A DNA stretch of 64,000 nucleotides from the NCBI GenBank assembly GCA_036788695.1, contig DAIQMY010000001.1, positions 236,134 through 300,133 of the forward strand, in the 5' to 3' direction. This document shows positions 1 through 64,000 of this stretch, in pieces. Each line of letters opens with the position of its first letter. Within the stretch, counting starts at the first letter, position 1. The DNA comes from Candidatus Levyibacteriota bacterium (GTDB lineage: Bacteria; Patescibacteriota; Microgenomatia; Levybacterales; GWA1-39-11). The notes beneath the pieces are model-generated. The model was not told where the DNA came from, did not search any database, and was given only the letters and a program-made list of their open reading frames with translations. The translations under genes and the position numbers were made by a program.

Positions 1-618
1 TCCATCTGGCTTTACTCCTTCCTTGAAGATGTCATAATCCCATGGGACAGTAATTACTTGTACCCCTCTTTTTAGCAAGCTTCGAGCTATGTTTCTTTTT
101 GATCCACAATCAAATAGTACAATTTTTTCCTTTCCATTTCCTTGAGTATGTACGTTTTTTGTAGAACAAAGAGCAACTAAGTTTTCTTCATTCGGATCAT
201 ATAGCTCTATGTCTTTCGTAAATACTATTTTCCCAAGCATGGTACCGTTTGCTCTTAGTATTTGTGTAATATATCTTGTATCAGATATTTCAAGAGCAGG
301 AATTCCTTCTTCTTGTAGCCAGTCAGAAAGACTTCTTACGCTTGTCGCATGAGAAGGCGCTGCAATATAGTTGCATACAATAAGTCCTGTAATATGAATC
401 TTTGAAGATTCAAAAAATTTTCTATTAGATACTCCATAATTTCCAATGAGAGGATAGGTAAGTACCAAAATTTGCCCCTTATAGGACGGGTCAGTAATAC
501 TTTCTGGATAACCCACCATTCCGGTTGCAAATACAACTTCACCTGAAACGCTCACATCCTTTCCAAAGGATTTACCTGAAAACGTTGTGCCATCTGATAG
601 AATTAATTTCCCCTTCAT
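1..618 (-). CDS. carA: Carbamoyl-phosphate synthase small subunit (glutamine amidotransferase), N-terminal ~206 aa; 3' end runs off window start
   Basis: Hand translation of the minus strand (not in the ORF track because it has no stop in the window) gives MKGKLILSDGTTFSGKSFGKDVSVSGEVVFATGMVGYPESITDPSYKGQILVLTYPLIGNYGV...LEISDTRYITQILRANG...IVLFDCGSKRNIARSLLKRGVQVITVPWDYD. These are classic CarA motifs (TDPSY, LTYPLIGNYG, IDTR, DxGxKxN). The ATG overlaps the pyrB stop as ATGA. Track ORF 336..542(-) is an out-of-frame shadow. Confidence 0.8.
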   Translation of the reverse strand, partial: MKGKLILSDGTTFSGKSFGKDVSVSGEVVFATGMVGYPESITDPSYKGQILVLTYPLIGNYGVSNRKFFESSKIHITGLIVCNYIAAPSHATSVRSLSDWLQEEGIPALEISDTRYITQILRANGTMLGKIVFTKDIELYDPNEENLVALCSTKNVHTQGNGKEKIVLFDCGSKRNIARSLLKRGVQVITVPWDYDIFKEGVKPDG

Positions 619-1586
619 ACTTTTTTTCCCGTGACAAGCGCAAGTAATGCCATTCTTACATATACACCGTTTCGCATCTGTTTATGCATATATACAGCAC
701 GAGGATCATTATCTACCGAAACATCTATTTCGTCTACTCGTGGAAGTGGGTGCATGAATATTGTTTTTTTACCTGCATAGTTTTCTATGAGTCGAGGAGT
801 TAGAACTAAAGTATTTTTATGTTTTTTATACTCTTTTAGGTTTGTGAATCTCTCTTTTTGTACTCGTGTCCAATACCAAAAGTCAGCGTTTTTAGGTATC
901 TCTTCCTCAGTAGATATTTCAATTAGCTTTATTCCAGACGCACTGAGGGCATGAAGCTCACGACGAGCAATTCGCAATTTTTCGGAAGATAACAAATAAA
1001 CTGTGTTACCTTTAAATAAAGACAGTCCTTTTATGAGTGATTTTACTGTCCTTCCGTTTAGCATATCTCCCGCACAGACCCCTGTTAGATTTGTGAGCCT
1101 TCCTGTTTCCTCAAAAATGGTATACATATCTAAAAGTGTTTGTGTTGGATGTTCATTCGTCCCATCTCCGGCGTTTATAATTGGTATATCTGCGACAGCA
1201 GCCGCTTCATTGGCGCTTCCATTTTCTGGGTGTCTTAAAACAATAATATCGCTGAAGCATTCAAGTGTTAAAATGGTATCTTTTAATGATTCGCCTTTTA
1301 TTACAGAAGAACTACTAGCTGCGTTTTGAATTGGGATAATACCTGCGCCTAGTTGTTGAGCTGCGGAAGTGAAAGAAGAAAAGGTGCGGGTTGATGGTTC
1401 ATAGAACAAAAGCGAAATAATTTTTCCAGAAAGTATTTTTGATGGTTTTGCCAAGTCCCGTAAGGGCTTAAGCTTTTTTGCAGTATATAAAATTTCCTTT
1501 ATTTCTTCTGGTGAGAATTGATCAAGCGAAATAATATCTTTCCCTATTAAATTATGTGAGTTTTTTTCAATTATTTTTTTTGACAT
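615..1586 (-). CDS. pyrB: Aspartate carbamoyltransferase catalytic subunit
   Basis: Contains STRTFSSF (STRTR-like carbamoyl-phosphate site), HPTQTLLD and FMHPLPRVDEI motifs typical of ATCase. The likely start is the internal MSKKIIEK Met (about 1586) rather than the ORF-track start at 1658. Confidence 0.8.
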   Translation of the reverse strand: MSKKIIEKNSHNLIGKDIISLDQFSPEEIKEILYTAKKLKPLRDLAKPSKILSGKIISLLFYEPSTRTFSSFTSAAQQLGAGIIPIQNAASSSSVIKGESLKDTILTLECFSDIIVLRHPENGSANEAAAVADIPIINAGDGTNEHPTQTLLDMYTIFEETGRLTNLTGVCAGDMLNGRTVKSLIKGLSLFKGNTVYLLSSEKLRIARRELHALSASGIKLIEISTEEEIPKNADFWYWTRVQKERFTNLKEYKKHKNTLVLTPRLIENYAGKKTIFMHPLPRVDEIDVSVDNDPRAVYMHKQMRNGVYVRMALLALVTGKKV

Positions 1587-1666
1587 CAGGTAATCGAGCA
1601 GACATGAAAACAACTTTAACAAAAATATAGAACCTACGCAAGATTGAAAAGGGCGCAAAAAAGGGC

Positions 1667-1695
1667 TTGACAGAATTTAGCAGTCATGTTATATT
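1667..1695 (+). promoter_or_regulatory. Sigma70-like promoter TTGACA-N17-TATATT upstream of hrcA
   Basis: TTGACA at ~1667-1672, a 17-nt spacer, and TATATT at ~1690-1695, about 60 nt upstream of the hrcA ATG. Confidence 0.5.
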
Positions 1696-1703
1696 ATTGC
1701 TAA
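1677..1703 (+). promoter_or_regulatory. CIRCE-like inverted repeat (putative HrcA operator) overlapping the -10
   Basis: TTAGCAGTC-N9-TATTGCTAA, compared with the CIRCE consensus TTAGCACTC-N9-GAGTGCTAA. The outer TTAGCA / TGCTAA arms are conserved and the inner arms are degenerate. Confidence 0.5.
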
Positions 1704-1754
1704 TCTGCATAAAATATATGCATAATAAGTTTTTATATTCTAGATTTTAAATGT

Positions 1755-2474
1755 ATGTATGATCTAACACCACGGCAGGTTGATATTTTAAAGCTAATAG
1801 TAAGAGAGTATATTGATAACGCAGAGGCAGTAGGGTCAGAAACTCTTGAGAAAAAACACGATGTGGGGATATCCCCTGCAACTATTAGAAATGAAATGGC
1901 AGCTATGGTTAAGTTGGGATATTTATCAAAAGCTCACACATCAGCAGGAAGAATTCCAACTACGAAAGCTTTAAAGCTTTACATAAACGAGCTGATGCGT
2001 GAAAAAGAGCTGTCTGTTGCTGATGAGGTTCAGGCAAAGGAACATGTTTGGGACTTACGTTCTCAAGAAGAAAAGTTTTTAAGAGGCATAACGAGGGATT
2101 TGGCGCAAAAGACAAGAACGCTTGCAGTTACAACAACAGATGACGGAGATATCTACTATTCAGGGTATGCAAATATTCTTGAAACGCCAGAGTTTTATGA
2201 TATTGATATAGCAAAGAATTTATTATCAATTTTAGATAGCGCAGTATGTTTTGACTTGATTACAAAAAGAATTGAAAATGAATTAGGAGTTTTTTTAGGA
2301 GATGAACTTGGAAGTGATATGTATAGACCGTATAGTTTTGTTTTTTCAAGATTTCACACTAAAAATATTAATGGATCAATTGGGGTTGTAGGTCCTGCAA
2401 GAATTAGGTACGAGCTCGTAATCCCCACTGTACGATTTTTTGGCGGTCTTATTGGTGAGGTAGCTGAGTGGTAA
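1755..2474 (+). CDS. hrcA: Heat-inducible transcription repressor HrcA (short form, 239 aa)
   Basis: The N-terminal wHTH region (LTPRQVDILKLIVREYIDNAEAVGSETL...ISPATIRNEMAAMVKLGYL) matches HrcA. The gene sits immediately upstream of grpE-dnaK. Confidence 0.85.
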   Translation: MYDLTPRQVDILKLIVREYIDNAEAVGSETLEKKHDVGISPATIRNEMAAMVKLGYLSKAHTSAGRIPTTKALKLYINELMREKELSVADEVQAKEHVWDLRSQEEKFLRGITRDLAQKTRTLAVTTTDDGDIYYSGYANILETPEFYDIDIAKNLLSILDSAVCFDLITKRIENELGVFLGDELGSDMYRPYSFVFSRFHTKNINGSIGVVGPARIRYELVIPTVRFFGGLIGEVAEW

Positions 2475-2481
2475 TAAAAAG

Positions 2482-3018
2482 ATGGATGACAAAACACAAA
2501 AACCAAAAGTTGAAGAAAATCTGGATGAAATAGAAGAGCTAGACGATGAATTAGATGAAGAAGAGGAGAAGTTGGCATCCGAGCAAAGAGAGCAGGCGGG
2601 ACTGAAGGAGAGAATTACAAGCCTTGAAGACCAGTTGAAGCGGGCAGTTGCGGATTATAGAAATCTTGAAAATAGAGTTCGGGAGGAGCGTTTAGAATTT
2701 GTTAAGTACGCAAACAGATCACTTATAGAGCAGTTGCTCCCAGCATTTGACACGCTTCTACTTGCTGAGAAATACACAAAAGACGAGAATTTAAAAATTA
2801 CGGCTAAGCATATATTGGAGGTATTAAAAGTTGCGGGAATTGAGAAGGTTGAAACAATTGGTAAGAAGTATGATCCTATCACCATGGAGGCGGTAGAAGT
2901 AATAGAGGGAGATAAGGAGAAGGTGCTTGAAGAGACACAGCCTGGATTTACGATATATGGGAAAATTATAAGACCCGCAAGAGTTAAAGTTGGGGGAAAA
3001 GATACGGTAAAAGAGTAG
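2482..3018 (+). CDS. grpE: Nucleotide exchange factor GrpE
   Basis: An acidic N-terminus and coiled coil (LEDQLKRAVADYRNLENRVREER), followed by a GrpE C-terminal beta domain (KKYDPITMEAVEV...GFTIYGKIIRPARVKV). Confidence 0.85.
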   Translation: MDDKTQKPKVEENLDEIEELDDELDEEEEKLASEQREQAGLKERITSLEDQLKRAVADYRNLENRVREERLEFVKYANRSLIEQLLPAFDTLLLAEKYTKDENLKITAKHILEVLKVAGIEKVETIGKKYDPITMEAVEVIEGDKEKVLEETQPGFTIYGKIIRPARVKVGGKDTVKE

Positions 3019-3090
3019 GGGTAGATTGAGATACTTTATGATTCTTGAAATTTAAGAGAGAATGCATAATAATAAGAAGGAATAAAAAAT

Positions 3091-5022
3091 ATGTCTAAAA
3101 TAATTGGAATAGATTTAGGAACAACAAATTCATGCGTTGCAGTAATGGAGGGCGGCGCGCCAAAAGTAATATTTTCTGCGGAGGGTAGAAATGTAACCCC
3201 ATCTGTTGTGGATCCAGTAGATAGAGTGGTTGGTGATGTTGCGAAAAGGCAAATGGTTTTAAAGCCAAAGCGTATCATTTTTTCTATAAAACGTCTTATG
3301 GGTCGTCGTTTTAATGATCCAACCGTTCAAGAAGACATAAAGCTGCTTCCCTATACCGTAAAGGCAGGGAAGGATGGACTTGCTGTTGTAGAGGTAGACG
3401 GAAAAACATATACGCCTCAAGAAATTTCAGCGATGATTCTGCAGAAAATAAAGTCTGATGCTGAATCGTATTTAGGAGACAAAATTACCCAGGCAGTTAT
3501 CACAGTTCCTGCGTACTTTGATGACGCACAGCGTCAAGCTACAAAACAGGCGGGAGAAATAGCAGGGCTAGAAGTTTTGCGTATCGTAAATGAGCCAACG
3601 GCCGCCGCGCTTGCTTATGGATTGGATAAAAAACATGCACACACAATTGCTGTATATGATATGGGTGGTGGTACGTTTGACGTATCTATATTAGAGTTAG
3701 GCGAAGGTGTATATGAGGTAAAATCTACAAATGGTGATACGCATTTAGGTGGAGACGATTTTGATCAGAAAATTATTGATTATCTTGCGGACGAATTTAA
3801 GAAAGAAAACAGCATTGATTTAAGGCGCGATCCTCAGGCGCTTCAAAGACTAAAAGAAGCAGCTGAAAAAGCAAAGATTGAATTATCATCATCTTCAGAA
3901 GCTGAAATCAATCAACCATTTATTACCCAAGGACCTAATGGACCACTTCATCTAACCATGAAGTTGTCTCGTGCAAAACTTGAGAGTATTGTAGGTGATT
4001 TAATTACAAAATCATTTAAATCTGTTGAATCAGCGCTCAAAGATGCAGGACTAAAAGCATCTGATGTGAATGAGATTATTATGGTCGGGGGTATGACCAG
4101 AATGCCAAAGGTAGTTGAGGAGGTAACAAAATTCTTTGGAAAAGAACCCAATAAAAGTGTAAACCCGGATGAGGTAGTAGCAATTGGAGCAGCTGTTCAG
4201 GCAGGAGTATTAGGGGGAGACGTGAAAGATGTATTGCTTTTAGACGTAACTCCACTGACGCTTGGTATTGAAACATTGGGTGGGGTTGCAACACCACTTA
4301 TTAATAGAAATTCAACAATTCCGACAAAGAAATCTCAAGTATTCTCAACTGCAGCAGATAATCAGACTCAGGTAGAAATTCATGTTGTTCAGGGTGAGCG
4401 TCCTATGGCAGCGGATAATAAATCTCTGGGAAGATTTGTTCTGGATGGAATTCCACCTGCTCCTAGAGGTGTTCCTCAAGTTGAGGTTGCATTTGATATA
4501 GATGCCTCAGGAATTCTTTCTGTTTCAGCAAAAGATAATGCAACAGGTAAAACGCAAAGCATTAAGATTACTGGAGGTACAGGTCTTTCAAAAGATGAAG
4601 TTGAAAGAATGACAAAAGAAGCAGAGGCACATGCTGAAGAAGATGAGAAGAAAAAGGAGTTGATTGAAGTAAGAAATAGAGCGGATGGACTCATCTTTAC
4701 CGCAGAAAAATCATTAAAAGACTTGGGAGAAAAAGTTCCTGCAGATTTAAAATCAGACGTTGAGGGGAAGATTTCTGCTCTGAGGGAAGCATTAAAAGGT
4801 GAAGACAAGGCAGATATAGAAGCAAAGACACAAGAGTTATCTGACCATCTATCCAAAATTGGTGAGACTATGCAAAACCAAGCTGGACAGCCTGGTGGAC
4901 AGGCAAGTTCAGGAGATTCTGGCGGAGAACAGCCATCTCAGGAGACATCACAGGCGAATCAAGACGGATCTGAAGCATCCACGGATAAAGACGAAGCCGT
5001 TGAGGGAGAAGTAGTAAACTAA
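3091..5022 (+). CDS. dnaK: Chaperone DnaK (Hsp70)
   Basis: Carries [26 protein letters not shown] and [16 protein letters not shown] motifs, and is full length with an acidic/G-rich C-terminal tail. Confidence 0.95.
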
Positions 5023-5131
5023 TTTAGGCGTTTTCTTGTAAACGTTTCTTTACTTTTTATCATATTTCCACAAAATATTTATGATTTCATGCTTACCTAT
5101 ATGAGGTGGTAGAGTAAGTAGGTAAAAAAAG

Positions 5132-5821
5132 CTAGTCTGTGTATGCAATTTTTTTGGGGGTAAACACTTTTTTTATTGATTCAACAACCCCTTTATGAGC
5201 AAGCTTATTATATAGCTGACGTGCTTCTCTTTCTGACGCATGATAGTCAAAGATACGACTTGTTTTTTTTGTAACACCTAACCCCAGATCGCCCAGAATT
5301 ACGTTCGCATTTCCCTCAGAGTCGACAATAAAAAAATAGGTATCTTCGTATATATTAAAGCCTGCTCTATCTGCTTTTTGTGAAATTTCAATAAGCTGCT
5401 TCTTAACATTTTGTTTATTTTTAATAACCTCTTCAAAATCTACTTTTTTTTCAAATATCTCATTCATAGAAAATACTAATTTCTTATTTCCCTCTGTCAG
5501 ATCTGTTACGATTATGCTTCTTGTGCCCTCAATTTGCCTAACGGTTAGAGGAACAGGAAGGTCAGCTTGTTTCAATTCCAGATAATGTTTTACATAATCG
5601 TCTGAAACAAAAAACTCCCATGCTCGTGCATATTTAGGATCTCTTTCAGCAAATTTTCCCGCATTTCTTTCTCTCCCATTTTTTATGAGTACTAATTCTT
5701 GGATTATATATCTTGCTTCGTTGCCACTTCCTATATAAGTACCGTTTCCCCTAAGGAATACTTCTGACTTACGTCCAGTAAGTGGCGAGATGAGTGTTTT
5801 TCTTTCGTGATTTTCTGGCAT
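5132..5821 (-). CDS. Hypothetical protein with a minimal protein-kinase-like motif order (Bud32/RIO/KdkA-like?)
   Basis: In kinase order it has a Gly-rich IGSGNEARY, then VLIK (VAIK-like Lys), then IVDSEGNANVIL (catalytic-loop-like D...N), then GDLGLG (DFG-like), at ~229 aa. There is no confident family assignment. Confidence 0.3.
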   Translation of the reverse strand: MPENHERKTLISPLTGRKSEVFLRGNGTYIGSGNEARYIIQELVLIKNGRERNAGKFAERDPKYARAWEFFVSDDYVKHYLELKQADLPVPLTVRQIEGTRSIIVTDLTEGNKKLVFSMNEIFEKKVDFEEVIKNKQNVKKQLIEISQKADRAGFNIYEDTYFFIVDSEGNANVILGDLGLGVTKKTSRIFDYHASEREARQLYNKLAHKGVVESIKKVFTPKKIAYTD

Positions 5822-5861
5822 GAGTAGTATTATAGCAATAATTGTGCATCCGTTATAGGAT

Positions 5862-6173
5862 ATGCTAGTATTAATACATATGGCTTGTGCAGTAAATGAA
5901 GTAGCAACAGAATTAGGTTGTCTTCCTGATGATCCAGTAGGTTTTGTTCAAAAGTTTTATGGTTGGGGACTTTCTCTTATTGGAATGGTTGGGATTTTGT
6001 TTCTTATTTATGGAGGTTATCACATTCTAACATCCGGTGGGAATCCAGAAAGATTACAAAAAGGTAAGGAATATATATATTATGCAATTGCAGGAATTTT
6101 ACTCGCTGTTTTTGGGTATGTATTTGTAGAATTTATTGCAGGGTCAATACTTAGAATTCCCGGATTTTCATAA
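5862..6173 (+). CDS. Small two-TM protein resembling a TrbC/VirB2-type pilin core
   Basis: About 100 aa with two hydrophobic helices (GWGLSLIGMVGILFLIYGGYHIL and IYYAIAGILLAVFGYVFVEFIAGS) separated by a short polar loop (NPERLQKGKEY). There is no obvious cleavable leader. Confidence 0.3.
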   Translation: MLVLIHMACAVNEVATELGCLPDDPVGFVQKFYGWGLSLIGMVGILFLIYGGYHILTSGGNPERLQKGKEYIYYAIAGILLAVFGYVFVEFIAGSILRIPGFS

Positions 6174-6181
6174 TTTTTATT

Positions 6182-8344
6182 ATGTTAAAACAACTGCCCA
6201 TATTGTTTTTTTCAATACTGCTTTTATTGGTGTTTTCCTCTCGTGTGAGCTTTGCACAGTCAACATCAACAGTGAATACTTCCAAAAATCCTTTGGGAAC
6301 AGTAAATATTAAAATAGCAGATAATTCTGATTCTGTTCAGATTGATGATTCAGTGACTCCTGCAGTTGGGGATTGGATACCTGATTCAACGGTTACATTT
6401 GTGGGAAAAACAGCGAATAGGGCTGGAGATTTTCTTGATTGGACTATTCGGAATTATGACTGGACATGTGTAAAAACGAACACTGGATCATGTACGAGCG
6501 CGGGAAATCCATTAGTGGGCTTCTGGGCGCTTATCAGGAACATTGTATATGCGCTTCTTCTTATTGTAGTGTTGATTGCAGCTTTTGTGATGATAATAAC
6601 ACGCGGTAAAAGCCTGACAATAACACGTTTTATTCCACGATTTATATTTATTATTATATTAGTAACCTTATCATATGCACTTATACAACTTGCCTATCAG
6701 GTGACGGATATTGTCCAGGGATTTTTTCTTAGAACGGATGGAAAGCTTATCTCAACAAAAGACTTAATATTTATTGGATTTGATTATAAGAATTTTGAGG
6801 GAGCAAGGCGATATGGTTCACAGTATGATGAATCAGCTTTTATCACTCTCTTATTAGTACGGCTTACGGCTCTAACGTACTACGTTATGACAGGGGTGTT
6901 GTTAGTAAGAAAGATTATTTTATGGTTTTTTATTATCTTATCGCCTGTTTTTCCGCTTTTGCTCTTTTTTAAGCCCGTAAGAAATACAGGTAAAATATGG
7001 GTAGGTGAGTTTTTTAGATGGTTATTATACGCACCTCTTTTTGCAATATTTTTACAAGGATTAGTTGTACTGTGGAAGAGCAAAGGAGGTATACCTCTAG
7101 CATTTGATTTTACAAATGTGGGAAATGTTATCTACCCTACCGCAGTAAATATTTTAATAGGAGGACCTGGACAAAAGATATTTTTTGATACAGAAACAAG
7201 TTCTAACAGTGTTAACTTACAGGATACATTTGCGCTTTACATTGTAGCCTTGTTGATGTTATGGGTGGTAATTATATTGCCATTCTTGCTTCTTAAAATT
7301 TTCTTAGATTACTTAGGTGGGATATCACTTCAAGATAATGTGACAATGAAAAGGCTTCTTAATCGTGGATCTGAATTTTTACCAATTAATCGTCCTCCAA
7401 CTTCTCCTCCACCTGCTTCACTTCCGCCATCTCAAGGTGCGGGTAGAGCTATGCAAATACCATTTAATGCGTCTGCTTCCCGAAATATATCTGATACAAG
7501 AGCAATGAGTTCAGCACAGGCAAATCGTTCTATTGCGTCTATTCCGGTTAATGCACAGATATTGCAACTCGCTAATTTATCAGTACCAAAAATGCGAGAT
7601 ATTGCTCGTTTTGAAACATCTATGGTAACTCATAATTCGTCTAAAATGCAGGATGTCTCAAGACTAAAAACATCACTTACGAGAATTTCAAATCCTACTA
7701 CTATCACTGCTCCATTAGAGCGAGAAAGATATACGCAAGTAAAACAACAATTAATGTCAGAGAAACAAAAAGGTAATGTTCTGGCATCCTCAATTTTGAC
7801 TGCAGCAAACACAACAGCCGCTCCTTATCAGAAAGGAATGGTTTCATCCCAACAGGTTCATTTGCCGCAAGCAAATAAAGTTCAACAAGTAAGCATAGAA
7901 GACTACGAAGAAGTAAGAAAAATGTGGCAAGATACGTACCAAAATTCGACACCTCCAACTGATCTTTCAGGAAAGAAGGATTCAAGAGAAGAGTGGATTA
8001 AAGGAGATATAGATAAAATCAATCAAGCTATAACACTTTTAAATTCCGTTGATCCGGTAAGAACTCAGGAGGGAATGGATATGGTTTCAAATATACTTCC
8101 GTTCCTTATGATTGGTGGTTTCTCGAAAACTGAAGTTGTTGCCTATCTCAAGGCGAAGTTAGAGGCTGCCAAGGATGTTCTTTCATCAAGTTCCAAGAAA
8201 AATGAAGAAGACGATACTATGATTGATCGTAAAACAAAAACTGCAACTGCGGAAAATCATATGAGCACTCATGCAGAGGCAGAAGTTCCAACAGTAGATG
8301 ATGGCACAAAAAAACTTGAAGAATTAAGAAAACAAGGGCTATAA
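6182..8344 (+). CDS. Signal-peptide-bearing polytopic membrane protein, VirB6/TrbL-like topology, with a long S/T/Q-rich C-terminal region
   Basis: Has an N-terminal signal (LLLLVFSSRVSFAQS), a ~70-aa ectodomain, at least five TM helices, and a ~350-aa polar tail. It starts 9 nt after the small two-TM gene. Confidence 0.3.
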   Translation: MLKQLPILFFSILLLLVFSSRVSFAQSTSTVNTSKNPLGTVNIKIADNSDSVQIDDSVTPAVGDWIPDSTVTFVGKTANRAGDFLDWTIRNYDWTCVKTNTGSCTSAGNPLVGFWALIRNIVYALLLIVVLIAAFVMIITRGKSLTITRFIPRFIFIIILVTLSYALIQLAYQVTDIVQGFFLRTDGKLISTKDLIFIGFDYKNFEGARRYGSQYDESAFITLLLVRLTALTYYVMTGVLLVRKIILWFFIILSPVFPLLLFFKPVRNTGKIWVGEFFRWLLYAPLFAIFLQGLVVLWKSKGGIPLAFDFTNVGNVIYPTAVNILIGGPGQKIFFDTETSSNSVNLQDTFALYIVALLMLWVVIILPFLLLKIFLDYLGGISLQDNVTMKRLLNRGSEFLPINRPPTSPPPASLPPSQGAGRAMQIPFNASASRNISDTRAMSSAQANRSIASIPVNAQILQLANLSVPKMRDIARFETSMVTHNSSKMQDVSRLKTSLTRISNPTTITAPLERERYTQVKQQLMSEKQKGNVLASSILTAANTTAAPYQKGMVSSQQVHLPQANKVQQVSIEDYEEVRKMWQDTYQNSTPPTDLSGKKDSREEWIKGDIDKINQAITLLNSVDPVRTQEGMDMVSNILPFLMIGGFSKTEVVAYLKAKLEAAKDVLSSSSKKNEEDDTMIDRKTKTATAENHMSTHAEAEVPTVDDGTKKLEELRKQGL

Positions 8345-8394
8345 GGTATACTTGCAAAATAAGTATAAAATCCACATAATAGAATACACTGCCT

Positions 8395-11055
8395 ATGTTC
8401 GGAAATTTATTTAATTCAGGAAAACAGAACGACCAGATTGTAAGTCATGACACTCGGGTAAATATTGGAGATCCTGCACTTGGGGGAACAAGTATTTCCA
8501 TTAATTCGTCAGATAACCCAAATCAGATACAGCCCCCTCCTGTTTCTCAAAGCGCTGTCGGAATGGATCCACAAAAAAGGGAAAATATGTTTGCCTTGTC
8601 GCGTCTTGATCCTCGAGCACTCCAAGTTCTTCATCATGCTCAGGAAGAAACTAAGCGCTTGTCTCAAGAATTTATTAATCCTGAGCAGCTTTTGCTAGGG
8701 CTTTTTTATGATGGGGATGTATTTCGCATATTAGAGCAATTCAGTGTAGATGTAGCTAAGTTAACACATGAGATTCAAGCAAAAGAAAAGCCGGGCGCTT
8801 TTTCTGGACAACCCACTATGGGTCCAAGCGTTGTTAAAATTTTTGATGAGGCATATTCGAATGCAAAAAAAAGAGGAGCCTCATTTGTTTCCCCTGAGGA
8901 TATAATGGTTGCACTTTTTTCGGAAACATCAACTTCTGAGTTTTTAAAAACATTTGGGGTACAACGTGATAAATTAGAGGAAAAATTATCTAAATCTACC
9001 GGATATGCTTCATCTTCAAGAAAAAGTGTGCTTGAGAGATATGGGATTGATCTGACTCAAGAAGCAAAGGACGGAAAGTTAGATCCTATTGCGGGTCGTG
9101 AGCGGGAAACAGAACGTTTAATACACATTTTATTAAGAAGAACCAAGAATAACCCAATCATAATTGGTGAGGCAGGTGTAGGAAAGACAGCAATTGTCGA
9201 ATCGCTTGCACTTAAAATTGCAGAAGGATCAGTTCCTCATGATCTTCTCAATAAGCGAATTATTCAGCTAGAGCTCGCATCACTTGTTGCGGGAGCTTCA
9301 CATAGAGGTGAATTTGAGGAGAGGTTACAGGATGTAATTAAAGAGACACAGGCATCAAATGGTCAAGTAATATTATTTATTGATGAGATACACACGCTTA
9401 TAGGGACTGGGGATACACAGGGAGCTATGGATGCTTCCAATATTATAAAACCATATTTGGCAAGAGGGCAGTTGCAGCTTATTGGAACTACGACTACTGC
9501 TGAGTATCGTAAATATTTTGAAAAAGATAAAGCATTTGAAAGGCGCTTTCAGGCAGTGTTAGTAGATGAACCTACTGAAGATGTTGCAGAACAAATGCTT
9601 GAAGTTTTAAAGCCAAAATATGAAAAATTTCACTCTGTTGAGATTACCCCAGAGGCAATTCAAGCCGCGGTTCATCTTTCAAAAAAATATATAGGAGAAA
9701 GATATTTACCTGATAAGGCGGTAGATTTACTAGATGAAGCAGCAGCTGAGGTAAAACTACAACATACAGAAGGAAAAAGACAGGATAACAAGGTTGTAAA
9801 ATCAGACATAGAGAAAGTTGTATCTGCCTGGACTGGAATTCCCATAACTCGTCTAACTGAAGATGAATCTCAGAAGTTAATTCATTTGGAAGATATTATT
9901 CATAAAAGACTCATTGATCAAGAAGAGGCTGTTGCGGCAGTATCTGAAGCAGTCAGGCGTGGAAGGATTGGTCTTGCGAGTGCAAACAGACCAATCGCAT
10001 CATTTATTTTCTTGGGTCCAACTGGAGTTGGGAAAACGGAACTAGCAAAAACTCTCGCGGAAATTCTCTTTGGGCGGGACGATCTTATGATAAGACTAGA
10101 CATGTCAGAGTACATGGAAAAACATGAGGTTGCAAAACTTATAGGTGCCCCTCCTGGTTATGTGGGGTACGAAGAAGGTGGGCAGTTGACGGAAGCAGTG
10201 CGCGCAAAGCCTTACTCAATAGTACTTTTAGATGAAATAGAAAAAGCCCATCCAGACGTATTCAATATTTTACTCCAGTTGCTAGAGGATGGAAGACTTA
10301 CTGATAATAAAGGGAATACTATATCTTTTAAGAATACAATTATTATAGCAACATCAAATATTGGGTCTTCCCTTATTCAACAAACTCTTTTAACGCAAAG
10401 TTCAAACGCAACTCAAGTAGTTTCTCCTGCAGAGGAAGCAAAAAGATTCTCATCTTTATCAAAAACATTGATGGATGAATTAAGGAAGTTTTTTAAACCA
10501 GAATTATTAAATCGTTTTGATGAGATAGTAATGTTTAAGCCACTGCGCCAACAGGACATGATGCAGATCGCAAGAATAGGGATATCCAAAACACAAAAAT
10601 TATTAGCAGAACAGGATATAGACCTAACTATAACTGAAAAAGCTCTTGGTGTATTGTCAAAAGAAGGTTACGATCCGGTTTATGGAGCACGTCCGCTCAG
10701 AAGACTTATACAATCATCCATAGAAAATCCAATCGCAATACTTCTTATTAACAAAACGTTTGTGGCGCATGATACAGTTCAAATTGATTATGATGATACA
10801 AAAGCACAGTTTACTTTTACAAAACTGGTACAAGCTGTGGATAAAAAAGAACAACCACCTACTGCAACACCTTCAACACAAGCAGCAACTGAACCAACCA
10901 ACACAACAACAGTTAAGTCTACTGAGACAGCAAACGGGAATGGGATCTTGTCTGATATTGCAAAAGAGCACTCGGCTGTTACGCCTCCGCCTACACAAAC
11001 AACTCCTCCAACGCCATCAGTTGACGCAAGTGGCACTATGATGCAACCCGCCTAA
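8395..11055 (+). CDS. Class-I Hsp100/Clp AAA+ ATPase (ClpA/ClpC-like, two AAA modules, no M-domain)
   Basis: Has Clp_N repeats. D1 carries GEAGVGKTAIVE and ILFIDEIHTLIG (intact Walker A/B) plus an ERRFQ arginine finger. D2 carries FLGPTGVGKTELAK, LLDEIEKAHPDV, GARPLRR and LLNRFDEIVMF. Only ~28 aa separate D1 and D2, so there is no ClpB-type coiled-coil M-domain. It has low-complexity N-terminal (~70 aa) and T/P-rich C-terminal tails, and no IGF/L ClpP loop is apparent. Confidence 0.8.
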   Translation: MFGNLFNSGKQNDQIVSHDTRVNIGDPALGGTSISINSSDNPNQIQPPPVSQSAVGMDPQKRENMFALSRLDPRALQVLHHAQEETKRLSQEFINPEQLLLGLFYDGDVFRILEQFSVDVAKLTHEIQAKEKPGAFSGQPTMGPSVVKIFDEAYSNAKKRGASFVSPEDIMVALFSETSTSEFLKTFGVQRDKLEEKLSKSTGYASSSRKSVLERYGIDLTQEAKDGKLDPIAGRERETERLIHILLRRTKNNPIIIGEAGVGKTAIVESLALKIAEGSVPHDLLNKRIIQLELASLVAGASHRGEFEERLQDVIKETQASNGQVILFIDEIHTLIGTGDTQGAMDASNIIKPYLARGQLQLIGTTTTAEYRKYFEKDKAFERRFQAVLVDEPTEDVAEQMLEVLKPKYEKFHSVEITPEAIQAAVHLSKKYIGERYLPDKAVDLLDEAAAEVKLQHTEGKRQDNKVVKSDIEKVVSAWTGIPITRLTEDESQKLIHLEDIIHKRLIDQEEAVAAVSEAVRRGRIGLASANRPIASFIFLGPTGVGKTELAKTLAEILFGRDDLMIRLDMSEYMEKHEVAKLIGAPPGYVGYEEGGQLTEAVRAKPYSIVLLDEIEKAHPDVFNILLQLLEDGRLTDNKGNTISFKNTIIIATSNIGSSLIQQTLLTQSSNATQVVSPAEEAKRFSSLSKTLMDELRKFFKPELLNRFDEIVMFKPLRQQDMMQIARIGISKTQKLLAEQDIDLTITEKALGVLSKEGYDPVYGARPLRRLIQSSIENPIAILLINKTFVAHDTVQIDYDDTKAQFTFTKLVQAVDKKEQPPTATPSTQAATEPTNTTTVKSTETANGNGILSDIAKEHSAVTPPPTQTTPPTPSVDASGTMMQPA

Positions 11056-11079
11056 CTTCTTCTTGGTATAATAAAATAT

Positions 11080-12834
11080 ATGCAAAGCATACTTCATGTG
11101 TTAAGGCGTATTGATACTCGTTTTTTTCTGTTGCCATTTTTATTATTTGCATTTGGAGCAATTGGATACGTAGCTGTCCAGGGGATATTTTTTCAAAATG
11201 ATAAAATATTTCCTCAAGGCGTACGGTATATTCCTGATCAAATAATAGTTAAATATAAAATTGGTCAATCTCCAGATGAACTTCAAAACGCGGGTAAGAT
11301 AGAAAATAGAAAAGTTCTCTTATCAGCATTATCAAATGTGGGTGTTGTCTCACAAAAGAGGCTATATGTTTCAGAAAATTCTTTGCTTGAAAATTATTAT
11401 GTATTAACGCTCAAGCCTGGTTTTACTGTTCCAGACGCATATAATAAGATCACAAAGATACCCGAAATAGAAAATGCTGCACCTGACTATATATTAAAAA
11501 TACAAGAGATGCCTAATGATCCATACTACCCATCTATGTGGAATCTTTCTAAGATTAAAGCAGAATTAGCGTGGGATTCTGTGCATGTAGGCGGGAGAGT
11601 CACAATTGCAGTTATTGATACGGGAGTTGATTATCAGCATGAGGATTTAAAAGATATCGTTATAAAAGGAAAGAATTTTATTTTAAATGATAATAATCCA
11701 ATGGATGACCAGGGGCATGGAACGCATGTTGCAGGAATAGCTGCCGCAGTTACAAATAATGGTATTGGGATAAGTGGTGCTACATGGGGAGCTAAAATAT
11801 TGGCTATTAAAGCCTGTGATAAAAATGGGGATTGTAGTACGGCAAATGTTTCAAGAGCTATTCAGTACGCTGTAGATAATAATGCAAAAATTATAAATGT
11901 CAGTATTGCTGGGAGCGGTTCGTGTAATGGAACATATACAGATGTATTAAGATATGCGGCAAGAAAAGGCGCGATAGTAGTTGTTGCTGCAGGAAATGGA
12001 AATAATGGGGATGGAATAGGTGTAAATGTAGAATCCCAAATACCCGCATCGTGTGAAGGTTCTATTGCGGTAGGTTCAATAACAGCAGATGGTAAAAGGT
12101 CAGGTTTTTCTAATTTTGGATCCAAAGTTGAAGTTTCAGCTCCGGGTGGTGTTGGTCCTTGTACTATGGAGAGTTGTATTATTTCAACCAGTATTAATAA
12201 TTCGTACTCACTTCGTTCTGGAACATCTATGGCAGCCCCTCAGGTGAGTGCTGTCGCCGCTCTCCTTTTAGCTTCTGATAAAAATTTGTCTATGTCAAAA
12301 ATTAAATCCTGTATTTTAAGTGGAGGAGATAACATTCAAACAGATAAAAGTATCGGTCTTCTTCTGAACGCCCAAAATTCCCTAAAGATTTGTACTAAAA
12401 TTGAGGCAACTCCTACTCCAAAAATGAGTAAAAATAATTCGTCTATTGCGGGTACTGTATTTATTGACGAAAATAAGAATAAAAAGCTTGACTCAATAGA
12501 AAAAACATTATCGTCTGCCCAGATAATCTTGTCCGGCTTAAGTAATGATAGTGTTCTTAGTAACTCAAAAGGTAAATATTTATTTTTGGGGTTACCGGGT
12601 GGTTTATACACAATATCTGCAACCCTAAATGGGCAAAGCGTAATTGTACCTATAGACGTATCTGTTGCATCAGATAATTCGGTTCAACTTAATATACCTA
12701 TATCTTCGGAGATGGTGATTATTACGCCAACACCTTCATTCGCAAAGCAAAAAACTGCGTCTTATTGTTTCATAGACCCCGAGTGTTTAAAGAGTAGGAA
12801 CTCAGTTCAAATATGTTCGTTTCGGTGTGAGTAA
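11080..12834 (+). CDS. Subtilisin-like serine protease (peptidase S8), N-terminal TM/signal anchor
   Basis: Catalytic triad contexts VTIAVIDTGVD (Asp), HGTHVAGIAAA (His) and GTSMAAPQVSAVAALL (Ser), with a hydrophobic N-terminus and a C-terminal beta-rich extension. Confidence 0.8.
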   Translation: MQSILHVLRRIDTRFFLLPFLLFAFGAIGYVAVQGIFFQNDKIFPQGVRYIPDQIIVKYKIGQSPDELQNAGKIENRKVLLSALSNVGVVSQKRLYVSENSLLENYYVLTLKPGFTVPDAYNKITKIPEIENAAPDYILKIQEMPNDPYYPSMWNLSKIKAELAWDSVHVGGRVTIAVIDTGVDYQHEDLKDIVIKGKNFILNDNNPMDDQGHGTHVAGIAAAVTNNGIGISGATWGAKILAIKACDKNGDCSTANVSRAIQYAVDNNAKIINVSIAGSGSCNGTYTDVLRYAARKGAIVVVAAGNGNNGDGIGVNVESQIPASCEGSIAVGSITADGKRSGFSNFGSKVEVSAPGGVGPCTMESCIISTSINNSYSLRSGTSMAAPQVSAVAALLLASDKNLSMSKIKSCILSGGDNIQTDKSIGLLLNAQNSLKICTKIEATPTPKMSKNNSSIAGTVFIDENKNKKLDSIEKTLSSAQIILSGLSNDSVLSNSKGKYLFLGLPGGLYTISATLNGQSVIVPIDVSVASDNSVQLNIPISSEMVIITPTPSFAKQKTASYCFIDPECLKSRNSVQICSFRCE

Positions 12835-12876
12835 AACTTAGAAAAATGACCTTATATCTGGTAGAATAGGTAACAC

Positions 12877-13746
12877 ATGAAAAAGGATTATTACGAGATA
12901 CTCGGCGTATCAAAGAGTGCGACTCCTGACGAATTAAAAAGGGCATATAGAAAATTGGCCCTGCAGTATCATCCAGATAAAAATAAAACCCACGAAGGTG
13001 AGGAAAAATTTAAGGAAATAAACCATGCATATGAAGTGCTTTCAGATCCTGGAAAGCGTGCGACGTATGATCAGGTCGGTCCGTCTGGATTTGATGGAGG
13101 CGCAGGCGCTGCGGGTGCAGGAGGACCATTTGGTGGGCAGAGGGGTGGTCAATACGGACCGTTTACCTACACATATGGGAATGGTGCGGAGGGAGCAAAT
13201 TATGATTTTGGCGGGTTTTCTGACCCGTTTGAGATCTTTGAGCAATTTTTTGGGGGTGGATACGCAAAGCGTAAACCAAGATACAGTATAACGATAGACT
13301 TTTTAGAGGCAGTTCATGGTACTTCAAAGAAGGTTTCAATAGATGGGAAAGCTCAAACAATTAAAATTCCTGCAGGAGTAGATAACGGATCAAGAATTCA
13401 ATTTCCAAACTATGAAGTCATTGTAGGAGTGAGAGGAAGTAGCAAATTTCACAGAGAAGGAAATGATATTATAACTGAGAGTGTAGTCCCGCTATCTATT
13501 GCCATTCTTGGTGGAACCATAGAAATAGAAACTGTGCATGGTCAGGTAACACTTAAAATTCCTGCAGGAACTCAACCGGACACCCTTATGAGAATAAAAG
13601 GAAAGGGTGTGCCTCGTGTTAGGGGTGGAGGAAGCGGTGATCATTTTGTTCGAATTAAAATTCTCATTCCAACAAGGATAAACTCACGACAAAAAGAATT
13701 ACTTCATGAGTTTGATGAAGAAAGCCGTAAGAAGAAGTGGTTTTAA
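12877..13746 (+). CDS. DnaJ-family co-chaperone (J domain, G/F region, C-terminal substrate-binding domains), no zinc finger
   Basis: [35 protein letters not shown] is a J domain with HPD, followed by a G/F-rich region. There are no CxxCxGxG repeats, so it is CbpA/class-B-like. Confidence 0.75.
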
Positions 13747-14153
13747 TAAGAGTCAGAGAATTAGATTCCCAAGCTATTGCTTTCCCTCGTTATAAACATC
13801 TAATATGTATACATATGGGTATTCTGTCCTATCCTCTTTTGGTGGTTTTGTTTTGGTATAAAGAAGGTATATTTTATATCTTGTTGTATTTCCGTTCGTT
13901 TGACGACTACTGCATACGACTACTCTCATTGCATGGATTATTCTCAAGCTATTTTAAGCCGCTTAAAAACGAGTACAGAAAGAATCTTATTTTGTTTTCA
14001 ATACTTTTTGGGGTGATTGTCAAAACATGTTTAATTGCCATATCTCTCCTTCTATTGTTTTTCATTTTACTTTTTGAGGGACTATTGCTCCTCCTCTATA
14101 TTCTTTTTCCAATTCTGCCTTTATTTATTCTATTTTTATCTAAATATATATGA
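13737..14153 (+). CDS. Hypothetical small hydrophobic protein; may be spurious AT-rich translation
   Basis: A 138-aa ORF in an otherwise ~400-bp gap that overlaps the downstream Hsp100 paralog start as ATGA. Its composition is dominated by F/I/L from AT-rich DNA. Confidence 0.2.
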
Positions 14154-16528
14154 GTCTTATGAAAAATCTTGATCTGTTTAGCTTGTATGTTTTTTATAAT
14201 AATATATTCGTAAAAACCTTTCGTTTTTTAATACTTTTTTTATTAACGATTGCCTTGTTCTACGTAATAAGTGATTTATATTTGTTTAGAATAATTCTTA
14301 GTTTTTATATTGTATTTCTTGTAAATGAAATTTTTATTCATTTTAAGATTAATAAATCCCATCCTTTCAACACAGTAATGATAAGTAGCGACTTGCCTGA
14401 GAAGGCAGTACTGCTGAACGTAAGATATTTGATTTGGTCAAAAAGTAATAATGCTTTTCTTGAGAAATTAATAAAGCAGAAAGATGTTCTATTCTTTATT
14501 ACAAAAATCGACGGATTTAAGGTGTCTTCTGTTGAATTCAATATGACTGGGTTACTTAACAAAGCATCTTCGCTTGCGCAAGCCTGCAAGGGGACATACA
14601 TAACTGCCGCTGATATTTTTGCAGCATATCTTCTTATAACTGAAAACGAAAGCCATCTTTTGGATCAAAAAGAGTTAACAGAGAACGATATTTTGGAAAT
14701 ACTTTTATGGAGTAGGGAAAAATATAATTTTGATAAGGTAAAAGATTTTACGATGCATTTTACAGGAGCGGGTGTTTTTGATTTTTTTATCTACGGTTGG
14801 AATACTCAATTAAAAGAATACTCACTTGATTTAACGTATAGCGTACTTGGGAAAAATATGGCACCTGTTGTAGGGAGAGAAAAAGAGTTTTCTCAAATGG
14901 TGGGAATATTATCAAAAAATTCAATCAATAACATATTAATAATAGGAGAACCTGGTGTTGGAAAATCTTCTCTTGTATCACTTCTGGCATTAGAAGCATA
15001 CCGAAATACGAGATTTATTTTACATAGCACTGTTGTGTATGAGCTTCTTGTTGATAGGCTGCTTGCTGGCGTTTCAGATGCGGGAGAGTTGGAAACGCGC
15101 CTAGGCTTACTACTTTCCGAAATCGAACATATTGGAAATGCTGTACTCTTTATTCAAAACATGGAAAATATCTTTGGAGCTGGAGGGTTTGGTTTTGATA
15201 TGTCGGGAATATTATTTTCCTATTTAAAAAATGGAAAGGTACAGATAATAGGTACAACTACACCGTCATTTTATAAAACTATAATTGAAAAGAAATCAAG
15301 TATTATGAGCTTGTTCGAATTATTAAGGCTAGAGGAACCTGACCGTGATGTCTCACTGCAAATGATTGTGGCCCATGTTGATACTATTGAAAGAGAATAT
15401 CATGTGACCATTTCATATAAAGCAATACATGAGGCATTGGAATTGGCCTCATCATTTCTTCCCGAAACATTTCTTCCTGGGAAAGCAATTATTCTTCTCT
15501 ATGATATTTCGTCGAGGGTTAGGCTTGCGGGTGGAGGTCAAGTTGAGAAGGAGGATGTGGTGAAGTTTATTCAAGAAAAGACAAATATTTTACTTGAAAG
15601 GCCAGATGTAGACGAGAAAAAAGTTTTATTATCTCTAGAGCAAGAATTGCACAAGAGAATAATAGGGCAAGATGAGGCGGTGACTGCAATTTCAAAAGCA
15701 ATAAGAAGGCTCAGGAGTGGTTTTTCTCAGAGTAAACGTCCAATTTCAACTTTTCTCTTTTTAGGTCCTACGGGAGTCGGAAAAACGGAAACAGCAAAGG
15801 CACTATCTCAAATATACTTTGGGGATGAGGCAAATATGATCAGACTTGACATGAGTGAGTATCAGACACAAAATGAGGTGGAAAGATTGTTAGGCGGTGT
15901 TCCTGGAGGGATAGAAATAGAAAACTCATTACCTGAGCAGGTTAGGCTTCATCCTTTTTCACTAATACTATTAGACGAATTTGAAAAGGCACATCCGCAT
16001 ATATTAGATATTTTTCTACAGGTTTTTGAAGATGGTCGACTTACGGATAATAGTGGTAAAACGGTTTCATTTAAAAATACTATTATTATCGCAACAAGCA
16101 ACGCGGGCTCAGAGTCAATTCGTGAGATGATGCATGAAGGGAAAGACCCATTTCTTGCGAAAGACGTTTTAGTAGAGGGATTACTTAGGGAAGGAGTTTT
16201 TAAGCCAGAACTTTTAAATAGGTTTGATGATGTGATTATTTTTACCCCACTTTCTGTTTTTGAAGCGACTGAAATCGCGAAGTTGATCTTGGCATTATCT
16301 TTGAAGTCATTAGAGGATGAACAGATTTTTATAGGATTTGACGACAAGGTTGTAAGTAAAATAGTGCACGATTCATTTGATGAAGAGGCTGGTGCTAGAA
16401 ATATGAGAAGATATGTAGGGTCGACTATTGAGGACTATATATCAAAGCTTATACTGGAAGACAAGTTGCAAAAAGGAGCACATGTAACTTTAACTGTCGA
16501 CGAGACCAACAATTTTATATTACAATAA
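14150..16528 (+). CDS. Membrane-anchored Hsp100/Clp paralog with inactivated D1 (pseudo-ATPase) and intact D2
   Basis: The N-terminal ~70 aa are hydrophobic (2 TM), followed by a Clp_N-like domain. D1 keeps a Walker A (GEPGVGKSS), but its Walker B is VLFIQNMENIF versus ILFIDEIHTLIG in the upstream paralog, so DE has become QN, and its arginine finger ERRFQ has become MSLFE. D2 is intact (FLGPTGVGKTETAK, LILLDEFEKAHPHI, GARNMRR, LLNRFDDVIIF). An alternative start lies at Met77 (~14378). Confidence 0.7.
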   Translation: MSLMKNLDLFSLYVFYNNIFVKTFRFLILFLLTIALFYVISDLYLFRIILSFYIVFLVNEIFIHFKINKSHPFNTVMISSDLPEKAVLLNVRYLIWSKSNNAFLEKLIKQKDVLFFITKIDGFKVSSVEFNMTGLLNKASSLAQACKGTYITAADIFAAYLLITENESHLLDQKELTENDILEILLWSREKYNFDKVKDFTMHFTGAGVFDFFIYGWNTQLKEYSLDLTYSVLGKNMAPVVGREKEFSQMVGILSKNSINNILIIGEPGVGKSSLVSLLALEAYRNTRFILHSTVVYELLVDRLLAGVSDAGELETRLGLLLSEIEHIGNAVLFIQNMENIFGAGGFGFDMSGILFSYLKNGKVQIIGTTTPSFYKTIIEKKSSIMSLFELLRLEEPDRDVSLQMIVAHVDTIEREYHVTISYKAIHEALELASSFLPETFLPGKAIILLYDISSRVRLAGGGQVEKEDVVKFIQEKTNILLERPDVDEKKVLLSLEQELHKRIIGQDEAVTAISKAIRRLRSGFSQSKRPISTFLFLGPTGVGKTETAKALSQIYFGDEANMIRLDMSEYQTQNEVERLLGGVPGGIEIENSLPEQVRLHPFSLILLDEFEKAHPHILDIFLQVFEDGRLTDNSGKTVSFKNTIIIATSNAGSESIREMMHEGKDPFLAKDVLVEGLLREGVFKPELLNRFDDVIIFTPLSVFEATEIAKLILALSLKSLEDEQIFIGFDDKVVSKIVHDSFDEEAGARNMRRYVGSTIEDYISKLILEDKLQKGAHVTLTVDETNNFILQ

Positions 16529-16535
16529 TATTACT

Positions 16536-17537
16536 ATGAAAATATCAATCTTTGAAGTTGAAAAATGGGAGGAAGACTTTTTAAAAAAATCTTTGCGTAG
16601 TTCTGATGAGTTATCGTTCTTTAATCATCCCCTTACTCTTTCAGACATAGATTCTATAAGAGACACAGATGCTATAATCATTTTTATCTATTCTTCTATA
16701 ACAAAAGAAATTCTTGATGCCTTACCTAATCTCAAATTTATCGCGACTATGTCAACAGGTTTTGATCACATTGATCTTTCAGTTTGCAAAGAAAAGAATA
16801 TACTTGTTAGTAATGTTTCAGGATATGGTGAAATTACCGTGGCGGAACATACCTTTAGCCTTCTCTTAGCTCTTTCTCACAGGCTTATAGAATCATACGA
16901 ACGAGTAAAAGAGGGATACTTCTCACCTGAGGGGCTAACCGGATTTGATTTATCTGGTAAAACGCTAGGTGTTGTTGGGGTGGGTAGTATTGGGACTCAC
17001 GTTATAGAAATAGCTCATGGATTCAACATGAATGTCTTAGGATATAAAAGAAGTCCTGATCCTGAACTTGAAAAAAGGTTTAATTTTAAAATTGTTGATC
17101 TTCCGACTCTTTATGCAAAGTCTGATATCATCTCACTTCATGTCCCATACACAAAAGAAACGCATCACATGATAAATGATGATGCACTTTCTCAGATGAA
17201 AGATAAAGTTGTTTTAATAAATACTGCAAGGGGCCCACTCATTGACACAACTGCAGTTCTTAAATATTTGGATAATGGCAAGTTAAGAGGAGTAGGTTTG
17301 GACGTGTGCGAAAACGAGCCAATGCTACGAGAAGAGAAGCAAATATTATCAAAGGAATTTAATAAAGAGGATCTCCTATGTATGCTTGAGGAAAAAATGC
17401 TTTTAAACTATAAAAATGTGATAATAACTCCACACAATGCATTTAATAGTAAGGAGGCATTAGAATTAATACTGCAAACAACCGTGGACAATATCTCAGG
17501 GTTTATCAATAATACTCCCAAGAATACGGTTTCCTAG
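16536..17537 (+). CDS. D-isomer-specific 2-hydroxyacid dehydrogenase (D-lactate dehydrogenase family)
   Basis: A Rossmann GxGxxG (GVVGVGSIGTHV), a catalytic His context (VIITPHNAFNS) and a family-typical length of 333 aa. Confidence 0.75.
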   Translation: MKISIFEVEKWEEDFLKKSLRSSDELSFFNHPLTLSDIDSIRDTDAIIIFIYSSITKEILDALPNLKFIATMSTGFDHIDLSVCKEKNILVSNVSGYGEITVAEHTFSLLLALSHRLIESYERVKEGYFSPEGLTGFDLSGKTLGVVGVGSIGTHVIEIAHGFNMNVLGYKRSPDPELEKRFNFKIVDLPTLYAKSDIISLHVPYTKETHHMINDDALSQMKDKVVLINTARGPLIDTTAVLKYLDNGKLRGVGLDVCENEPMLREEKQILSKEFNKEDLLCMLEEKMLLNYKNVIITPHNAFNSKEALELILQTTVDNISGFINNTPKNTVS

Positions 17538-17540
17538 TTT

Positions 17541-19613
17541 TTATAATAAGAAAGACTTTAATAGTCGTAGTCTGGTATAGAATGGTAGAGCTTTTATAAA
17601 AATGGCTCTCACAAGAGCCCTTCGTTTAGTAGCTCTTATTCCAATAAATATAGCTAGGAAAGTCATTATTAGATAATATACCCATAAATCATTTCTATAG
17701 TTATCCCCTTTTTCCATATATGCTCCAGCAATTTTAATTTCTTTCTTGCTACCCGTCTTGTTTCCGGTTTTTGTAGTTGCAGCCAATACTTTTCCATTTC
17801 CCTTAGAAGATACCATAAAATAACTTTCCGCCGTGGCTTCAACTACTGTATCTTTCCCTGTAGTGCCAGTTACATAGGAGAGCGCAGTATAATGTCCCGC
17901 AGGTGCATTATTTGTAAGAACTAACCCGGTTGTTAAGCGTTTTGTTTTTTGAGCTTCGATATCTTCAAGATCAAATGATGGTCCCCCCATAAATTCTCCA
18001 TCTTTGTAGAGCCCTATTAACAATTTTGCTCCATATATTTTTCCTGTTCCGTTATTTTTTGTGTCTACAAAAAATGTTACAGTATCTCCAGGATTTACAA
18101 ACTCTCCCACATTATTTTTATTTGTAACCGTAAGTTTTCCTCCGGATTCTGGATCCTTTATTTTTTCTTGACTATCACCATTTGATATTTGTTCTAATGA
18201 ATGTTCTTCTTGTGTTACTTCTGTAATAAATTTACTTGCGCCACCGATACTTCCTGACCAGTTTCCAAAAACGTTAATAAAAGCAAAAAAACCATTTGTT
18301 TTGAAAAAATTTGAGTTGATAAAGTTAATCAGTGAAACTGCAGAGTATGCATTTCCGGTTTGTATAAGTCCATCATTTCCATGAATAATGTTGGTCCCGG
18401 TATCTGCCTTTGTTTTAACGGTGTTTTTTACAATAGCTGTGTTCTCAGTTATAAGAGCAGTATCACAATCACAGTCATTATTATTATTTGAGAGGCTTAA
18501 GGTGTCTCCTCCATTTTGAGGTTCAAAACTATCCCACCCCAAAAAATTACCAGTCCATTTTCCTAGAACGTTTATAAATAGCTTTTGGAATAGTGCTCCG
18601 ACAGCATTTGTATTTACCATATCTACAATGTTTATAATGCTGTGTGAGGTGCCGGTCTTGATCATTGAAGAAGAGCTAGCTATATCTATGCTGTTGTTCC
18701 CGGTATTCGTATCAGCTGTTACATCATTTTCTATAAGTGCAATATTTTTCATGGTTGCAGATGAACCACAGGATGCACATTCTGTTTCTTCATGAAAGTC
18801 AGGAAGAATTATATTGCCTGAAAAGTCTCCAAATATATTAATGGTGACTATATGGATAACAGAGTCGACAACAGTGAAATTTGCTTTATTTACGAGTGAG
18901 ACTACAGAGTATGCATCCCCTGTTTTGATAAGGGCGTTTTCTCCTTCAGCTATTTCATTTCTTCCTGTAGACGCGGTGGCAAATACATCATTGTCAAGAT
19001 ACACATAGTTTTTTGCATCAGTTACAGAAACGTTAACAATCGGGTTTGTATTTTTATCCTGAGAGATGATCGTGTAGGCAAGATTAAATGGTGTAGACAA
19101 ATCTATACTTTCTGCATCGTCTACAAAGATATTAATAGTTTGATTTATCACCTGTGAATTAATTGAATTTGTGTTTACTGTGTTGTCTACAGACACGAGC
19201 GTTGTAGAATCGCCCGTTGTAATAGAAGAGCTTGAGTTCTGCTGTGCAGGTGAGGAGCTCTGAGGAGTTTCGTGAGAGTTACTTGAAGGTAAGTTAGATG
19301 AAGCCTCTTCAGCGTCCGGAGGAGTAAGCTCAGCAGAGGTGGTTGAAATATTTTCTCCTGTGTTAGATGCTCCCGCAGTTGTATCATGCGCTTCAGTTGT
19401 ATTTGCTTGTGTTGTGTTTTCTGCGGCTTCACTTGGAGATGGAGTGGGGGTAGTAGTTTGGGTTGGTGTTGGATCAGCTTGCTCTATTACAGTAGGCGTA
19501 GGGGTATCAGTTGGTGTTTCATCAAGCGCGTAGACTGTGAATGGCGAGATAGAATTGACTCCAATAACAAGAAATATAATAAAAAGTGCGAAATATCTTT
19601 TGAATCCTGCCAT
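17541..19613 (-). CDS. Cell-surface protein: signal peptide, T/P-rich linker, three internal ~65-aa repeats each preceded by a C-x-C motif, C-terminal TM anchor
   Basis: Has a signal (FALFIIFLVIGVNSISPFTVYA) and a PT-rich linker. The repeats centre on IKTGDAYSVVSLVNKAN / IKTGTSHSIINIVDMVN / IQTGNAYSAVSLINFIN, and each ends in INxFGxWSGN. CASCGSS and DCDCDT precede repeats 2 and 3. The C-terminus has a TM (LWVYYLIMTFLAIFIGI) and a basic tail. Confidence 0.5.
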   Translation of the reverse strand: MAGFKRYFALFIIFLVIGVNSISPFTVYALDETPTDTPTPTVIEQADPTPTQTTTPTPSPSEAAENTTQANTTEAHDTTAGASNTGENISTTSAELTPPDAEEASSNLPSSNSHETPQSSSPAQQNSSSSITTGDSTTLVSVDNTVNTNSINSQVINQTINIFVDDAESIDLSTPFNLAYTIISQDKNTNPIVNVSVTDAKNYVYLDNDVFATASTGRNEIAEGENALIKTGDAYSVVSLVNKANFTVVDSVIHIVTINIFGDFSGNIILPDFHEETECASCGSSATMKNIALIENDVTADTNTGNNSIDIASSSSMIKTGTSHSIINIVDMVNTNAVGALFQKLFINVLGKWTGNFLGWDSFEPQNGGDTLSLSNNNNDCDCDTALITENTAIVKNTVKTKADTGTNIIHGNDGLIQTGNAYSAVSLINFINSNFFKTNGFFAFINVFGNWSGSIGGASKFITEVTQEEHSLEQISNGDSQEKIKDPESGGKLTVTNKNNVGEFVNPGDTVTFFVDTKNNGTGKIYGAKLLIGLYKDGEFMGGPSFDLEDIEAQKTKRLTTGLVLTNNAPAGHYTALSYVTGTTGKDTVVEATAESYFMVSSKGNGKVLAATTKTGNKTGSKKEIKIAGAYMEKGDNYRNDLWVYYLIMTFLAIFIGIRATKRRALVRAIFIKALPFYTRLRLLKSFLL

Positions 19614-19657
19614 ATATTTTTTTATGTATAAAACGATTTGCCGCTATAAATCAGATC

Positions 19658-19687
19658 CTGAGGAGGAGAGTTTCCTCCCCTCCTCAG
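19658..19687 (-). promoter_or_regulatory. GC-rich stem-loop between the small and large repeat-protein genes (partial terminator or attenuator)
   Basis: CTGAGGAGG, a 12-nt loop, then CCTCCTCAG. The stem is a perfect 9 bp, with no clean U-tract after it on the minus strand. Confidence 0.4.
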
Positions 19688-19703
19688 AGAACTTACCAAA
19701 AAA

Positions 19704-20183
19704 CTATTCAACAACGTTTGTGTTAACAACGTTATTTACTGCTACTCCTGTTGAGGATGCACCTGTCATTGAAAGTTGTGCACCAAGAAGCGCAACGTTT
19801 GCGTTCTTTCCTGAGTTAGAAGTGCCTTTAACGTTTGTTACAACAAAAGCAGAATTTGCTTGTGTTGTATTTCCGTTTGCTACTCCAACGTTCAATTTAG
19901 GGCTAACACATCCACAACTTGTTTTGTTGTAGTTTACCTGTTGAGCTACACCTACGCTTGTAGTTGCTGCTCCGGTTGATGACCCTTGGATTCCTACTGC
20001 TGCTGCGTTAAGATTTTTCCCAGTGTTTGAGACTCCCTTAACGTTTGTAACAACAACTGCATTATTTGTTTGTGTTGTGTTTCCATTTAACGCACCAATA
20101 TTTACTGCAGCAAATGTTGGGGTTGCAGCGCCTAGCATTACTGCTCCAGCTGCTGCTGATACGACTAATTTTTTAAAATTCAT
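19704..20183 (-). CDS. Small secreted protein made of two tandem ~65-aa N/T/V-rich repeats (same module as the downstream large surface protein)
   Basis: Taking the real start as MNFKKLVV, it has a perfect SD (AAGGAGGTG) 9 nt upstream. The signal peptide ends ...TPTFA|A. The repeats are NIGALNGNTTQTNNAVVVTNVKGVSNTGKNLNAA and NVGVANGNTTQANSAFVVTNVKGTSNSGKNANVA, separated by SCGCVSP. Confidence 0.5.
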   Translation of the reverse strand: MNFKKLVVSAAAGAVMLGAATPTFAAVNIGALNGNTTQTNNAVVVTNVKGVSNTGKNLNAAAVGIQGSSTGAATTSVGVAQQVNYNKTSCGCVSPKLNVGVANGNTTQANSAFVVTNVKGTSNSGKNANVALLGAQLSMTGASSTGVAVNNVVNTNVVE

Positions 20184-20217
20184 ATATTTATTCACCTCCT
20201 TTTTTTTAATATTACGA

Positions 20218-20260
20218 AAAAAAATCGGCTGTGTTCCCATGGGAAGTAAAACCGATTTTA
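20218..20260 (-). terminator. Rho-independent-terminator-like hairpin + T8 tract (minus strand), lying in front of the repeat-protein SD
   Basis: On the minus strand it reads AAAATCGG-TTTTACTTCCCATGGGAACACAG-CCGATTTTTTTT. The loop contains a CCCATGGG palindrome. It lies downstream of the DUF2292 gene and 15 nt upstream of the SD of the next gene. Confidence 0.4.
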
Positions 20261-20412
20261 AGTAAGTAGGAAAGAATATTATTCATATTTTAAAAAAGGA
20301 TAAAAACCTACAAAAAAAAGACACTTCACCCGATAAAATCGGGATCAGTGCCTCCGTTAACGGCCAGCATTTCCTTGTTAAGGTAATTTATAAACTAATA
20401 TTAAGTTAATTG

Positions 20413-20613
20413 TCAATGCTCTGTTTGCATATCATACATGTTTTTTCCTGCGGCAACTAAGGGTTTCTTAATATTTTTTTCTGTAATTTGTGTTACTAAA
20501 AAATCCTGTACGCAAATCTCAACAGTGCCCCATCCACGGATATTCTGCAAAGAAGAAACAAGCTCATTGACTAGATCAGGAGTAATTTTTTTCGTAGAGT
20601 ATTTGTCTGCCAT
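20413..20613 (-). CDS. DUF2292 (YezD-like) small protein
   Basis: From the MADKY start (~66 aa) it reads ITPDLVNELVSSLQNIRGWGTVEICVQDFLVTQITEK. This matches the YezD/DUF2292 pattern (..L..i.yGsveivvqdgkvvqiek). Confidence 0.45.
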   Translation of the reverse strand: MADKYSTKKITPDLVNELVSSLQNIRGWGTVEICVQDFLVTQITEKNIKKPLVAAGKNMYDMQTEH

Positions 20614-20684
20614 GATGATATTGAAGGGCAGACATATCATCTAAAAATATAGCCTTTTGTCTGGTGGTTGTCAACTGGTAAATC

Positions 20685-21089
20685 TTATTTAAAAAATGAT
20701 TTAAGCATAATCTCAATATTTAACATGAATTGTTCTATGCCAGTTTTTTTTTCGTGTTTATTTTTTTTATTTTTATGAGTTGCCGTTGGTTTTTTTACTG
20801 TTTGAGTGCTTGTAATACTTGGAGGCTGAATAGTATTTCTGATTTGAGAAGATGTAGTAGATGAGTCTATCTTAATTTCTACCTTGCCATCCTTAAAGCT
20901 ATCTATAACCTTTTTTCCCCCGTTTGCCTCTATTGATATATGCGTTTCAGCTTTCCCCCCTGAAGTGTTGGTTTCAACGTATACAGATGTATTTGCGTCA
21001 CCTGTTGTGAAAGACTCAGCATAAGTATTTGAGAAAGAAAGAGAAAGAAGGACAAGGGGAAGTAGAAATAATATTTGTTTTTTATTCAT
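20685..21089 (-). CDS. Small secreted hypothetical protein (signal peptide, basic C-terminus)
   Basis: Starts with the signal peptide MNKKQILFLLPLVLLSLSFSNTYA|ESF. No domain is recognised. Confidence 0.4.
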   Translation of the reverse strand: MNKKQILFLLPLVLLSLSFSNTYAESFTTGDANTSVYVETNTSGGKAETHISIEANGGKKVIDSFKDGKVEIKIDSSTTSSQIRNTIQPPSITSTQTVKKPTATHKNKKNKHEKKTGIEQFMLNIEIMLKSFFK

Positions 21090-21165
21090 TTTTAGAAACA
21101 GTATGAATTATTTTATACTTCTTTCTTTTCTATTTTGTCAAGAAAGTTAAGGTTTTCAAGTTATA

Positions 21166-22206
21166 TTATCGTATGAACATTCCATCTCCAAACGAAAAAA
21201 ATCGAAATGTTTTCTCTTGTGCAACTTTATACAATCTCAATAATTGTTTCCTTCCGGTAAATGCTGCAACTAGCATAAGAAGGCTTGATTTTGGCACGTG
21301 AAAATTTGTGATGACTTGATCTGTGCATTTTAATTTTGTTTTTGCAGTTATAAATAGATTTGTTTTTCCACTCAGTTTTTGAACAATTCCATGAGAATCG
21401 GAGGAAGATTCGAGTGCCCTTACTACAGTTGTACCTATTGCGACTATGCTCCTTCCTTCTTTTCTTGCATTATTTAGAAGTTTTGCTGTAGCGGTATCAA
21501 TTTCATAAAATTCTTCATGTAATTTTTGTAGTTTATATTGCTCTTCACGTAAGGGAGCAAATGTTCCTAGGTTTACATGTAAAGTAATAAAGCATATTAA
21601 GTGCCCTTGTTTTTGTAGTTTTTTCATAAGGTGTCTTGTGAAGTGGAGGGATGCGGTAGGAGCAGCTACTGATCCTTCGTTTTTTGCAAAAACAGTCTGG
21701 TATTCTTCTCTTAATTTTTTCCCCTTTATAGTTGTATGTTTTATATATGGAGGCAGGGGTGTTATTCCAATTTCTTCAAACACTCGCAAGTAACTATTTA
21801 CAGGAAAGGATGGTTTTAGGGAATATTCTTTGTCCTGCTTTAATATAACTTTGAAGAAATATTCCCCTGCAGTTATTATTAATCCTTTTTCTAATTTTTT
21901 ATTTGCCCAGAAAATTAATTTTTCACCCTCTTTTCGTATGAATAGTAGGTCTACCTTCCCTCCCGTTGGTTTTTGTCCAATTACACGAGCAGGGATGACT
22001 TTTGTATTATTAAAAACTAAAACTGAATTAGGAGATAAGTAGTTGCCTAAATTTTTAAAAGTATCAACTGAAATATTTTTTGATTTTCTATCATAAACTA
22101 ACAGTTTTGCGCTGTCTCGTGGGTGTACCGGATTTTGGGCTATAAAAGATTCAGGTAATTTGTAATCATACTCTAATAGGATTTTTTCAAAATCAGATTT
22201 TACCAT
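21166..22206 (-). CDS. queA: S-adenosylmethionine:tRNA ribosyltransferase-isomerase
   Basis: The N-terminus (DFEKILLEYDYKLPESFIAQNPVHPRDSAKLLVY) and the overall 346-aa architecture match QueA. It overlaps tgt by 14 nt. Confidence 0.85.
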   Translation of the reverse strand: MVKSDFEKILLEYDYKLPESFIAQNPVHPRDSAKLLVYDRKSKNISVDTFKNLGNYLSPNSVLVFNNTKVIPARVIGQKPTGGKVDLLFIRKEGEKLIFWANKKLEKGLIITAGEYFFKVILKQDKEYSLKPSFPVNSYLRVFEEIGITPLPPYIKHTTIKGKKLREEYQTVFAKNEGSVAAPTASLHFTRHLMKKLQKQGHLICFITLHVNLGTFAPLREEQYKLQKLHEEFYEIDTATAKLLNNARKEGRSIVAIGTTVVRALESSSDSHGIVQKLSGKTNLFITAKTKLKCTDQVITNFHVPKSSLLMLVAAFTGRKQLLRLYKVAQEKTFRFFSFGDGMFIR

Positions 22207-23329
22207 TTTTTATTTCCTCTCTGATTTTTATTATTTGAGATTGGAAAAAATATAAATTGTGATACGAAAAGAGAGTAAGTGGAGTTATCTCATGTGCCTT
22301 TAGTAGATGCGCCAAATAAGAGCGTTTATATTGCTGACATACAAAACAAGGACAGGTTTTATCAAGCGGTTCATTATCTTTCAACATCTCACTTTTCCTC
22401 ATATTAATTCTTCCAGTTGATGTAAATATTATTCCACGTCTTGCGTAATGAGTTGGTGCTATGCAGTCAAAGGTGTCAATTCCTGCTTTTATAATAGGAA
22501 TAAAATCATCGGGATGCCCTATTCCTAGTAGATGTCTTGGTTTTTCATCTGGAATATTGGGAATTACCCATGATAACATTTCTGAAAGGGTATCTTTGTT
22601 ATCTCCAAATTCTCCTCCTATAGCTATCCCATTAAAGTCCATTTTCCCAATGGTTAGCGCACTATCTATTCGTAAATCCTTAAATTTTCCACCTTGAACA
22701 ATACCATACATGGCTTGATTTGATTTTTTAATATCTAGACAAATCTTTGCCCATCTGTGGGTTTTTTCCATAGACTTTTTTGTATATTCATAATTTGCGA
22801 TAGGACTTGTGCACTCATCAAATGCGTTTATTATGTCAGCCCCTAAATCCTCCTGAATCTTAACCGATTCGTTCGGTCCTATAAATATTTTTTTTCCGTC
22901 AATTGGAGATCGGAATTCAACTCCATCTTCCGTAATTTTTACTTTTTGTGGTTGTTGACCCTCAGAAATTGAGAGTGAAGACTTTTCTTTTAAAATTTTG
23001 CCTACCCCATGATCCATCCCGAATCCGAGCGAGAATACCTGAAAACCACCAGAATCAGTCATGATAGGGCGATCCCAGTTAGAAAATGTGTGTAATCCTC
23101 CTGCTTTCTTAATTATTTTTTCTCCGGGTTTAAGGTGTAGGTGAAATGTATTTTCAATTAACACTTGTGTCCTAGTTTCCTTTACCTGATCCCATGTTAA
23201 GGCTTTCATCGTTGCCTGAGTTGCAACGCCAACGAGCGTTGGTGTCTCAATTTCTCCATGGGGAGTTTTAAGTATTCCTGCTCGGGCATGGGAACTACTT
23301 GATTTTTTCACAATATCAAAAGAAATCAT
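22193..23329 (-). CDS. tgt: Queuine tRNA-ribosyltransferase
   Basis: HARAGILKTPHGEIETPTLVGV, DSGGFQVFSL and the zinc site CPCFVCQQY...H match Tgt. Confidence 0.9.
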   Translation of the reverse strand: MISFDIVKKSSSSHARAGILKTPHGEIETPTLVGVATQATMKALTWDQVKETRTQVLIENTFHLHLKPGEKIIKKAGGLHTFSNWDRPIMTDSGGFQVFSLGFGMDHGVGKILKEKSSLSISEGQQPQKVKITEDGVEFRSPIDGKKIFIGPNESVKIQEDLGADIINAFDECTSPIANYEYTKKSMEKTHRWAKICLDIKKSNQAMYGIVQGGKFKDLRIDSALTIGKMDFNGIAIGGEFGDNKDTLSEMLSWVIPNIPDEKPRHLLGIGHPDDFIPIIKAGIDTFDCIAPTHYARRGIIFTSTGRINMRKSEMLKDNEPLDKTCPCFVCQQYKRSYLAHLLKAHEITPLTLFSYHNLYFFQSQIIKIREEIKNGKI

Positions 23330-23336
23330 GAAGCAA

Positions 23337-23438
23337 TTATACTCGAGCTACGTCGAGAGTACAAACCAGTTTATACTCGAGCTACGTCGAGAGTACAAAC
23401 CAGTTTATACGTAAGCTACGTCGAGAGTACAAACCTGA
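23337..23438. repeat. 34-bp tandem direct repeat x3 (two perfect copies + one variant), directly upstream of tgt start
   Basis: The unit TTATACTCGAGCTACGTCGAGAGTACAAACCAGT occurs at 23337-23370 and 23371-23404. The third copy, TTATACGTAAGCTACGTCGAGAGTACAAACCTGA, is at 23405-23438. There are no spacers between units. Confidence 0.85.
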
Positions 23439-23467
23439 TATATAAGCATCAGCTACCGAACAGAAGT

Positions 23468-24265
23468 TTATAGTTCTAGTGTATTTTGTGCATGGGTGGA
23501 TGGTTCTTTTTTGCTTTTCTTTGTTTGATTACGAACAAAGTCGCAATAATCACATCCGAATGTAAAATCAGGAGTTGTGTCAGAAGTAAGCACTATTCGA
23601 ATTTTTTGAAGAGCTGAAGATATCCATGAAGTGTCCCCTGTATACGAAATAATAGATAAATCAAATTCTAATTTTCCGTCAAACCTTGCTCTATTCCGTC
23701 TTGCATTTGCGAATACAAAATATCCTGTATGTGATACTTTATATCCTGAGTTTCTAAATATCCATTGATAAATTTCCATTTGGCGCTTGTAACTTTCTTT
23801 ATATTCATCATTCAGGTTGATGGTTCGATCTGTGCTTGTTGCTTTATAGTCAACAATGAGTAATTCTTCTTTTTTGTTTTGCCATACATCATCAATTGCT
23901 CCAGCCACAATGAAATTAGTATCACGTTCGTGATAGCTTTTCCCCTTAAAATTTTCTCGCCATCTATCAATTTCAGGATGCTTAAATGGAACTGCGTCTA
24001 TTTTATATTTTTTCATAAGTTCGTGTGTTTCGCTGTTTGCCCGAAGAAGGTCAAACTCTTTTTTTAAAAGCGTGTCAACAGTATTGTTTAACGTAAAAGT
24101 AGGCATGCTAGGTCGTGCTATCCCCAACCTTCTGTCTAGGTAAAAACATCGGGGGCATTGCATAAATAAGTCAATTTTAGATCGAGAGATCTTATATGGT
24201 TCAGTAGACTTGGGATTAAAAAGTGGACTAAATCTATACTCATAAGAAGAAAGAGTTTTATACAT
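23468..24265 (-). CDS. PD-(D/E)XK nuclease, Cas4/RecB-like with four Cys (likely Fe-S)
   Basis: Has D...IVDYK (D/ExK) and QMEIYQW (QxxxY) motifs. Cys pairs are CPRC near the N-terminus and CDYC near the C-terminus. Length is 265 aa. Confidence 0.55.
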   Translation of the reverse strand: MYKTLSSYEYRFSPLFNPKSTEPYKISRSKIDLFMQCPRCFYLDRRLGIARPSMPTFTLNNTVDTLLKKEFDLLRANSETHELMKKYKIDAVPFKHPEIDRWRENFKGKSYHERDTNFIVAGAIDDVWQNKKEELLIVDYKATSTDRTINLNDEYKESYKRQMEIYQWIFRNSGYKVSHTGYFVFANARRNRARFDGKLEFDLSIISYTGDTSWISSALQKIRIVLTSDTTPDFTFGCDYCDFVRNQTKKSKKEPSTHAQNTLEL

Positions 24266-24318
24266 AAGGAATTATTATAGTGTTATCAGGTTAAAACATT
24301 CAAGCATGTCAGAGTGGT

Positions 24319-24555
24319 TCAGATTTTTGGTTTTTCTCCGGTGAAGTAGCAAATAAATGATAAAATTACAGTCGTAATTAAAAACTCAGGAGTAAATGCT
24401 ATAAGCGTATCTGAAATTGAATTGGATGAGGAATCAATTCTTAAAAAATCCCATATTAAGAAACCAACATATAAAGTAACTATTCCCCATCCTTGCCATG
24501 TTGCAGGTCTCCAACCTATTCCATGACGCAAGGAAGCAAACCACCGTTTTTTCAT
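24319..24555 (-). CDS. Small 2-TM membrane protein, hypothetical
   Basis: 78 aa with two hydrophobic helices, divergent from the AlkA-like gene. Confidence 0.3.
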   Translation of the reverse strand: MKKRWFASLRHGIGWRPATWQGWGIVTLYVGFLIWDFLRIDSSSNSISDTLIAFTPEFLITTVILSFICYFTGEKPKI

Positions 24556-24578
24556 ATCTGTTAAAATAGTACCAGTAT

Positions 24579-25193
24579 ATGTCCCATTCTGTCAAAAAAG
24601 CTCTTGACCATTTTAAAAAGACAGATCCTATTCTATATAAAATAGCGATTACACTTGATATTCCAGAGTTAGTACCTCGTGGAGATCATTTCTACTCTCT
24701 TGTAAGGGCAATAACAAATCAGCAATTGTCGGGGAAGGCAGCGGATACAATTTATTCAAGAGTCTTAAAATTATTGCCTGATGAGAAATTGAATGCTTCT
24801 GAAATACTAAAAATTGATGACAGCGCGCTACGAAGCGCAGGGTTGTCATGGAATAAGGTTTCTTATCTAAAGGATTTGGCTTATAAAACAGTCCATGAGC
24901 AGATACCTTTTGAAAGCCTTGATAAAATGAAGGAGGAGGATATAGTCGCGGAACTAACTAAAATAAAGGGGATTGGGAAATGGAGCGCTGAGATGTTTTT
25001 GATGTTTCATCTATGTCGTCCAGACATATTTTCATATGGGGACTTGGGTTTAAGAAATGCCATCCAAAAGATATATGTCTTAGATAAGCATCCGACAGTA
25101 AAAGAAGCGGAGGAGGTATCTATTAAATGGAGCCCATATAGGACATATGCAAGTAGGATTTTATGGATAAGTTTAGACAAGAAAGAGGTATAA
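24579..25193 (+). CDS. HhH-GPD DNA glycosylase, AlkA/3-methyladenine glycosylase II-like (short form)
   Basis: LTKIKGIGKWSAEMFLMFHLCRPDIFSYGDLGLRNAIQ contains an HhH with the catalytic Asp context typical of AlkA. Confidence 0.6.
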   Translation: MSHSVKKALDHFKKTDPILYKIAITLDIPELVPRGDHFYSLVRAITNQQLSGKAADTIYSRVLKLLPDEKLNASEILKIDDSALRSAGLSWNKVSYLKDLAYKTVHEQIPFESLDKMKEEDIVAELTKIKGIGKWSAEMFLMFHLCRPDIFSYGDLGLRNAIQKIYVLDKHPTVKEAEEVSIKWSPYRTYASRILWISLDKKEV

Positions 25194-25217
25194 ATGAAGG
25201 TACTTTTACATCAGTAT

Positions 25218-26342
25218 CTAATTATCGCTTAATTTTCCTTCATCAAGCATTTCTACGCCTTTTATATCGGGTAGCGCATTTCCCATAATTCCCTTTAAGT
25301 CTCCCTGCATTCCAAACGTGTTATCGATTACCTGCCGAATATTCTTTTCATCTCGAGACCATTTATTTGCAAAGTATCTTTTTTCTTTTTCAATTTCCGT
25401 TTGCATATTTGTAAAGGCTTCTATTATTGCTTCAACTCGATGTTTAAACTCTGTGCCCGAAAGATAGGTATATAGTATATCCATTTTTTCTTGTTTCCCT
25501 TCGTTGGCTCGTTTTGCCATAGCAATTTGAACCAATGATAGGCGTAATGAATATGCAAGCCCCATAACAAATGCATGTTTTACAATCCATACACCTTTGT
25601 GAAATTTTGCACTTTCAACGTTGCTAGGCACCGCTTCTGATATGAGGACTGCATACTCAGCAGTAATAGATCGTTGATCTGATTTTAATTTATCTATCCA
25701 TGGCTCACTCCATGCTTTTGTATTTTTAAGTTCCCATAATATTTTACCGCATATATTCCCGTTTCTATCTGTTACCTCCTGAATAATATCTCCTCCGCGT
25801 GTGCCTTTTGCAACTTCAGATATGGTGTCATTGGGGAATTCATGTTTAAGTTTTTCTTCGAATTCTAGTTCAAATGCCTCTCCTTGTGTTTGCTGAGACC
25901 CTTGTTGAAGTTTACGCCTGGCATCTTCGAGCTCTTTTAATGTGTCAGATAACTGTTTATCTTTTTCTAGAATTTTAAGCCTTTGTTCTTCTTCTGCCTT
26001 TTTAGTTGCTTCAAATTTAATTTTTTCCGTGTCAGATGCCAATTTTTTCTCCATCTCAAGTTCCCTTTCTTCATCCCGTGTTTTAAGGTCTCGTATTGAT
26101 TTATTTAGCTCGAGCAAGTTTTCTTGGAGTTTCTTGTTTTGTTCGCGTAGTTCTGATTTTTCATTTTCTGAATCTTTGAGCATTAGTTCTTGTTCAGATT
26201 GAAGTTTTTTTCGTACTTTTTCTTCTGTCTCAGTTTTTGCTTTTTCTATATCTTTTTCAAAATCTTCCTGAAACTCATGCTTTAGGGCTTCAGTTAACTC
26301 GATCTCTTTTTTACAGTGGGGACAAAGAAATGTATTTTGCAT
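25218..26342 (-). CDS. DUF2130-family protein (N-terminal CxxC zinc ribbon, long coiled coil, conserved C-terminal domain)
   Basis: Begins with CPHCKKEI, followed by ~150 aa of E/K-rich coiled coil. The C-terminal block ILWELKNTKAWSEPWIDKLKSDQRSITAEYAVLISEAVP matches the DUF2130 signature. Confidence 0.5.
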   Translation of the reverse strand: MQNTFLCPHCKKEIELTEALKHEFQEDFEKDIEKAKTETEEKVRKKLQSEQELMLKDSENEKSELREQNKKLQENLLELNKSIRDLKTRDEERELEMEKKLASDTEKIKFEATKKAEEEQRLKILEKDKQLSDTLKELEDARRKLQQGSQQTQGEAFELEFEEKLKHEFPNDTISEVAKGTRGGDIIQEVTDRNGNICGKILWELKNTKAWSEPWIDKLKSDQRSITAEYAVLISEAVPSNVESAKFHKGVWIVKHAFVMGLAYSLRLSLVQIAMAKRANEGKQEKMDILYTYLSGTEFKHRVEAIIEAFTNMQTEIEKEKRYFANKWSRDEKNIRQVIDNTFGMQGDLKGIMGNALPDIKGVEMLDEGKLSDN

Positions 26343-26406
26343 GGTGGAGAGTTACTTTATCATATGAGCATGTATTGTTTCAATTGCATTTTGTTTACAA
26401 ACTCAT

Positions 26407-27729
26407 TTATTGAGAGTCAACTAGTTTATATCCGCGCGTTTTAACAGTTATTATTTCTTCTTTTGCGTTTTGGGATTTAAGTTTATTTCGCAGTCTTGCA
26501 ACCAATCTATCTATAGCCCAGTCAGATACGCCAAAGGTTTCTGCCTCCGGCCAAACACGTTCTATTATTTTTTCTCTCTCACACACCTCATTCATGTTCT
26601 GTTTTAGAAATGTGAGTAGGAGATGTTCCTTTTTACTTAGCTCAAGAATTTGCCCATCTTTTTTATTTGATTGTATCTTTTCATGTAAAAAACGTTCAAA
26701 CAGCGGACTAAAAACAGTCGTATCATGTATGATAAGACCGGTTTTAAACAAATACTCACCCTTAAGCGGCATCTGCTTATTTCCCTTTACTATATCTTTT
26801 AGAACTTGTCTTTCCTCGTCGCTAAGGCTTTCCCAAAGCTCTTCGGATTGCAAGGCTATTCTTTCGTCTTGAAAAAGAAAATCAAAAAGTGTATCTGTTC
26901 TTACGCTCTCTTTTTCCTCATGTAGTGCAATAAGGGCATATTGGAGATATTGGTTATACCCATCAACCAGTCGTAAAAGTTCGGGTTCTAGGTTCACAGA
27001 CCCTTTTAGTGGGTATTGTTCTATAGTTTTCTCAAAAATAATTTTAACGTCTGATGCCTTTGCTGGTTTTACATAGAGCGTGTCAGCAAATACAGAAAGC
27101 GCTTGCTTTGTAAATACACTTGATGAGTGGGCATCTAGCGGTCGTACGCTTGTAAATACAAACGACAGCTTGTTTTGAGTCGCATCTATAAGTCCTTGAA
27201 AATTTGCGAAGAACGAGTGAGTTGCTACATCAATTATCCTATCAAAACGGATAAAAAATATTGTGGGATTGAACCCTGCTTCACATAGATAAAGAAGGCT
27301 TTTTCTTACACCATCTATTGTTAGAAATAAATCTTGGGTTTGGATGCTATCTAAAAATAGTTGTGATATTTTCTTTTTAACATCTGGGTTGGAAACATTT
27401 TCTTCTACAAAATCCGCAATCCTTTTAAAGGTTAAAATCCAAAACGGGAATATCTCGCGTTCTACTAAATTGTTTAAATCTACGGGGATAAAAATATGCG
27501 TTTCGTCTCCTATGTATTTTTTTTTAATATCTTTGTGGTTTAAGAAAAAACGTAAGAAATTACTGATTCCAACACGCTTCATTCCTACAAGTACAACCGA
27601 TCGCCTATTCTTAAGAAGTAGTCCAAGTTTTTCTGAGTCAGACGACCTAAATTCAATCGGGTAAGATTTTTCAATAATGAAGGTTTTCATGTTGGTATTG
27701 TACAGCTTTAAGGTAATCTTATCAAACAT
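26407..27729 (-). CDS. Transcriptional regulator: N-terminal degenerate P-loop NTPase-like domain + C-terminal OmpR/PhoB-type winged helix
   Basis: The C-terminus (ERVWPEAETFGVSDWAIDRLVARLRNKL...ITVKTRGYKLV) is a trans_reg_C wHTH. The N-terminal VVLVGMKRVGISNFL is Walker-A-like with Lys replaced by Ile, and FFIRFDRIID is a Walker-B-like hhhhD. Confidence 0.5.
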   Translation of the reverse strand: MFDKITLKLYNTNMKTFIIEKSYPIEFRSSDSEKLGLLLKNRRSVVLVGMKRVGISNFLRFFLNHKDIKKKYIGDETHIFIPVDLNNLVEREIFPFWILTFKRIADFVEENVSNPDVKKKISQLFLDSIQTQDLFLTIDGVRKSLLYLCEAGFNPTIFFIRFDRIIDVATHSFFANFQGLIDATQNKLSFVFTSVRPLDAHSSSVFTKQALSVFADTLYVKPAKASDVKIIFEKTIEQYPLKGSVNLEPELLRLVDGYNQYLQYALIALHEEKESVRTDTLFDFLFQDERIALQSEELWESLSDEERQVLKDIVKGNKQMPLKGEYLFKTGLIIHDTTVFSPLFERFLHEKIQSNKKDGQILELSKKEHLLLTFLKQNMNEVCEREKIIERVWPEAETFGVSDWAIDRLVARLRNKLKSQNAKEEIITVKTRGYKLVDSQ

Positions 27730-27806
27730 ATTTGTGTCAGGTTTGTGTCTGGAAAATAGTATTATAGAGTCAAGCTAAAGTAGAAGGCATACTGTAATAT
27801 GCAAAT

Positions 27807-27965
27807 ATGGCAAATGTGGAAACTAGTAGAAAGACATTACCGGTGTATGATGCCAGGAAATTTTCTCCCGACAAGGATCAAATAGTGGCAAGACTTGTGG
27901 GTCCTGAGTCAGAAGTTTTTGGCAAGCAGCCTGTGGTTATATATAAAAGAGAGGAGGTAAGAAAA
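27807..27965 (+). CDS. Small ORF (52 aa), hypothetical
   Basis: MANVETSRKTLPVYDARKFSPDKDQIVARLVGPESEVFGKQPVVIYKREEVRK. It is too short to appear in the ORF track (<60 aa), and its end contains the SD of the next small ORF. Confidence 0.15.
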
Positions 27966-27969
27966 TAAT

Positions 27970-28152
27970 ATGGCAAGACTTATCGAAGGACAACCCATGA
28001 AAGGTAGAGTAGTTGGGGAGCCTAAGGGGATTAGTCAAAGAGCAAGTTTAAAGCGTTCTGAGGAGAATCAGCAGGGTAGTTTATGTACTCCAATTTTCCC
28101 TGATCAGACGGTTGCACGACGTCAATGGCCAAGACCTTCAAAAACAAAATAA
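27970..28152 (+). CDS. Small ORF (60 aa), hypothetical
   Basis: Has an AGGAGGT SD upstream. It overlaps the 3' end of the convergent CAP-domain gene by ~30 nt. Confidence 0.2.
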   Translation: MARLIEGQPMKGRVVGEPKGISQRASLKRSEENQQGSLCTPIFPDQTVARRQWPRPSKTK

Positions 28153-28775
28153 TTTCCTGATATTCCAATGCATGCGAACTGGGTATTTTTTCTCATATTT
28201 TCAGCATGCATTGCTGAGTTAATCCATTGTGGTATTACCTCCATAGGGTTTGAATTAAAGGCAATATTTTCGGTGACAATGCTATAAGTAGTATAAGGAA
28301 GGGTGTGATTTGCTATCCTATTTGTGAATCCTTCATGAGTAAAATTTGTAGTAATTTCGCCTGCACGAATTTGGGCAAATGAACATGTCTCAGGAGTTGA
28401 AGATACCACAAAAAGCCCATTTGCCTTTCTGTAGTCATTCACTTGTTCAAGTAAATATTCAGACATTGATTGCTGTTGAGGAGCTTCTTTTACAGGAGTT
28501 ACCACAACAGTGAGAACTTGAATTTTTACAGGTGTTTGTGTAGGTGGACTTATAATAGGTGCTGAAATAGGAGTAGGTGTATCAGTTTTTGTCGGAGTAC
28601 TGGTACTCATTTTTGCCGCGACAGCCGGTGCAGCCTCTACGGGTAATGAATTTAGATAAAAGACAGTAGTGTAAATGCTAAAGGAGAGTACAATAAAAAA
28701 AGTCAAAATGAACAGAAAAATTCTTGCCCTGTGCATGAGATGTACACTGTACGAAATATAGAATTTAATTGTCAA
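28122..28775 (-). CDS. CAP/SCP (YkwD-like) domain protein with N-terminal TM anchor and P/T-rich linker
   Basis: Has a TM (IFLFILTFFIVLSFSIY) and a PT-rich linker. The CAP-like blocks are LLEQVNDYRKANGL and WINSAMHAENM...ACIG. The likely start is the MHRARIF Met (~28736). Confidence 0.5.
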   Translation of the reverse strand: MTIKFYISYSVHLMHRARIFLFILTFFIVLSFSIYTTVFYLNSLPVEAAPAVAAKMSTSTPTKTDTPTPISAPIISPPTQTPVKIQVLTVVVTPVKEAPQQQSMSEYLLEQVNDYRKANGLFVVSSTPETCSFAQIRAGEITTNFTHEGFTNRIANHTLPYTTYSIVTENIAFNSNPMEVIPQWINSAMHAENMRKNTQFACIGISGNYFVFEGLGH

Positions 28776-28837
28776 ATATTTACTTAGCTTTCATATTATG
28801 TGTTTATGCTTATAATTCAACAATAGTTAACACTTAT

Positions 28838-29107
28838 TTATTCTAATGTTCTTAGGAATTTAAGAATAGATTTCCCTCGTTGAGTTAAAGAGTGTCTAAC
28901 GCTCGTTTTATGAGCCTGCTTCTTTATAAGACCTGATATGGTTAGTTTCCTTACGTGTTCGCTCGTTGTTTTGTAGTTAACTTTTATTTTAAAAGAAATT
29001 TCTTCCAGTGAGATATATGGAAAGGCTTCCAAAATTTCTAGAATTTCAATTCTTGTGTGATTGGAAAAGCCTTTAATGATAGCTTCTGCAGTATACGAAG
29101 AAAGCAT
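28838..29107 (-). CDS. ArsR/SmtB-family winged-HTH transcriptional regulator
   Basis: HTRIEILEIL...ISLEEISFKIKVNYKTTSEHVRKLTISGLI is an ArsR-type HTH pattern, at 89 aa. Confidence 0.55.
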   Translation of the reverse strand: MLSSYTAEAIIKGFSNHTRIEILEILEAFPYISLEEISFKIKVNYKTTSEHVRKLTISGLIKKQAHKTSVRHSLTQRGKSILKFLRTLE

Positions 29108-29138
29108 ATTCTATTATTCTCAAGAATAAGCATCTGAG

Positions 29139-30065
29139 TCAAGGCGTAAGTTTTACCATCGAGTTTTTAATGATGATAAACCCTTCTTCTTCAAGCTGTG
29201 TTATGGCCATCTTGAAGTATTCGGAATTGGTAAATTGCCTCTCAAGTTCTTGCAATGGAACAACGTTAGTCGCAAGAAGAATTTTTATGATTGCGCCTCG
29301 TATTTGACGCCTTGAACCCTCAAATACAGTTTGTTTTAAGTAGTGCTTACTTTTATGATTAGGATTAATGGTAACTTTTCTTAGGTATACTCCGTAATCC
29401 ATTAACGCATAGTACCATTCTCTCGGGTTATTGTAGTCAAGTGTTCTCTTGATAACTGTAAGGATATCTTCATCAGGAATTTTTTCTTGTTCCATAAAAA
29501 ATGTATGGATAAAAACACGTCTTATATTTGTTTCTATAAAAACAAATGGCTTATTCGTTGAAAAAACATATATCGCTCCTGCGGTATTAACACCGATACC
29601 AGAGAATGTTTTTAGAACTTTGGGATCAAGAGGTAGCTTTCCTAGATAGCTATGATTTGTAATTTCCGCTATTTTCTTAAGGTATAGCGCACGTCTGTTA
29701 TACCCAAGTCCGCTCCAGACCCTCAACACATTCTCGTAAGTAGCATGTTCAAGGTCAGAAAGAGTAGGAAATTTATCAAGAAATTCTTTATATTTCGGTA
29801 ACACTCTTTCTGTTTGAGTTTGCTGTAGCATAACCTCGGATACAAGAATATGGTAAGGATTTATTGTTTTTCTCCAGGGAAATACCCTTTTATGCTTAGC
29901 GTAGAAATGCCAAATCTGTTTTTTAAAAATTGATTCTTTCACGCGGATAGTATACGAAAGGTTATTTTTGTGTGGTTTTTTCTTTATAAAACCATTGGTA
30001 ATATACCACTGGAATAAAGAATAGCATGATTGTTCCAGAGAAAACGAGACCTGCAATAATAGCAC
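29139..30065 (-). CDS. mutY: MutY-family adenine DNA glycosylase lacking the Fe-S cluster cysteines
   Basis: VFPWRKTINPYHILVSEVMLQQTQ and VWSGLGYNRRA are MutY signatures within an HhH-GPD domain. There are no Cys anywhere after the catalytic domain. The ATG start overlaps the upstream RND gene by ~100 nt, and an in-frame GTG about 41 codons later (~29942) is an alternative start. Confidence 0.7.
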   Translation of the reverse strand: MLLLQVSFSLEQSCYSLFQWYITNGFIKKKPHKNNLSYTIRVKESIFKKQIWHFYAKHKRVFPWRKTINPYHILVSEVMLQQTQTERVLPKYKEFLDKFPTLSDLEHATYENVLRVWSGLGYNRRALYLKKIAEITNHSYLGKLPLDPKVLKTFSGIGVNTAGAIYVFSTNKPFVFIETNIRRVFIHTFFMEQEKIPDEDILTVIKRTLDYNNPREWYYALMDYGVYLRKVTINPNHKSKHYLKQTVFEGSRRQIRGAIIKILLATNVVPLQELERQFTNSEYFKMAITQLEEEGFIIIKNSMVKLTP

Positions 30066-33000
30066 CCCCTAGGCCCCTCCACAATGGGTCAGAAAGGGTT
30101 ATTGGAATAAGACCCATAATGGTCGCAAACGTTGTTAGCGTAATCGGTTCAAGCCTGCTTCCTGTGGCATCAGCGATACTTTTGATGAAGGGCATATTGT
30201 GTTTTTCATTGGCGGTTATCTTGTCAACTATAAGTATAGAGTTTTTTACGACAATTCCAAATAAAGCCAGCACCCCAATGAGTGCAGGGAATGAGAGTGG
30301 GGTAGAAGAAACTGCAAAGAGAATAAATACACCTGAAATTGAAAGGGGAATAACTAACATAACAATTACCGCCTTCCTAAAGGATGAGAATTGAATAACC
30401 ATTGTTGCGAGAATAAGCGTAAAGGAAAGTAGCATGGCGCTAAGAATTGAATTGATTGAGTTTTGATTTTCTTCATTTACTCCGCCTGTTTTCCAGGTAT
30501 ATCCAGATGGAAGATTAAGCTTTGAATTGGCAAATTTCTCAAGTTTTGCGTTTATTTCAGAGCTTGTTGCCCCCCCGCGCACACCGGCACTTATAGAAAT
30601 AGTTCGTTCACCGTCTTCACGTGTAATTTGAGTTGGATTTGGTTTCAACTCTAGTATTCCAAGTGAGGTTAGAGGTACATTCCCTTTTTGAGTTGGAATA
30701 GTAAGATTATAAATGTCTTCTATTCGTTGCTCACCCGTTCCAAGTCTTAGTGTAATATCAGTTTCTTCAGAAAAGTCTCCTGTTATTTTTGCACTATCCA
30801 ACTTTAATCCTGACGCGAATGTTCTAAGCCATCCAGCTATTGTTTCAGCCCCAATATTATGTGTAGTCATAATTTCCTTTTGCGGCGTGAATACAATTTT
30901 TGAGGTGCCTTCCTTAATGGATTTTTTTGGCTCTACTATTCCATTTTGATTTTTAAGGTATGAAATTACTTGATCAGCATAACGGTCAAGTACGGACAGG
31001 TCTTCACCAAGAAGTTTTATTTGAATATCTGCTCCTGCTGGGGGTCCACCACTTACTTCAGTTACCGTTATTACTCCCTTTGAATAGTTCTTAAGATCTT
31101 GTCTTAGATTTTCTGCAAGTTGTATTGAATCACGACTTCTTTCTGAACGTTCTGGTAGTGTTATTGAGAATAAGACATTATTTGTTCCAGTACTGGTAGC
31201 GCCTCCCATGTCTGAAAATCCCTGACCTATATCTGATGTTATATAGAGTATATCAGGGGTGGTTCTTAATCTATTGAGAATAGAAATTGCTTCTTTTTCA
31301 GTAACTTGAATGTTTGTTCCGACTGGAAGCTCAAGAGATACATATACATTTTTTTGATCGCTTGGTGGAAAAAATTCATTTTTTACAAATCCGAGCGGAA
31401 GCAATAAATAGGAAAACAGTGAAAAAATGACAACCATTATAATAACATTTCGCCTGTTGCTCTTACTCGATAAAATACGTTCTAGAATTCGCTCATATTG
31501 AACTCCTATTCTCTCAAAACTAATAAATCCATTATCTATATAAGAAGGAATACGTGCCAAAAGCGGATTCTTACGATTTGCTGTCTTTAGATATATTTTT
31601 GTTTTCGTGAAGAGTATACGCCATACAATGATTGTGATAAATAGTGTTACTATGAGAGCAAGGACAGAAAAGATTAAAAATATGCCTTTTGGAGCAACAA
31701 AAAAGAACAGAATTAATAGTCCGATAAGTAAAAGTATTTGAAGTAGTATGGATACTCTGCGAGGAATTTGGGGTTTGAGTAGAATTACCATAAATGGTAA
31801 TGTCATAAACATCGCGACAAAAAAGGAGGCAATGAGCGTGCTTGAAACTACAATTGGTATAGATTTAATAAATTCTCCAATAATGCCTGATGCCAGAAGG
31901 AGAGGGACAAATGCCCAGACTGTCGTAAGCGTTGTGGTTAAGATTGCGACAATAAAATCTTTCCAAACAAGAATTCCAGTCTCAAGTGCTGTAAATTTCC
32001 CCGATCTAAAGTAGGAACTCATCGCAGAGATAACAACGATTGCGTCATCAACTAAAAGACCTAGAGACAGCAATAATGAGAACATGGATAAAAAATTTAA
32101 AGAAATTCCTGTAACACGCATTACGGTAAAGGTTATAAGAAAAGTGAGCGGAACAGCAAAAAATGAAACTATTGCAGGTCGTGCACCTAAAAAGATAAAT
32201 AGTACAGCAAAAACTAAAACAATCGTTAGCGTAAAATCACGAACAAGGTGGCTAAATTGTTCATCAATTTGTTCGCCAGTATTTTGAATACTCCTTACAT
32301 AGAAGGCATTTTTATGTGGCTCAATGCTTGTTTCCACCAATTTTTCTGCATCGAAAACAGCTTTATCTATATTTGAGCCGGAGGTTTTATATACATCAAA
32401 TACAATTGCTTTTGTTGCAGTTTGTGTGCGAGAGGCAAAGTATGTAGAGGGAGAATTTGGTTTTGAGCGTTCTGAAATGGATGCAATTGATGACAAGGGT
32501 ACAATCTCTCCATTAATATTAAGCGTCAAATTTCTGACATCTTCGATGGTAGAAATAGAAGGATCAATTGCGAGACTAAAGGAAGAATTTTCTGTTCTGA
32601 TTGTCCCTGAAGGAAATGCCGAAAGCGAATTTTTAACAAGCTGAGACAGCGAGAAAGGATTCAGCTGGTATGCATTCGCGGCATTTACATCCATGATAAT
32701 ACTTATTTCTTGTGTCTCAAGACCCCCAGTTCTTACGTGGTCAATTGATGGTAATTCCTCAAGTTTATCCTTAATCGTTTTTGAGAACCTTGCAATACTT
32801 GCATAGTCCCCGCTTCCAATAAGCGCGAATGTCCATACTGGTTGATTTTCAAAATCTACCTTTTGAATCTGAGGTTCAAATGCGTCTTCTGGAAGTGTGA
32901 CTGTATCAACTACCCCTTGTATATCAGTTTTTGCCTTTTCTGGGTCAACTGATGAATTAAATTCTATTTGAATAACGGAAGAGTTATCCTGAGATGTTGA

Positions 33001-33297
33001 GGTGACTGTGGTAACCTTTTCAATTGATCTGACGGCATTTTCAAGAGGAATAGTAATGAGAGATTCTACATCTTCTGGTCCTGCACCAGGGAGAACTGTT
33101 GCAACTATCACTAATGGAATTTTTACCTCTGGATTAAGGCGTCTTGGAAGACTTAAGTATGAAACTGCCCCAATTCCAACTACTATAAGGAGAATAAGTA
33201 TGGACAGTCTTGGATTCCCAAGATATTTTGCAAACCAACTTTGCTTGAGTTTTGGGTCAAATTGTAATTTGTGAAGATAGGATACTGTTTTTTTCAT
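29962..33297 (-). CDS. RND-superfamily efflux transporter (AcrB/AcrD/AcrF-like)
   Basis: 1111 aa. The N-terminus (FAKYLGNPRLSILILLIVVGIGAVSYLSLPRRLNPEVKIPLVIVATVLPGAGPEDVESLITIPLENA) follows the RND pattern, with 12 predicted TMs and two large loops. Confidence 0.75.
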   Translation of the reverse strand: MKKTVSYLHKLQFDPKLKQSWFAKYLGNPRLSILILLIVVGIGAVSYLSLPRRLNPEVKIPLVIVATVLPGAGPEDVESLITIPLENAVRSIEKVTTVTSTSQDNSSVIQIEFNSSVDPEKAKTDIQGVVDTVTLPEDAFEPQIQKVDFENQPVWTFALIGSGDYASIARFSKTIKDKLEELPSIDHVRTGGLETQEISIIMDVNAANAYQLNPFSLSQLVKNSLSAFPSGTIRTENSSFSLAIDPSISTIEDVRNLTLNINGEIVPLSSIASISERSKPNSPSTYFASRTQTATKAIVFDVYKTSGSNIDKAVFDAEKLVETSIEPHKNAFYVRSIQNTGEQIDEQFSHLVRDFTLTIVLVFAVLFIFLGARPAIVSFFAVPLTFLITFTVMRVTGISLNFLSMFSLLLSLGLLVDDAIVVISAMSSYFRSGKFTALETGILVWKDFIVAILTTTLTTVWAFVPLLLASGIIGEFIKSIPIVVSSTLIASFFVAMFMTLPFMVILLKPQIPRRVSILLQILLLIGLLILFFFVAPKGIFLIFSVLALIVTLFITIIVWRILFTKTKIYLKTANRKNPLLARIPSYIDNGFISFERIGVQYERILERILSSKSNRRNVIIMVVIFSLFSYLLLPLGFVKNEFFPPSDQKNVYVSLELPVGTNIQVTEKEAISILNRLRTTPDILYITSDIGQGFSDMGGATSTGTNNVLFSITLPERSERSRDSIQLAENLRQDLKNYSKGVITVTEVSGGPPAGADIQIKLLGEDLSVLDRYADQVISYLKNQNGIVEPKKSIKEGTSKIVFTPQKEIMTTHNIGAETIAGWLRTFASGLKLDSAKITGDFSEETDITLRLGTGEQRIEDIYNLTIPTQKGNVPLTSLGILELKPNPTQITREDGERTISISAGVRGGATSSEINAKLEKFANSKLNLPSGYTWKTGGVNEENQNSINSILSAMLLSFTLILATMVIQFSSFRKAVIVMLVIPLSISGVFILFAVSSTPLSFPALIGVLALFGIVVKNSILIVDKITANEKHNMPFIKSIADATGSRLEPITLTTFATIMGLIPITLSDPLWRGLGGAIIAGLVFSGTIMLFFIPVVYYQWFYKEKTTQK

Positions 33298-33308
33298 TAC
33301 ACATATAA

Positions 33309-34826
33309 TTACTTGTCTATTTCTATTTTTTCTCCTGAGACTACGTTTCGATTGAGAATTATTTTGTCCCCCTCTTGAATTCCTGATGATACTTCAACAT
33401 AGCTTCCGTATACAGCACCTAGTTTTATCGTTTTTGAGATCACCTTATTATTCTTCTCAACAAAAACATATGATGAATTTTGTGACTGAAAAACTGAATC
33501 TATTGGTATAAAAGGGACTGATGCTAGAGTGTCTGCGTACCCAATAGGTACCTCAACGGTAACATAGCTTTTATTTATTACTTTTGAGATATATTCAGGA
33601 GGTAAAGTGTAGAGAACACTATAAAGCAACGATTTTGTCGGTACGCCTGAGATATAAGAAGGTGTAAGCAGTACTTTTTTCCCATTTATGTGAATTGTGC
33701 TTGGTGTTGCTCTTGAAATATTTTCAGCAATTTCTTGAGGTACTAAAAGGCTTAATGTAGCCTTGGGATTATCGCTTGAAATTAACGCAATAACTGTTCC
33801 TGTGCTGACCGATTCTCCCGGGGAAACCATAATTCTTTCAACAGTTCCTTCAAATGGTGTTGCGGGGTGCATGAGCGCTGCAGTTACTAAGGCAATATTG
33901 TACTGTATTCTGGATGTTTCCTTTGAAAGCAGGAGAGCCTTTTCTTGTAAGTCAAGCTGTTTATACGAGATATCTTTTTGTATATTTACAAGTTGTGTAG
34001 GGGGGTTAGTCGTGTTTGTTGTATATTCAAGATTTTTAAGTGTACTTCTTAGCTGATTTACTCCTGCTTGGGCTTGAGCTTTTGCTTGTTGTGCGCCGAG
34101 TAACTGTTCCGGTGTTGCGCCACTTTGTTCAAGCGTTTCAAGTTGATCTGTTAACGTATTAAGGATTGTTTCATTTTGATCTAATAGCCCTTTTGTATTT
34201 GTTTTGGAGTCATCAGAAATTTTTCTAAGCTCTTCAGCATTATTATTTGTTTTTTCAGTAAGCTCTCTTTGCTTTCCAATGAGGTCTTTTTGTGTATCAA
34301 AGGTATCCTGAATGTTTTTATACTGCGCATTCGCTAATTGAGCTTGAAGGTTGGGTGTGCTACCTCCTTGATAGTTGGTTGAGAGAGATACGAGTGTTTG
34401 TCCGCTACTGAGATGTTGACCATCTGATACATAAACTTCTTGAACAATCCCTGGCATTTGAGCAACTATTTCTATAACACCCTCTTGTTTAACTTGTGCT
34501 TGAAGGGAAATTCTGGGGGATTCTCCAATGGAGTAAACCTCAACTTTTTTAACCAATTCCTTTACGTGCTCTGATTTCATCCCAAGTTTAGAGCTTATAT
34601 TCCCCAATATGATTATGAGTAGTAATACTCCAAGTGCTATAAAAAAACTAAGGAATGGGTGTTTTTGTGCACGGATTGAGAAATTTTTATATCCAGGTTT
34701 TGCCCTTTTCCTCACAGAAAAAAACATATCTTCTATTTTTTTTGATAGGATACCAAACAATCTCAAGCGGTTGATCGGGGCAGATCTTTTGGTGTTTGGC
34801 ATTTTTGCTAAATGCCTTTTTGCCAT
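33309..34826 (-). CDS. Efflux periplasmic adaptor (HlyD/MFP family) with long coiled coil
   Basis: An N-terminal TM, a ~150-aa Q/L-rich coiled coil, then beta-barrel-like segments. It sits immediately upstream of the RND gene. Confidence 0.65.
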   Translation of the reverse strand: MAKRHLAKMPNTKRSAPINRLRLFGILSKKIEDMFFSVRKRAKPGYKNFSIRAQKHPFLSFFIALGVLLLIIILGNISSKLGMKSEHVKELVKKVEVYSIGESPRISLQAQVKQEGVIEIVAQMPGIVQEVYVSDGQHLSSGQTLVSLSTNYQGGSTPNLQAQLANAQYKNIQDTFDTQKDLIGKQRELTEKTNNNAEELRKISDDSKTNTKGLLDQNETILNTLTDQLETLEQSGATPEQLLGAQQAKAQAQAGVNQLRSTLKNLEYTTNTTNPPTQLVNIQKDISYKQLDLQEKALLLSKETSRIQYNIALVTAALMHPATPFEGTVERIMVSPGESVSTGTVIALISSDNPKATLSLLVPQEIAENISRATPSTIHINGKKVLLTPSYISGVPTKSLLYSVLYTLPPEYISKVINKSYVTVEVPIGYADTLASVPFIPIDSVFQSQNSSYVFVEKNNKVISKTIKLGAVYGSYVEVSSGIQEGDKIILNRNVVSGEKIEIDK

Positions 34827-34909
34827 ATGTGCACGGTGAAGGATTGATTCTAGCAGAAAATGAGGTGCAAGCGCAAGAGTATATGTATTAGTATTTTTTT
34901 TGAGATGAT

Positions 34910-36121
34910 TTACTCGTAACGAAGAGCATCAATAGGAGATAGTTTTGCTGCTCGTCTTGCTGGGTATAATCCAAAAACTACCCCAACAAGAGTTGATACT
35001 CCAACAGCAATGAGTATAGCAGGTAGGCTTACAATAAATGGAATATGAAAAACTAAAGATGCAAGGAATGCTCCAGAAATACCCAAAATGATTCCAATTA
35101 AGCCACCTATAAGAGTCATTACGATTGCTTCAACTAGGAATTGTGTTAGTATATCCTTTTCTTTCGCGCCTATTGCCTTAAGAAGTCCTATTTCTTTTGT
35201 GCGTTCTGTTACTGATACAAGCATTATATTCATCACCCCTACTCCTCCAACAATGAGTGAAATACCAGATATACCGGAAATCATAAGCGCAAGTAAGCCA
35301 GTTATGGTTTGAACAGTATCTAGAATATCTTGTGCGCTTGCTATCCTAAAGTCATTTTCATCATTTTCATCCAGATTATGCCTATCACGCAGAAGTTGTT
35401 CAACATCATCTATTGTTTGATTAATGCTACTTTGATCATAAACGCTCACATCAATTTCTTGAATTTGTTCACGTCCCAAAATATCTTTGGTAACAAAGTC
35501 AATTGGAATAAAAAGTGAATTATTGATAAACCCTCCGGCAAGCGCGCTTGAAGATTCCATAACGCCTACAACACGAAAAGACTTATTTTTTATTTTAATT
35601 ATTTCACCTACTGGAGACGTGTCTTTGCCAAAAAATGTTTCTGCTGCATCAATGCCTATAACTGCGACTCTATCAGATGACGACACCTCATCAGGAGTGA
35701 TAAATTCTCCATCAGTTATATCAGGGCGTAATATGTTTTGGGATTCAGAAGTACTTCCATAAACTAATAGCTCTTTTTCTTCCCCATTTGCTGATATTGC
35801 AACGGAAGCCATAGCGATTGGTACAACCTCTTTTACATTTGTTAAAGAAGTATCTTCTCGGATTGCATCAACATCTTCCATGCTTAGCGCGTCTGATCCG
35901 GCAAAGGTGCTTACTTGACTTGATCCCGGATTGATTTGAAAATAATCAGTTCCAAATGACGCAAGTTCATTAGTTATGAAAGCGACTGCCCCTTGCCCAA
36001 CTGAATAGATAAGAATAACTGCAGTAATTCCTATTATTATCCCAAGCATGGTAAGAGAAGTTCTTAGTACGTTTCTTCGTAGTGATTGAAGTGCTGATTT
36101 TATTATTTCCTTGTATTCCAT
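34910..36121 (-). CDS. ABC transporter permease, MacB/FtsX family
   Basis: Has an N-terminal TM, a large extracytoplasmic domain and a C-terminal FtsX-like 3-TM bundle. The block LRRNVLRTSLTMLGIIIGITAVI is typical of the family. Confidence 0.75.
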   Translation of the reverse strand: MEYKEIIKSALQSLRRNVLRTSLTMLGIIIGITAVILIYSVGQGAVAFITNELASFGTDYFQINPGSSQVSTFAGSDALSMEDVDAIREDTSLTNVKEVVPIAMASVAISANGEEKELLVYGSTSESQNILRPDITDGEFITPDEVSSSDRVAVIGIDAAETFFGKDTSPVGEIIKIKNKSFRVVGVMESSSALAGGFINNSLFIPIDFVTKDILGREQIQEIDVSVYDQSSINQTIDDVEQLLRDRHNLDENDENDFRIASAQDILDTVQTITGLLALMISGISGISLIVGGVGVMNIMLVSVTERTKEIGLLKAIGAKEKDILTQFLVEAIVMTLIGGLIGIILGISGAFLASLVFHIPFIVSLPAILIAVGVSTLVGVVFGLYPARRAAKLSPIDALRYE

Positions 36122-36123
36122 AC

Positions 36124-36819
36124 CTAATTTTTCTTATCAGATATAATTAATCCATCTTTTAATCTAATAATACGCTTTGCATATTCTGCTATATCATCTT
36201 CATGAGTTATTAATATTATGGTATGTCCTTTTTTATTGAGATTCGCAAGGAAATCCATAATTTCATGTGCGGTTTTGCTGTCCAAGTTTCCCGTAGGTTC
36301 ATCTGCAAGTATAATTGAAGGGTTCATGACTATTGCACGTGCAATAGCAACCCGTTGAATTTGACCTCCAGAGATTTGGTTTGTGAGATTTTCTGCTTTG
36401 TCTGCAATCTTGACTTGCGTTAAGGCATCAATTGCTCGTTTGGTACGTTCTTTTTGATGTATCCCACCATACATCATGGGACGTTCAACATTTTTAAGAA
36501 CAGTAGTTCTTGGGAGAAGATTAAAGCTTTGAAAGACAAACCCGATTTCTTTATTTCTAATCTCAGCAAGTTGATCATCTGTATAGGATGATATGTTTTT
36601 CCCGTTTAGGGTGTATTTCCCGCTACTAGGTGTATCTAAAGCGCCTAAAATATGCATGGTTGTAGATTTTCCAGAGCCTGATGGTCCCATGATTGCTACA
36701 AATTCACCTTTGTTTATAGTGAGACTGATCCCGTTTAACGCCTGATAATAGTTCCCATCTCCAAGGGGATATTTTTTTGTAATTTTATCTAAAAAAATAA
36801 GTGGTGTGTTTTGTGGCAT
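36124..36819 (-). CDS. ABC transporter ATP-binding protein (MacB/LolD-like)
   Basis: GPSGSGKST (Walker A), LSGGQIQRVAIARA (signature), ILADEPTGNLD (Walker B) and an H-loop. Confidence 0.85.
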   Translation of the reverse strand: MPQNTPLIFLDKITKKYPLGDGNYYQALNGISLTINKGEFVAIMGPSGSGKSTTMHILGALDTPSSGKYTLNGKNISSYTDDQLAEIRNKEIGFVFQSFNLLPRTTVLKNVERPMMYGGIHQKERTKRAIDALTQVKIADKAENLTNQISGGQIQRVAIARAIVMNPSIILADEPTGNLDSKTAHEIMDFLANLNKKGHTIILITHEDDIAEYAKRIIRLKDGLIISDKKN

Positions 36820-36833
36820 GACATTGTTATTTT

Positions 36834-38069
36834 TTAAAATAGCCCTTGTCTTTTGAGAGCTTCATTAGACAAGGAAACTATGACAGTATCTCCTTCTTGA
36901 ATACCGCTTAATATTTCTGTTTTAGATTCTCCTCGAATTCCAATTTTCACGGGTTTATAGAGTATATCTTTTTTATTTTTTCCAGGGATGCGTACGGCTC
37001 TTCCACCTTTATAGAGCTTAATTGCGCTATTTGGGGCAGAGAGTACGTTTACGAGAGTTTTTGAGGTTATGGTAACATCTGCGTCCATTCCTGATCTTAA
37101 GTTTTCATCTGGATTCAAAATTTGTACGTACGTATTATATTTGATTACACCAAGGTTATTCGTTCCTACAGAATCAACCCGGGAGACAATTCCATTATAT
37201 TTCTTTTTATTTGTGGCAGAGATGCTGATTTCCGCTTTTTGTCCTTCCTTTAGCTTTGAGATATCACTTTCTCCTGTTTGAATTACAACCTCAGGATTTA
37301 TAAAATTTGCAAGAGTCAGTACTGGTTGCGTTTGTTGTGTCGGGGTATATGCAGAGACCGTTTTGCCGGGAGCAACTGAAAGATTTGATACCGTTCCGTC
37401 TGCGGGGGATCGAACAGTTGCGTTTTGTGTTGCACTATAAGCAAGATTTGCATTTCCCAAAGCAGCCTTCGCCTGGCTTACCACTGCTTGTTGATTTTTA
37501 TACTGTGCTTCTGCTGCGAGCCAATCATTTTGCGTGGTAGTGAACTCAGGCAGGACACGCTCAGATGTTTTAGGGCTGCCATCCGAGTTTTGATATTTTG
37601 AATTTGTAGCAAGTTCATAGTAAGTATCCCAAGCTGCGTCCTTTGCTGATTGAAGAGAATACATTGCAGCATTGGCTGTGCCTAATGCGCTTTGTGCCTG
37701 AAGAAGCGTAGCAAGTGCGCTTGCTTTTTCTTGTTCTGAAGCACTACTTTTAACGGTGAACAGTTCGTCATTTTCTTTTATATTTTCACCATTTTTAACA
37801 AAAATATTTTCAATCGTACCGTTTGTGGGAGAATACACATCAACTCTTCCGGATACCTCTATCTGTCCGGTTTCTGTCACCTGTTCGCTTATTGTACTTC
37901 TTGTGATTTTTGCAGTCGTATAGTCCGGCTTTCGGGTTAGAGCAGATATGGTGCTTGAGGCTACTAGTACGCCTATAATGATAACTGTGATTATTAAAAG
38001 CTTCTTTTTGAAAGATAAGTGCGAAAACCAGTTTTTAAACTTAATAAATGGCTTTTTTATTGTGTTCAT
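36834..38069 (-). CDS. Efflux periplasmic adaptor (MacA/HlyD family)
   Basis: An N-terminal TM, a coiled-coil hairpin, then lipoyl/beta-barrel-like regions. It is the first gene of the minus-strand efflux cluster. Confidence 0.65.
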   Translation of the reverse strand: MNTIKKPFIKFKNWFSHLSFKKKLLIITVIIIGVLVASSTISALTRKPDYTTAKITRSTISEQVTETGQIEVSGRVDVYSPTNGTIENIFVKNGENIKENDELFTVKSSASEQEKASALATLLQAQSALGTANAAMYSLQSAKDAAWDTYYELATNSKYQNSDGSPKTSERVLPEFTTTQNDWLAAEAQYKNQQAVVSQAKAALGNANLAYSATQNATVRSPADGTVSNLSVAPGKTVSAYTPTQQTQPVLTLANFINPEVVIQTGESDISKLKEGQKAEISISATNKKKYNGIVSRVDSVGTNNLGVIKYNTYVQILNPDENLRSGMDADVTITSKTLVNVLSAPNSAIKLYKGGRAVRIPGKNKKDILYKPVKIGIRGESKTEILSGIQEGDTVIVSLSNEALKRQGLF

Positions 38070-38230
38070 AGGTCGTATGCTGTGTGTCTAGTATATATGA
38101 TTCGCAGTATAAACTCTACCAAAAAAAGCGAATAAGTCAGTGACGCATATCAAATGCATCTTATTTTTTGGGCTTGGGGTTGTTAAATAAGGGAAATGGT
38201 GTATAATAATAAGGATAAATAAGCAAAAGA

Positions 38231-38253
38231 GGTGGGAAGTTCCCACCTTTTTT
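38231..38253 (+). terminator. Intrinsic-terminator-like hairpin + T6 in the nusA 5' leader (putative attenuator)
   Basis: GGTGGGAAGTTCCCACC followed by TTTTTT, 14 nt upstream of the nusA ATG. A TTGTTA-N16-TATAAT promoter lies at ~38180-38207. Confidence 0.45.
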
Positions 38254-38266
38254 AAAATAAAAATAT

Positions 38267-39367
38267 ATGGCAGTATTACAGAGATCAGAATTTGCACTAG
38301 CCTTAAACCAAATAGCTTCTGAAAGAGGAGTTGACGCATCTGTGATTTTAGAGACAATGCGCTCCGCAATACTTGCTGCGTATCGCAAGGATAATCCTTC
38401 TGAAGAAGAAGATATCGCATATACCATAGATTTGAATGAGAATACTGGTGAAACACGTATTTTAAAGGATGGAAAAGACATAACTCCTCCGGGTTTTGGG
38501 CGAATCGCAGCTCAAACCGCAAAACAGGTATTACTTCAAAAAATAAGAGAGCGTGAGAAAGACGCGATAATTGACGAATACTCAAAGCGTATAGGCACTG
38601 TTGTGAATGGTATGATCCTTCGTTTTGCAGGACCAAATATTATTGTGGATATTGGTAAGGCTGAGGCTATTTTGCCCGCGAATCAAAGAATTTCAAATGA
38701 GCAATACTTCCTAAATAAAAAAATGCCGGTATATATTATGGAGATTTCTGAGGAGAAAGGGAGAGAAGTATTGGTTTCAAGAGCTCACAATGGACTCATT
38801 GAAGGACTTTTAAAAAGAGAAGTTCCTGAGGTTGCAGCAGGAAGTGTCGTAATAGATAAAATAGTAAGAGAGCCTGGATCTCGAGCAAAAATAGCTGTCT
38901 CATCTAAACAATCAGGGGTGGATCCTGTGGGTTCATGTGTTGGTCAGAAGGGAGTACGTATACAGTCTGTTATAGATGCATTAGATGGACTAGAAAAAAT
39001 AGATGTTATCCAGGGCAGTTCTGATCCTGCAAAATTTATTGCAAACGCTTTATCTCCCGCGAAGGAGCTTACTGTTGAAGTGAATGAAAAGGAAAAAATT
39101 GCATACGTTTCTGCTCCAAAAGAAGAACTACCTCTTATAATTGGTCGTGACGGGCAAAATGTACGACTTGCATCAAAGCTTGCAGGATATAACATAGAGG
39201 TGAAAGATGTTTCACCAGTAGTAGAGGATGTAGCTACACAGGAGGATCTACCTCAAGGGGAGACACAGGCGGAAAAACTGCCTCAAGCTGCAGAAAAATC
39301 AGAATCTGAAGAAAATTCTTCAACCATTGCTACCTCACAGGAAGAAAAAACAGAAGAAACTGCGTAG
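38267..39367 (+). CDS. nusA: Transcription termination/antitermination factor NusA
   Basis: The N-terminal domain, S1 and two KH regions (GVDPVGSCVGQKGVRIQ) match NusA. It has an acidic C-terminal tail and no AR domains. Confidence 0.85.
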   Translation: MAVLQRSEFALALNQIASERGVDASVILETMRSAILAAYRKDNPSEEEDIAYTIDLNENTGETRILKDGKDITPPGFGRIAAQTAKQVLLQKIREREKDAIIDEYSKRIGTVVNGMILRFAGPNIIVDIGKAEAILPANQRISNEQYFLNKKMPVYIMEISEEKGREVLVSRAHNGLIEGLLKREVPEVAAGSVVIDKIVREPGSRAKIAVSSKQSGVDPVGSCVGQKGVRIQSVIDALDGLEKIDVIQGSSDPAKFIANALSPAKELTVEVNEKEKIAYVSAPKEELPLIIGRDGQNVRLASKLAGYNIEVKDVSPVVEDVATQEDLPQGETQAEKLPQAAEKSESEENSSTIATSQEEKTEETA

Positions 39368-39453
39368 CTGTATATCTTCAATTTTAATTTACAATACTCA
39401 TATAATGTGCGCATTGAAAATTCAATGAAAATGAAAGATTGTAAATTGAAAAT

Positions 39454-40956
39454 TTGCAAGAAACAAAATACATTATGGATATAAAAAAAACAAATTCAAA
39501 TAGTGTTTCTGTTCACTTTCCTCCCGTTGTTTCAGTTTTGGGACATGTTGATCATGGAAAGACCTCACTTTTAGATGCAATAAGAAAATCAGACATAGCA
39601 TCTCGTGAACATGGAGGAATAACTCAGAGAATAGGAACCTCTGAAATAGAAATAGACCATGAAGGGAAAAAGAGAGCAATAACCTTTATTGACACGCCTG
39701 GTCATGAGGCATTTTTTACTATGCGTGCTCAAGGGGTAAACGCTTCTGATATTGCACTTCTTGTGGTGGCAGCAGATGATGGGATAAAACCACAAACCAA
39801 AGAATCAATTGAAAAAATTCTTGAGGCAAAAATCCCATTTATTGTAGTTATCACAAAGATAGATCTTGAAACTGCTCAGATTGAAAGAACGAAGCAAATG
39901 ATATTAGGAGAAGGAATCTTGCTTGAGGGATTGGGCGGTGAAACTCCCTATATAGGCGTATCCTCAAAAACCGGTGAACATATGAAGGATCTTTTAGATC
40001 TGATACTACTTGTGTATGATCTTTCGCATACTGAAAAAAAGGAAAATGCTCCATTCATGGGAGTTGTTATAGACTCAAAGTTAGATAAAAAAAGAGGAGC
40101 TGTTTCAACGATAATCGTAAAACAAGGAACGCTTAATTCTTCTTCAAAAATATTTGCAAGCGGAAAGGAATTTGGAAAAGTACGAGCACTATTTGCTTCA
40201 GATGGGAAAATGGTAAGAGAAGCATTCCCTGGTCATGGAGTTGAAATATTAGGGCTTACAACCGTTATTCAAACCGGCACCTTATTATTTGATATGCCTC
40301 AACAGGGAAAATCAGAGAATAAAAGTTCAGAATCAAAATCTCAGTTTTCATCGCAAGACTTGAGAAGTTTCTTTGACGAGCAAGATAAGGAGACAATCTC
40401 TATTATTTTGAAAGCTGATACAACCGGTGAGATGGACGCTATTAAAAGTTCATTGCCGGATGATGTTGCTATAGTAGCAGAAGGTCAGGGAGAGATTACT
40501 ATTGCAGATATTTTACTTGCCAAAGATTTAAAAGCTATAGTTATAGGATTTAATGTAGGAATTACGAAAGAAGCAAAAAGCCTGGCAGATTCTGAAGGGG
40601 TATTTTATAAAGAATACACAATTATATACAAGCTATTAGATGAGTTAGTTGACTTAGCGCATGGATTGGGTCAAGAGGAAGAGGTTAAGATTAGAGGCAA
40701 GGCTGACATACTTGCTTCATTTCCTACACAAGAAGGAAGAATTTTAGGGGTAAAGGTAGTAGAGGGAAGACTTGCCCTGCAGGATCCTATTATTGTTACG
40801 AGAAAAGATATAGAGGTAGGTCGCGCCAAGATTGTTCTTTTGAAGCGAGGCAAAGCTGAGGTCAAAGAGGTTGCAAGAGGTCTTGAATGTGGTGTAACTA
40901 TAAGTCCTTTTGTTGACTTTGAAGTAGGGGATGTGCTATTATCCCATAGCAAATAA
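39454..40956 (+). CDS. infB: Translation initiation factor IF-2 (short form, G-domain onward)
   Basis: VSVLGHVDHGKTSLLD, DTPGHEAF and NKID-like TKID are GTPase motifs, with IF-2 domains II to IV following. At 500 aa it has no long N-terminal region. Confidence 0.85.
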   Translation: MQETKYIMDIKKTNSNSVSVHFPPVVSVLGHVDHGKTSLLDAIRKSDIASREHGGITQRIGTSEIEIDHEGKKRAITFIDTPGHEAFFTMRAQGVNASDIALLVVAADDGIKPQTKESIEKILEAKIPFIVVITKIDLETAQIERTKQMILGEGILLEGLGGETPYIGVSSKTGEHMKDLLDLILLVYDLSHTEKKENAPFMGVVIDSKLDKKRGAVSTIIVKQGTLNSSSKIFASGKEFGKVRALFASDGKMVREAFPGHGVEILGLTTVIQTGTLLFDMPQQGKSENKSSESKSQFSSQDLRSFFDEQDKETISIILKADTTGEMDAIKSSLPDDVAIVAEGQGEITIADILLAKDLKAIVIGFNVGITKEAKSLADSEGVFYKEYTIIYKLLDELVDLAHGLGQEEEVKIRGKADILASFPTQEGRILGVKVVEGRLALQDPIIVTRKDIEVGRAKIVLLKRGKAEVKEVARGLECGVTISPFVDFEVGDVLLSHSK

Positions 40957-40998
40957 GGCTCTTCATAAATGAGCCTAAAAAAGGCAAGATAGGCAGAT

Positions 40999-42087
40999 AT
41001 GGATAATTTTAATAAAGTAAAAAGTGAATTAGTGCAGCTCATTTCAGAAAACACAGGTATTGGTATTGTAGTGTCAAGCAATCAGACTTTAGATGTGCTT
41101 GCAGCCGCAATATCACTACACCTTATGCTTCAGGACTCAGGAAAAAACTCTCAGGTAGCATCTCAAAAAAACCCAACTGTTGAGCACTCATTTCTAGTCG
41201 GAATAGATCAGCTAAAAAATAGTTTTTCTGGTTTGACACGCACACTTACTGTTTCTTTTCCATATCATGATGGGGATATAGAAAAGGTGTCATATAACAT
41301 AGAAGGTGATAGGCTTAACGTGAACTTATTCGCGGAAGAACAAGGGATAGGGTTTACTGAAAAAGATATAAAATACATAAGACAAGGGTCATCACCTAAT
41401 TTAATAATTACAATAGGTGTGCTTCAGGCTTCAGAGATAGATGGTTTGGTGGGACAGGAAACAAAAATTATCAATATTGATAATTCGGTACATAATTCGA
41501 TGTTTGGACAGGTGAATATAGTTGATGCGTCTTACTCCTCACTTTCTGAATTAGTAGCAAAAATAGCAAGTGAATTACAATTTGTCATTGAATTTGATGT
41601 AGCCCAAAACTTATTAGACGGTATAGCTTCCGCAACAAATAATTTCATGTCTCCTAAAACGTCTCCATTGGCATTTGAAATGGCTGGATTTTTAATGCAA
41701 AAAGGGGCAATCCGAAAAGACATGAAAGAGTCGCGAATACAAAGAGACGAATCCCTTGAGCTGTTGGGTAAAAAAACAGATAATATAACTCGACAGATTC
41801 CAAGAGATGGAGGATTTAATAAAACAATCAGCTCAGCACCCCAAGATAGGCAAATTGACGGGATGCAGAATATGGCTCAGGAAGAATTTGGAAATGAAGA
41901 AGTATCAAGTCAAATAAATGCGCCAAAGAGACAATCAGTGCAATCTTCAAGTCATCCAAGTGTTCCGCAGCCAGAACCATTTACCCTAGAGGAAAACACA
42001 TCAGTATTAGACAATATACCTTCAGAAGATGAAGCTCCATCTGATTGGTTTACACCCAAGGTATTTAAATCAACGAAGGGAAATTAA
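40999..42087 (+). CDS. DHH-family (NrnA-like) protein with catalytic motifs substituted (likely pseudo-enzyme)
   Basis: Motif I IVVSSNQTLDVLAAAISL compares with the consensus VxHHNPDGDAxGS. Motif III INIDNSVHNSMFG compares with VIDHH...FG. It has a DHHA1-like C-terminus and a Q/S-rich tail, and sits where nrnA sits in nusA-infB operons. Confidence 0.4.
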   Translation: MDNFNKVKSELVQLISENTGIGIVVSSNQTLDVLAAAISLHLMLQDSGKNSQVASQKNPTVEHSFLVGIDQLKNSFSGLTRTLTVSFPYHDGDIEKVSYNIEGDRLNVNLFAEEQGIGFTEKDIKYIRQGSSPNLIITIGVLQASEIDGLVGQETKIINIDNSVHNSMFGQVNIVDASYSSLSELVAKIASELQFVIEFDVAQNLLDGIASATNNFMSPKTSPLAFEMAGFLMQKGAIRKDMKESRIQRDESLELLGKKTDNITRQIPRDGGFNKTISSAPQDRQIDGMQNMAQEEFGNEEVSSQINAPKRQSVQSSSHPSVPQPEPFTLEENTSVLDNIPSEDEAPSDWFTPKVFKSTKGN

Positions 42088-42164
42088 AATTTAGCTGTAT
42101 AATTTACCTACAAAGTACTAATACTAAAATAGAGAGGACACACAAACTGATAAAAAGATAATTA

Positions 42165-42193
42165 TTGAATTAAGAGCGAGTACCTGGTATAAT
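42165..42193 (+). promoter_or_regulatory. Sigma70-like promoter TTGAAT-N17-TATAAT (TG-extended) for rpsO-pnp
   Basis: TTGAAT at ~42165-42170, spacer TAAGAGCGAGTACCTGG, and TATAAT at ~42188-42193, about 75 nt upstream of rpsO. Confidence 0.5.
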
Positions 42194-42266
42194 ACTTTAT
42201 ATATTCATAAAAGAAAGAAGATTCTAGGCAAATAACTCCTAAATTGGCCTCGAATTATTAAGAACA

Positions 42267-42533
42267 ATGGCATTATCAACTGACGAAAAGAAAAAAATTA
42301 TTGGTGACCACGCAGTGGTTGACGGAGATACTGGAAGCCCTGAGGTTCAAATTGCGCTTCTTTCACATAAGATAGAGAAACTTGCCGAGCATTTAAAAAT
42401 TCACCAAAAAGATTCTCATAGTAGACGGGGACTTTTGAATATGCTTTCTAAAAGACGCAGACTGTTTAACTTTTTAACTAAAATGGATAAAGAGAGATCA
42501 ACAGGTATTGGTCAAAAATTTGGTCTTTCATAA
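42267..42533 (+). CDS. rpsO: 30S ribosomal protein S15
   Basis: LAEHLKIHQKDSHSRRGLLNMLSKRRRLFNFL is the S15 signature, at 88 aa. Confidence 0.85.
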   Translation: MALSTDEKKKIIGDHAVVDGDTGSPEVQIALLSHKIEKLAEHLKIHQKDSHSRRGLLNMLSKRRRLFNFLTKMDKERSTGIGQKFGLS

Positions 42534-42567
42534 TTACCTCAAGAGTAATAATATAAACCACGATTAA

Positions 42568-44925
42568 TTGACGACAAAAAAAATGAAAAAATTTAAAAAA
42601 TCTTTCGATATAAATGGTAGAACCATTACCTTAGAAACTGGACTTCTTGCAGAGCAGACGACAGCAGCTGTTTTGGGGCGCATGGGTGACACTATGGTTT
42701 TAACCACTGTTGTTATGGGTGCAAATGATACTACGCTAGACTATTTTCCATTAAGTGTTGAATATGTTGAAAGACTTTACGCGGGGGGTCGTATAAAAGG
42801 AAGCCGTTGGGTGAAGCGTGAAGGTCGTCCTTCTGATGATGCGATTCTTACTGCACGTCTTATTGACCGTTCAATTCGTCCCTTATTTCCTAAAGAACTA
42901 AAGAAAGACGTTCAAGTGGTAATAACAGTTTTGTCAGTTGATGGTGAACATGATCCTGATGTTCTTTCAGCAATTACTACTTCGGCAGCTCTTTCTGTTT
43001 CAAAGATTCCCTGGAATGGTCCTATTGGTACATCTCGAGTAGGCTTGATTCGTCAAAATGGAAATGAAGAGCTAGTAATAAACCCACATGTTACAGAATA
43101 TCCATTTGCAGATATGGATTTGATTGTTTCATCTCTCAATAACCGTTCTATTATGATAGAGGCTGGTGCAAAACAGGTTGAGGAGAAATACTTTATTGAC
43201 GGTATTAAGAAAGCAAAAGAAGCAAATGCAAAAATAATAGACTTTATAAATGAAATGGTTACGGAAATAGGTGAAAAGAAAGTACAACTCTCAAAAGATG
43301 AAAAATTGGAAGAAGTGAAGCTACTCGTTGAAAAATCATACAAAGATAAAATGCATAAGCTCATTGCAGATGGAGTTACGCGTGAAGTAGGAGGAGAATT
43401 AGGAAAAATAGCTGAAGAGATTTACGAAGCTGAGAAAGCGAAGGCTGACAGGGATGGAGAGGCGATGGATCTTGATAAGAAAAAGATTGCAACAGGCGTA
43501 GACTATGTATTTAAAAAAACGGTTCGTGAGATGATAGTTCGTGAAGGAAAACGCCCAGATGGACGTGGTCTCAAAGAGATCAGAAAAATTTCAGCAGAGG
43601 TTGGTATCTTGCCAAGAACCCATGGTTCAGCAGTCTTTACCAGAGGAGAAACCCAAGTTTTGTCTGTTGCAACATTAGGATCGTCATCTATGGAACAATT
43701 ACTTGAAGGTCCTGAAGGTGAAGAAAAAAAGAGCTATATGCATCACTACTCTTTTCCTCCATACTCTGTAGGAGAAACAGGACGTATGGGGAGTCCCAAT
43801 AGACGCGAGATAGGACACGGAGCCCTTGCGGAACGAGCTTTAGAGGCAGTTTTGCCTGAATCAACCGTATTTCCTTATGCAATTCGTGTCGTATCAGAAG
43901 TTATGAGTTCAAACGGTTCTACTTCTCAAGCTTCTGTATGTGGCTCTACCTTAGCGCTTATGGATGCAGGGGTACCTTTGCTTGCACCAGTTGGAGGAAT
44001 TGCAATTGGGTTAATGACGTTGGATGATAAGTCCATAGTTTTAACAGACATTATAGGTCTTGAGGATTTTGCAGGAGATATGGATTTTAAAGTTGCTGGA
44101 ACTACAAAGGGAATTACTGCAATTCAAATGGATACAAAAATTGCTGGTCTTACAGATGAGGTAGTTGAGGAGACACTTGAAGACGCGAAAAATGCAAGAA
44201 CTTCCGTGCTTGAATCAATGATGAGCGTAATGCCTGAAGCAAGAAAAGATGTTTCTAAGTATGCACCAAAGATTAAGACTATTAAAATTAATCCGGAAAA
44301 AATCGGAGAAGTTATAGGTTCAGGAGGAAAAACTATACGAAATATTTCAGCATCAACAGGTGCGACTGTAGACGTTGAGGAGGATGGGACAGTATCAGTT
44401 GCGGCAGTAGATGAGGAAGCAGTTGAGAAAGCAGCGCATTGGATTGATCTTATAACTCGGGAGCTTACCCCGGGGGAAATTTTTGACGGAAAGGTAAAGA
44501 GAGTGGTTGGATTTGGTGCTTTTGTAGAAATTGTTCCAGGGAAAGAAGGTCTTGTACATGTTTCTGAAATGTCTCCTGAATATGTTGCAGATCCAAATGA
44601 TGTAGTAAAGCTTGGACAGGAAGTGAAGGTAAGAGTGAAAGAAGTTGATGAACATGGAAGAATTAACCTATCAATGCTCTTTGGAGAAGACGCTGAAAAA
44701 GCGAAAGAAGCGGGTAAAAAAGATGATGGACGCGGAGGAGACAGAGGTTCACGAGATGATAAGCCTAGATTCGAGAGTCGTGAACGACGTAGCTTTGGAC
44801 ATGGTGGGGCAGGAAGACGCCCAAGCAGCAGTAGGGGTCAACGCCCTGATGCGGGTTCACAAGGTGGAGGAATCAGAAATGAATTTGGAAGCACATACTC
44901 TGGTGCGCGTCGTCCACGAAGATAA
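42568..44925 (+). CDS. pnp: Polynucleotide phosphorylase (PNPase) with R/G-rich C-terminal tail
   Basis: Two RNase PH domains, a KH domain (IGEVIGSGGKTIR), an S1 domain, and an N-terminal FDINGRTITLETGLLAEQ. It sits immediately after rpsO. Confidence 0.9.
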   Translation: MTTKKMKKFKKSFDINGRTITLETGLLAEQTTAAVLGRMGDTMVLTTVVMGANDTTLDYFPLSVEYVERLYAGGRIKGSRWVKREGRPSDDAILTARLIDRSIRPLFPKELKKDVQVVITVLSVDGEHDPDVLSAITTSAALSVSKIPWNGPIGTSRVGLIRQNGNEELVINPHVTEYPFADMDLIVSSLNNRSIMIEAGAKQVEEKYFIDGIKKAKEANAKIIDFINEMVTEIGEKKVQLSKDEKLEEVKLLVEKSYKDKMHKLIADGVTREVGGELGKIAEEIYEAEKAKADRDGEAMDLDKKKIATGVDYVFKKTVREMIVREGKRPDGRGLKEIRKISAEVGILPRTHGSAVFTRGETQVLSVATLGSSSMEQLLEGPEGEEKKSYMHHYSFPPYSVGETGRMGSPNRREIGHGALAERALEAVLPESTVFPYAIRVVSEVMSSNGSTSQASVCGSTLALMDAGVPLLAPVGGIAIGLMTLDDKSIVLTDIIGLEDFAGDMDFKVAGTTKGITAIQMDTKIAGLTDEVVEETLEDAKNARTSVLESMMSVMPEARKDVSKYAPKIKTIKINPEKIGEVIGSGGKTIRNISASTGATVDVEEDGTVSVAAVDEEAVEKAAHWIDLITRELTPGEIFDGKVKRVVGFGAFVEIVPGKEGLVHVSEMSPEYVADPNDVVKLGQEVKVRVKEVDEHGRINLSMLFGEDAEKAKEAGKKDDGRGGDRGSRDDKPRFESRERRSFGHGGAGRRPSSSRGQRPDAGSQGGGIRNEFGSTYSGARRPRR

Positions 44926-45066
44926 GGCACTATCTTCATATTTATTATTCTAGGGAATCTGAAACATTCACTCAATCGGACTTTTTAGAGGTAATCAATA
45001 CGGTTAAACTCCAATCAGATTTTTATTTTTCATGATAATATTTTCTATTCTTGCTATACTAATTCT

Positions 45067-46233
45067 ATGATTGATAAAGGGTATCCCCTTAACTTAAGTG
45101 GATTAAATACGAATAACTCAAATAGTTCCAATTCAGCACAGGATTCAATTCCATCACAAAATAATCCCGGTTCATTGGATAGCTTTCCTCAAATAACAAA
45201 ACTTGAGCAATTGGTTTTAAAAGCTTCTCTTCCTGTGGATTTGCATGAAAAATCTATGGGAATGATTCAGCGTTTAAAACTTATTAAGCATGAGTCGAGT
45301 TTCTTTATGGAACTTGATCAGATTGGACGATACATAGAATGGATAACTGCTCTTCCTTGGAATTTCGAAACAAAAGATATCCTTGACTTGAATCATGCAA
45401 GACAGGTCTTGGAAAAGAATCATTATGGTTTGCTTCAGGTGAAAGAACAGATTCTCCAATATCTATCCGTAATGATTATTAAAGCTTCTCAGGGAAGCTC
45501 AAAGGACCATTTTTCAAGAGCGCCAATTATTTCTCTTGTTGGACTTGCGGGAGTAGGAAAAACAACAATTGCGTACTCTATAGCCGAAGCACTAGGAAGA
45601 CGCATTGAGCGTATCCCATTTGGAGGGATGGGGGGTGCAGCTACTCTAAGAGGTCAGTCTCGATCTTCACCGGATGCTGAACCAGGAGCAGTAATGAAGG
45701 CGTTACGTCGTTCAGGGACAAACAATCCTGTTATTTTACTGGATGAGATAGACAGAGTATCTGAGGCAGCAAGAGGAGATATAATGGGGGTGTTGGTTGA
45801 ATTATTAGATCCAGAGCAAAATAGAGCATTTACTGATCACTACATAGATTACCCCTTTAATTTAGGTAACGTTTTATTTGTTGCAACGAGTAATAATACA
45901 AAAGATATCTCTACTGCAGTTTTGGATAGACTTGAAGTGATTCAAATGCCTTCTTATGCGGACGCAGAAAAAATTACGATTGCGAAGAACTATTTACTGC
46001 CTAAAATTCTTGCTGAATCAGGATTTACAGCAAATTCGGTGATAGTAACTGACGCGGTTTGGGCAGAAATTGTGCGACCCCTCGGATATGATCCGGGAAT
46101 TCGTTCTCTTGCTCGTGCGGTTCAGGATATGGTAAGAAAAGTTGCACTGTTTCAATTAGATGGAAAGCTGCCTAAAGGGCAACCGTTTAATTTAACAGAT
46201 CAGAATCTACGTCAATTTATCCCTCAATGGTAG
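45067..46233 (+). CDS. Lon-like AAA+ ATPase module without LAN or peptidase domains
   Basis: Aligns with the Lon pre-AAA helix and AAA+ module, including ALPWNF...HYGLLQVKEQILQYLSV, GLAGVGKTTIAYSIAEALGRRIERIPFGGMGGAATLRGQSRS, VILLDEIDRVSEAARGDIMGVLVELLDPEQNRAFTDHY and LFVATSNN. The ORF ends right after the AAA+ lid, and the next gene is RNase J. Confidence 0.65.
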   Translation: MIDKGYPLNLSGLNTNNSNSSNSAQDSIPSQNNPGSLDSFPQITKLEQLVLKASLPVDLHEKSMGMIQRLKLIKHESSFFMELDQIGRYIEWITALPWNFETKDILDLNHARQVLEKNHYGLLQVKEQILQYLSVMIIKASQGSSKDHFSRAPIISLVGLAGVGKTTIAYSIAEALGRRIERIPFGGMGGAATLRGQSRSSPDAEPGAVMKALRRSGTNNPVILLDEIDRVSEAARGDIMGVLVELLDPEQNRAFTDHYIDYPFNLGNVLFVATSNNTKDISTAVLDRLEVIQMPSYADAEKITIAKNYLLPKILAESGFTANSVIVTDAVWAEIVRPLGYDPGIRSLARAVQDMVRKVALFQLDGKLPKGQPFNLTDQNLRQFIPQW

Positions 46234-46351
46234 GGAGTATGTGAAAAATATTTATTTTAACAGGCTTGACGATACTAAAATTTTATAATGCTTTAGAAGT
46301 CAACGTGAGTATTGAACGATTTCTTGATAGAATAGACTATTACAATTAAAA

Positions 46352-48010
46352 ATGAATGAAATAACATTTATCTCAATCGGTGGAATTGGTGATGTCACAA
46401 AAAATATGTACGCATATATATATGGGGACGAGATTTTACTGGTGGATTGTGGAATCGGATTTGCAGATAGTAATCTTCCCGGAGTTGATCTTTTAATCCC
46501 TGATATCTCTTATCTTAAGGAAGCCATTAAAAATGGGAAAAAAATTGTAGGACTTCTCTTATCTCATGGACACGAAGACCATATTGGGGCTCTTCCTTTT
46601 ATTTTGCCTCAACTTCCACAATTCCCTGTATATGGGTCAACCCTGACGGCTGCACTCGCAAACGATAAACTTTCAGAATTTGGGGTTGATAGAAGGGTTA
46701 CAGAAATACAGTTTTCTGATCCAGCGTTAAAACTTGGTGTTTTTTCAGCATCTTTTATACGAATGACGCATTCAATAATTGATGCGTCCAATATTTTAAT
46801 AGGTACACCTATTGGTAATTTTTATCACGGTTCTGATTTTAAATTTGATTTTACGCCAGTTGATGGAAAGTTATCAGAAGTGAATAAGATCGCGGCAGCT
46901 GGAGATTCAGGTATTTTATGTCTTATGTCAGACTGTCTAGGGGCAGAAAAGCATGGACATTCTCGATCTGAACAGAAGATAAAAGATTCATTTGAGCTCG
47001 CATTTAGAGAAACGAAAGGAAAAGTTTTTGTGACCACATACTCCTCTAATATCTCCCGTCTCAACCAGGCTATCGAAGTAGCTATTTCTCAGGGAAGAAA
47101 GGTTTGCTTTATGGGGAGATCACTCCTGAAAACTCGTGATGTTGGTAGGACACTTAATTATATGAAGTTTCCAAAAAAATTTGAAATACGTCCCCACGAA
47201 GTAGCAAAATATAAGCCATCAGAAGTAATGATTCTGGTAGCAGGCTCTCAGGCTCAGGAAAGTTCTGCGTTATCGAGGATTACAAATAATGACGATAGAG
47301 ATTTACGCATAGAAAAAGGAGATACCGTTATATTTTCAGCAGATCCAATTCCTGGCAACGAAGAGAACATTTATGCTTTAGTAGATAATCTCTCACGACG
47401 CGGAGCGCGTGTAATTTATTCTGAAATAACAGATGAATTTCATGTATCGGGACATGGATCTGAAAATGACTTAAAACTTTTAATTTCTCTTACAAATCCA
47501 CAATATTTTGTCCCGATTGGTGGCACATTTCGACAAATGGCAGCTTACAGGGAAATTGTAAGAGCGATGGGATACAAGGATAACAGTGCTTTTTTAATTG
47601 ACGCAGGTCAGGAGTTACATTTTTCAAAAGATGGAGTACGATTAGGACGAAAAGTATCAAACGCAACTATTTTTGTGGATCAAATGACAGGAGAGGAAGT
47701 AGAAAATTACATAGTAATAGATAGGGTAAGAATTGCCAAGGAAGGAATAATTATAATAATGGTTGAATTGGAAGCTTCAACTGGACAAATTACTGCAAAC
47801 CCGGAAATTTTAACAAAGGGTTTTGTTTACGAAAAGAAAGAAGAATTTGCTAAAGTATTGGGAGACAGTCTGAATCGCAGATTTGCAAATAAAAAAGACC
47901 CCGTCTCCTCAGTTGGCTATTATAAAAAAGCTATTGAAAAAGCTGCTGAAGAGATACTCTATAGAGAAGGACGCTCACCATTGGTTGTCCCCGTGATCAT
48001 AGAGGTGTAA
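46352..48010 (+). CDS. rnj: Ribonuclease J (metallo-beta-lactamase/beta-CASP)
   Basis: LLSHGHEDHIGALP (HxHxDH) and beta-CASP motifs, at 552 aa. Confidence 0.85.
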   Translation: MNEITFISIGGIGDVTKNMYAYIYGDEILLVDCGIGFADSNLPGVDLLIPDISYLKEAIKNGKKIVGLLLSHGHEDHIGALPFILPQLPQFPVYGSTLTAALANDKLSEFGVDRRVTEIQFSDPALKLGVFSASFIRMTHSIIDASNILIGTPIGNFYHGSDFKFDFTPVDGKLSEVNKIAAAGDSGILCLMSDCLGAEKHGHSRSEQKIKDSFELAFRETKGKVFVTTYSSNISRLNQAIEVAISQGRKVCFMGRSLLKTRDVGRTLNYMKFPKKFEIRPHEVAKYKPSEVMILVAGSQAQESSALSRITNNDDRDLRIEKGDTVIFSADPIPGNEENIYALVDNLSRRGARVIYSEITDEFHVSGHGSENDLKLLISLTNPQYFVPIGGTFRQMAAYREIVRAMGYKDNSAFLIDAGQELHFSKDGVRLGRKVSNATIFVDQMTGEEVENYIVIDRVRIAKEGIIIIMVELEASTGQITANPEILTKGFVYEKKEEFAKVLGDSLNRRFANKKDPVSSVGYYKKAIEKAAEEILYREGRSPLVVPVIIEV

Positions 48011-48113
48011 CTAACCATTCTCAGAACGCTTACAAAATAAGCTTATAGTATTGACAACTATATATATTTTGTGTTACATTGAATATGTCACATAAGAAAG
48101 GGTATACTGGTTA

Positions 48114-50273
48114 TTGCTTATGGCAAGAAAGAGAAAATATAGCAAAAGAAGAAGAGGAAGTAGGTCAAGAAAAGGTGGCCTTCATGCTAGTACAATATAT
48201 CTTCTATTTGCACTCTCATTAGCTGCTCTTTCAGGCGTATTATTTTTCTCCTTTATAGATAATTCAGGGATTTTTGCGGATGTTAATAGATACCTAATAG
48301 GTTACTTTGGATTGTTTTCGCTTCTTATTCCCATAAATCTTTTACTCATTGCTGGCGTTTTCAGTGGGATAAAAGCAATTTCAAAACTAAATATAGCAGC
48401 TGGTTTTTTTCTTTTTACAGTATGTCTTATCGCAGTTTTGCAAAGTGGGCTTGTAGGTCAGGAACTATTTTTACAATTAGCAATGCTTTTAGGAAGCGCT
48501 TTTGCGTACACTGTTTTTATTACAGGGGTGCTTATTGGAATTATAGTATTGTTTAATCTTTCCATATCTCAACTACTCCAAATAATTCTTACTGTAGTAA
48601 ATAGTGGGGCGCATACTATTTCTGAAAAAATAATTCCATTATTAAAGACAAAGAGAAATGTAGACAGCATGAAGGCTATTAAGATTCAAGGCATGAAGGA
48701 CGTGCCACAACCTACTTCAGTTCCCGCTCCTGTGACTGGAGTGAAGCAGCCTGCAGCCTCAAAGAAAGAGGGGGAAGCAGTTGATGAATTAGTTCTTAAT
48801 AAGCCTCTGGAGTTAGGTATGTGGGAGTATCCTCCACTATCATTACTTTCTGATCACCACAGTAAGGCTGAGCGTGGAGATGTAAAAAAAATAGCTGCTA
48901 CCATAGAAAGAACTCTTCAGAGTTTTGGAATTCAGTCAAAAATTGTTGAGATAAATGTGGGCCCATCAGTCACTCAATATGCTATTGAAATCGCGTCCGG
49001 AACAAAGCTTTCAAAGATTACAGGTCTTGCAAACGATTTAGCACTTGCGACCGAAGCGCCAACTGGGCAAGTCAGAATAGAAGCTCCCATTCCTGGTAGA
49101 AGTCTGGTTGGTATAGAGGTTCCAAACAGATCATTAGAGCTTGTTGGTCTCAAAGCTATACTGTCATCTCAAGTTATGCAGAAGGCTAAGTCAAAGCTAT
49201 CAGTTCCTTTAGGGCTAGACGTTTCTGGTACTCCAATTATTGCGGATATTGCCAAGATGCCTCACGTACTTATCGCAGGAACTACTGGTTCGGGAAAATC
49301 AGTGCTTATTAACGCATGGGTTTCATCATTATTATTTAGAGCAAGCCCATCTGAAGTAAAATTTATAATGATTGACCCTAAAAGAGTAGAATTAACCGGA
49401 TATAATAATATTCCTCATCTTTTAGTTCCTGTAGTCGTTGAAGCCGCCCAATCAGTTTCAGCTCTCAAGTGGGCACTAAAAGAAATGGATAGAAGATATA
49501 TAAAATTTGCAGAAAGCGGGGTAAAAAATATTGATTCATATAACGAGTTAGCAGGATTTCAGGCATTGCCTTACATTGTAATATTTATTGATGAATTAGC
49601 AGATCTTATGGCGCTTGCCCCTGTAGAGGTGGAAGATTCTATTGCAAGACTAGCACAAATGGCGAGAGCTACGGGAATTCATCTTATCTTGTCTACGCAG
49701 AGACCATCAGTTGATGTACTTACCGGGTTAATTAAGGCAAATGTGCCGTCACGTATTTCATTTTCAGTATCCTCAATGATAGATTCAAAAGTTATTATTG
49801 ATACTCCTGGAGCAGAGAAATTATTGGGGCGCGGAGATATGTTATATATTCCTCCAGATCAGGCTAAGCCTACTCGTATTCAGGGTGCATTTCTTTCTGA
49901 ACAGGATGTGAAGCGTCTTACGAATTTCATTAAATCCAGAGGTGTTCCAGTTGAGTACACAACAGAAGTTGTAGAGCAGCAAGTACATATTAAGGGTAGG
50001 GCAGGGATAAGTGGATCGCAGAATACAGAATCTGCGGGAGATGGGAAAGATGACCTTTTTGAACAGGCAGTAAGAATTGTTTGTCAGTATGATCGCGCAT
50101 CCTCATCTCTATTGCAAAGAAAACTTCAGGTCGGATTTAATAGAGCTGCACGCATTTTAGAACAGTTGGAGGAGGCGGGCGTGGTTGGACCAGGAGATGG
50201 CAGTAAACCACGAGAGGTACTAGTTACAGACCCTGATACATTTCTTGCGAATGCCTCGGGACCACAGCAGTAA
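48114..50273 (+). CDS. ftsK: DNA translocase FtsK/SpoIIIE
   Basis: Has N-terminal TMs, the motor motif HVLIAGTTGSGKSVLINA, and a gamma wHTH domain (LFEQAVRIVCQYDRASSSLLQRKLQVGFNRAARILEQLEEAGVVGP). Confidence 0.85.
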   Translation: MLMARKRKYSKRRRGSRSRKGGLHASTIYLLFALSLAALSGVLFFSFIDNSGIFADVNRYLIGYFGLFSLLIPINLLLIAGVFSGIKAISKLNIAAGFFLFTVCLIAVLQSGLVGQELFLQLAMLLGSAFAYTVFITGVLIGIIVLFNLSISQLLQIILTVVNSGAHTISEKIIPLLKTKRNVDSMKAIKIQGMKDVPQPTSVPAPVTGVKQPAASKKEGEAVDELVLNKPLELGMWEYPPLSLLSDHHSKAERGDVKKIAATIERTLQSFGIQSKIVEINVGPSVTQYAIEIASGTKLSKITGLANDLALATEAPTGQVRIEAPIPGRSLVGIEVPNRSLELVGLKAILSSQVMQKAKSKLSVPLGLDVSGTPIIADIAKMPHVLIAGTTGSGKSVLINAWVSSLLFRASPSEVKFIMIDPKRVELTGYNNIPHLLVPVVVEAAQSVSALKWALKEMDRRYIKFAESGVKNIDSYNELAGFQALPYIVIFIDELADLMALAPVEVEDSIARLAQMARATGIHLILSTQRPSVDVLTGLIKANVPSRISFSVSSMIDSKVIIDTPGAEKLLGRGDMLYIPPDQAKPTRIQGAFLSEQDVKRLTNFIKSRGVPVEYTTEVVEQQVHIKGRAGISGSQNTESAGDGKDDLFEQAVRIVCQYDRASSSLLQRKLQVGFNRAARILEQLEEAGVVGPGDGSKPREVLVTDPDTFLANASGPQQ

Positions 50274-50293
50274 TCTATTTTATAACTTCTATA

Positions 50294-50920
50294 ATGAGAA
50301 ATATTAGTGATATTTTAAAAGAGGAAAGAGAGAGGAAGGGTTTATCAATTGATGATGTCGTTAGCGCTACAAAGATTAGAAAGAGTTTTATCAACGCAAT
50401 TGAGAAAGGAGAATTTCAACAACTTCCTTCAGAAACGTACGCTCTTGGTTTTGTAAAAAACTATGCACATTTCTTGGGTTTATCAGAAAGTCGTGCGGCT
50501 GCGCTATATAGACGTGAGCACGAGGCGAAATATATAGAGATTATGCCTAAATTCAGGAAAGGGAATGTCTCCTCAGGTAGAAGAATAATACTGCGTTCGC
50601 CAAAGGGATATTTAATCATGGCGATAGCAATAGTTGTTATTACCTATATTATTTATCAATTTAGTTTTCTTTTCTTAGGACCAAAATTACGTGTTATAAC
50701 TCCAAAAAATAATCAAAGCGTTGTAAATGTCATTTCTGTTTCGGGTAAAACTGATCCATACGCTACAGTTCTTGTGAATAACGAAGAGGTATACGTTGAT
50801 TTATCTGGCAGTTTTAAGAAAAATATATATGTATATTCTGGGGATGACAAAATTATTGTTATAGCAAAAAATAGGTATGGTAAGGAAACAAAAAAAGAAA
50901 TCCCTATAAGGGTGAATTAG
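50294..50920 (+). CDS. RodZ-like protein (XRE-type HTH, TM, C-terminal beta domain)
   Basis: An N-terminal HTH (LSIDDVVSATKIRKSFINAIEKGEF), a single TM (LIMAIAIVVITYIIYQF) and a C-terminal DUF4115-like domain. Confidence 0.45.
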   Translation: MRNISDILKEERERKGLSIDDVVSATKIRKSFINAIEKGEFQQLPSETYALGFVKNYAHFLGLSESRAAALYRREHEAKYIEIMPKFRKGNVSSGRRIILRSPKGYLIMAIAIVVITYIIYQFSFLFLGPKLRVITPKNNQSVVNVISVSGKTDPYATVLVNNEEVYVDLSGSFKKNIYVYSGDDKIIVIAKNRYGKETKKEIPIRVN

Positions 50921-51039
50921 TATGTACAAAACAGAAGATATTAGGTGTGATTGTATGTAGGTAAATCAGGATTTGATTAGTTTGAGCTATTTTAGCGTAT
51001 TGATTTTGTAATTTTCACATGATACTCTGAATCACTGCC

Positions 51040-51303
51040 ATGATTGACACTGTCCAGCTTGTTTTATTATTTGTTATCGTATTACTAGCAGTTTTGTTTG
51101 TAATACTCGGGATTCAGGTTTTCCTTATTCTTCGTGAATTAAGAACCACGCTTATTAAGACAAATAAAATTTTAGATGAGGTAGATTCACTCACAGAAAG
51201 CGTGTCAGAGCCTCTATCATTTATTTCTGGTCTTCTCTTTTCATCAAAAACATTTGCCACAATTGCAAGCTTCTTGAGGCGGAGTAAAGAAAAACATGAA
51301 TAA
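51040..51303 (+). CDS. Small membrane protein, DUF948/YtxG-like
   Basis: An N-terminal TM followed by an amphipathic helix. It pairs with the downstream YtxH-like gene. Confidence 0.3.
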   Translation: MIDTVQLVLLFVIVLLAVLFVILGIQVFLILRELRTTLIKTNKILDEVDSLTESVSEPLSFISGLLFSSKTFATIASFLRRSKEKHE

Positions 51304-51631
51304 CTCACATCACGAAAAAAAAGGCGGGAACTTCTTTAATGGTTTTTTTTGGGGAGCTGTTTTAGGTGGGGGGTTTGCTTATCTTTTGTCCACAAAAAGA
51401 GGAAGAGACCTTCTAAAAGATCTTATTTCTGATGGGGTAGATATGCTTGATGGATTAACGCAAGAGCCTGAGACTGCAGAGGAAGAGCAATATGCAGCGA
51501 CACAAGAACCATTTGTTAGTGAAGAACAAGAAGATGTAAATGTGCCTTCTGCCGCAACAAAGCAACACATACAGAAGGAGACTCCTTCTCCCCTCGTTAA
51601 GAAAAGATTTTTTAAAGCATCAAAAAAATGA
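51296..51631 (+). CDS. YtxH-like protein
   Basis: GFFWGAVLGGGFAYLLSTKRGRDLLKDL matches the YtxH GxxxG...K(R)G(K)ETR motif, with an acidic C-terminus. Confidence 0.4.
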   Translation: MNNSHHEKKGGNFFNGFFWGAVLGGGFAYLLSTKRGRDLLKDLISDGVDMLDGLTQEPETAEEEQYAATQEPFVSEEQEDVNVPSAATKQHIQKETPSPLVKKRFFKASKK

Positions 51632-51711
51632 TATCAATTTGTATATTCGCCAATGATATACTATAATACTAATTCTTCTGTGGGATATACTCAGAGGAAT
51701 ATATAAAAATC

Positions 51712-52665
51712 ATGGCTAAAAACGTTGTTGTTATCGGAGGCGGAACAGGTATCTTCTCAGTTCTTACAGGTCTTAAAAAATACGGTTATAACCTTTCTGC
51801 AATTGTATCAATGGCAGATGACGGTGGATCAACAGGTATACTTCGAGAAGAATTCGGAACTCTTCCTCCAGGCGACATTCGCCGCGCATTAGTAGCTTTA
51901 TCTGCAACTGATAACAAGATAGTCTCAGAGCTTTTTAACTATAGATTCTCAGGAAAAGGATCCCTTGGTGGGCACAGCCTTGGTAATCTCCTATTAACTG
52001 CGTTAGAGAAGATAACTGGTTCATTTGACCAGGCGGTAAAAGAAGCTGTTAAAATTTTAAACGTTGAAGGTGGAGTTATTCCGGTAACGCTTCTTTCAAC
52101 TTCACTTGTCGCGGAACTTGCAGATGGGACTGTGATTAAAGGAGAAACAAATATTGATATCCCAAAGCATGATGGAAGTGTTCCTGTAAAGCGCGTATAT
52201 CTTAATCCTGAAGTGTTGGCAAATCCTGAAGCTGTTGCTGCAATAAAAAATGCAGATGTTGTAATCCTGGGTCCTGGAGATTTATACACGTCTATTTTGC
52301 CAAACTTAGTTGTAAAAGATATAGCTCAAGCTCTTCACGAAACTCATGCTAAAATTGTCTATATTGTAAATATTATGACAAAATTTGGTGAAACATATGG
52401 GTTTAAGGCATCAGATTTTGTACGCGTTGTGCAGGAACACTTAGGGGGTAAGATTATTGATTATTGCCTTATTAATACCGAATTAGGAACTGGAGCATTA
52501 TTAAAACGATATCAGGAAGATAGAGAGGAGCCTGTTGCATACGACAACAGTAATTTTAAGAATGGGGTAAAAGTAATAGCTGGGGATTTTCTAAGAAAAG
52601 GAAAATATCTTCGCCACGATCCTAAAAAAATTGCGAAGGCACTTACTGAAATAATTAATGGATAA
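51712..52665 (+). CDS. YvcK/CofD-family protein (UPF0052, gluconeogenesis factor)
   Basis: VVVIGGGTGIFSVLTGLKKY...IVSMADDGGSTGILR is the family signature. Confidence 0.75.
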   Translation: MAKNVVVIGGGTGIFSVLTGLKKYGYNLSAIVSMADDGGSTGILREEFGTLPPGDIRRALVALSATDNKIVSELFNYRFSGKGSLGGHSLGNLLLTALEKITGSFDQAVKEAVKILNVEGGVIPVTLLSTSLVAELADGTVIKGETNIDIPKHDGSVPVKRVYLNPEVLANPEAVAAIKNADVVILGPGDLYTSILPNLVVKDIAQALHETHAKIVYIVNIMTKFGETYGFKASDFVRVVQEHLGGKIIDYCLINTELGTGALLKRYQEDREEPVAYDNSNFKNGVKVIAGDFLRKGKYLRHDPKKIAKALTEIING

Positions 52666-53278
52666 AAAAGAAAAAGGAAACGTTATAGCCTCAAAACTTC
52701 AGGAATTATATCCTCATCCCAAAACTCCCTTATTGTATACTAGCCCATGGGAGCTGTATGTGGCAGTTGCTCTTTCTGCACAGCAAACAGATGTTGGAGT
52801 TAATAAGTTGACTCCGCACCTTTTTAAAAAGTATAAAACTGTTGGTGACTACAGAAATGTATCATTGGAAGAATTTGAAAAAGATATTAAGACAATCAAT
52901 TTTTATAAAGGAAAGGCAAAGGCAATTAAAGAGGCAGCAAAAATAGTAGAGACGGAATATGATGGGAATCTACCTGAGACCATGGAGCAGCTTTTAGACC
53001 TGCCTTTCATAGGGAGAAAAACTGCTAACGTAATTCTTCAGGAAGCATTTGGGAAAACTGAGGGTGTTGTTGTGGACACACATGTTAAAAGACTGGCAAA
53101 TCTTTTTGGGTTAACAGAATCTCAAGACCCAATAAAAATAGAAAAAGATTTAATGGAGTTATTGCCAAAAGAAAAATGGCACGACTTTGCTTTGGGACTA
53201 ATCTATTATGGTAGAGAATATTGCAAGTCTTCATGTAAACATACCCAATGCCCTCTTAGAAGCTATATAAAATCGTAG
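52658..53278 (+). CDS. nth: Endonuclease III-like HhH-GPD glycosylase
   Basis: LDLPFIGRKTANVIL contains an HhH and the catalytic Lys context. The C-terminal Cys cluster CKSSCKHTQCP shows only 3 Cys. Confidence 0.7.
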   Translation: MDKKEKGNVIASKLQELYPHPKTPLLYTSPWELYVAVALSAQQTDVGVNKLTPHLFKKYKTVGDYRNVSLEEFEKDIKTINFYKGKAKAIKEAAKIVETEYDGNLPETMEQLLDLPFIGRKTANVILQEAFGKTEGVVVDTHVKRLANLFGLTESQDPIKIEKDLMELLPKEKWHDFALGLIYYGREYCKSSCKHTQCPLRSYIKS

Positions 53279-53493
53279 TATTTGATTCAAAAGTGGAAAT
53301 GAATACTAGTTTGCTTTTTGCGTTAATCTCAATTCTCAAAAAATTGCGTATACAATTTAAGCTAGACACGCGCTAAGTTCTAGTTTTTACTACACATTCG
53401 ATAATTATAGTTAACTGATACTAAAATAATGTTAGGTTGGTGTTAGGTTCTTATCAAGCGTGAATAAGCCACAAGAAGTATACTGCCTTTATT

Positions 53494-55077
53494 ATGAGAT
53501 CGGGAACAGTAGGGACAGTAGGAGCAGTAGGGGTGGGGGGACGCGCCTCTTTTGGCTTACAAGCATCTTCAAAGAGCCCTGGGATATCGTTTTCGCCTGA
53601 AGCTCGTACAGGAGGATCTGCAAGCTCATTTTCTTCAAGAAATCTTTCCCTTTTTAATCGTGAGGCAATTTCTCCTAAGTCATATTCTATTTTTAATATA
53701 AACCATGGGAAAGAAAGATCGCCAAAATTTGCTACAGCACCATCGCTACGTTTACAGAAAGATACAAAGGGTGTTTCTGTTGGGACTGTAAAAGAAAGAA
53801 GTGTCTCAGGTATAGCAGATGCTAAAAAAAACGGTAACCACACGAAGCCATTTTCCTTTTCCATGAATCATCAAAATGCTTATGAGAGTAAACCTAAGAC
53901 AGTAAACTCTCACTTACCTCAAAAAGAAAAATCAATAGTAAAGACAAGAAAAAATACTTTTACTGTTTTTGAGAATGGCTATTTTGGTGTGGCTCATAGG
54001 AAGGTGGATTTGAGCGTAGGCGTTACGAACAAAATAGATCGAGCGAAAGGAGTTAGGTGTCCAGGTAATGAAGTAGTATTATGGCAGAAGTCCCAGGATA
54101 AACGGGTAGTTTATAAATCTTTTGATGTGCGACACATCCATAAAGTTGCTCGTAAACCCCTTGAGCGGAATAATGTAAAAGCATATGAGAATTTTGTTAA
54201 AGAAAAACAAAGGCAAAATACAAATACAAAAAATAAGGATGTGGTTAGGACGAAAAACGCAGAAGTAGATTATGACGTTCATATTCAAAAGCAAAAAACA
54301 TTGAAAAGGAGGAAATTGTCACAAATGATTAGTATTCATCCATCTATTAGACCAGATGTTGCGGCTTTAATACGAAGAGATATTAAAGACGCAAAAAACA
54401 TGGTCCCACTCATAACCACTGCTAGAAAAGTTTCCTATGAGACAGCACAAAAAGAAGCACTTTCTTTATTGTTAAAAAAACACGAAGGAAGACTTATAAT
54501 TCATAAAGAGAAGCATCAAATTCAGGAAAAAGGAAAAGAAAAAAAGGATCGTGAATTCTCTCGTACTCCCATAATGAAATCAGAAGATAAAATATATTTT
54601 GAAAGAGATGAAGGAGCAAACAGTGCGAGAGAGGATAGGGTAGTTGAAGCATTTGATCATCTTTTAAAAAATAGAGGAGAAGATAAGGTTATTCCAAAGG
54701 GGTCTGAAGTTGCAGGCATGATCGGGCAATTAGACCAAGAGGTGAAAAGTGAAATAAAGATGGGCACATCTGGGGACGGTTCGTTTAAGGCGTTTGTTTT
54801 TGAGATCGCAAGTCTCGGGGAGTTGAAAGATGCGCGTGCGTTAAGAGAGATTACAAGACAAATTATCACAAAAATTACGGCAGTTAAGTTAACCTCAAAA
54901 ATATCCTATCTAAGCGCTTCATATGATGACGCGCGTAGAGTATATGAGACTGCTCTTCAGGGTGTAAAGGGTTTCTTTAAGGAAAAAGATTTTCTATTGG
55001 GTGAATTTAAGACGAGGGTTGATGGAGTGATACTATATGAAGCACGTGAGAAGGGCATAGCATCCGAAGTAGGATAG
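53494..55077 (+). CDS. Lysine-rich hypothetical protein (527 aa), no recognised domain
   Basis: A long ORF in a low-GC genome. It is basic with a K/E-rich middle and a more globular C-terminal third. The true start is uncertain (internal Mets). The antisense ORF 53454..53864 is judged a shadow. Confidence 0.4.
   Translation: MRSGTVGTVGAVGVGGRASFGLQASSKSPGISFSPEARTGGSASSFSSRNLSLFNREAISPKSYSIFNINHGKERSPKFATAPSLRLQKDTKGVSVGTVKERSVSGIADAKKNGNHTKPFSFSMNHQNAYESKPKTVNSHLPQKEKSIVKTRKNTFTVFENGYFGVAHRKVDLSVGVTNKIDRAKGVRCPGNEVVLWQKSQDKRVVYKSFDVRHIHKVARKPLERNNVKAYENFVKEKQRQNTNTKNKDVVRTKNAEVDYDVHIQKQKTLKRRKLSQMISIHPSIRPDVAALIRRDIKDAKNMVPLITTARKVSYETAQKEALSLLLKKHEGRLIIHKEKHQIQEKGKEKKDREFSRTPIMKSEDKIYFERDEGANSAREDRVVEAFDHLLKNRGEDKVIPKGSEVAGMIGQLDQEVKSEIKMGTSGDGSFKAFVFEIASLGELKDARALREITRQIITKITAVKLTSKISYLSASYDDARRVYETALQGVKGFFKEKDFLLGEFKTRVDGVILYEAREKGIASEVG
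53505..53540. repeat. 9-bp tandem microrepeat (ACAGTAGG-like x3-4) at the 5' end of the 527-aa ORF
   Basis: aacagtagg gacagtagg agcagtagg ggtgggggg, encoding TVGTVGAVGVGG. Confidence 0.6.
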
Positions 55078-55108
55078 GTTTTGTATGTGGTTATTTTTAT
55101 GATACAAT

Positions 55109-56965
55109 TTGAGCACAGTGCAAGCACATCAAATTGTCGAAAGATATATTACGTTTTTTGAAAAAAAAGGACACAGACGAATAGAAAATTCTTCTCTTGT
55201 TCCCCTTAACGACCCCACTACTCTGTTTACATCTTCGGGCATGCAACCTCTTGTGCCCTATTTGCTCGGAGAGATACACCCAGCAGGGAAAAGATTAGTA
55301 AATGTTCAAAATTCCTTTAGGGCGCAAGATATTGATGAAATTGGTGATAACAGACACACGACATTTTTTAGAATGCTTGGAAACTGGTCATTAGGAGATT
55401 ACTTTAAAGAGGATCAAATCCCATGGTTTTTTGAGTTTTTGATAAGAGATTTACGGCTTGATCCAAAGAGATTATATGTAACAGTTTTTGAGGGTTCTGA
55501 GGCTATTCCTGAAGATAAGGATGCAATACGCATTTGGAAAGAGGAATTTAAAAAAGTAGGAATTGACGCTGAAGTTGGAAGTCGAATATTTACATATGGA
55601 GTTTTGAAGAATTGGTGGAGCAGATCAGGCTCGCCAGATAAGATGCCGGTAGGAGAACCGGGAGGACCGGATACAGAAGTATTTTATGATTTTGGAACTG
55701 AACATGACACGAGTTTTGGCGAGAAATGTCATGTGAATTGTGATTGCGGACGGTATTTGGAGATAGGAAATTCTGTTTTTATGCAATACATAAAGGTTAT
55801 TGATGGATTTCAGGAGTTGCCTCAAAAAAACGTAGATTTTGGTGGAGGTTTGGAGAGGCTAGTTGCGGTAACGGAAGGAAAAACTGATATATTTGAAACT
55901 TCTCTTTTTACTCCAATAATAGGCGCAATAGAAAAAGTATCTGGTAAAAATTATGAAACAAACAAGCGCGAGATGAGGATAGTTGCTGATCATATAACTG
56001 CTGCAATTTTTATCTCCTCAAATAACGTAACTCCGTCTAATAAGGAACAGGGTTATGTGCTGCGTCGGTTGATTAGACGTGCTGTTGATAGTTTGCATCT
56101 TTTAGGAACTCAAGATGTTGAGCCAATTATTCATGCAATTGTTGCTTCTTATAAAGATACAGACCCGCAATTAGTAGAAAAATATGAGCTTGTTAAAAAC
56201 TCAATACTTCAGGAAATAGGGTCCTACAAAAAGGCGCTAGATGGCGGAAAGAGGATGATAGAAAAAGAGCTATCAAGTGGGGAAAAGGTAGGGGATGAGT
56301 TATTTGGAGAAATTGAGATTTCAGCGGAGGTGGCATTTAAGGCAATTACTTCTTTTGGTTTGGGGCCTACACAGTTAAGAGGTTTAGGGTATACATTTGA
56401 TGCTCAGAAGCTAGCAGATCAAATAAAGGCACACCAGAACCTTTCGCGTAAGGGTTCTTCTCAAAAATTTTCGGGAGGACTGGCTGATAATTCGGAAAAG
56501 ACAATTATGGGGCACACTGCAACTCACCTAATGCATCAAGCTTTGAGAGATATGTTTGGTATGGAGCTTCACCAAACTGGGAGTAACATAACAAGCGAAA
56601 GGGTAAGATTTGATTTTAATTTTGACCGCAAGTTAACAGTAGATGAGATAAAAAGTCTTGAAGACACGGTTAATCAAAAGATAGAAGAGAACTTGCCAGT
56701 TCACTTTGAATTAATGCCGGTATCCTACGCGAAAGCATTAGGTGCAATAGGATTATTTGATGAAAAATATGCAAGCAATGTAAAAGTATATTTTATCGGA
56801 GGAGAAGAGAAAAATCTTGAGAGTCAACGTTTAAAGGATTGGTATTCGGCAGAGTTCTGCGGTGGTCCTCATGTAAATTTTACAGGAGAGGTGAAAAGGT
56901 TTAGAATAATAAAGCAAGAATCTTTAGGACGTGATCAGCAAAGATTATACTCTGTTGTTGGATAA
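55109..56965 (+). CDS. alaS: Alanine--tRNA ligase, truncated form (catalytic + editing domains, no C-Ala domain)
   Basis: The N-terminus (FFEKKGHRRIENSSLVPLNDPTTLFTSSGMQ) and FRMLGNWSLGDYFK match AlaRS. The editing motifs HTATHLMHQAL and CGGPHV are present. It is 618 aa against a typical ~870. Confidence 0.9.
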   Translation: MSTVQAHQIVERYITFFEKKGHRRIENSSLVPLNDPTTLFTSSGMQPLVPYLLGEIHPAGKRLVNVQNSFRAQDIDEIGDNRHTTFFRMLGNWSLGDYFKEDQIPWFFEFLIRDLRLDPKRLYVTVFEGSEAIPEDKDAIRIWKEEFKKVGIDAEVGSRIFTYGVLKNWWSRSGSPDKMPVGEPGGPDTEVFYDFGTEHDTSFGEKCHVNCDCGRYLEIGNSVFMQYIKVIDGFQELPQKNVDFGGGLERLVAVTEGKTDIFETSLFTPIIGAIEKVSGKNYETNKREMRIVADHITAAIFISSNNVTPSNKEQGYVLRRLIRRAVDSLHLLGTQDVEPIIHAIVASYKDTDPQLVEKYELVKNSILQEIGSYKKALDGGKRMIEKELSSGEKVGDELFGEIEISAEVAFKAITSFGLGPTQLRGLGYTFDAQKLADQIKAHQNLSRKGSSQKFSGGLADNSEKTIMGHTATHLMHQALRDMFGMELHQTGSNITSERVRFDFNFDRKLTVDEIKSLEDTVNQKIEENLPVHFELMPVSYAKALGAIGLFDEKYASNVKVYFIGGEEKNLESQRLKDWYSAEFCGGPHVNFTGEVKRFRIIKQESLGRDQQRLYSVVG

Positions 56966-59243
56966 ATTTATGAAGCTGCCCTTCTTAAGTAAAAAAAAAG
57001 AAGATAAAGAATACTTTTTAGCCTTACTGCTTTCCTCAAATGAAGTAAGAAGTATTCTATTTGAGAAAACAGGTGAGAATCTTTCTGTTTTAGGATCTCA
57101 CAGTGAAGATTTTGCTGAACAGCTAGACACTCTTTCAAAGGATCGTTTAATAGAGCTTTCAGACATGGTGATTTCCGAGGCAGAACGTAAATTACCTGAG
57201 GGATCAAGTCTTCAAAAAACAATCTTTGCGGTTCCAGATAGATGGGTTGTAAACGGAAAGATTATTCAGGAACATCTCCCAAAGTTAAAAGAACTATGCG
57301 ATGCCTTGCAGCTTAAGGCTGTTGGGTTTATTGTTTCTATGGAAGCAATAATTGCCTATCTTCATAAAAAAGAAGGAGTTGCTGTCACCGCGATTTTTAT
57401 AGAAGTAGGTAAAAAACATGTGACCTTGAGTCTTGTAAAAAACGGGAACATATTAAGCGTATCGGAGGAGGAGATAGAAAATGATACAACTGTTCCTGTT
57501 GAAAGAATATTGTCTACACAGGAAGAGCTTGAAGTATTACCTGCAAAAATAATAATACTTCCCTTTGAGCATGCTAAAAAGATCCAACAGGAATTTCTTT
57601 CTCATTCATGGAGTAAGGGTATTCAATTTTTACATATTCCACAAGTTGAAGTCCTTCCATCAGAGGCAGAGGCGCAGGCAGTTATTTCAGGAGTTGCAGC
57701 ACAGATGGGTTTCAGCACGCTTCCCCAAGTTAGTCTCCAAAAGCTTGAAAAATCACCTGAAGAGGTAGTAGTTGCTGTCCATGAGCAGGAAGAAAAAAAA
57801 ACGATTGAAAAAAAAGAAATAGAAGACGGACAGAGTGAATCGGATAAAGAATCTATGGCGGAAGAAAAGGGGAGCACGGTAGATGCTGAATCTGTTGGAT
57901 TTTTTAAAGATGTAGATGTAGCAAAAAAACAGAATGAGCAACATGAGGTGGAAAATATTCAACCTGTTTCAGCAACTGACGAAAAAAATACAAAAATGGA
58001 AGATTCTAGTAGTGTGAATCATCCGACCCATGCATTAGCTATTGATAATTTACCATCATTACCTCACGTTTCATTCCCAGGTGTAAAATTTAAAATTCCA
58101 AGCTTTTCCTTGCGGGGAAAGTCGTTGGTTTGGTACCCTGTTCTGGGAGTATTTTTATTTATTCTTTTTATAATTTCCTACTATTTTTTCTTTGAAAAAG
58201 CACAAGTTATTTTGGTTCTCAGTAAGAAAGATATAAGTAAGAATGTATCAGTGACCTTCTCGCAGGAAAAACAAACATCTGCGCAGGATTCGGTGGTGCA
58301 TATAGAAGAGCTTGCGGTGCAAGTAGATGGAAAAGAAGAGCAAAGTGCTACCGGTAAAAAAGAAACTGGAGATAAAGCCAAGGGAGAGGTAACGCTTTAC
58401 AATAAGACTGAAGGATCAAAGACATTTGAGAAGGGAGTAGTTGTTATAGGATCAAACAATCTGGAATTTAGTTTATTGGAAGATGTTAAAATTGCATCAA
58501 CCAGTTCTTTCTCGACTACTTTCAGCAATGCCAAAGGAAAGGTTGAGGCAGTAAAGTTTGGTAAAGAATATAACCTTCCCTCAGGAACAAATTTTCAAAT
58601 AAAAGGACAATCGACATCTGATTTTTTTGGCAAAAATGATTCTGCCTTTTCTGGGGGAACAAAGAAAGAAATTACTGTTGTATCAGAGGATGATATTTCC
58701 TCGCTTCAATCAAAAATTGTATCAACTCTTGCAAAAAAGGCACAGAATGATATATCTTCAAAAATAGGATCAGATTCGCAAATCCTGGCAACACCGCTTG
58801 ATTTCTCATTTGATGAGAAATCATTTTCAAAAAAAGCAGGCGATGCCGCAGAAGCGGTAAGTATTACAGCAACTATAACCTACAAGATAGGATCTTATAA
58901 AAAATCCGATCTTGTTACACTTGCAAAAGATATCACAGGGAAGGATGCTCCTGCAAGCTATATATATTCAGGAAAGGACTCCGAAATTAAGGTAGAGGAT
59001 ATTGTGAATGATGAATCTGAGTTTACTGGAAAAATTGTTTTTTCATCTGTTTTTTTGCCGCAAGTAAATGAGGATGGAATTGGGAAGAAAGTATCCGGGA
59101 AAAGTGAGCAGAAGGCACAGGAATTAATTGAATCTGATGGAGTTTCAGATAGTACGATTGTTTTTACAAGAAGTCTTCCGTTTTTCCCCCATATTCTTCC
59201 ATTTAATAAAAAAAATATAGAGGTAATCACTCAAACACAATGA
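56931..59243 (+). CDS. Bitopic protein: N-terminal degenerate PilM/FtsA-like actin-fold domain, one TM, ~380-aa S/T/K-rich extracytoplasmic domain
   Basis: KTIFAVPDRWV, LQLKAVGFIVSMEAIIAYL and VTAIFIEVGKKHVTLSLVKNGNILSV align with PilM blocks (VVLALPG / LEPVAVDVEAFALYRAL / VAVVDIGAETTELVLL), but the phosphate-binding DxG and DIGxxTT residues are replaced. A TM follows at VWYPVLGVFLFILFIISYYFFF. Confidence 0.4.
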   Translation: MISKDYTLLLDKFMKLPFLSKKKEDKEYFLALLLSSNEVRSILFEKTGENLSVLGSHSEDFAEQLDTLSKDRLIELSDMVISEAERKLPEGSSLQKTIFAVPDRWVVNGKIIQEHLPKLKELCDALQLKAVGFIVSMEAIIAYLHKKEGVAVTAIFIEVGKKHVTLSLVKNGNILSVSEEEIENDTTVPVERILSTQEELEVLPAKIIILPFEHAKKIQQEFLSHSWSKGIQFLHIPQVEVLPSEAEAQAVISGVAAQMGFSTLPQVSLQKLEKSPEEVVVAVHEQEEKKTIEKKEIEDGQSESDKESMAEEKGSTVDAESVGFFKDVDVAKKQNEQHEVENIQPVSATDEKNTKMEDSSSVNHPTHALAIDNLPSLPHVSFPGVKFKIPSFSLRGKSLVWYPVLGVFLFILFIISYYFFFEKAQVILVLSKKDISKNVSVTFSQEKQTSAQDSVVHIEELAVQVDGKEEQSATGKKETGDKAKGEVTLYNKTEGSKTFEKGVVVIGSNNLEFSLLEDVKIASTSSFSTTFSNAKGKVEAVKFGKEYNLPSGTNFQIKGQSTSDFFGKNDSAFSGGTKKEITVVSEDDISSLQSKIVSTLAKKAQNDISSKIGSDSQILATPLDFSFDEKSFSKKAGDAAEAVSITATITYKIGSYKKSDLVTLAKDITGKDAPASYIYSGKDSEIKVEDIVNDESEFTGKIVFSSVFLPQVNEDGIGKKVSGKSEQKAQELIESDGVSDSTIVFTRSLPFFPHILPFNKKNIEVITQTQ

Positions 59244-60013
59244 GGTCATATAGATTTATAAAACAAGAACCGAGATCAGGAATAAAAAAAAGAAAGATAT
59301 TAGGTGTGGGAATTATTTTATGTGGTATTTTCCTGCTTTTATACTTTTTCTTTCCTGTTTTTTCAATTAAATCTTTTTATTCTTCATCCGATGCTATTAT
59401 TGTGCCAGTTCCTAAATATGCTATGGTAAGAGGTGGAATAGGAGATGTAATAAAGCAGGGAATTGATAGTTTAACGCATGACTACAATGATGCAAGGAAT
59501 TGGTATCCACAGATAAGTGCAGGGAAAAAAAATTCTATACCTACCTACTCTCTTTCCATACCAAAATTAAAAATTATTGATGCAAAAGTATCAACCGTTG
59601 ACTATGATTTGACAAATCATTTGGTTCAGTACATAGGAACTGCAATACCGGGCGAAAATGGAACAGCAGTCATATTTGGTCACTCAACACTTCCACACCT
59701 TTTCAATCCAAAAAATTACAAATCTATCTTTGCAACCTTACACACAATAAAAGTTGGAGATGAGATTATTACAAATGTAAAAAACGTGACATACACCTAT
59801 AAAATTTTCTCAGTTACGGTGACAACTCCAGAAGATACTGATATATTTTCTCAATCTTTTGATCATTCATATTTAACAATTGTAACGTGTACCCCACCCG
59901 GAACAGTTTGGAAGAGATTAATAGTGAGAGCTCTTTTGGAGGATGTAGATAAAAATGCGAAAGGAAGAACGGTGAAGGGGGAAGTTTTGGCAGGAGGATT
60001 TATTCAGAAATAG
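59240..60013 (+). CDS. Sortase-family transpeptidase
   Basis: Has an N-terminal TM, a catalytic His context (AVIFGHSTLP) and TLxTC-like LTIVTCTPPGTVWKRLIVRA (Cys + Arg). Confidence 0.75.
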   Translation: MRSYRFIKQEPRSGIKKRKILGVGIILCGIFLLLYFFFPVFSIKSFYSSSDAIIVPVPKYAMVRGGIGDVIKQGIDSLTHDYNDARNWYPQISAGKKNSIPTYSLSIPKLKIIDAKVSTVDYDLTNHLVQYIGTAIPGENGTAVIFGHSTLPHLFNPKNYKSIFATLHTIKVGDEIITNVKNVTYTYKIFSVTVTTPEDTDIFSQSFDHSYLTIVTCTPPGTVWKRLIVRALLEDVDKNAKGRTVKGEVLAGGFIQK

Positions 60014-60014
60014 T

Positions 60015-60254
60015 ATGGAAGACACAAATCCAAATTTAAATCCTTCACCTCTTTTTCAGGATAAGAAAGAACAGGTTGTTCGACCTGAAGGAACAGCATC
60101 AGTATTTTCTAATCTCTTCCACTCTTTTGGTTATTATCTAAGACAAATTTGGCCATATATCTATCGTTTGATTAACTTTCTTGTCTATGAAACAATTAAG
60201 GTTATAAAGGGTACAGTAAAGCTTGCGATAGAACAGGTGGGAATGTTTAAGTAA
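60015..60254 (+). CDS. Small hypothetical protein (79 aa)
   Basis: An ORF tightly packed after the sortase. No domain is recognised. Confidence 0.25.
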   Translation: MEDTNPNLNPSPLFQDKKEQVVRPEGTASVFSNLFHSFGYYLRQIWPYIYRLINFLVYETIKVIKGTVKLAIEQVGMFK

Positions 60255-60326
60255 GTCCTTATGCACAAAAAGGCAAAAAGATTTTTGCAATCTTAAGCAG
60301 CAAACTGTCAGAGTTTAATTTACCAC

Positions 60327-61583
60327 ATGGATGAAAAAAATCTAGCACTCACTGCGATACAAAAAAAATTGCTCGGGAAAAAACTTTCCTATAGGGAGAT
60401 CTATGCGATTATGGATCAAATTGCGCATGATAAGTTGGGGGATATTTTAACGACTTATTTTGCAGCATCGGGTTATTCAAAGGGTTTTTCAAATGAAGAA
60501 ATTTACTTTTTAACTCGTGCCATGGTTGAAACTGGTGAGACCTTGGAGTTTAAAGGAATAACCGCGGACAAACATTCTATTGGCGGTACGCCAGGAACAA
60601 GGGCGACCATGATTATAGTGCCTATTATAGCTGCAGCAGGATATACCATCCCAAAGAGCTCATCCAGGGCGATAACTACTCCTGCAGGGACAGCAGATTG
60701 TATGGAAGTGTTGTGCAAAGTATCATTTACAAAAAAACAAATATATAAAATTGTTGAGAAGACAAATGGGTGCATAGTATGGGGTGGTAGTTTTAATATT
60801 GCGCCCGCAGATGACGTATTAATTGATGTTGAAGAGCCATTGGCTTTTGAGAGTTTTGACAAGGTTTTAGTATCAGTGATGGCCAAAAAAATAGCGTTCG
60901 GTTCAAAAAATGTAATAATAGATATTCCTTATGGCAGGACTGTAAAGGTGCATAGGGATGAGGATGCTATTGTATTAAGCCGTAAGTTTGAATTTTTAGC
61001 AAAAAAATTTGATATAAAACTTGACGTATTTATTCACAAATCAGATGAACCAGCAGGATACGGAATAGGTCCAGTGCTTGAAGCTCGTGATGCGTTAAAA
61101 GTACTAGAGCAAACTCGCGATAGACCAATTGCTTTGGAGATTCGCGCTTTGGATCTTTCTGAGCGTTTATTGCGTTTATGTCTTGATAAAAAAGCTCCTC
61201 CTGCTCCCTTTAAAAACACAAGAGATTGGGCAGAGCATATTCTTTTTTCAGGTATAGCACATGAGAAAATGATGGAAATAATTCAGGCACAGGGAGGGGA
61301 TCCTTTTGTATCTTCGGAAGACCTACATCCAGCAAAAAAGTATGGTTTCGTTCGAGCTGAGAAAAAAGGAAAGATCACTTTAGTAGATAATAAAAATATC
61401 TCAACTGTCGCAAAAATATTAGGTGCACCTCAAGATAAAGATTCAGGAATATTGCTAAAAAAACGTCTAGGTGAGTCTGTTGAGAAAGGTGATGAATTAG
61501 CAGTTTTATATGCTGACACTGATTATCGAGTTTCTGAGGCAAAAGATTCACTTTCGCTATTTCCTCTTTACGATATTGCCTAA
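60327..61583 (+). CDS. Thymidine/AMP phosphorylase family (glycosyltransferase family 3)
   Basis: ADKHSIGGTPGTRATMIIVPIIAAAG (compare DKHSTGGVGD) and SSRAITTPAGTADCMEVL (compare SGRGLGHTGGTLDKLE), at 418 aa. Confidence 0.65.
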   Translation: MDEKNLALTAIQKKLLGKKLSYREIYAIMDQIAHDKLGDILTTYFAASGYSKGFSNEEIYFLTRAMVETGETLEFKGITADKHSIGGTPGTRATMIIVPIIAAAGYTIPKSSSRAITTPAGTADCMEVLCKVSFTKKQIYKIVEKTNGCIVWGGSFNIAPADDVLIDVEEPLAFESFDKVLVSVMAKKIAFGSKNVIIDIPYGRTVKVHRDEDAIVLSRKFEFLAKKFDIKLDVFIHKSDEPAGYGIGPVLEARDALKVLEQTRDRPIALEIRALDLSERLLRLCLDKKAPPAPFKNTRDWAEHILFSGIAHEKMMEIIQAQGGDPFVSSEDLHPAKKYGFVRAEKKGKITLVDNKNISTVAKILGAPQDKDSGILLKKRLGESVEKGDELAVLYADTDYRVSEAKDSLSLFPLYDIA

Positions 61584-61607
61584 GAATAAATGTGAGAGAG
61601 GAATTCC

Positions 61608-63101
61608 ATGAAATATAAATTACTCTTGCTTTTCCCACTTTTCTATTTTCTTATATTATTGCTGCAGCCCACAATAGAAATGGCTGAAGATTTAGGGCGT
61701 CAGATTAAGATGGGCGAAGTTATATTAAAGTGTCAGTGCATCCCACAGGAAAATCATTTTTCATACACAAATACACACTTCCCCGCTGTTAACTACTATT
61801 GGTTATCTTCAGTTATTTTTTATGCTTTCTCAAGCATTTTTGGAATTAAGAGCTTATTCTTTTTGAAAATAGTAATTTATCAGGCAATATTTATTGTTTT
61901 GTTTTTGTCTCTCAGTAAAAAAATCAGCGTGTTTTGGTTTGCCGTTTTTATGATTGTTGTAGTAAATATATTTTCAAATCGCCTGGTACTGCGTCCTGAG
62001 ATTTTCAGCTTCTTATTTCTTAGTTTATTCATTTTAATAATCGAAAAATTTAAACAAAATAGAAATTATAAGCTTATATATTTTCTTCCACTCATACAAT
62101 TGCTATGGGTGAATACTCATGTATTCTTCTTTATTGGACCCCTGGTATATCTCTTTTTCTTAATAGAACAATTTATAATAAGTCGTGCGCTTATAAATGT
62201 TAAGGTGATAAGTGTCTTTTTCTTTATCATTTTAGCGTGTGTACTAAATCCACAATTTTTAATAGGTGCCGTCTATCCATTTCTTGTTTTTAACAGTTAC
62301 GGACCGCAGATAAATGAAAACTTCAGTCCATTTTCAAGCAATTCTTTATTTCTTGCTGACTATTCATATTATATTTGGTTTTTTGAATTGACAATTGCAC
62401 TATTTATTGTAGGAATTTTATCAAATATTAAAAAAATTCCAATATTTTTGTGTCTTAACACACTATTTTTTATGTTTTTATCTTTTGTAATGGTTAGAGC
62501 ATTTCCCCTATTTGCTTTTGCGTCAATAGTACCGTTATCTATTATGTTCAGCTATATTGAACTCAAAATAATATCAAAAGATAGACAAACTGCTTTTCTG
62601 ATAAAGACGCTAATAATAATAGGACTTTCCATAATAGTCACATATAACTTAAGTGCTTTTTTTATGCAAAAAAAGATATCCCCACACTTCATAGTAGATA
62701 AATTAAATGGAATAGATTTTGTAGAGAAAAATGGAATAAAAGGTCCACTCTTTAATAGCCTAGGAATAGGAGGATATGTTATATATAAATTATATCCTGC
62801 AGAAAAAGTTTATATAGATGCGCGACCGGACGCATATCCACTAAATTTTATGAGCAGTTATCAGGAGCATTTTACAAATCCAATGTTTTTTCAGCAACAG
62901 TTAGTTAAGCATAAATTTAACACCTTGATAATAGCAAAAGATGAAAATTATTACTGGACACATAATCTTATTGCGTACCTAATAAAGAGAAGGGAGTGGG
63001 TGGTCGTGTACGAGGATAACTTTACTTCGGTATTAGTGAAGGATAATAGTGTAAATAAGCATATTATTGAAAGATTCAGGAAGACAAAGAAGAATGAATA
63101 A
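61608..63101 (+). CDS. Polytopic membrane protein (>=10 TM), possibly GT-C-type glycosyltransferase; hypothetical
   Basis: 497 aa and dominated by hydrophobic helices. No soluble catalytic motif is recognised. Confidence 0.35.
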   Translation: MKYKLLLLFPLFYFLILLLQPTIEMAEDLGRQIKMGEVILKCQCIPQENHFSYTNTHFPAVNYYWLSSVIFYAFSSIFGIKSLFFLKIVIYQAIFIVLFLSLSKKISVFWFAVFMIVVVNIFSNRLVLRPEIFSFLFLSLFILIIEKFKQNRNYKLIYFLPLIQLLWVNTHVFFFIGPLVYLFFLIEQFIISRALINVKVISVFFFIILACVLNPQFLIGAVYPFLVFNSYGPQINENFSPFSSNSLFLADYSYYIWFFELTIALFIVGILSNIKKIPIFLCLNTLFFMFLSFVMVRAFPLFAFASIVPLSIMFSYIELKIISKDRQTAFLIKTLIIIGLSIIVTYNLSAFFMQKKISPHFIVDKLNGIDFVEKNGIKGPLFNSLGIGGYVIYKLYPAEKVYIDARPDAYPLNFMSSYQEHFTNPMFFQQQLVKHKFNTLIIAKDENYYWTHNLIAYLIKRREWVVVYEDNFTSVLVKDNSVNKHIIERFRKTKKNE

Positions 63102-63639
63102 AAAACGACTAATAATATTTTCCTTGTTTCAGCTCATTACTTTTGTTTTAGGAACACTTGTATTTATAATTTTGTTCAGACTCAATTTATTATTTCCTAT
63201 TGATACAATTTTTTACAGAGGAATAGTGCTCCTTATATGTACCTGTTTTTTGTTATCGTTCATGCTTCTTTTATTTAAGAAAAGTAGATATGGAGGAATT
63301 ATTGATTACAAGGACATATTGATTAGTATTGTAATAGTTTTTTCATTTAATCTTGTTATTTTTACACTTTTGCCAGTGACTACAGACAGGTCGATTTCAG
63401 TGATGATATTAAAGCATATGGATACTCACAAAAATCTAAGCAACACTTCTTATCAGGTAGAGAACGCATTGGATGTTACCCTTAAAAAGGAGCATGCATT
63501 AGAAAAACGTTTGCACGAGCAGGTTATTTCCGGGAATATAAAAAAAACACGTGAGGGATATAGAATAACTACTCAGGGAAGTCATCTTGTAAACCTTTTT
63601 TTTGTAGTAGACATGATATTTGGTACTAAGAAGGAGTAG
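63067..63639 (+). CDS. Membrane protein (4 TM + C-terminal soluble region), hypothetical
   Basis: The likely start is MNKKRL (~63094). There are four hydrophobic helices, then a polar ~70-aa tail. Confidence 0.3.
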   Translation: MKDSGRQRRMNKKRLIIFSLFQLITFVLGTLVFIILFRLNLLFPIDTIFYRGIVLLICTCFLLSFMLLLFKKSRYGGIIDYKDILISIVIVFSFNLVIFTLLPVTTDRSISVMILKHMDTHKNLSNTSYQVENALDVTLKKEHALEKRLHEQVISGNIKKTREGYRITTQGSHLVNLFFVVDMIFGTKKE

Positions 63640-63737
63640 TTCCAAACGTTTCAAATAGAAAAAGAGAGTGATATGTTTGCAAAGTCTTAAATTCCTTTTG
63701 CAAGAATTTTAAATATTTTTCTGCTACAATAGTGAGC

Positions 63738-64000
63738 ATGCGGAAACTGATCGTTTTAGCTACGCTTCTTGCAATTTTCACAGTTGGGTTTTTTATTTGG
63801 TGGAAGAATGGAACTTCCGCGGTGAATATAAAGGATAAGTCTGAAAAGGTTTTTGTTGTGCAAAGAGGTGCAGGAATTCGCGCAATAGGAAATAACTTGA
63901 AGAAAGAAGGTCTCATAAAAGATCCAATTGTATTTTTCCTCTTTCTTAAGAAAAATGCCAGAGATACCGCAATACAGGCAGGAGATTATAAGCTTTCACC
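63738..64000 (+). CDS. mltG: Endolytic murein transglycosylase MltG (YceG-like), N-terminal 87 aa; runs off window end
   Basis: My own translation gives MRKLIVLATLLAIFTVGFFIWWKNGTSAVNIKDKSEKVFVVQRGAGIRAIGNNLKKEGLIKDPIVFFLFLKKNARDTAIQAGDYKLS. This shows an N-terminal TM plus the YceG pattern (v.IpeGas...ia..L...gvI.....F). Confidence 0.55.
   Translation, partial: MRKLIVLATLLAIFTVGFFIWWKNGTSAVNIKDKSEKVFVVQRGAGIRAIGNNLKKEGLIKDPIVFFLFLKKNARDTAIQAGDYKLS

What the first reader, a model, noticed from the sequence alone, without database searches (positions are those of the whole stretch)
17541..20240. Two adjacent secreted proteins built from the same C-x-C + N/T/V-rich repeat module, arranged like a major/minor subunit operon
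The 160-aa protein is two tandem copies of ...NGNTTQ(T/A)N(N/S)A(V/F)VVTNVKG(V/T)SN(T/S)GKN.N.A... separated by SCGCVSP. The 690-aa protein has three longer repeats that retain the same core (NTAIVKNTVKTKADTGTN, and IKTG.AYS..SL(V/I)N). Each is preceded by a C-x-C (CASCGSS, DCDCDT), and the protein ends in a TM anchor. Between the two genes sits a 9-bp GC-rich stem-loop. The small gene has a perfect SD (AAGGAGGTG). This mirrors the high-expression major subunit / hairpin / low-expression anchor layout of pilus or S-layer operons.
Basis: seen in the sequence. Interest (0 to 1): 0.65.

Follow-up and report, generated by a model that had tools for sequence, protein, structure and literature searches.

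The report
Conserved surface-protein gene pair in Microgenomates
Two neighbouring genes of an uncultured ultra-small bacterium (Levybacteria, CPR) encode a small secreted protein with signals for very high expression and a membrane-anchored relative built from the same 53-residue module; the pair is conserved across the Microgenomates, has no known relatives, and is a candidate building block of their uncharacterised cell surface.

Summary
The 159-aa protein (19704-20183, minus) is a signal peptide plus two copies of a 53-aa N/V/A/G/T-rich module joined by C-G-C (halves E=1e-17). The 690-aa protein (17541-19613, minus) carries three full and one split copy, each extended by an 'INIFG' cap, then a CARDB/DUF11-like Ig domain, a TM helix and a basic tail. 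Pairwise similarity is marginal (E=0.01). Profiles settle it: hhalign E=4e-13, and a module HMM built from small proteins only scores 103 bits against at most 5.9 for shuffles.

The pair is conserved. A small gene lies directly upstream of the big gene in 47-48 of 49 loci. In 39 of 41 loci the small gene has a near-perfect AAAGGAGGTGA ribosome-binding site. In this window it is the only one of 46 genes with a strong one.

A GC-rich hairpin without a U-tract follows the small gene in nearly all loci. It is the only such hairpin in the 64 kb.

No Pfam, NCBIfam or PDB relative exists, and every homolog is 'hypothetical'.

Best reading (inferred): an abundant secreted subunit assembles on a rare membrane-anchored paralog. 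This is the logic of short and long chaplins or CsgA and CsgB, without membership in those families. A pilus or S-layer identity is not shown.

The parts
19704..20183 (-). Small gene: 159-aa secreted protein with a signal peptide (aa 1-25, ...PTFA|A), module 1, C-G-C and module 2. The mature protein is 134 aa, and 80% of it is V, N, A, G, T or S.
   Evidence: The family has 379 representatives at 50% identity.
20193..20200 (-). Extended Shine-Dalgarno AGGAGGTG of the small gene, 9 nt before the ATG.
   Evidence: It is unique in the 64-kb window. It is the strongest SD of 46 genes, -13.1 kcal/mol against -7.7 for the next. It is conserved as AAAGGAGGTGA in 39 of 41 loci.
19920..20075 (-). Small protein module 1 (aa 37-88).
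   Evidence: Module HMM E=4.6e-12; coordinates checked.
19908..19916 (-). C-G-C hinge between the two modules.
   Evidence: C90 and C92 are conserved in at least 90% of 91 family members. C-x-C is present in 69 of 91.
19710..19865 (-). Small protein module 2 (aa 107-158).
   Evidence: Module HMM E=1e-12.
19657..19688 (-). Intercistronic RNA hairpin: 13-14 pairs including one G.U, a GAAA loop and no U-tract. It starts 16 nt after the small gene's stop codon.
   Evidence: the only hairpin with >=9 pairs and >=6 GC pairs in 64 kb, and only on the coding strand. Equivalent hairpins occur in nearly all related loci, with MFE z-scores of about -4 to -8.
17541..19613 (-). Big gene: 690-aa type-I membrane protein. 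In order it has a signal peptide (aa 1-29), a P/T/S-rich linker holding a split module, three modules each with an INIFG cap, an Ig-like domain, a TM helix and a basic tail.
   Evidence: At least 231 homologs were found, all 'hypothetical' and without a meaningful Pfam domain (one carries a lone PF05887 mark).
19164..19409 (-). Split module 0. The first half (aa 69-88, QANTTEAHDTTAGASNTGEN) and the second half (aa 127-150, SITTGDSTTLVSVDNTVNTN) are separated by a low-complexity linker.
   Evidence: second half E=3e-8; first half weak, 0.027. The same split is seen in the family consensus.
18867..19013 (-). Big protein module 1 (aa 201-249), followed by the cap VIHIVTINIFGDFSGNIIL (18804-18860).
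   Evidence: E=5.9e-13; AF2 pLDDT 82-93.
18600..18785 (-). C-A-S-C motif (aa 279-282) followed by module 2 (aa 288-338).
   Evidence: E=1.5e-9. hhalign aligns this Cys pair with the small protein's CGC. C282 is nearly invariant.
18309..18476 (-). C-D-C motif followed by module 3 (aa 390-435).
   Evidence: E=5.5e-15.
17811..18146 (-). C-terminal Ig-like domain (aa 490-601), CARDB/DUF11-like.
   Evidence: Foldseek hit to the CARDB domain 3idu, E=2.7e-4, TM 0.66-0.69. Distant multi-module relatives carry Pfam DUF11 in the same position. pLDDT is about 90-96.
17544..17702 (-). TM helix (LWVYYLIMTFLAIFIGI) and a conserved basic cytoplasmic tail (RRALVRAIFIKALPFYTRLRLLKSFLL).
   Evidence: AF2 helix at 638-663. 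The tail consensus IR..R.R..L...F...R...LR.FL is conserved in the family.
20413..20613 (-). Conserved upstream gene: a 66-aa DUF2292-like protein without a signal peptide (GWGTVEICVQDF.VTQITEKNIKKP). Its start is placed at MADKYSTKK by homology.
   Evidence: Pfam DUF2292 E=4e-4 here, and 23.8 bits against a cut-off of 22 in L003. It is present upstream of the small gene in about 27 related loci.
20685..21089 (-). Conserved upstream gene: a 134-aa secreted protein. After the signal peptide it starts with a half-module-like F-T-T-G-D-A-N-T-S-V-Y-V-E-T-N and then IEANGGKK.
   Evidence: Homologs occupy the same position in about 19 loci. Similarity to the module is only weak.
20311..20350 (-). Canonical terminator-like hairpin plus U8 after the DUF2292-like gene.
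   Evidence: Read from the sequence. It shows that this genome does use U-tract terminators, unlike the small-big hairpin.
20217..20259 (-). Hairpin plus U8 in the leader of the small gene, ending about 17 nt before the SD.
   Evidence: It is conserved in the close relatives L006 and L007. Its function was not tested.

Best explanation
This is the core of a conserved cell-surface cassette of Microgenomatia (CPR/Patescibacteria).

The small gene makes an abundant 13-kDa protein with a Sec-type signal peptide. It consists of two 53-aa beta modules (consensus N.A.V.N.V.T.ANTG.N......I.TG.A.A...V.N.VNTN.V) joined by a C-x-C hinge.

The next gene makes a rarer paralog fixed in the membrane by a C-terminal helix. 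Its ectodomain presents three and a half copies of the same module on a P/T-rich stalk above an Ig-like domain.

Proposed mechanism:
1. The anchored protein acts as the cell-bound base or nucleator.
2. The small protein's uncapped modules add to it and to one another by homotypic beta-sheet contacts.
3. The Cys pairs possibly cross-link or metal-bridge the subunits.
4. The result is a surface fibre or coat.

The stoichiometry is written into the DNA. The small gene has the only strong ribosome-binding site in the region. A stable hairpin without a U-tract right after it protects, or partly ends, the small-gene transcript before the big gene.

Shown: homology of the two proteins, a signal peptide read in each and the predicted C-terminal membrane helix, conserved synteny, the conserved SD asymmetry, and the conserved hairpin.
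Inferred: abundance, co-assembly, polymer formation, the role of the Cys pairs, and the mode of action of the hairpin.
For: Homology of the modules:
- hhalign E=4.3e-13.
- The module HMM gives 103 bits against at most 5.9 for shuffles.
- The small-family profile also hits 400-1083-aa multi-module proteins in 4-5 stretches.

Synteny: the small gene is directly upstream on the same strand in 47 of 49 loci with enough flank, plus a divergent small homolog in L058. NCBI locus tags are adjacent. The lineages are Levy-, Davies-, Gottesman-, Woese-, Beckwith-, Curtiss- and Amesbacteria, plus one Paceibacterota.

Expression asymmetry:
- SD duplex energy has a median of -13.2 kcal/mol for small against -1.1 for big, Wilcoxon p=3e-8.
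- The small gene is the single strong-SD gene among 46 in the window.

Hairpin:
- MFE z-scores are -4 to -8 in about 40 loci.
- 27 of 63 strong sense-strand hairpins fall in the 1.1% of sequence between small and big.
- There are 54 G.U pairs, so the structure is specific to the mRNA strand.
- It is unique in the 64-kb window.

Architecture:
- AF2 models the capped modules of the big protein confidently as all-beta (pLDDT 80-95).
- The cap-less small protein stays at pLDDT 60 despite a 91-sequence alignment. This is consistent with a fold that needs partners.
- The composition (80% V, N, A, G, T, S) and the alternating conserved face N-A-V-N-V-T-A fit a packing interface.
- The Ig-like CARDB/DUF11 domain and the TM anchor are typical of surface proteins.

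Neighbourhood: other surface-fibre genes lie next to the cassette in several lineages. These are TasA/camelysin-like Peptidase_M73 genes, an S24 peptidase (weak Pfam hit) fused to an LTD domain, and a sortase.
Against: - There is no direct evidence of expression level, polymerisation or small-big contact.
- The 3-D arrangement of the module could not be inspected and no multimer prediction could be run.
- No structural match to any known fibre subunit was found. The only Foldseek hit of the low-confidence small model was the FapC amyloid at E=2.1, which is not significant.
- No dedicated assembly or export genes are conserved next to the pair.
- The low pLDDT of the small protein could simply reflect a difficult target.
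- The hairpin might act in another way, for example in translational control. Formal covariation on an alignment was inconclusive because the registers differ.
- Conserved adjacency of paralogs can also arise from tandem duplication without physical interaction.
Confidence: 0.45

Rival explanations
1. The two proteins are independent surface or secreted proteins. They are paralogs that stay adjacent after a duplication but do not co-assemble. The big one is an adhesin or envelope protein. The small one is a soluble secreted factor, for example a binder of host surface, polysaccharide, mineral or metal through its Asn/Thr-rich faces and Cys pair.
For: Homology and secretion signals are shown, but no interaction is. 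CPR genomes carry many lineage-specific surface proteins. The Ig-like CARDB/DUF11 domain is common in adhesins. The small protein has no anchor or sorting signal.
Against: Near-universal adjacency in fixed order and on the same strand across deeply diverged classes (about 48 of 49 loci), together with a conserved intercistronic RNA element, points to co-regulated stoichiometry rather than drift after duplication. The cap present after every big-protein module is absent from all small proteins. This suggests an unsatisfied interface in the small protein.
Confidence: 0.27
2. It is a two-component S-layer-type coat. The big protein is the membrane-anchored stalk and the small protein is a lattice or accessory component. 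Functionally this resembles archaeal SlaB/SlaA or C-terminally anchored S-layer glycoproteins.
For: - The big protein has a C-terminal TM anchor, a P/T-rich (possibly glycosylated) linker and Ig-like domains.
- The small gene carries hallmarks of very high expression.
- From my own knowledge: Luef et al. 2015 (Nat Commun) reported an S-layer on ultra-small groundwater cells that included OP11.
- The literature states that the CPR envelope remains unclear (PMC5220378).
Against: A 13-kDa subunit is very small for a lattice former. There is no SLH, S-layer or related Pfam/NCBIfam signature. No lattice evidence exists. This reading overlaps with the best explanation and differs only in geometry (2-D coat versus fibre).
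Confidence: 0.15
3. It is a receptor-ligand or signalling pair. The small secreted protein is a ligand or decoy for the homologous ectodomain of the big protein. The conserved cytoplasmic tail of the big protein passes a signal inward, possibly to the DUF2292-like protein.
For: The basic cytoplasmic tail is conserved in the big family. A cytoplasmic DUF2292-like gene is conserved in the cassette in about 27 loci.
Against: The tail is only about 27 aa and has no recognisable signalling domain. An extreme ribosome-binding site fits a structural protein better than a signal. The repetitive N/V/T/G composition is atypical for ligands.
Confidence: 0.06
4. The similarity is a compositional or low-complexity artefact and the gene pair is a chance neighbourhood.
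For: Pairwise BLASTP is only marginal, E=0.01-0.04. HMM bias terms are high for the small protein.
Against: - Profile-profile E=4.3e-13 with collinear modules and the Cys motif.
- Shuffles score at most 5.9 bits against 103 for the real sequence.
- Among 3627 six-frame ORFs from 66 sequences, the small HMM hit almost only the syntenic ORFs.
- Synteny holds in about 48 of 49 loci.
Confidence: 0.01

Closest known systems
Streptomyces chaplins (long ChpA-C and short ChpD-H); comparison from my own knowledge
   Same: The host is a monoderm. Short secreted proteins made of a domain of about 50 aa exist alongside longer, cell-anchored paralogs that carry several copies of the same domain. A conserved Cys pair is present. 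The small hydrophobic/Asn/Gly/Val-rich composition is similar. In chaplins the short forms polymerise into surface fibres that the long forms tether.
   Different: There is no sequence relationship, and Pfam Chaplin is not hit. Anchoring here is by a C-terminal TM helix, not by sortase and LAXTG. The small protein has two modules with the Cys pair between them. The modules in the anchored protein carry an extra INIFG cap. The two genes are always adjacent with an intercistronic hairpin. Polymerisation is not shown.
Curli CsgA/CsgB (and Fap FapC/FapB) functional amyloids; comparison from my own knowledge
   Same: A major subunit and a homologous cell-bound nucleator are encoded side by side. 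Both show imperfect tandem repeats rich in N/Q, G, A, S and T with strand-turn-strand periodicity.
   Different: Curlin_rpt and Fap families are not hit. The only FapC structural hit is non-significant, E=2.1. There is no CsgG/E/F-type export machinery and no outer membrane. The repeat is 53 aa with long predicted strands, whereas curlin repeats are about 22 aa. The gene order is reversed, with the major subunit first.
TasA/TapA (Peptidase_M73/camelysin family) biofilm fibres
   Same: A secreted major fibre subunit and an anchoring or accessory protein in monoderms. Genuine TasA-like genes, also with strong SDs, sit next to this cassette in some Microgenomatia.
   Different: Neither protein of the pair matches Peptidase_M73. 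The signal peptides lack the A-F-F-S-D-x-E motif seen in the neighbouring TasA-like proteins. The module architecture differs.
Major-pilin gene, hairpin, minor/anchor-gene operons (for example the pap and fim operons) and intercistronic mRNA-stabilising hairpins (the Rhodobacter puf operon, the malE-malF REP element); from my own knowledge
   Same: A stable stem-loop lies directly after the gene whose product is needed in excess, followed by genes needed in smaller amounts.
   Different: No pilin, usher, chaperone or sortase components are part of the conserved cassette. The hairpin lacks a U-tract, while ordinary terminators in the same genome have one. Its action was not tested.
CARDB / DUF11 Ig-like surface domains
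   Same: The C-terminal domain of the big protein (aa 490-601) superposes on the CARDB domain 3idu, E=2.7e-4, TM about 0.67. Distant multi-module relatives hit Pfam DUF11 in the same position.
   Different: The window protein itself does not reach any Pfam threshold. This domain is only an accessory part and not the repeated module in question.

Membership tests
Curli (CsgA/CsgB, Pfam Curlin_rpt) | Curlin repeat sequence signature (S-x5-Q-x-G-x-G-N-x-A-x3-Q) detectable by the Pfam model. | tested here: not met
   No Curlin_rpt hit at E<=1 for either protein and none among 91 small-family members at E<=0.01.
Curli (CsgA/CsgB) | Dedicated secretion and assembly genes (csgG, csgE, csgF) in the locus. 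| tested here: not met
   The conserved neighbours are only a DUF2292-like protein and a secreted protein of about 135 aa. The flanks in the window are queA, tgt and a 2-hydroxyacid dehydrogenase.
Functional amyloid in general (works-like claim) | Cross-beta fibre formation, dye binding and detergent resistance. | not testable with these tools
   This needs recombinant protein. Only composition and the predicted all-beta structure are available.
Chaplins (Pfam Chaplin) | Chaplin domain signature, and sortase LAXTG anchoring of the long forms. | tested here: not met
   No Pfam hit. The big protein ends in a TM helix and a basic tail, not a sorting signal.
TasA/camelysin (Peptidase_M73) | Peptidase_M73 domain and a SipW-type signal peptide. 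| tested here: not met
   No hit for the small or big protein. Neighbouring genes in L033, L037 and L047 do hit it.
Sortase-assembled Gram-positive pili | A C-terminal LPXTG-type sorting signal on the subunits, and a pilin-specific sortase in the operon. | tested here: not met
   The small protein ends ...VVNTNVVE and the big protein ends in a TM helix plus tail. A sortase is nearby in only one locus examined (L003).
Type IV pilins | An N-terminal class III signal peptide (G|F-x-x-x-E) and a hydrophobic alpha-helix. | tested here: not met
   Both proteins have ordinary Sec-type signal peptides with A-x-A-like cleavage sites (PTFA|A and VYA|L). There are no pilin Pfam or NCBIfam hits.
S-layer proteins | Known S-layer or SLH domains, and formation of a 2-D lattice. 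| tested here: inconclusive
   No SLH or S-layer family hit. S-layer proteins are very diverse in sequence, and lattice formation cannot be tested here.
CARDB/DUF11 Ig-like domain (C-terminal domain of the big protein only) | Ig-like beta-sandwich fold that superposes on CARDB, plus the Pfam signature. | tested here: inconclusive
   The fold matches (3idu, E=2.7e-4, TM 0.66-0.69) and distant relatives hit DUF11. The window protein itself has no Pfam hit.
DUF2292 (upstream 66-aa protein) | Pfam PF10055 score above the gathering cut-off of 22 bits. | tested here: inconclusive
   The window protein scores 20.4 bits, just below. The L003 ortholog scores 23.8 bits, above, and the L001 ortholog 19.1 bits.
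Intrinsic (rho-independent) terminator, for the small-big hairpin | A GC-rich stem-loop immediately followed by a U-tract. | tested here: not met
   The stem is present but its tail is AUCUGAUUUA. Of the 27 loci with a contiguous stem, the listed tails show a run of four U only in L037. True hairpin+U8 terminators exist nearby in the same window.

The most novel reading that the evidence does not exclude
The pair is the subunit and nucleator/anchor of a previously unknown, CPR-specific extracellular polymer. That polymer would be a new fold class of functional-amyloid-like or Cys/metal-bridged beta fibre or coat. It would form the major surface structure, the unexplained 'S-layer' or envelope coat, of Microgenomates cells. 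Its stoichiometry would be set by a conserved intercistronic RNA hairpin.
Probability: 0.3. Interest if true: 0.78.

Novelty: new variant of a known kind. Interest (0 to 1): 0.58.

Why it matters
The cell envelope of CPR/Patescibacteria is essentially uncharacterised. [quoted passage not shown]

This cassette supplies a concrete, testable candidate:
- The small gene has the best translation signal in its neighbourhood.
- A membrane-anchored paralog always follows it.
- The pair is conserved across at least seven Microgenomatia lineages and is absent from all curated family libraries.

If the small protein polymerises on the anchored one, this would be a new family of bacterial surface polymers. 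It would also give a handle (antibodies, tags, cryo-ET assignment) for studying how these ultra-small, probably host-dependent cells build their surface and attach.

The conserved hairpin without a U-tract is also a clean case for studying how gene dosage within an operon is set in genomes that otherwise barely use Shine-Dalgarno sequences.

Tried and rejected
- Pfam and NCBIfam scans of both proteins found nothing credible. The DUF7922 hit (E=0.029) was not seen at E<=0.01 in any of the 91 family members and was dropped as spurious. The NCBIfam hits were noise.
- The PDB sequence profile search matched only signal peptides (the PelB leaders of nanobody constructs).
- Foldseek against the PDB with the big model found only the Ig-like domain. 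With the low-confidence small model it found only FapC at E=2.1, which is not significant. The BFVD viral library gave only DUF11/Ig-type hits.
- Exact look-up of P0003 found no contig.
- A locus search with the small-family alignment failed for lack of a conserved stretch. The big-family alignment was used instead.
- Rfam found no family in 17000-21500.
- The inverted-repeat tool did not list the hairpin among its 25 longest, and a first strict Watson-Crick scan missed it because of its G.U pair. A scan that allows G.U found it as unique.
- RNAalifold on 21 excised hairpins gave a poor alignment and only weak covariation (-0.5 kcal/mol). I treat this as inconclusive. The argument rests on per-locus folding z-scores and positional enrichment.
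- Six literature searches (CPR surface proteins, S-layer/pili cryo-ET, DUF2292, metaproteomics, ultra-small groundwater cells) found no description of this family.
- Pilus-operon and classical-terminator readings were considered and rejected on the membership tests.

Full report
**What is in the window**

Both genes lie on the minus strand.
- The small CDS is 19704-20183 and encodes 159 aa starting MNFKK. The longer 178-aa ORF begins upstream of the ribosome-binding site, and homologs start at MNFKK or MNIKK.
- AGGAGGTG sits at 20193-20200, nine bases before the ATG.
- The big CDS is 17541-19613 and encodes 690 aa.
- The flanking genes are ordinary housekeeping genes: a ClpB-type AAA ATPase and a D-2-hydroxyacid dehydrogenase on one side, queA and tgt on the other.
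- The big protein is 100% identical to a 'hypothetical protein' of a Candidatus Levybacteria MAG.

**Checking the repeat claim**

The two halves of the small protein match at E=1e-17, with 63% identity over 49 aa, and are separated by S-C-G-C-V.

Pairwise BLASTP between small and big is only marginal. The best hit is E=0.010 over 19 aa, with 0.037 over 52 aa.

Profiles resolve the question:
- An exhaustive HMM search with the small protein and three relatives found 379 cluster representatives. Most are full-length proteins of 145-175 aa. The rest are 400-1083-aa proteins matched in 4-5 stretches.
- hhalign of the small family against a 63-sequence alignment of the big family gives 97.9% probability and E=4.3e-13. 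The two small modules and the Cys motif between them align collinearly with big residues 199-339.
- A 53-position module HMM built from small-family proteins only has the consensus TIKNSAFVKNNVNTKANTGDNSIGGGDVGGGSITTGDAGAGSDVTNVVNTNVV. It hits the big protein at 201-249 (6e-13), 288-338 (1.5e-9), 390-435 (5.5e-15), and a half-module at 127-150 (3e-8). The matching first half lies weakly at 69-88, across a low-complexity linker.
- The real repeat region scores 103 bits. The best of 500 residue shuffles scores 5.9.

The similarity is therefore real homology and not composition.

**Anatomy of the two proteins**

The mature small protein is 134 aa. Eighty percent of it is V, N, A, G, T or S. It has six Lys, one Glu and exactly two Cys.

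In 91 family members the conserved positions fall on one face of the predicted strands (N.A.V.N.V.T.A, then NTG.N, then I.TG.A.A...V.N.VNTN.V). The Cys pair is conserved in at least 90% of them, as C-x-C in 69 of 91.

In the big family every module is followed by a hydrophobic segment of about 25 aa (IHIVTINIFG.L.GNIILP or FINIFG.W.G). No small protein has this segment. The Cys pairs in the big family are typically C-x-x-C.

Structure prediction gave the following:
- AF2 with the 63-sequence alignment models the capped modules as all-beta with pLDDT 80-95.
- The P/T/S-rich linkers are disordered.
- Residues 490-601 form a confident Ig-like domain.
- Residues 638-663 form a helix.
- The Ig-like domain matches the CARDB domain 3idu (E=2.7e-4, TM about 0.67). 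Distant multi-module relatives carry Pfam DUF11 in the same place.
- The small protein alone, with a 91-sequence alignment, reaches only pLDDT 60.

**No known relatives**

- Pfam, NCBIfam and PDB sequence searches find nothing for the module.
- Foldseek against the PDB and BFVD finds only the Ig-like domain.
- The one hit of the weak small model (FapC amyloid, E=2.1) is not significant.
- All homologs with a source name are 'hypothetical protein' from Levybacteria, Daviesbacteria, Microgenomates or Patescibacteria.

**Conservation of the gene pair**

Three neighbourhoods fetched by exact protein look-up each showed a two-module C-G-C protein about 100 nt upstream of the big gene.

A scan of one genome per species with the big-family alignment gave 60 loci. 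They come from Levy-, Davies-, Gottesman-, Woese-, Beckwith-, Curtiss- and Amesbacteria, and one Paceibacterota. Several records carry placeholder titles such as 'uncultured Gammaproteobacteria'.

HMM searches of all six-frame ORFs gave these results:
- A small-family gene lies directly upstream on the same strand in 47 of the 49 loci with more than 700 nt of upstream sequence.
- One of the two exceptions, L058, has a divergent 177-aa two-module protein with C-T-M-C in that position.
- Further upstream, about 27 loci carry a very conserved DUF2292-like protein without a signal peptide.
- About 19 loci carry a secreted protein of about 135 aa that begins with a half-module-like I-T-T-G-D-A...V-E-T-N. 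Both genes are present in the window at 20413-20613 and 20685-21089.

**Expression signals**

In 39 of 41 loci the small gene is preceded by AAAGGAGGTGA at a fixed distance.
- The median anti-SD duplex energy is -13.2 kcal/mol for the small gene and -1.1 for the big gene.
- The small gene is the stronger in 40 of 41 loci, Wilcoxon p=3e-8.
- In the window the small gene is the only one of 46 genes with a strong SD: -13.1, against -7.7 for the next and a median of -0.45.

The asymmetry therefore reflects a special boost to the small gene. This genome mostly lacks SDs and often has -10-like boxes immediately before start codons.

**The intercistronic hairpin**

The stem-loop between the genes (19657-19688) has 13-14 pairs, one of them G.U, and a GAAA loop. 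It is followed by AUCUGAUUUA.
- It is the only hairpin with at least 9 contiguous pairs and at least 6 G-C pairs in the whole 64 kb. It qualifies only on the coding strand.
- Across the related loci, the gap between small and big (median about 90 nt) folds with z-scores of about -4 to -8 in about 40 cases.
- Under a strict contiguous-stem rule, 27 of 43 loci have such a hairpin in the gap.
- Those 27 are 43% of all strong sense-strand hairpins, in 1.1% of the sequence.
- The median stem is 14 pairs and starts 17 nt after the stop codon.
- There are 54 G.U pairs in total. In the tails listed, a run of four U follows the stem only in L037.
- Ordinary hairpin+U8 terminators occur a few hundred bases away in the same window. 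The element is therefore not this genome's standard terminator.
- Rfam has no match. A formal covariation count on an alignment of excised hairpins was inconclusive.

**Interpretation**

The following are shown:
- two homologous proteins, each with an N-terminal Sec-type signal peptide, one of them with a predicted C-terminal membrane helix;
- fixed gene order across a deep radiation;
- a conserved, exceptional translation signal on the small gene;
- a conserved mRNA-strand hairpin between the genes.

From these I infer that the small protein is made in large excess over the big one. I also infer that the two act together at the cell surface.

The most economical mechanism is that the anchored protein presents modules that seed or tether assembly of the uncapped small-protein modules into a fibre or coat. 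The Cys pairs may link subunits. The hairpin may protect the small-gene message or stop part of the transcription.

This is the logic of short and long chaplins and of CsgA and CsgB. Every family-membership test that could be run was negative, so it is a new family that may work like those systems. I put 0.45 on co-assembly, 0.27 on independent surface or secreted functions, and 0.15 on an S-layer-type coat. A signalling pair and an artefact take the remainder.

**Verdict**

The pilus or S-layer label is not supported as membership. The family is unannotated and specific to Microgenomatia and Patescibacteria in everything retrieved here. It is of moderate to good interest as a candidate for the unknown CPR surface structure.

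Noticed in passing
window 20413-20613 (-); L001 3955-4149; L003 3933-4100: A very conserved DUF2292-like protein of 55-75 aa with no signal peptide (GWGSVEI.IQDF.V.QITEKNIKKP) sits upstream of the small gene in about 27 loci. In the window it has a near-consensus promoter-like site (TTGACA-17-TATATT, 20646-20674). Its role in a surface-protein cassette is unexplained.
   Followed up: partly
window 20685-21089 (-); L001 3460-3891; L003 2814-3221: A secreted protein of about 135 aa is conserved at the head of the cassette in about 19 loci. It starts with a half-module-like I/F-T-T-G-D-A..V-E-T-N, then IEVEANGEKK, a low-complexity stretch and a C-terminal amphipathic helix. Its similarity to the module is weak (conditional E about 1e-3).
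   Followed up: partly
window 20217-20259 (-): A hairpin followed by U8 lies inside the leader of the small gene, about 17 nt before the SD. It is conserved in the close relatives L006 and L007. It could be an attenuator or a 5' stabiliser. Many other loci have a hairpin plus U-tract 40-80 nt upstream of the small gene.
   Followed up: partly
whole window (46 gene starts): Most genes have no Shine-Dalgarno sequence (median duplex -0.45 kcal/mol). Several have TATAAT-like boxes 7-12 nt before the start codon, for example at 5821, 23329, 24265 and 11080. This suggests widespread leaderless or short-leader mRNAs in this Levybacteria genome.
   Followed up: no
L033 6628-7560 and 7706-8752; L037 7755-8351; L047 8380-9012; L001 2103-3170: TasA/camelysin-like (Peptidase_M73) genes lie within a few kb of the cassette in Woese-, Curtiss- and Levybacteria loci. 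The three downstream ones also have strong AGGAGGTG-type SDs. L001 also has a protein with a weak Peptidase_S24 hit and an LTD domain, and L003 has a sortase. These loci look like surface-structure islands.
   Followed up: partly
L003 1712-2179: A 155-aa protein consists of a signal peptide, a half-module (TTTGDATSTTVVETQLNTN), C-D-C, a P/T-rich linker and a C-terminal TM helix. It is encoded next to a sortase gene. The half-module plus Cys pair seems to be a portable unit.
   Followed up: no
L058 3373-3903; L061 1919-2452: A divergent two-module small protein (177 aa, C-T-M-C hinge, motif SGDN instead of NTG.N) lies upstream of 939-951-aa big-family proteins. It was missed, or only weakly detected, by the small-family HMM.
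   Followed up: partly
small-big hairpins in window 19657-19688 and loci L001-L063: The hairpin arms are consistently asymmetric. The 5' arm is purine-rich and SD-like (GGGGAGRG, containing GGAGG). The 3' arm is pyrimidine-rich and anti-SD-like (CYCUCCCC). It is unknown whether this reflects ribosome interaction or only a stable stem.
   Followed up: no
L007, L008, L015 and others; L014; L027; L064: Many contigs that carry this Patescibacteria-type cassette are titled 'uncultured Gammaproteobacteria'. Single ones are titled Bathyarchaeia, Bacteroidetes or Bacteroidales. These are probably placeholder names or binning errors in the public records.
   Followed up: no
L018 and L020 (MAG SMAG_U14553); L017 and L029 (MAG DBS1-1.bin22); L024 662-1282; L039 4691-5278: Some genomes carry two copies of the cassette. 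A few loci have an extra small-family gene on the opposite strand or downstream of the big gene.
   Followed up: no

Follow-up and report, generated by a model that had tools for sequence, protein, structure and literature searches.

The window analysed here, a 64-kb stretch of DNA (64,000 nucleotides) with a GC content of ~37%, carries two genes of queuosine tRNA modification on its minus strand. The first, tgt (22193-23329), encodes a 378-amino-acid tRNA-guanine transglycosylase (Pfam PF01702, E=1.5e-127), and the second, queA (21166-22206), encodes a protein of 346 amino acids (Pfam E=1.4e-110), which bears out the initial annotation's assignment of tgt followed by queA. In E. coli the order is the reverse, queA-tgt. 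The two genes overlap by 14 nt and a Shine-Dalgarno-like AGAGAGGA precedes queA within the end of tgt, so queA is probably co-transcribed with tgt. The ATG of tgt (23327-23329, minus strand) is the first start codon of its open reading frame and has no Shine-Dalgarno sequence upstream. Upstream, on the same strand, lies a PD-(D/E)XK nuclease-family gene (23468-24265, minus strand; Pfam), whose stop codon is separated from the tgt ATG by an intergenic region of 138 nt (23330-23467). In a consensus scan, nothing resembling a terminator turned up from the nuclease gene to the repeat described below, and the 64-kb window as a whole contains no tRNA genes (ARAGORN) and no Rfam families at the gathering threshold. 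Four minus-strand open reading frames near the locus, at 17541-19613, 19704-20240, 20685-21089 and 24319-24555 (690, 178, 134 and 78 amino acids), have no Pfam match.

Most of the region between the nuclease gene and tgt is taken up by a tandem repeat. Tandem Repeats Finder places it at 23337-23435 (period 34, 2.9 copies, 95% matches, score 177) and gives it by far the highest score of any tandem repeat in the 64 kb; a second repeat search saw it as well, confirming the threefold 34-bp repeat reported upstream of tgt in the initial annotation. Three units lie head to tail and in register over ~102 nt (23337-23438) and end 7 nt before the tgt ATG. The interval originally given for the repeat, 23330-23467, is thus the whole intergenic region, of which the repeat proper fills only these ~102 nt. 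On the coding strand the array reads TCAGGTTTGTACTCTCGACGTAGCTTACGTATAA, ACTGGTTTGTACTCTCGACGTAGCTCGAGTATAA, ACTGGTTTGTACTCTCGACGTAGCTCGAGTATAA, then TTGCTTC-ATG. The proximal unit (copy 3; 23337-23370, minus strand) completes a promoter-like site together with base 23336. The middle unit (copy 2; 23371-23404, minus strand) is identical to it and carries the -10-like hexamer TATAAA (23375-23370), and the distal unit (copy 1; 23405-23438, minus strand) carries the same hexamer at 23409-23404. Duplication had been called perfect, which is true of copies 2 and 3; copy 1 is only 85% identical to them. Its differences fall at five positions, three of them adjacent (TTACG vs TCGAG), and the change from TCGAG to TTACG removes the CTCGAG site from this unit. 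The same substitutions form a perfect 5-bp inverted repeat, ACGTA-GCT-TACGT. Such a cluster, perfecting a palindrome, may be the signature of a template-switch mutation; alternatively, it may be due to chance.

No further copy of the unit with up to 3 mismatches occurs elsewhere in the 64-kb window (100 shuffles were likewise without a match), and the pattern TTTGTACTCTC-N7-GCTCGAGTATAA found no match in metagenome contigs. An origin in a mobile element or phage was rejected, as there was neither a viral-contig match nor another copy in the window. The units abut, with a start-to-start spacing equal to the unit length, and so lack the unique spacers of a CRISPR array. The sole small open reading frame in the repeat, 28 codons in antisense, is a product of the repeat itself and was dismissed as a functional candidate. 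A fourth, decayed copy was sought in the stretch that separates copy 1 from the stop codon of the nuclease gene and was rejected, the alignment being no better than that of shuffles (p=0.27); local alignment against shuffles found none in the sister species either.

Repeats invite the suspicion that an assembler created them or set their copy number, and short-read de Bruijn assemblies do break at this site, which makes the count of identical units dependent on spanning reads. We nevertheless regard such an artefact as highly improbable. In a de Bruijn analysis at k=31, the window sequence yields exactly two branch nodes, whereas a hypothetical two-unit allele (the diverged copy plus one unit) yields zero branches at this k. 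Two Logan contigs from the same strain (L082 and L001; SRR2107211), 100% identical to the window, break inside the repeat exactly as predicted: L082 ends at the in-branch node and L001 begins at the out-branch node (30-mers). For these break points to arise, the diverged unit must be followed downstream by no fewer than two identical units in tandem and, because the breaks come from an independent assembly and match the predicted nodes, the array is not the artefact of a single assembler. A two-unit structure is also the same in five independent assemblies of a sister species. The exact count of three, not more, rests on the window assembly.

Copy number among related strains, a comparison proposed in the initial annotation, varies from one (~97% DNA identity to the window) through two (~85%) to three (the window itself). 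A single unit is present in L164, L165 and L166, which come from three sequencing runs and, at ~97% DNA identity to the window over 4 kb, belong to the same species; the Tgt of the one-unit strains is carried on 11 contigs. All three read ...TATATATCAGGTTTGTACTCTCGACGTAGCTCGAGTATAATTGCTTC-ATG, with an intergenic region of 70 nt, and, as no graph break interrupts their contigs at the site, the single copy is genuine. Two units, with the same 34-bp period and register as those of the window, are found in 5 of 5 assemblies of the sister species (L002, L163, L167, L168 and L169). The locus is therefore a variable-number tandem repeat, and the species can do without the extra units, as the conspecific one-unit strains show. 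The repeat was not found in more distant relatives, including L003 (82-85% DNA identity). L003, the next-closest species, does carry, at 2950-3000, a perfect 6-bp inverted repeat (AAGTTT-agcctc-AAACTT) directly upstream of a TGaTATAAT box, and this region has the short words ACAAG, CTCGA and AGTTT in common with the units of the window and L002.

What all alleles keep, whether of one, two or three units, is the proximal end, TATAAT-TGCTTC-ATG. In the window the gene-adjacent copy comprises TTGTAC (23364-23359), 17 nt, a perfect -10 hexamer TATAAT (23341-23336), TGCTTC (23335-23330) and the ATG (23329-23327). This combination, TTGTAC-N17-TATAAT-N6-ATG, is unique in the window, where no matches are expected. 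The -35-like hexamer lies within the GTTTGTACTCTC block and agrees with TTGACA at only 3 of 6 positions, which is why a consensus sigma-70 scan missed the proximal site; the scan called none of the three units. No Shine-Dalgarno sequence is present at tgt: TGCTTC precedes the ATG, and GGAG, GAGG and AGGA are all absent from -17 to -5. In sigma-70-type promoters, transcription starts ~7 nt after the -10 hexamer. Because the hexamer here ends 6 nt upstream of the gene, transcription of tgt would start on the A of the ATG.

Comparison with relatives argues for the same layout. The position of the tgt ATG is common to all close relatives, which all start ATGATT, and a -10 box ends 5-8 nt before it in 16 of 17 relatives whose Tgt is at least 50% identical (the 16 being L002-L009, L018, L083, L084, L086, L087, L090, L163 and L164). 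These represent 14 distinct upstream sequences, as L084 repeats L018 and L163 nearly repeats L002. Among them are nine boxes of the form TGnTAnAAT, three GAGTATAAT, TGtTATACA in L018 and L084, and TAAAAT in L087. The upstream DNA of these relatives is otherwise unalignable, and even the upstream gene differs. L085 (TATAAG, ~10 nt away) does not fit the layout, nor do the more distant L088 and L089. The TGn extension present in nine other relatives is missing from the promoters of the window and the sister species. Taken together, geometry and conservation make a leaderless tgt start well supported at the sequence level, in agreement with the initial annotation, which had also read every unit as TTGTAC-N17-TATAA(A/T); that pattern is indeed present, with TATAAT in the proximal unit and TATAAA in both upstream units.

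The arrangement at tgt has counterparts across the window. Scoring 47 long open reading frames for a TAnnnT box with at least 5 of 6 matches to TATAAT, we found such a box 5-9 nt upstream of 13 gene starts, compared with 51 of 2000 control ATGs (2.6%; Fisher p=4.8e-10). Shine-Dalgarno 4-mers showed no such enrichment (5 of 47 starts vs 8.3% of control ATGs). Examples of start-adjacent -10 boxes, often TGnTAnAAT, precede the genes at 5132-5821 (minus strand), 11080-12834 (plus strand), 23468-24265 (minus strand) and 45067-46233 (plus strand). This Levybacteria genome appears to depend to a large extent on initiation that is leaderless or non-Shine-Dalgarno. A comparable pattern defines the group C genomes of GeneMarkS-2, among them Mycobacterium, Streptomyces and Deinococcus, in which a Pribnow box lies 6-8 nt from first-in-operon starts and internal genes have ribosome-binding sites (PMC6028130). 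As in that group, the tgt -10 hexamer sits 6 nt before an ATG without a Shine-Dalgarno sequence, in a layout repeated at 13 of 47 starts, and the internal gene queA bears a Shine-Dalgarno-like motif, as the dual start model of group C would have it (PMC6028130). The present case differs from group C (PMC6028130) in that the host belongs to the CPR (Levybacteria), most promoters are of the extended -10 type (TGn) and the leaderless starts are predicted. The literature searched gave no description of a leaderless-initiation habit in CPR/Patescibacteria. If the pattern is genome-wide, Levybacteria would join Actinobacteria and Deinococcus among the heavy users of leaderless mRNA, with relevance to the calling of gene starts in CPR genomes and to translation on the reduced CPR ribosomes.

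Whether the upstream units also fire is a separate matter. The most critical bases of a -10 hexamer are the A at position 2 and the last T. At each upstream junction the base is A, which gives TATAAA in place of TATAAT, and the upstream units are for this reason probably weak promoters at best. When each unit is examined for a 16-18-nt spacer together with A2 and T6 in the -10 hexamer, the proximal unit has this combination and the two upstream units lack it. An alternative hexamer in the upstream units, TAAACT (23373-23368 in the middle unit), has a 19-nt spacer. Transcripts from the upstream units would have leaders of ~30 and ~65 nt that lack a Shine-Dalgarno sequence and have hairpin potential.

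These observations bear directly on the claim, made in the initial annotation, of three tandem promoters. According to that account all three units are active, with starts spaced 34 nt apart (one leaderless and two leadered), and copy number sets tgt-queA expression, so that the array would be nature's equivalent of the tandem promoter clusters built by engineering. Several features speak for it. Every unit has an invariant -35 block and, at a fixed spacing of 17 nt, most of the -10 block; the shifted TAAACT of the upstream units has the required A and T at positions 2 and 6; in the sister species, two homogenised units persist in five assemblies; and synthetic tandem core-tac promoters give a stepwise rise in transcription with up to five copies (PMC3293061). 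However, the -10 hexamers of the upstream units are missing their last T, the shifted alternative has a 19-nt spacer, the leaders would be without a Shine-Dalgarno sequence and include a hairpin-prone segment, and one unit suffices in conspecific strains. We therefore consider activity of all three units unlikely. Of the three promoters proposed, the proximal TTGTAC-17-TATAAT stands; the upstream pair is undercut both by its TATAAA hexamers and by the single-unit state of strains of the same species.

Divergence between the units shows which parts of the sequence have been held constant. In an alignment of eight units, the blocks GTTTGTACTCTC and GCT..GTATAA are invariant in both species, as one would expect were it the -35 and -10 elements, with the spacing between them, that matter. 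All differences fall either in the central part of the spacer (CGACGTAG vs CTGC[T/G]TTG) or in the linker of 5 nt (ACTGG, ACAAG or TCAGG). The sister-species unit reads CTCTCTGC[T/G]TTGCTCGAG, and the lone T/G difference between strains of that species occurs in each strain in the two units alike. Within a genome the units are identical (apart from the distal unit of the window, at 85%) but only 82% identical between the two species. Uniformity within genomes and difference between them points to ongoing expansion, contraction or conversion, and at the level of sequence the units are evolving in concert, whether through conversion or through repeated cycles of contraction and renewed expansion. 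The period, the position of the junction and the similarity of the linkers are shared by both species, which favours a single duplication in their ancestor, from which the single-unit allele would later have arisen by contraction; the order of these events is inferred.

The same invariant blocks admit another reading. They coincide with an 8/9 inverted repeat (TTTGTACTC / GAGTATAAA), so their conservation could reflect a protein-binding site, instead of or besides promoter hexamers. In its full form this becomes an operator array, with one site for a dimeric regulator per unit, half-sites TTTGTACTC and GAGTATAAA 12 bp apart and overlapping the -35 and -10 elements; added units would then be added binding sites and would alter repression of tgt-queA. 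In keeping with this, TACTC-N12-GAGTA occurs in the window only in these units (2 matches vs 0.02 expected), and the junctions between units are near-palindromic too. Much else counts against it. The GAGTA arm is lost from the distal unit of the window, no such inverted-repeat site lies upstream of tgt in other relatives, and no repressor gene is evident beside the locus, the nearest DNA-binding gene (Trans_reg_C) being 3 kb away. Nor did the folding of single units (z = -0.3, -1.85 and +0.76) show anything unusual against shuffles. A regulon for the half-site TTTRTACTC was looked for and rejected, as the only other matches in the 64 kb lie antisense within a carbamoyltransferase gene. As for the near-palindrome CTCGAG/CGTCGAG, from which the initial annotation had suggested an operator array, the palindrome CTCGA-N6-TCGAG is not conserved, being absent from the sister-species units and from the distal unit of the window, and that suggestion is weakened accordingly. 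An operator array built on TTTGTACTC and GAGTATAAA seems to us very unlikely.

A reading at the RNA level supposes that transcription reaches the array from the nuclease gene. Read-through would place the quasi-palindromic units in a transcript, where the long hairpin that they form could serve as a signal for processing, stability or attenuation located between the nuclease gene and tgt; one version of this proposal would be a riboswitch related to queuosine. PreQ1-I aptamers are ~34 nt long, and the 34-nt unit in a queuosine context made this class worth considering. The lack of a terminator-like site between the nuclease gene and tgt in the consensus scan is compatible with read-through, and the predicted fold of the intergenic region joined to the first 30 nt of tgt has an energy of -46 kcal/mol (z = -3.1) and pairs adjacent units in a helix of 20 bp. 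That helix, however, exists only in multi-unit alleles and therefore has no conserved function. Single units fold no better than shuffles, and a conserved hairpin within the unit was rejected on this ground, the z-score of the region coming from pairing between units. A U-tract for termination is absent. Searches of 23200-23600 with Rfam at E up to 10 returned no riboswitch or credible family, only three unrelated matches at chance level; no covariance model of the preQ1-I, -II or -III riboswitches matched, and the whole window is without an Rfam family at the gathering threshold. An RNA element is accordingly an explanation to which we give very little credence.

The reading that we hold to be probable is a variable-number duplication of the tgt-queA core promoter, in which the proximal copy works and drives a leaderless message while the upstream copies are passengers. 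The 34-bp unit would be a complete tgt-queA core promoter, from -35 block to -10 block, and replication slippage or unequal recombination would have copied it head to tail into a variable-number tandem repeat. RNA polymerase would use the gene-adjacent copy and start at, or within 1-2 bases of, the A of the ATG. The product would be a leaderless tgt-queA mRNA, as would be usual for tgt and for many first-in-operon genes in this Levybacteria lineage. The upstream copies would be polymorphic passengers, at best weak extra promoters, in an array that would continue to expand, contract and homogenise. The repeat and its anatomy, the variation in copy number, the concerted evolution of the units, the conservation of the -35 and -10 blocks and both the conservation and the frequency of the -10 box near the start are observed here, while the point where transcription starts, the weakness of the copies farther upstream and slippage as the mechanism are inferred.

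Passenger status for the upstream copies could be challenged from the sister species. A two-unit state in 5 of 5 of its assemblies could mean that the extra copy is maintained by selection. This fixation lends some weight to an additive effect of promoter dosage, for which engineered tandem promoters offer an analogy (PMC3293061). The array could then be a tuning device in which each unit adds transcription or a regulator site and so adjusts queuosine tRNA modification through tgt-queA. Such a role strikes us as quite unlikely; under it, populations could adjust tgt-queA by expansion and contraction with no dedicated regulator, selection would be maintaining the two homogenised units of the sister species, and the locus would be a natural, evolvable 'promoter-dosage' system in a reduced-genome CPR bacterium, mixing leaderless and leadered messages.

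Under the favoured reading, a duplicated core promoter with upstream passengers, the locus resembles repeats known from promoter regions of other organisms. MIRU/VNTR loci lie in promoters of Mycobacterium tuberculosis, and 7-bp repeats lie upstream of hmw1A/hmw2A in Haemophilus influenzae. The array shares with such promoter-region VNTRs a head-to-tail repeat before a gene, a strain-variable count (1, 2 or 3) and homogenised units. It differs from them in that the unit is exactly one core promoter in register, not a short repeat that changes a spacer or an unrelated minisatellite, and, since the working spacing from -10 to start codon is constant, on/off phase variation is not expected here. 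TR34 of Aspergillus fumigatus cyp51A likewise duplicates 34 bp of a promoter in tandem; it varies from strain to strain, and its copy number is linked to expression. It serves as an analogy only, being eukaryotic and duplicating transcription-factor sites, whereas the array here duplicates a core promoter. The closest engineered parallel is MCPtac, a series of tandem core-promoter clusters that raise transcription stepwise in E. coli (PMC3293061). Both place several core promoters head to tail before one gene, but the present array is natural and its upstream copies have a defective -10 (TATAAA); in addition, its proximal copy is predicted to be leaderless, while the upstream copies would give a leadered message, unlike in MCPtac (PMC3293061).

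Leaderless genes and promoter-region tandem repeats are both known kinds, so the locus calls for no new regulatory device or mechanism; it is an ordinary repeat polymorphism on a probably leaderless promoter, and by itself the repeat is a small strain-variable duplication. The combination of the two, along with the CPR host, makes for a tidy new example. As a natural case it is clean: what has been duplicated is neither more nor less than one core promoter, the one-, two- and three-unit states exist in sequenced populations, and these three allelic states make the effect of promoter copy number measurable.

The Tgt of the window is recorded as a protein of a Candidatus Levybacteria (CPR) MAG, and the genomes that come closest are MAGs of Levyibacteriota and other CPR bacteria. 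Among the relatives compared, L002 and L004-L009 carry the public title 'uncultured Gammaproteobacteria bacterium', although their Tgt is 68-96% identical to that of the Levybacteria window. With Tgt so close to the Levybacteria protein, the Gammaproteobacteria label on these CPR MAGs looks wrong.

Follow-up and report, generated by a model that had tools for sequence, protein, structure and literature searches.

The window, by which we mean the whole 64,000-nucleotide stretch of DNA that was analysed, has a G+C content of 36.8% and is 85-87% identical at the DNA level to Levyibacteriota genomes. One block of it carries, in this order, nusA, infB, an unnamed gene for a protein of 362 amino acids, rpsO, pnp, the gene that is the subject of this report, rnj, ftsK and an HTH_25 gene. 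The gene of interest (45067-46233, plus strand) is a complete open reading frame in both the ORF list and the sequence. It begins with ATG, ends with TAG and encodes a stand-alone LonA-type ATPase of 388 amino acids, an assignment that draws on the TIGR00763 profile, on LonA chains in the PDB and on an AlphaFold2 model searched with Foldseek. Its upstream neighbour is the PNPase gene (42568-44925, plus strand), the product of which contains two RNase_PH domains, a KH and an S1 domain (Pfam) and ends in a basic C-terminal tail rich in Arg and Gly. Downstream lies the gene for RNase J (46352-48010, plus strand; Pfam Lactamase_B, RNase_J_b_CASP and RNase_J_C). The intergenic spaces are short, 141 bp to pnp and 118 bp to rnj. 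The original prediction had also given the gene its own promoter-like hexamer, TATACT, 11 nt before the ATG. The hexamer is present at 45055-45060, but it lies 6 nt from the start codon. It belongs to a sigma-70-like match with a TG extension, ATGATA-17-(TG)TATACT (45032-45060, plus strand), that agrees with the consensus at 9 of 12 positions. Six such matches occur in the region against 4.8 +/- 2.5 expected in shuffled sequence. There is thus no enrichment, and the putative promoter is a consensus match only; if it does act as a promoter, a leaderless or short-leader start is possible.

The protein had been read from its motifs as the AAA+ module of Lon, with membership of some other AAA+ clade as the finding that would overturn this reading. 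All of the motifs that had been named (the HYGL region, Walker A, Walker B, the sensor-1 sequence ATSNN and the lid) are present, and profile, sequence and fold searches return LonA only, which refutes the other clade. The NCBIfam model TIGR00763 'lon' matches with an E-value of 3.9e-90, covering only profile positions 255-562 of 795. The scores of the full-length models stay below their curated equivalog cut-offs (303.4 bits vs 608 for TIGR00763 and 233 vs 891 for NF008053), and no NCBIfam model reaches its own cut-off for the 388-residue protein. A phmmer search of the PDB sequences retrieves Lon chains only, the best of which is Meiothermus taiwanensis LonA (residues 232-562, E 4e-74). The match to LonA consists of the 3-helix bundle and the AAA+ module only, equivalent to E. 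coli Lon residues ~238-575. AAA-type domains (Pfam AAA, E 1e-15) and Lon_lid are the only Pfam domains found. A profile built from an alignment of 41 family members gives LonA at E 3e-90 when it is run against the PDB. Its best non-Lon match is TRIP13 at 5e-4, which is 86 orders of magnitude weaker, and it matches no LonB or LonC chain at E <= 0.01. The AlphaFold2 monomer model has a mean pLDDT of 79 and a pTM of 0.73, and the top 50 Foldseek matches to it in the PDB are all Lon. Within the NCBIfam Clp families, ClpA is the sole match (E 5.9e-7); ClpX and HslU give none at E 0.01. We also considered an anti-phage defence ATPase of the kind found in BREX (BrxL) or Dodola (DolB). The best PADLOC match, DolB, scores 31.9 bits (E 1.9e-8) vs 303 bits for Lon and the genomic context is a housekeeping one, so this candidate was rejected.

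The protein opens with an Asn/Ser-rich, low-complexity tail of about 40 amino acids (45067-45186, plus strand) that is predicted to be disordered (pLDDT <50 for residues 1-37). The tail varies in length and sequence within the stand-alone family and takes up the place that the LAN domain and long helix fill in LonA. It is followed by a helical pre-AAA region (amino acids 41-145; 45187-45501, plus strand) in which the 3-helix bundle (NTD3H) is preceded by what in LonA is the last part of the long helix. This region aligns with residues 232-330 of the M. taiwanensis enzyme and 238-345 of E. coli Lon, which in LonA lie directly upstream of the AAA+ core, and it is modelled with a pLDDT of 86-95. 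It includes the HYGL motif NHYGLLQVKEQILQYLSV (amino acids 118-135) as well as Y89 and W92, the equivalents of Lon Y294 and W297, which are conserved in 120 of 121 aligned family sequences. The AAA+ core carries a Walker A motif, GLAGVGKTT (amino acids 159-167; 45541-45567, plus strand), that takes the form G-[LVI]-x-G-[VT]-G-K-T in the family against GPPGVGKT in LonA. The Walker B motif is VILLDEID (amino acids 222-229; 45730-45753, plus strand) and sensor-1 is ATSNN (amino acids 273-277; 45883-45897, plus strand), in which N277 aligns with Lon N473. The arginine finger R288 (Lon R484; 45928-45930, plus strand) is a residue that acts in trans between subunits, and the sensor-2 arginine R346 (46102-46104, plus strand) sits within the lid. 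The prediction that the ATPase motifs are intact is borne out by the wider alignment: none of K165, D226, E227, N277, R288 and R346 varies in any of the 121 sequences, nor does T166 of Walker A. The pre-sensor-1 hairpin residues Y/F259 and D261, which align with Lon Y456 and E458, are conserved in the same 121 sequences. Such complete conservation of the Walker motifs, both sensors and the trans arginine finger points to an active ring ATPase. ATP hydrolysis would follow from the invariance of the Walker A/B and sensor residues, and ring assembly is suggested by that of the trans-acting finger. A point against ring assembly is that the AAA+ ring of LonA is normally seated on a hexameric peptidase ring, and the stand-alone family lacks the latter.

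The module closes with the small alpha-helical lid subdomain (amino acids ~294-367; 45946-46167, plus strand). The isolated Lon alpha-domains in the PDB, 1x37 and 1qzm, match residues 293-385. Pfam Lon_lid matches residues 317-367 at E 7e-5; its 22.8 bits are under the 27-bit cut-off in this protein and over the cut-off in homologues. The remaining C-terminal tail (46168-46233, plus strand) reads ...NLRQFIPQW-stop. It aligns with NLHDYLG of E. coli Lon and ends level with residue ~575 of that enzyme, at the linker between lid and peptidase. The protein therefore does terminate where the S16 peptidase domain should begin, with RNase J as the next gene, just as had been predicted. Pfam finds neither an S16 peptidase domain (Lon_C, PF05362) nor a LAN domain (PF02190) in the 388 residues. 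The LAN and S16 domains of E. coli Lon (taken from NC_000913) have no tblastn match in the 64-kb window, and in 80 related loci tblastn likewise finds no S16 or LAN domain out to 10 kb on either side of the gene. Longer members of the family (P0141, P0133, P0145 and P0166) were considered as possible carriers of hidden domains. Their N- and C-terminal extensions have no Pfam matches and are low-complexity sequence rich in Q, P, S and N. Among about 217 family members inspected, none is fused to a peptidase.

The gene is not peculiar to this genome. In a search of 5.8 billion proteins, the best 120 matches are 347-477 amino acids long and consist of AAA and Lon_lid, never with Lon_C or LAN. These 120 homologues are annotated either as 'AAA family ATPase' (from Levybacteria, Woesebacteria and Patescibacteria) or as 'ATP-dependent Lon protease'. 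Five independent contigs carry exactly this protein. Two family-specific peptides, searched against one genome per GTDB species, find a relative in at least 440 GTDB species genomes. The 80 loci that were inspected are the best 80 of these 440, have proteins 53-93% identical to the one in the window, and are labelled as Levybacteria, Gottesmanbacteria, Shapirobacteria, Roizmanbacteria, Microgenomates and Patescibacteria. More distant representatives are found in Dojkabacteria. Many TPA bins with the same synteny are labelled 'uncultured Gammaproteobacteria', and we take these labels to be placeholders. The reading frame ends at the same point in all 80 loci, at TAA in 46, TAG in 23 and TGA in 11. 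An alignment of 41 family sequences that share 60-90% identity contains more than 100 invariant columns. These observations confirm that the gene is real and that it is conserved widely among Levybacteria and other Microgenomates.

To place the family among other Lon proteins, a tree was built by neighbour joining from 181 Lon AAA+ modules taken from the exhaustive homologue search. All 17 representatives of the stand-alone protein, and no other modules, fall into one clade. P0203, also a short protein, is sister to this clade, and canonical LonA modules are the next closest relatives. A possible origin as a split-off tier of tandem Lon, in which two or three AAA+ modules share one S16 domain, was rejected because no tandem module falls inside the stand-alone clade; the tandem-module proteins rank highest in the exhaustive search because their scores are summed. 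At 45%, P0196 is the full-length Lon closest to the query. It was considered as a possible Lon of a candidate phyla radiation bacterium and set aside since it is phage-encoded. The ends of the family proteins differ with distance. A terminal tryptophan is present in 58/80 species, the others ending within a few residues of it, and is invariant in the close alignment. Distant members lack it and have longer Q/P/S/N-rich low-complexity tails, predicted to be disordered, in place of domains. A role for this tryptophan as a docking motif, comparable to HslU tails or an HbYX-like motif, was judged weak because it is found in 58/80 species only and is absent from distant members.

Pore-loop 1, which the original prediction had passed over, sets the family apart from LonA. 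Residues Y398 and I399 of Lon are the pair that grips the translocating substrate (PMC7239648). In the window's protein the loop reads LRGQSRSSPDAEPG (45646-45687, plus strand) where LonA has IRGHRRTYIGSMPG, and alignments and per-site counts place S201-P202 at positions 398-399 (E. coli Lon numbering), so that the gripping pair is not kept and the loop has no aromatic residue. Across the family, the LonA pattern T-Y-[VI]-G-x-[ML]-P-G has become x-x-P-D-A-E-P-G. Within a comparison set of 69 canonical LonA representatives, site 397 is T in 69/69 and site 398 is Y in 68/69; both are variable in the stand-alone family. Site 399 (V, I or L in 68/69 LonA) is mostly P, site 400 (G in 66/69) is mostly D, and site 402 (M or L in 63/69) is E. 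Proline and aspartate have thus replaced Ile/Val and Gly, and glutamate has replaced Met/Leu. Residues E205, P206 and G207 of the rebuilt loop are invariant in the 41-sequence alignment.

The aromatic residue itself has a mixed record. Among the 121 sequences of the family alignment, 59 have F or Y at position 398 and 107 have P at 399, and most have F or Y at either 397 or 398. The loop contains no aromatic in 17 of the 71 species with readable loops among the 80 GTDB loci (~24%), the window's protein included. The latter and its three nearest relatives have SS at 397-398. This serine is one base away from the common F, and independent assemblies agree on it. The idea that the aromatic was simply lost throughout the family was consequently refined, since F or Y is kept in most of the 121 sequences: the loop has been rebuilt, and the aromatic within it is dispensable. 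Lon M284, in the pore of the 3-helix bundle, appears to be replaced by D or E. A 3-residue indel beside an invariant Phe pair makes this equivalence uncertain, so that the proposed 'acidic channel' depends mainly on D203 and E205. The missing aromatic in the window's protein might mean weak translocation or none, and the ATPase could then serve as a switch or clamp instead of a remodeller.

The surroundings of the gene are conserved along with it. Most of the 80 GTDB loci keep infB, the unnamed gene, rpsO, pnp, the Lon-module gene, rnj, ftsK and the HTH gene on one strand. A same-strand rnj start, at an estimated position, follows in 73/80 loci. The gap to it has a median of 72 nt, is <=13 nt in 14/73 and is under ~320 nt in 66/73. 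Such short gaps fit co-transcription, and the Lon-module gene and rnj are probably co-transcribed in many genomes. The adjacent PNPases end in basic sequence, their C-terminal 70 amino acids containing 12-24 R/K. Distant members of the family are found elsewhere: P0145 lies between a metallophosphatase and an M23 peptidase gene, and P0160 between a deaminase and AhpC. These unrelated contexts indicate that the linkage to RNA turnover is lineage-wide in Microgenomates and not family-wide, and it may reflect inherited gene order.

A full-text literature search that covered stand-alone or protease-less Lon, tandem-AAA Lon, and the Lon proteins of Levybacteria, Microgenomates and the candidate phyla radiation turned up no account of a protein of this kind. 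Its closest known relatives are the LonA enzymes. The 3-helix bundle, the AAA+ large subdomain and the lid align end to end with those of E. coli Lon, M. taiwanensis LonA and mitochondrial LONP1 at 33-41% identity, and the Walker A/B, sensor-1, arginine finger and sensor-2 residues, the hairpin residues Y259 and D261, and Y89/W92 are shared. The family differs from LonA in being a stand-alone protein without S16 and without LAN, with only the end of the long helix, a rebuilt pore-loop 1 and a Walker A motif of the form G-L-x-G instead of G-P-P-G. In functional terms it does not belong to the Lon protease family: the S16 and LAN domains are missing, the scores fall below the curated cut-offs and the pore loop is without the Tyr-Ile/Val pair. 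ClpX and HslU are stand-alone unfoldases of the HCLR clade of AAA+ proteins, the clade to which Lon also belongs. They likewise consist of a single AAA+ module with no protease in the same polypeptide and offer a model for the way in which a protease-free Lon module might act, on its own or together with a partner. They differ in that the stand-alone protein, collinear with the LonA module, shows no sequence-level membership of ClpX or HslU, and ClpX and HslU keep the aromatic pore loop. The yeast Pim1 S-to-A mutant, which is proteolytically inactive, reportedly supports the assembly of membrane complexes, so that the Lon ATPase is said to be useful without proteolysis. That mutant is engineered and retains all of its domains, whereas the domains of the stand-alone family are naturally absent. 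LonB and LonC are other natural variants of Lon, with one of the canonical activities lost or altered. M. taiwanensis LonC is reported to have lost ATPase activity and kept chaperone-protease function (PMC3391209, PMC13069640). As described there, LonC is the converse case, with the peptidase kept and the ATPase lost, while the present family has intact ATPase motifs and no peptidase. Other features separate the family from LonB, which is marked by a membrane insertion in the AAA+ module, and from LonC, which has a degenerate ATPase with a Lon-insertion domain, both of them with an S16 domain: it is collinear with LonA, has no large insertions and no S16 domain, and keeps its ATPase motifs. 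By descent the protein is a LonA derivative, and by analogy it would work most like ClpX/HslU or a proteolytically inactive, chaperone-like Lon.

We think it somewhat probable that the protein is a LonA-derived, protease-independent, ATP-driven remodeller or chaperone and not a motor for processive degradation. On this reading the gene encodes a functional descendant of LonA, one that has lost the LAN substrate-recognition domain and the S16 peptidase and kept only the 3-helix bundle and AAA+ module. Going by its invariant residues, the product would most likely assemble into a ring and hydrolyse ATP, and it would use this energy to remodel or chaperone proteins independently of any protease. 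Judging by the acidic residues in its channel, it may favour clients that are basic or disordered. The role of remodeller or chaperone appears the most likely one since there is no protease in cis, none was found nearby and pore-loop 1 is rebuilt. The original prediction had left a choice between a stand-alone unfoldase or remodeller and a split Lon whose protease half is encoded elsewhere. The stand-alone alternative is favoured, given an architecture conserved over hundreds of species and the absence of S16 from the window and from the 10-kb flanks in 80 genomes. The plain label 'unfoldase' is weakened by the rebuilt loop, which has no aromatic in the window's protein. A split Lon, in which the ATPase ring would dock on a separately encoded S16 domain or another self-compartmentalised peptidase and feed substrates to it, seems rather unlikely. 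In its favour, the end of the protein coincides with the lid-to-peptidase linker of LonA, close neighbours share a conserved C-terminal tail (terminal W in 58/80), and two-gene systems are established for other AAA+ proteases of the same clade (ClpX-ClpP, HslU-HslV). Split enzymes, however, generally have their partner genes side by side in one genome or another, and here neither the 64-kb window nor the 10-kb flanks in 80 species contain an S16 domain and none of the roughly 217 members inspected is fused to a peptidase. Distant members end in disordered sequence without the tryptophan, and a rebuilt pore-loop 1 that has lost its aromatic in ~24% of species is unexpected in a translocase that feeds a protease.

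The position of the gene between pnp and rnj raises a different idea, that the ATPase acts on the adjacent PNPase and RNase J to assemble, recycle or regulate a degradosome-like complex. The pnp-[gene]-rnj order on one strand in most of the 80 species, at 53-93% protein identity, speaks for it, as do the short distances to the estimated rnj start (median 72 nt, <=13 nt in 14/73 loci), the basic PNPase tails with their 12-24 R/K in the last 70 residues, and the acidic channel positions D203 and E205. The whole block from nusA through infB, rpsO, pnp, rnj and ftsK to the HTH gene is conserved, though, and the linkage may be inherited order; P0145 and P0160 have unrelated neighbours. We regard an accessory role in RNA turnover as unlikely. 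A more specific version, in which the acid-lined channel (D203, E205) would engage Arg/Gly-rich basic tails such as that of the upstream PNPase, and the protein would be an ATP-dependent regulator or assembly factor of a PNPase-RNase J complex with no part in protein quality control, is speculative and more doubtful still. Decay of a lon gene into a functionless remnant, a pseudogene in progress, would account for the loss of two of three Lon domains and of the pore-loop aromatic in the window's protein. It is very improbable in view of at least 440 species with a relative, intact frames with the same ends in the 80 loci inspected, six catalytic ATPase residues invariant in 121/121 sequences, more than 100 invariant columns and a rebuilt loop that is itself conserved (E205, P206 and G207 invariant). 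The two events that had been named as capable of undoing the prediction, a frameshift in the assembly that hides a full-length lon and an origin in another AAA+ clade, have next to no probability left. The frameshift, which would have to fuse the frame to a downstream peptidase, is excluded by the 118 bp of intergenic DNA followed by rnj and by the equal stop position in 80/80 genomes. With complete pnp and rnj genes on either side, just 141 and 118 bp away, nothing is left for a frameshift to fuse, and the identical protein on five contigs and the same architecture in independent assemblies argue against an artefact of any kind. Against another clade, all three kinds of search lead to LonA, with DolB at only 32 bits.

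In Lon, the textbook ATP-dependent protease, a single chain holds both motor and peptidase. Judged from its sequence, the family described here appears to be a classic protease turned into a protease-free ATPase. The annotation 'ATP-dependent Lon protease' that some of its members carry is misleading, as it wrongly implies proteolytic capacity in metabolic reconstructions. A natural lineage of motor-only Lon proteins would offer a system for asking what the Lon ATPase can do without proteolysis, whether as a chaperone, a remodeller or a switch, and it would provide a test of how much the aromatic pore loop matters. The finding also has implications for how proteins and RNA are kept in order by the ultra-small, reduced-genome bacteria of the candidate phyla radiation, a group that is difficult to approach by experiment.

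The exhaustive search for Lon-type AAA+ modules recovered, outside the window, many long proteins (889-1675 aa) in which two or three tandem modules precede just one S16 peptidase domain. These include the search matches P0121-P0127, P0129, P0131, P0132 and P0134, among others. The LAN domain is absent from these proteins, and in several of them the pore loop or the Walker B motif of some modules is degenerate. One of them, P0127, is encoded on a 283-kb bacterial contig with housekeeping genes around it. No description of such a 'tandem-AAA Lon' was found in a literature search. A specific kinship of these proteins with the stand-alone Lon ATPase family was ruled out by a tree of 181 Lon AAA+ modules. 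The full-length Lon nearest in sequence to the window protein, P0196, is a 718-aa protein with AAA+ and S16 domains and no detectable LAN domain. Its gene (L091 10001-12157; L092 4046-6202) lies on a phage contig that also carries portal, terminase and lysozyme genes, directly 3' of genes for a MoxR-like AAA protein and a VWA-domain protein.

The bin CAZKYX01 contains two copies of the stand-alone Lon ATPase gene, on contigs 37 and 4 (L049 and L051), whose products are 63% and 61% identical to the window protein. Each copy has the pnp and rnj neighbours, and the bin looks like a mixture of two related organisms rather than a genome with true paralogues. At the locus of P0060, a relative whose source is named Woesebacteria, an extra ORF was called between pnp and the ATPase gene (L007 6145-6804, 219 aa; L006 3-461). 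It overlaps the start of the ATPase gene by about 55 nt, has no Pfam match, and could be either a false ORF prediction or an insertion specific to that lineage.

Upstream in the window, a 362-aa gene (40999-42087, + strand) lies between infB and rpsO, an interval occupied by rbfA/truB in many bacteria. Its position is kept in most of the 80 loci, the best 80 of 440 species genomes. The window copy has no Pfam match; for the corresponding gene of another Levybacteria genome, a weak match to DHH was obtained. Four large ORFs of 527-770 aa, at 6182-8344 (+), 17541-19613 (-), 53494-55077 (+) and 56931-59243 (+), have no Pfam matches at E <= 1e-5; for the 527-aa ORF the identical Logan contig likewise gave none. 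The window also holds a chaperone cluster comprising DnaK (3091-5022), an 886-aa ClpC/ClpB-like Hsp100 (8395-11055), a subtilase of family S8 (11080-12834) and a second Hsp100 of 792 aa (14150-16528) with a hydrophobic N-terminus. A simple motif scan found no canonical Walker B in the first module of the 792-aa Hsp100, and in neither Hsp100 did it reveal an obvious ClpP-docking loop of the IGF/VGF type where one would be expected.

The PNPase encoded in the window (gene 42568-44925, + strand) ends in a long, strongly basic, Arg/Gly-rich sequence (…GRGGDRGSRDDKPRFESRERRSFGHGGAGRRPSS…RRPRR). This C-terminal tail of about 70 aa, encoded at 44716-44925, is apparently disordered. Comparable basic tails, with 12-24 R/K among the final 70 residues, are found in nearly all PNPases adjoining the Lon-ATPase gene across about 69 Microgenomates loci.

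Follow-up and report, generated by a model that had tools for sequence, protein, structure and literature searches.

Immediately upstream of a sortase gene in this DNA, with overlapping ends, lies a gene for an unnamed membrane protein (here called X). What X is, how it is tied to the sortase and what the sortase acts on are the questions raised by the locus. We analyzed them in the window, meaning the whole 64,000-nucleotide stretch (64 kb), and in related loci. The first-pass annotation had proposed that X is a PilM-PilN-like fusion and that the sortase lacks a substrate in view.

Layout of gene X and its N-terminal domain

The reading frame of X had been placed at 56931..59243 (+). That frame is present, and starting at its GTG, 56931, it would run 35 nt into alaS, but the true start is ATG 56970, 4 nt past the alaS stop; because homologues all begin at this position, with MKLPFL, X is 757 aa long. 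It comprises a 250-aa cytoplasmic ASKHA domain, a 135-aa acidic linker that the earlier annotation did not mention, one TM helix and a 348-aa ectodomain (Table 1). The chain thus has the GspL-type order of cytoplasmic actin-like domain, TM and extracytoplasmic domain, and is presumably oriented N-in/C-out. The single TM segment expected behind the N-domain was recovered as one helix. A PVLGV within this helix was set aside as coincidence, since it is not conserved in the family. The conserved N-terminal peptide of X is resembled by the start of a stand-alone orthologue at locus L083 (MFKLPFSFG...). In all, the N-domain family contains 1431 clusters at 50% identity.

Table 1. Positions in the window of gene X, its neighbors and the candidate sortase substrate
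Feature	Position	Strand	Basis or remark
Gene X, 757-aa bitopic protein	56970..59243	+	start shared by homologues; exact NCBI protein match
N-terminal peptide MKLPFLSKKKED, conserved, low pLDDT	56970..57005	+	also in stand-alone FtsA-like orthologues
Minimal ASKHA domain, residues 13-250, without 1C-like and 2B-like insertions	57006..57719	+	AF2, Foldseek, alignment
Degenerate phosphate-1 loop LLLSSNE	57024..57044	+	split orthologues LDIGTEF
Degenerate phosphate-2 loop AIFIEVGKKHVT	57390..57425	+	split orthologues IFMDIGGGTTDI
Degenerate adenosine loop LPAKIIILPFEHA	57537..57575	+	split orthologues LPSRILLCGGGSALP
Acidic variable linker, residues 251-385, pI 5.0, cytoplasmic, presumably disordered	57720..58124	+	
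Short conserved linker motif ESVGFFKDVDV	57888..57920	+	family consensus e.fGF.k..Dv
Single TM helix, residues 386-409	58125..58196	+	AF2 helix
Extracytoplasmic domain, 348 aa, S/T/K-rich	58197..59240	+	AF2 pLDDT 94.6
Baseplate-J/gp47-type (also GlxA-type) beta-barrel	58365..58670	+	Pfam, PDB profile, Foldseek
Sortase, 257 aa	59240..60013	+	Pfam; ATG overlaps X stop by 4 nt (ATGA)
Sortase N-terminal TM	59297-59365	+	
Sortase FGHSTLP	59672-59695	+	
Sortase TCTPPGT	59879-59905	+	
Sortase WKRL	59909-59923	+	
Small hydrophobic protein, 79 aa; ~46-aa conserved core with IWPxxYR motif	60015..60254	+	conserved ORF
690-aa secreted repeat protein, candidate non-canonical sortase substrate	17541..19613	-	
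C-terminal module of the 690-aa protein: KVLAATT, polar spacer, TM helix, R/K cluster, conserved ~30-aa tail	17544..17801	-	

An actin fold is predicted for the N-domain. In the AF2 model of residues 13-250 (pLDDT 88.6, pTM 0.84) the core consists of two copies of the order beta-beta-beta-alpha-beta-alpha-beta-alpha, that is, of textbook RNase-H-like subdomains. Foldseek matched the model with probability 1.0 to PilM, EutJ, PPX/GppA, FtsA and hexokinase; the top PDB match was PilM 5eou (E 1.9e-10), followed by EutJ, PPX/GppA and FtsA. The claim that the N-terminus aligns with PilM and FtsA sequence blocks failed in direct searches, as neither X nor its N-domain matched PilM/FtsA in Pfam, NCBIfam, PHROGs or PDB, but it stood once an intermediate was used. 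In several CPR lineages the N-domain has stand-alone orthologues (see below), which Pfam PilM_2 and FtsA match directly. Their profile matches FtsA 7q6f (E 8.7e-24, near full length) and PilM 3jc8 (E 2.8e-23), and the X N-domain profile aligns to it over 229 columns (hhalign probability 98.5%, E 3.5e-15).

At the nucleotide-loop positions X reads LLLSS, IEVGKKH and ILPFEHA, where the split orthologues have LDIGT, DIGGGTTD and CGGGS. The stretches LLS and EVGKKHVT, suspected from the outset of being degenerate nucleotide positions, correspond to the phosphate-1 and phosphate-2 loops, whose degeneracy holds family-wide in the fused proteins; the adenosine GGG loop is lost too, and of the phosphate-2 loop an acidic residue, E145, is all that remains. 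Two insertions of the split orthologues, of ~100 aa and ~60 aa (1C-like and 2B-like), are deleted in X, and the actin-fold domain measures 250 aa as against 390-422 aa. These features support assignment of the N-domain, as far as sequence can tell, to the FtsA/PilM branch of the actin fold as a member with a dead nucleotide site. ATP binding has probably been lost, and because all three loops are gone the domain would most likely serve for docking that needs no nucleotide. GspL offers a parallel, as its cytoplasmic domain docks in this way and has no working nucleotide site.

Split orthologues and the ectodomain

In WWE3 and other CPR loci the module is split: an FtsA/PilM-like protein that stands alone and keeps its ATP motifs is encoded directly upstream of a TM-ectodomain gene, with an overlap of 4-11 nt between the two. 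Since such two-gene versions exist, X consists of an ASKHA protein and a bitopic membrane partner that have been fused; it would have arisen by joining neighboring genes for an ATPase and its bitopic partner. The occurrence in nature of both the split and the fused form proves that the halves function jointly, and X is best explained as specific to Microgenomates-type CPR bacteria. To this extent the proposal of a PilM-PilN-like fusion holds; the partner, however, is not PilN-like. GspL and PilM-PilN resemble X in joining a cytoplasmic actin-fold adaptor to a bitopic membrane protein and in having split and fused versions (fused PilMN exists in some Gram-positives), but their ectodomains are ferredoxin-like, whereas that of X carries a Baseplate-J-type barrel.

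The S/T/K-rich character ascribed to the ectodomain was evident in its composition (S 13.5%, T 7.5%, K 12.4%), although its length falls short of the ~380 aa first estimated. Members of the family score 24.8-33.9 bits with Pfam Baseplate_J (PF04865; cutoff 21.1), and the window protein, at 16.1 bits, lies below the cutoff. The family profile matched diffocin TRI-2 in the PDB (8v3w, E 1.8e-6), and the significant Foldseek matches were baseplate wedge proteins and GlxA. What X shares with wedge proteins (P2 gpJ, Mu gp47, T4 gp6, diffocin TRI-2, T6SS TssF) is a barrel of ~105 aa with about 20% identity: the rigid match covers this barrel only, with an rmsd of 3-5.6 A and global TM-scores of 0.2, and the Foldseek alignments of ~330-360 columns span these ~350-aa baseplate proteins. 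X differs from them in being membrane-tethered, in having no contractile-tail genes beside it and in being encoded by a chromosomal, housekeeping-type CPR gene. The same type of barrel also occurs in GlxA, a cellular protein. Database annotation, including PGAP, calls X-type proteins 'baseplate J/gp47 family protein', a name that is misleading. A conserved NLPS in the ectodomain was tried as a sorting motif and set aside as structural, because it aligns with YNLP of TRI-2.

The sortase, its neighbors and candidate substrates

The downstream gene encodes a sortase (Pfam PF04203, E 1e-21, 77.4 bits). Its catalytic Cys and Arg had been recognized, and the complete His-Cys-Arg triad is in place: across 79 homologues the conservation of H148, C217 and R226 exceeds 90%, which supports a catalytically intact enzyme. 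None of the NCBIfam models for classes A-F scored above its cutoff (the best, class C, gave 59.4 bits against 160), and only the generic model TIGR01076 was passed, leaving the sortase unclassified. Sortase is reported to be near-ubiquitous in Microgenomates (PMC6744442); we found neither a partner nor a substrate of it described.

Fusion and sortase go together: the sortase gene lies immediately downstream in 113/113 non-redundant fused loci and in 0/11 split loci with room for a downstream gene, counts that are uncorrected for phylogeny, so that the correlation may reflect one ancestral event. The genes overlap by 4-8 nt in fused loci, commonly by 8 or 4 nt. In Roizmanbacteria the pair is retained even though an SBP gene and a class A PBP gene stand in the places of alaS and the phosphorylase gene. 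Because alaS-X-sortase sits in a broadly conserved syntenic block, the adjacency could be partly inherited gene order. In the window 1 nt separates the stop codon of the sortase from a small hydrophobic ORF, which is present in 86/113 fused loci. A comparable arrangement is known from the actinobacterial housekeeping sortase SrtA, which has beside it the small protein SafA, with an FPW motif and a protective action against signal peptidase (PMC9282373). In both cases a small (~46-80 aa) hydrophobic protein is encoded directly downstream of a widely conserved sortase and carries an aromatic-Pro motif, a likeness by description; IWP, however, is N-terminal to the hydrophobic segment and FPW lies immediately outside the TM helix, and in SafA systems no partner resembling X is encoded upstream.

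The report that no LPXTG substrate occurs in the 64 kb was borne out: with all frames scanned, no LPXTG followed by a TM and a basic tail was found, and a looser LPXTG-like scan gave antisense artefacts only. Among the ORFs of the window and of 83 related loci, those lying up to 6-8 kb from the sortase included no substrate with an LPXTG-type signal either. The suggestion that proteins at 17.5-20.2 kb are sortase substrates through a non-canonical signal was strengthened, the one candidate being the 690-aa protein encoded there. At its C-terminus, KVLAATT corresponds to the family motif VLG[AST], and the module closes with the cytoplasmic tail RATKRRALVRAIFIKALPFYTRLRLLKSFLL, ending ..RLRLLKSFLL. 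Tails of VLG surface proteins are unusually long and conserved (..FKERLxxLRMFLL). A regular expression for the conserved tail, run over the window and the 83 loci collected first, retrieved the window protein alone. A profile of the 86-aa VLG module gave one match, because E-values against 5.8 billion sequences are too strict for so short a profile. In related genomes a compact VLG signal adjoins a sortase gene of a different, ~200-aa family, not the X-linked sortase. The window suggests, on the other hand, that VLG proteins may also occur in genomes whose sole sortase is the X-linked one; if so, this enzyme would be the likely one to act on them.

Two sortase paralogues are also a feature of Gram-positive pilus loci, which combine a dedicated with a housekeeping enzyme. 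The ~200-aa sortase resembles the former in lying in a surface-protein cluster, beside a small secreted protein whose C-terminal signal is tripartite, and the X-linked sortase resembles the latter in being conserved, together with X, outside that cluster. Unlike the pilus loci, the signal here is VLG[ASTL] rather than LPXTG, and in the 690-aa protein the spacer is long and the conserved cytoplasmic tail comprises 30 aa.

Possible roles of X

Our preferred reading, held tentatively, is that X may be a nucleotide-independent transmembrane scaffold that organizes sortase-dependent surface assembly. Translation of the fused gene is coupled to that of the sortase and the small hydrophobic protein. 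X would bind the sortase and hold it, together with the possibly stabilizing small protein, at defined membrane sites beside the wall-synthesis machinery, and its ectodomain, presumably oligomeric, would provide a platform on the membrane's outer face, where surface proteins with a non-LPXTG signal, probably of VLG type, would be anchored. The cell-wall genes that recur near X loci (listed below) are in line with this reading.

With a lower probability, X may instead serve in division or in cell-wall morphogenesis. It would then anchor the divisome or elongasome to the membrane in the manner of FtsA, with RodZ/MreC or FtsQ/FtsN as comparisons, and the sortase would be an unrelated neighbor, merely co-transcribed and acting on substrates encoded elsewhere. 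In sequence the stand-alone orthologues come closest to FtsA, to which they align almost over its full length, and they end in an amphipathic-looking helix; like the X family FtsA is membrane-attached and has cell-wall genes nearby. Such genes recur near X loci (mltG, mreBC, PBP1, VanW, CHAP/LysM, D,D-carboxypeptidase): split loci, of which the 11 with room have no sortase downstream, run alaS ... ASKHA - TM/ecto - ruvX - mltG - mreB - mreC, and in Roizmanbacteria a class A PBP lies downstream of the sortase and VanW/PG_binding_4 upstream. The order alaS-ruvX-mltG, however, says little about function because it is common in bacteria, and the sortase coupling is perfect and tight in all 113 fused loci and outlasts changes of flanking genes. 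X also departs from FtsA in lacking the 1C-like insertion, the nucleotide loops and the C-terminal amphipathic helix, using a real TM helix instead, and it is not adjacent to ftsZ; a dead ATPase without the 1C-like and 2B-like insertions is unlikely to be a dynamic cytoskeletal element.

It is quite unlikely that X is itself a partner molecule in the sortase reaction, with an ectodomain lysine as acceptor nucleophile or with X being cleaved, in which case surface polymers would be tethered covalently to a membrane protein and not to peptidoglycan. The strict gene coupling, the lack of a substrate gene within 6-8 kb in the loci scanned and the invariant lysine-rich motifs of the ectodomain (e.g. 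the TGKKETGDKAKG stretch) are in keeping with such a role. X, on the other hand, has no motif followed by a TM and a basic C-terminus, and its conserved C-terminus LPFFPHILPFNKKNI is inside the folded domain (AF2 pLDDT above 90). Conservation of the KAKGEVT stretch may be structural, because it aligns with the start of the TRI-2 barrel. To our knowledge, lysine acceptors are known from pilin subunits only.

It is very improbable that X serves in a type IV pilus or competence machine as an alignment subunit made of fused PilM and PilN, and this part of the original identification is largely refuted. PilM is the best single PDB fold match, PilM_2 matches the split orthologue, and the split order of ASKHA gene and bitopic protein gene resembles pilM-pilN; yet the ectodomain is of baseplate type, with no PilN/PilO/GspL-type protein among the Foldseek PDB matches listed, and neither pilB/C/D/T nor pilin or other pil genes were found in the scanned window ORFs or the annotated related loci. 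No gsp genes occur near X; in contrast to GspL and PilM-PilN, its surroundings include neither a secretion ATPase or platform protein nor a pilin gene, and its conserved partner is a sortase. Moreover, CPR genomes are reported to carry separate, co-localized PilM, PilN and PilO families (PMC6744442). Pam pili, which are chaperone-usher-like, were discarded as an explanation for X, as they have no sortase or X-like component (10.64898/2026.03.03.709456).

A prophage or tailocin remnant, suggested by the Pfam Baseplate_J and PDB/BFVD baseplate matches and by the database name, is ruled out by context: X is flanked on both sides in the window by housekeeping genes (NusA, IF2, PNPase, RNase J, FtsK, AlaRS, nucleoside phosphorylase), no sheath, tube, gp25 or gpI genes lie near it, PHROGs and tblastn against 50,697 phage records gave no match, and the gene, which joins the ectodomain to a cytoplasmic domain and a TM helix, holds the same position across phylum-level lineages.

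Returning to the scaffold, an unlikely but more far-reaching version of its role can be drawn, in which X would be a cytoplasm-to-surface sorting receptor of a non-LPXTG sortase pathway. Just as PilM binds a PilN peptide and FtsA the FtsZ tail, the dead N-domain would bind the tails of VLG proteins and hand these proteins to the coupled sortase, and the ectodomain would form a ring serving as the base of a sortase-built filament or layer on episymbiotic cells.

Microgenomates and their relatives account for a very large share of bacterial diversity and are nearly all uncultured; their biology is thought to depend on host-contacting surface structures. An unnamed transmembrane protein genetically locked to a sortase points to an undescribed surface-assembly module in this group, and VLG is a candidate non-LPXTG sorting signal. 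Together, X, the sortase and the VLG signal offer testable entry points to the question of how the surface of CPR cells is built and anchored.

Locus and architecture of protein X

The bitopic protein X joins an FtsA/PilM-like N-domain, through a linker and a transmembrane (TM) helix, to a Baseplate-J-like ectodomain. The called ORF begins at a GTG (56931) and overlaps alaS. All homologues start at the position of ATG 56970 with the N-terminus MKLPFL, and X is therefore 757 aa long. With its start so corrected, the ORF described in the first-pass annotation, carrying a TM segment and a large ectodomain beside a sortase, was confirmed. As expected there, a hydropathy scan found a single TM helix (residues 386–409) and the ectodomain is S/T/K-rich (33% in total), but its length is 348 aa, not the ~380 aa proposed. 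We infer an N-in/C-out topology because X lacks a signal peptide, because 385 residues of cytoplasmic type precede its TM segment, and because the sortase has its own N-terminal anchor.

The 3′ end of X (...CAATGA) contains the sortase ATG, a 4 nt overlap, and the 79-aa ORF begins 1 nt past the sortase stop. GC content is ~37% across the window, and the genes flanking the pair are of housekeeping type and on the + strand. Upstream, these encode NusA, IF2, PNPase, RNase J and FtsK, then toward X a RodZ-like HTH protein, CofD, an Nth-type glycosylase, an unannotated 527-aa protein and a short AlaRS; on the downstream side come a gene resembling those of thymidine/AMP phosphorylases and two others for polytopic membrane proteins. 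The 527-aa protein, immediately 5′ of alaS, is basic, of low complexity and matches nothing in Pfam or PHROGs. AlaRS is just 618 aa, starts at TTG and contains, by Pfam, the catalytic core and second additional domain, nothing else. The membrane proteins (497 and 190 aa) have no significant Pfam match and fall in a lower-GC region (30.6%, 62–64 kb).

Elsewhere in the window, a 103-aa protein matching Pfam T4SS_pilin (PF18895, E 3e-8) and, after it, a 720-aa membrane protein weakly matching TrbL/VirB6 are encoded between dnaK and clpB; the two may form a minimal type IV secretion-like pair or be what remains of one. A stretch of 8 kb encodes two ClpB/ClpC-type AAA+ chaperone paralogues (886 and 792 aa), with dnaJ and the gene of a secreted S8 subtilase carrying SdrD_B/CarboxypepD_reg domains between them.

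Coordinates of features in the window and in related loci (L-numbers)
Feature	Position	Strand
T4SS_pilin and TrbL/VirB6-like proteins	5862-8344	+
First Clp paralogue	8395-11055	+
S8 subtilase	11080-12834	
Second Clp paralogue	14150-16528	+
Surface-protein cluster	17541-21089	-
690-aa repeat protein	17541-19613	-
527-aa protein	53494-55077	+
AlaRS	55109-56965	+
X	56970-59243	+
X, N-terminal motif	56970-57005	+
X, linker motif	57888-57920	+
X-linked sortase, 257 aa	59240-60013	+
Small hydrophobic ORF, 79 aa	60015-60254	+
Polytopic membrane proteins	61608-63639	+
Stand-alone ASKHA gene	L132:4201-5460	
Stand-alone ASKHA gene	L161:4232-5500	
Stand-alone ASKHA gene	L073:6524-7696	
Stand-alone ASKHA gene	L083:6337-7593	
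Cluster with ~200-aa sortase	L166:4712-10310	
Cluster with ~200-aa sortase	L167:6159-10088	
Cluster with ~200-aa sortase	L168:4321-10247	

The N-terminal domain and its split orthologues

The claim that the N-domain aligns with PilM/FtsA blocks fails by direct sequence search, because Pfam, NCBIfam and PDB profile searches with X and its N-domain find nothing; it holds through the profile of split orthologues described below. The actin fold itself was borne out: an AF2 model built from a family alignment of 86 sequences was confident (pLDDT 88.6, pTM 0.84) and has the secondary-structure order of a textbook ASKHA (actin-fold) core, without extra subdomains. Among PDB structures, Foldseek ranked P. 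aeruginosa PilM first (E 1.9e-10, TM 0.54–0.57), followed by EutJ, PPX/GppA and FtsA.

Scanning GTDB with each species represented by one genome, and metagenomes as well, yielded 160 further loci. Many (L004, L006–L010 and others) are Levybacteria-like CPR MAG records titled 'uncultured Gammaproteobacteria bacterium', a title that looks wrong because gene content and synteny match loci titled Levybacteria. Two WWE3 genomes and ten metagenome contigs carry a split form, in which the TM-ectodomain protein is only 504–632 aa, a conserved 85-aa N-terminal domain (including SVVNLKLLKKEA) replacing the ASKHA domain. Each of the twelve loci encodes, immediately upstream, a stand-alone ASKHA protein of ~390–420 aa, the two genes overlapping by 4–11 nt in both WWE3 loci. 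Pfam assigns the stand-alone proteins to PilM_2, FtsA or MreB_Mbl, and the profile of all twelve matched solved FtsA over nearly its full length (E 8.7e-24), M. xanthus PilM (2.8e-23) and MreB (1.6e-12). Aligned with this profile, that of the X N-domain scored an hhalign probability of 98.5% (E 3.5e-15, 229 columns), beginning at a common N-terminal MKLPF peptide.

Multiple alignment upheld the reported degeneracy of the phosphate loops and extended it to the adenosine loop: LDIGTEFVK (phosphate 1), DIGGGTTD (phosphate 2) and CGGGSALP (adenosine) in split orthologues read LLLSSNEVR, IEVGKKHVT and ILPFEHA in X. Absent from X, but present in the split proteins, are a 1C-like insertion (~100 aa), a 2B-like insertion (~60 aa) and, in most, a C-terminal amphipathic-looking helix; the family-specific motifs LPSKIIL and WsKxlPF are retained by both. 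X is a Rosetta-stone fusion whose halves function together, because elsewhere they are separate, adjacent, co-transcribed proteins. The split orthologues give comparative proof that the fused N-domain is a degenerate FtsA/PilM-type module, and, judged by sequence, it has probably lost nucleotide binding.

The stand-alone proteins (four in the table and those of eight other loci) are FtsA-like, with intact ATP motifs, and do not adjoin ftsZ. The C-terminal helix of most (for example GILSRVVGSLRS) may be compared with the membrane-targeting helix of FtsA. Together with the bitopic protein, and located by ruvX-mltG-mreBC, they look like an undescribed FtsA paralogue/partner pair. Two conserved motifs of X, MKLPFLxxKK in a low-confidence cytoplasmic part and e.fGF.k..Dv in the otherwise variable acidic linker, may be docking sites for partners; the linker of the WWE3 partner L083 carries a GF..K-like stretch, EGFVTKEL.

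Sortase linkage and a candidate sorting signal

X, the small hydrophobic protein and an intact sortase are encoded in a tightly coupled operon. Pfam Sortase (E 1e-21) and the generic TIGR01076 both recognize the enzyme, and no class A–F model reaches its own cutoff on it. Its motifs FGHSTLP, TCTPPGT and WKRL, carrying His, Cys and Arg, are >90% conserved among 79 homologues, in agreement with the Cys and Arg noted at first pass. After duplicate removal there were 116 fused loci, of which 113 extend 400 nt or more downstream. A sortase lies immediately 3′ of X in 113/113, overlapping it most commonly by 8 nt (49 loci) or 4 nt (13 loci), as against 0/11 split loci with such room, counted over whole fetched flanks of up to 6–8 kb (Fisher p 6e-16, uncorrected for phylogeny). 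The pair is kept in Roizmanbacteria even though its flanks there hold genes for an SBP (upstream) and a class A PBP (downstream) instead of alaS and the phosphorylase gene. A small ORF with a conserved ~46-aa core (FLKxIWPTVYRIIN...QIKG) follows the sortase in 86 of the 113. Its position matches that of SafA, a 52-aa protein downstream of actinobacterial srtA whose FPW motif shields SrtA from signal peptidase (PMC9282373), a likeness by analogy only.

Genes for cell-wall functions recur near fused and split forms alike: mltG near X in Levybacteria, those for PBP1 and VanW in Roizmanbacteria, one for a D,D-carboxypeptidase in WWE3, and ruvX-mltG-mreB-mreC or a CHAP/LysM hydrolase near split loci. 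That X is an FtsA-like morphogenesis factor and the neighboring sortase functionally independent is a possible but rather unlikely reading.

Canonical sortase substrates are absent nearby: as first noted, three independent six-frame scans found no LPXTG-like motif with hydrophobic segment and basic tail in real window genes. The sole real protein with a signal peptide, C-terminal TM and basic region, in the window and the first 83 loci, is the 690-aa repeat protein flagged in the first-pass annotation, whose family is widespread in Microgenomates. Its C-terminal module comprises an almost invariant [VI]L[GA][AST] (KVLAATT in the window; hereafter VLG), some 20 aa of polar spacer, a TM helix with AYxxIR at its end, an R/K cluster and an unusually long conserved cytoplasmic tail of ~30 aa (..FKERLxxLRMFLL). 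The surface-protein cluster, conserved in Microgenomates, encodes 134-aa secreted, 75-aa DUF2292-like, 178-aa repeat and 690-aa repeat proteins, and is bounded in the window by queA and a dehydrogenase gene.

In 3 of 5 homologous loci examined (L166, L167, L168), the cluster includes a second sortase of ~200 aa, absent from the window cluster and 28–31% identical to the X-linked enzyme. A secreted 143–155-aa protein overlaps its start and terminates in ..QAV[LQ]GLS, ~12 aa, a TM and K[LF]F[KI]K[HN]A, apparently a compact tripartite sorting signal with the VLG motif of the 690-aa family. This makes VLG a good candidate non-LPXTG sortase signal for this clade. Its direct genomic link is to the ~200-aa family, not to the X-linked sortase; by analogy with Gram-positive pilus loci, the latter may be a housekeeping sortase acting on the same signal. 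One improbable reading has the dead actin-fold domain capture VLG proteins by their conserved cytoplasmic tails and pass them to the sortase; that X is itself the acceptor or substrate of the enzyme is quite improbable.

The ectodomain and a proposed role for X

The ectodomain was modeled with very high AF2 confidence (pLDDT 94.6). By sequence, the single solved match of its family profile is the C. difficile diffocin baseplate protein TRI-2 (CD1371; E 1.8e-6). Several family members exceed the Pfam Baseplate_J cutoff (maximum 33.9 bits), in a region overlapping the GlxA beta-barrel model; X of the window scores 16.1 bits, under the cutoff. Most of the significant Foldseek matches (PDB, BFVD) belong to the baseplate J/gp47/wedge proteins (of diffocin, XM1, phi812, A-1(L), Mu, phiCD508), with GlxA also among them. 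The rigid match is a ~105-residue barrel (rmsd 3–5.6 Å, identity 17–26%), and longer alignments of 330–360 columns superpose poorly (TM about 0.2). PilN, PilO and GspL domains are missing from the listed matches, contrary to the PilM-PilN-like fusion proposed earlier; with no pilus context in the window either, a type IV pilus PilMN unit is very unlikely. A prophage gene was rejected, and a prophage remnant is hardly credible: PHROGs gave no match to X, a tblastn search of 50,697 phage records with the ectodomain gave none, the neighbors are housekeeping genes and the window holds no phage context. X is therefore a cellular, membrane-tethered protein using a baseplate-type barrel, for which PGAP gives the misleading name 'baseplate J/gp47 family protein'.

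GspL and PilMN already exemplify the principle of fusing an actin-fold adaptor to a bitopic protein. In literature on CPR sortases, and on baseplate J or FtsA/MreB in Patescibacteria, we found mentions only of CPR genomes encoding a sortase, the most specific being its near-ubiquity in Microgenomates (PMC6744442), and no description of X, the split pair or the VLG signal. What is new here is the kind of ectodomain, the obligate coupling to a sortase and the candidate VLG signal. We tentatively favor a role for X as a transmembrane scaffold that acts without nucleotide dependence, on GspL/PilM-PilN logic. It would organize the sortase at the membrane near the wall-synthesis machinery, along with the small protein, which may stabilize the sortase, while the baseplate-type ectodomain would make a platform outside the membrane.
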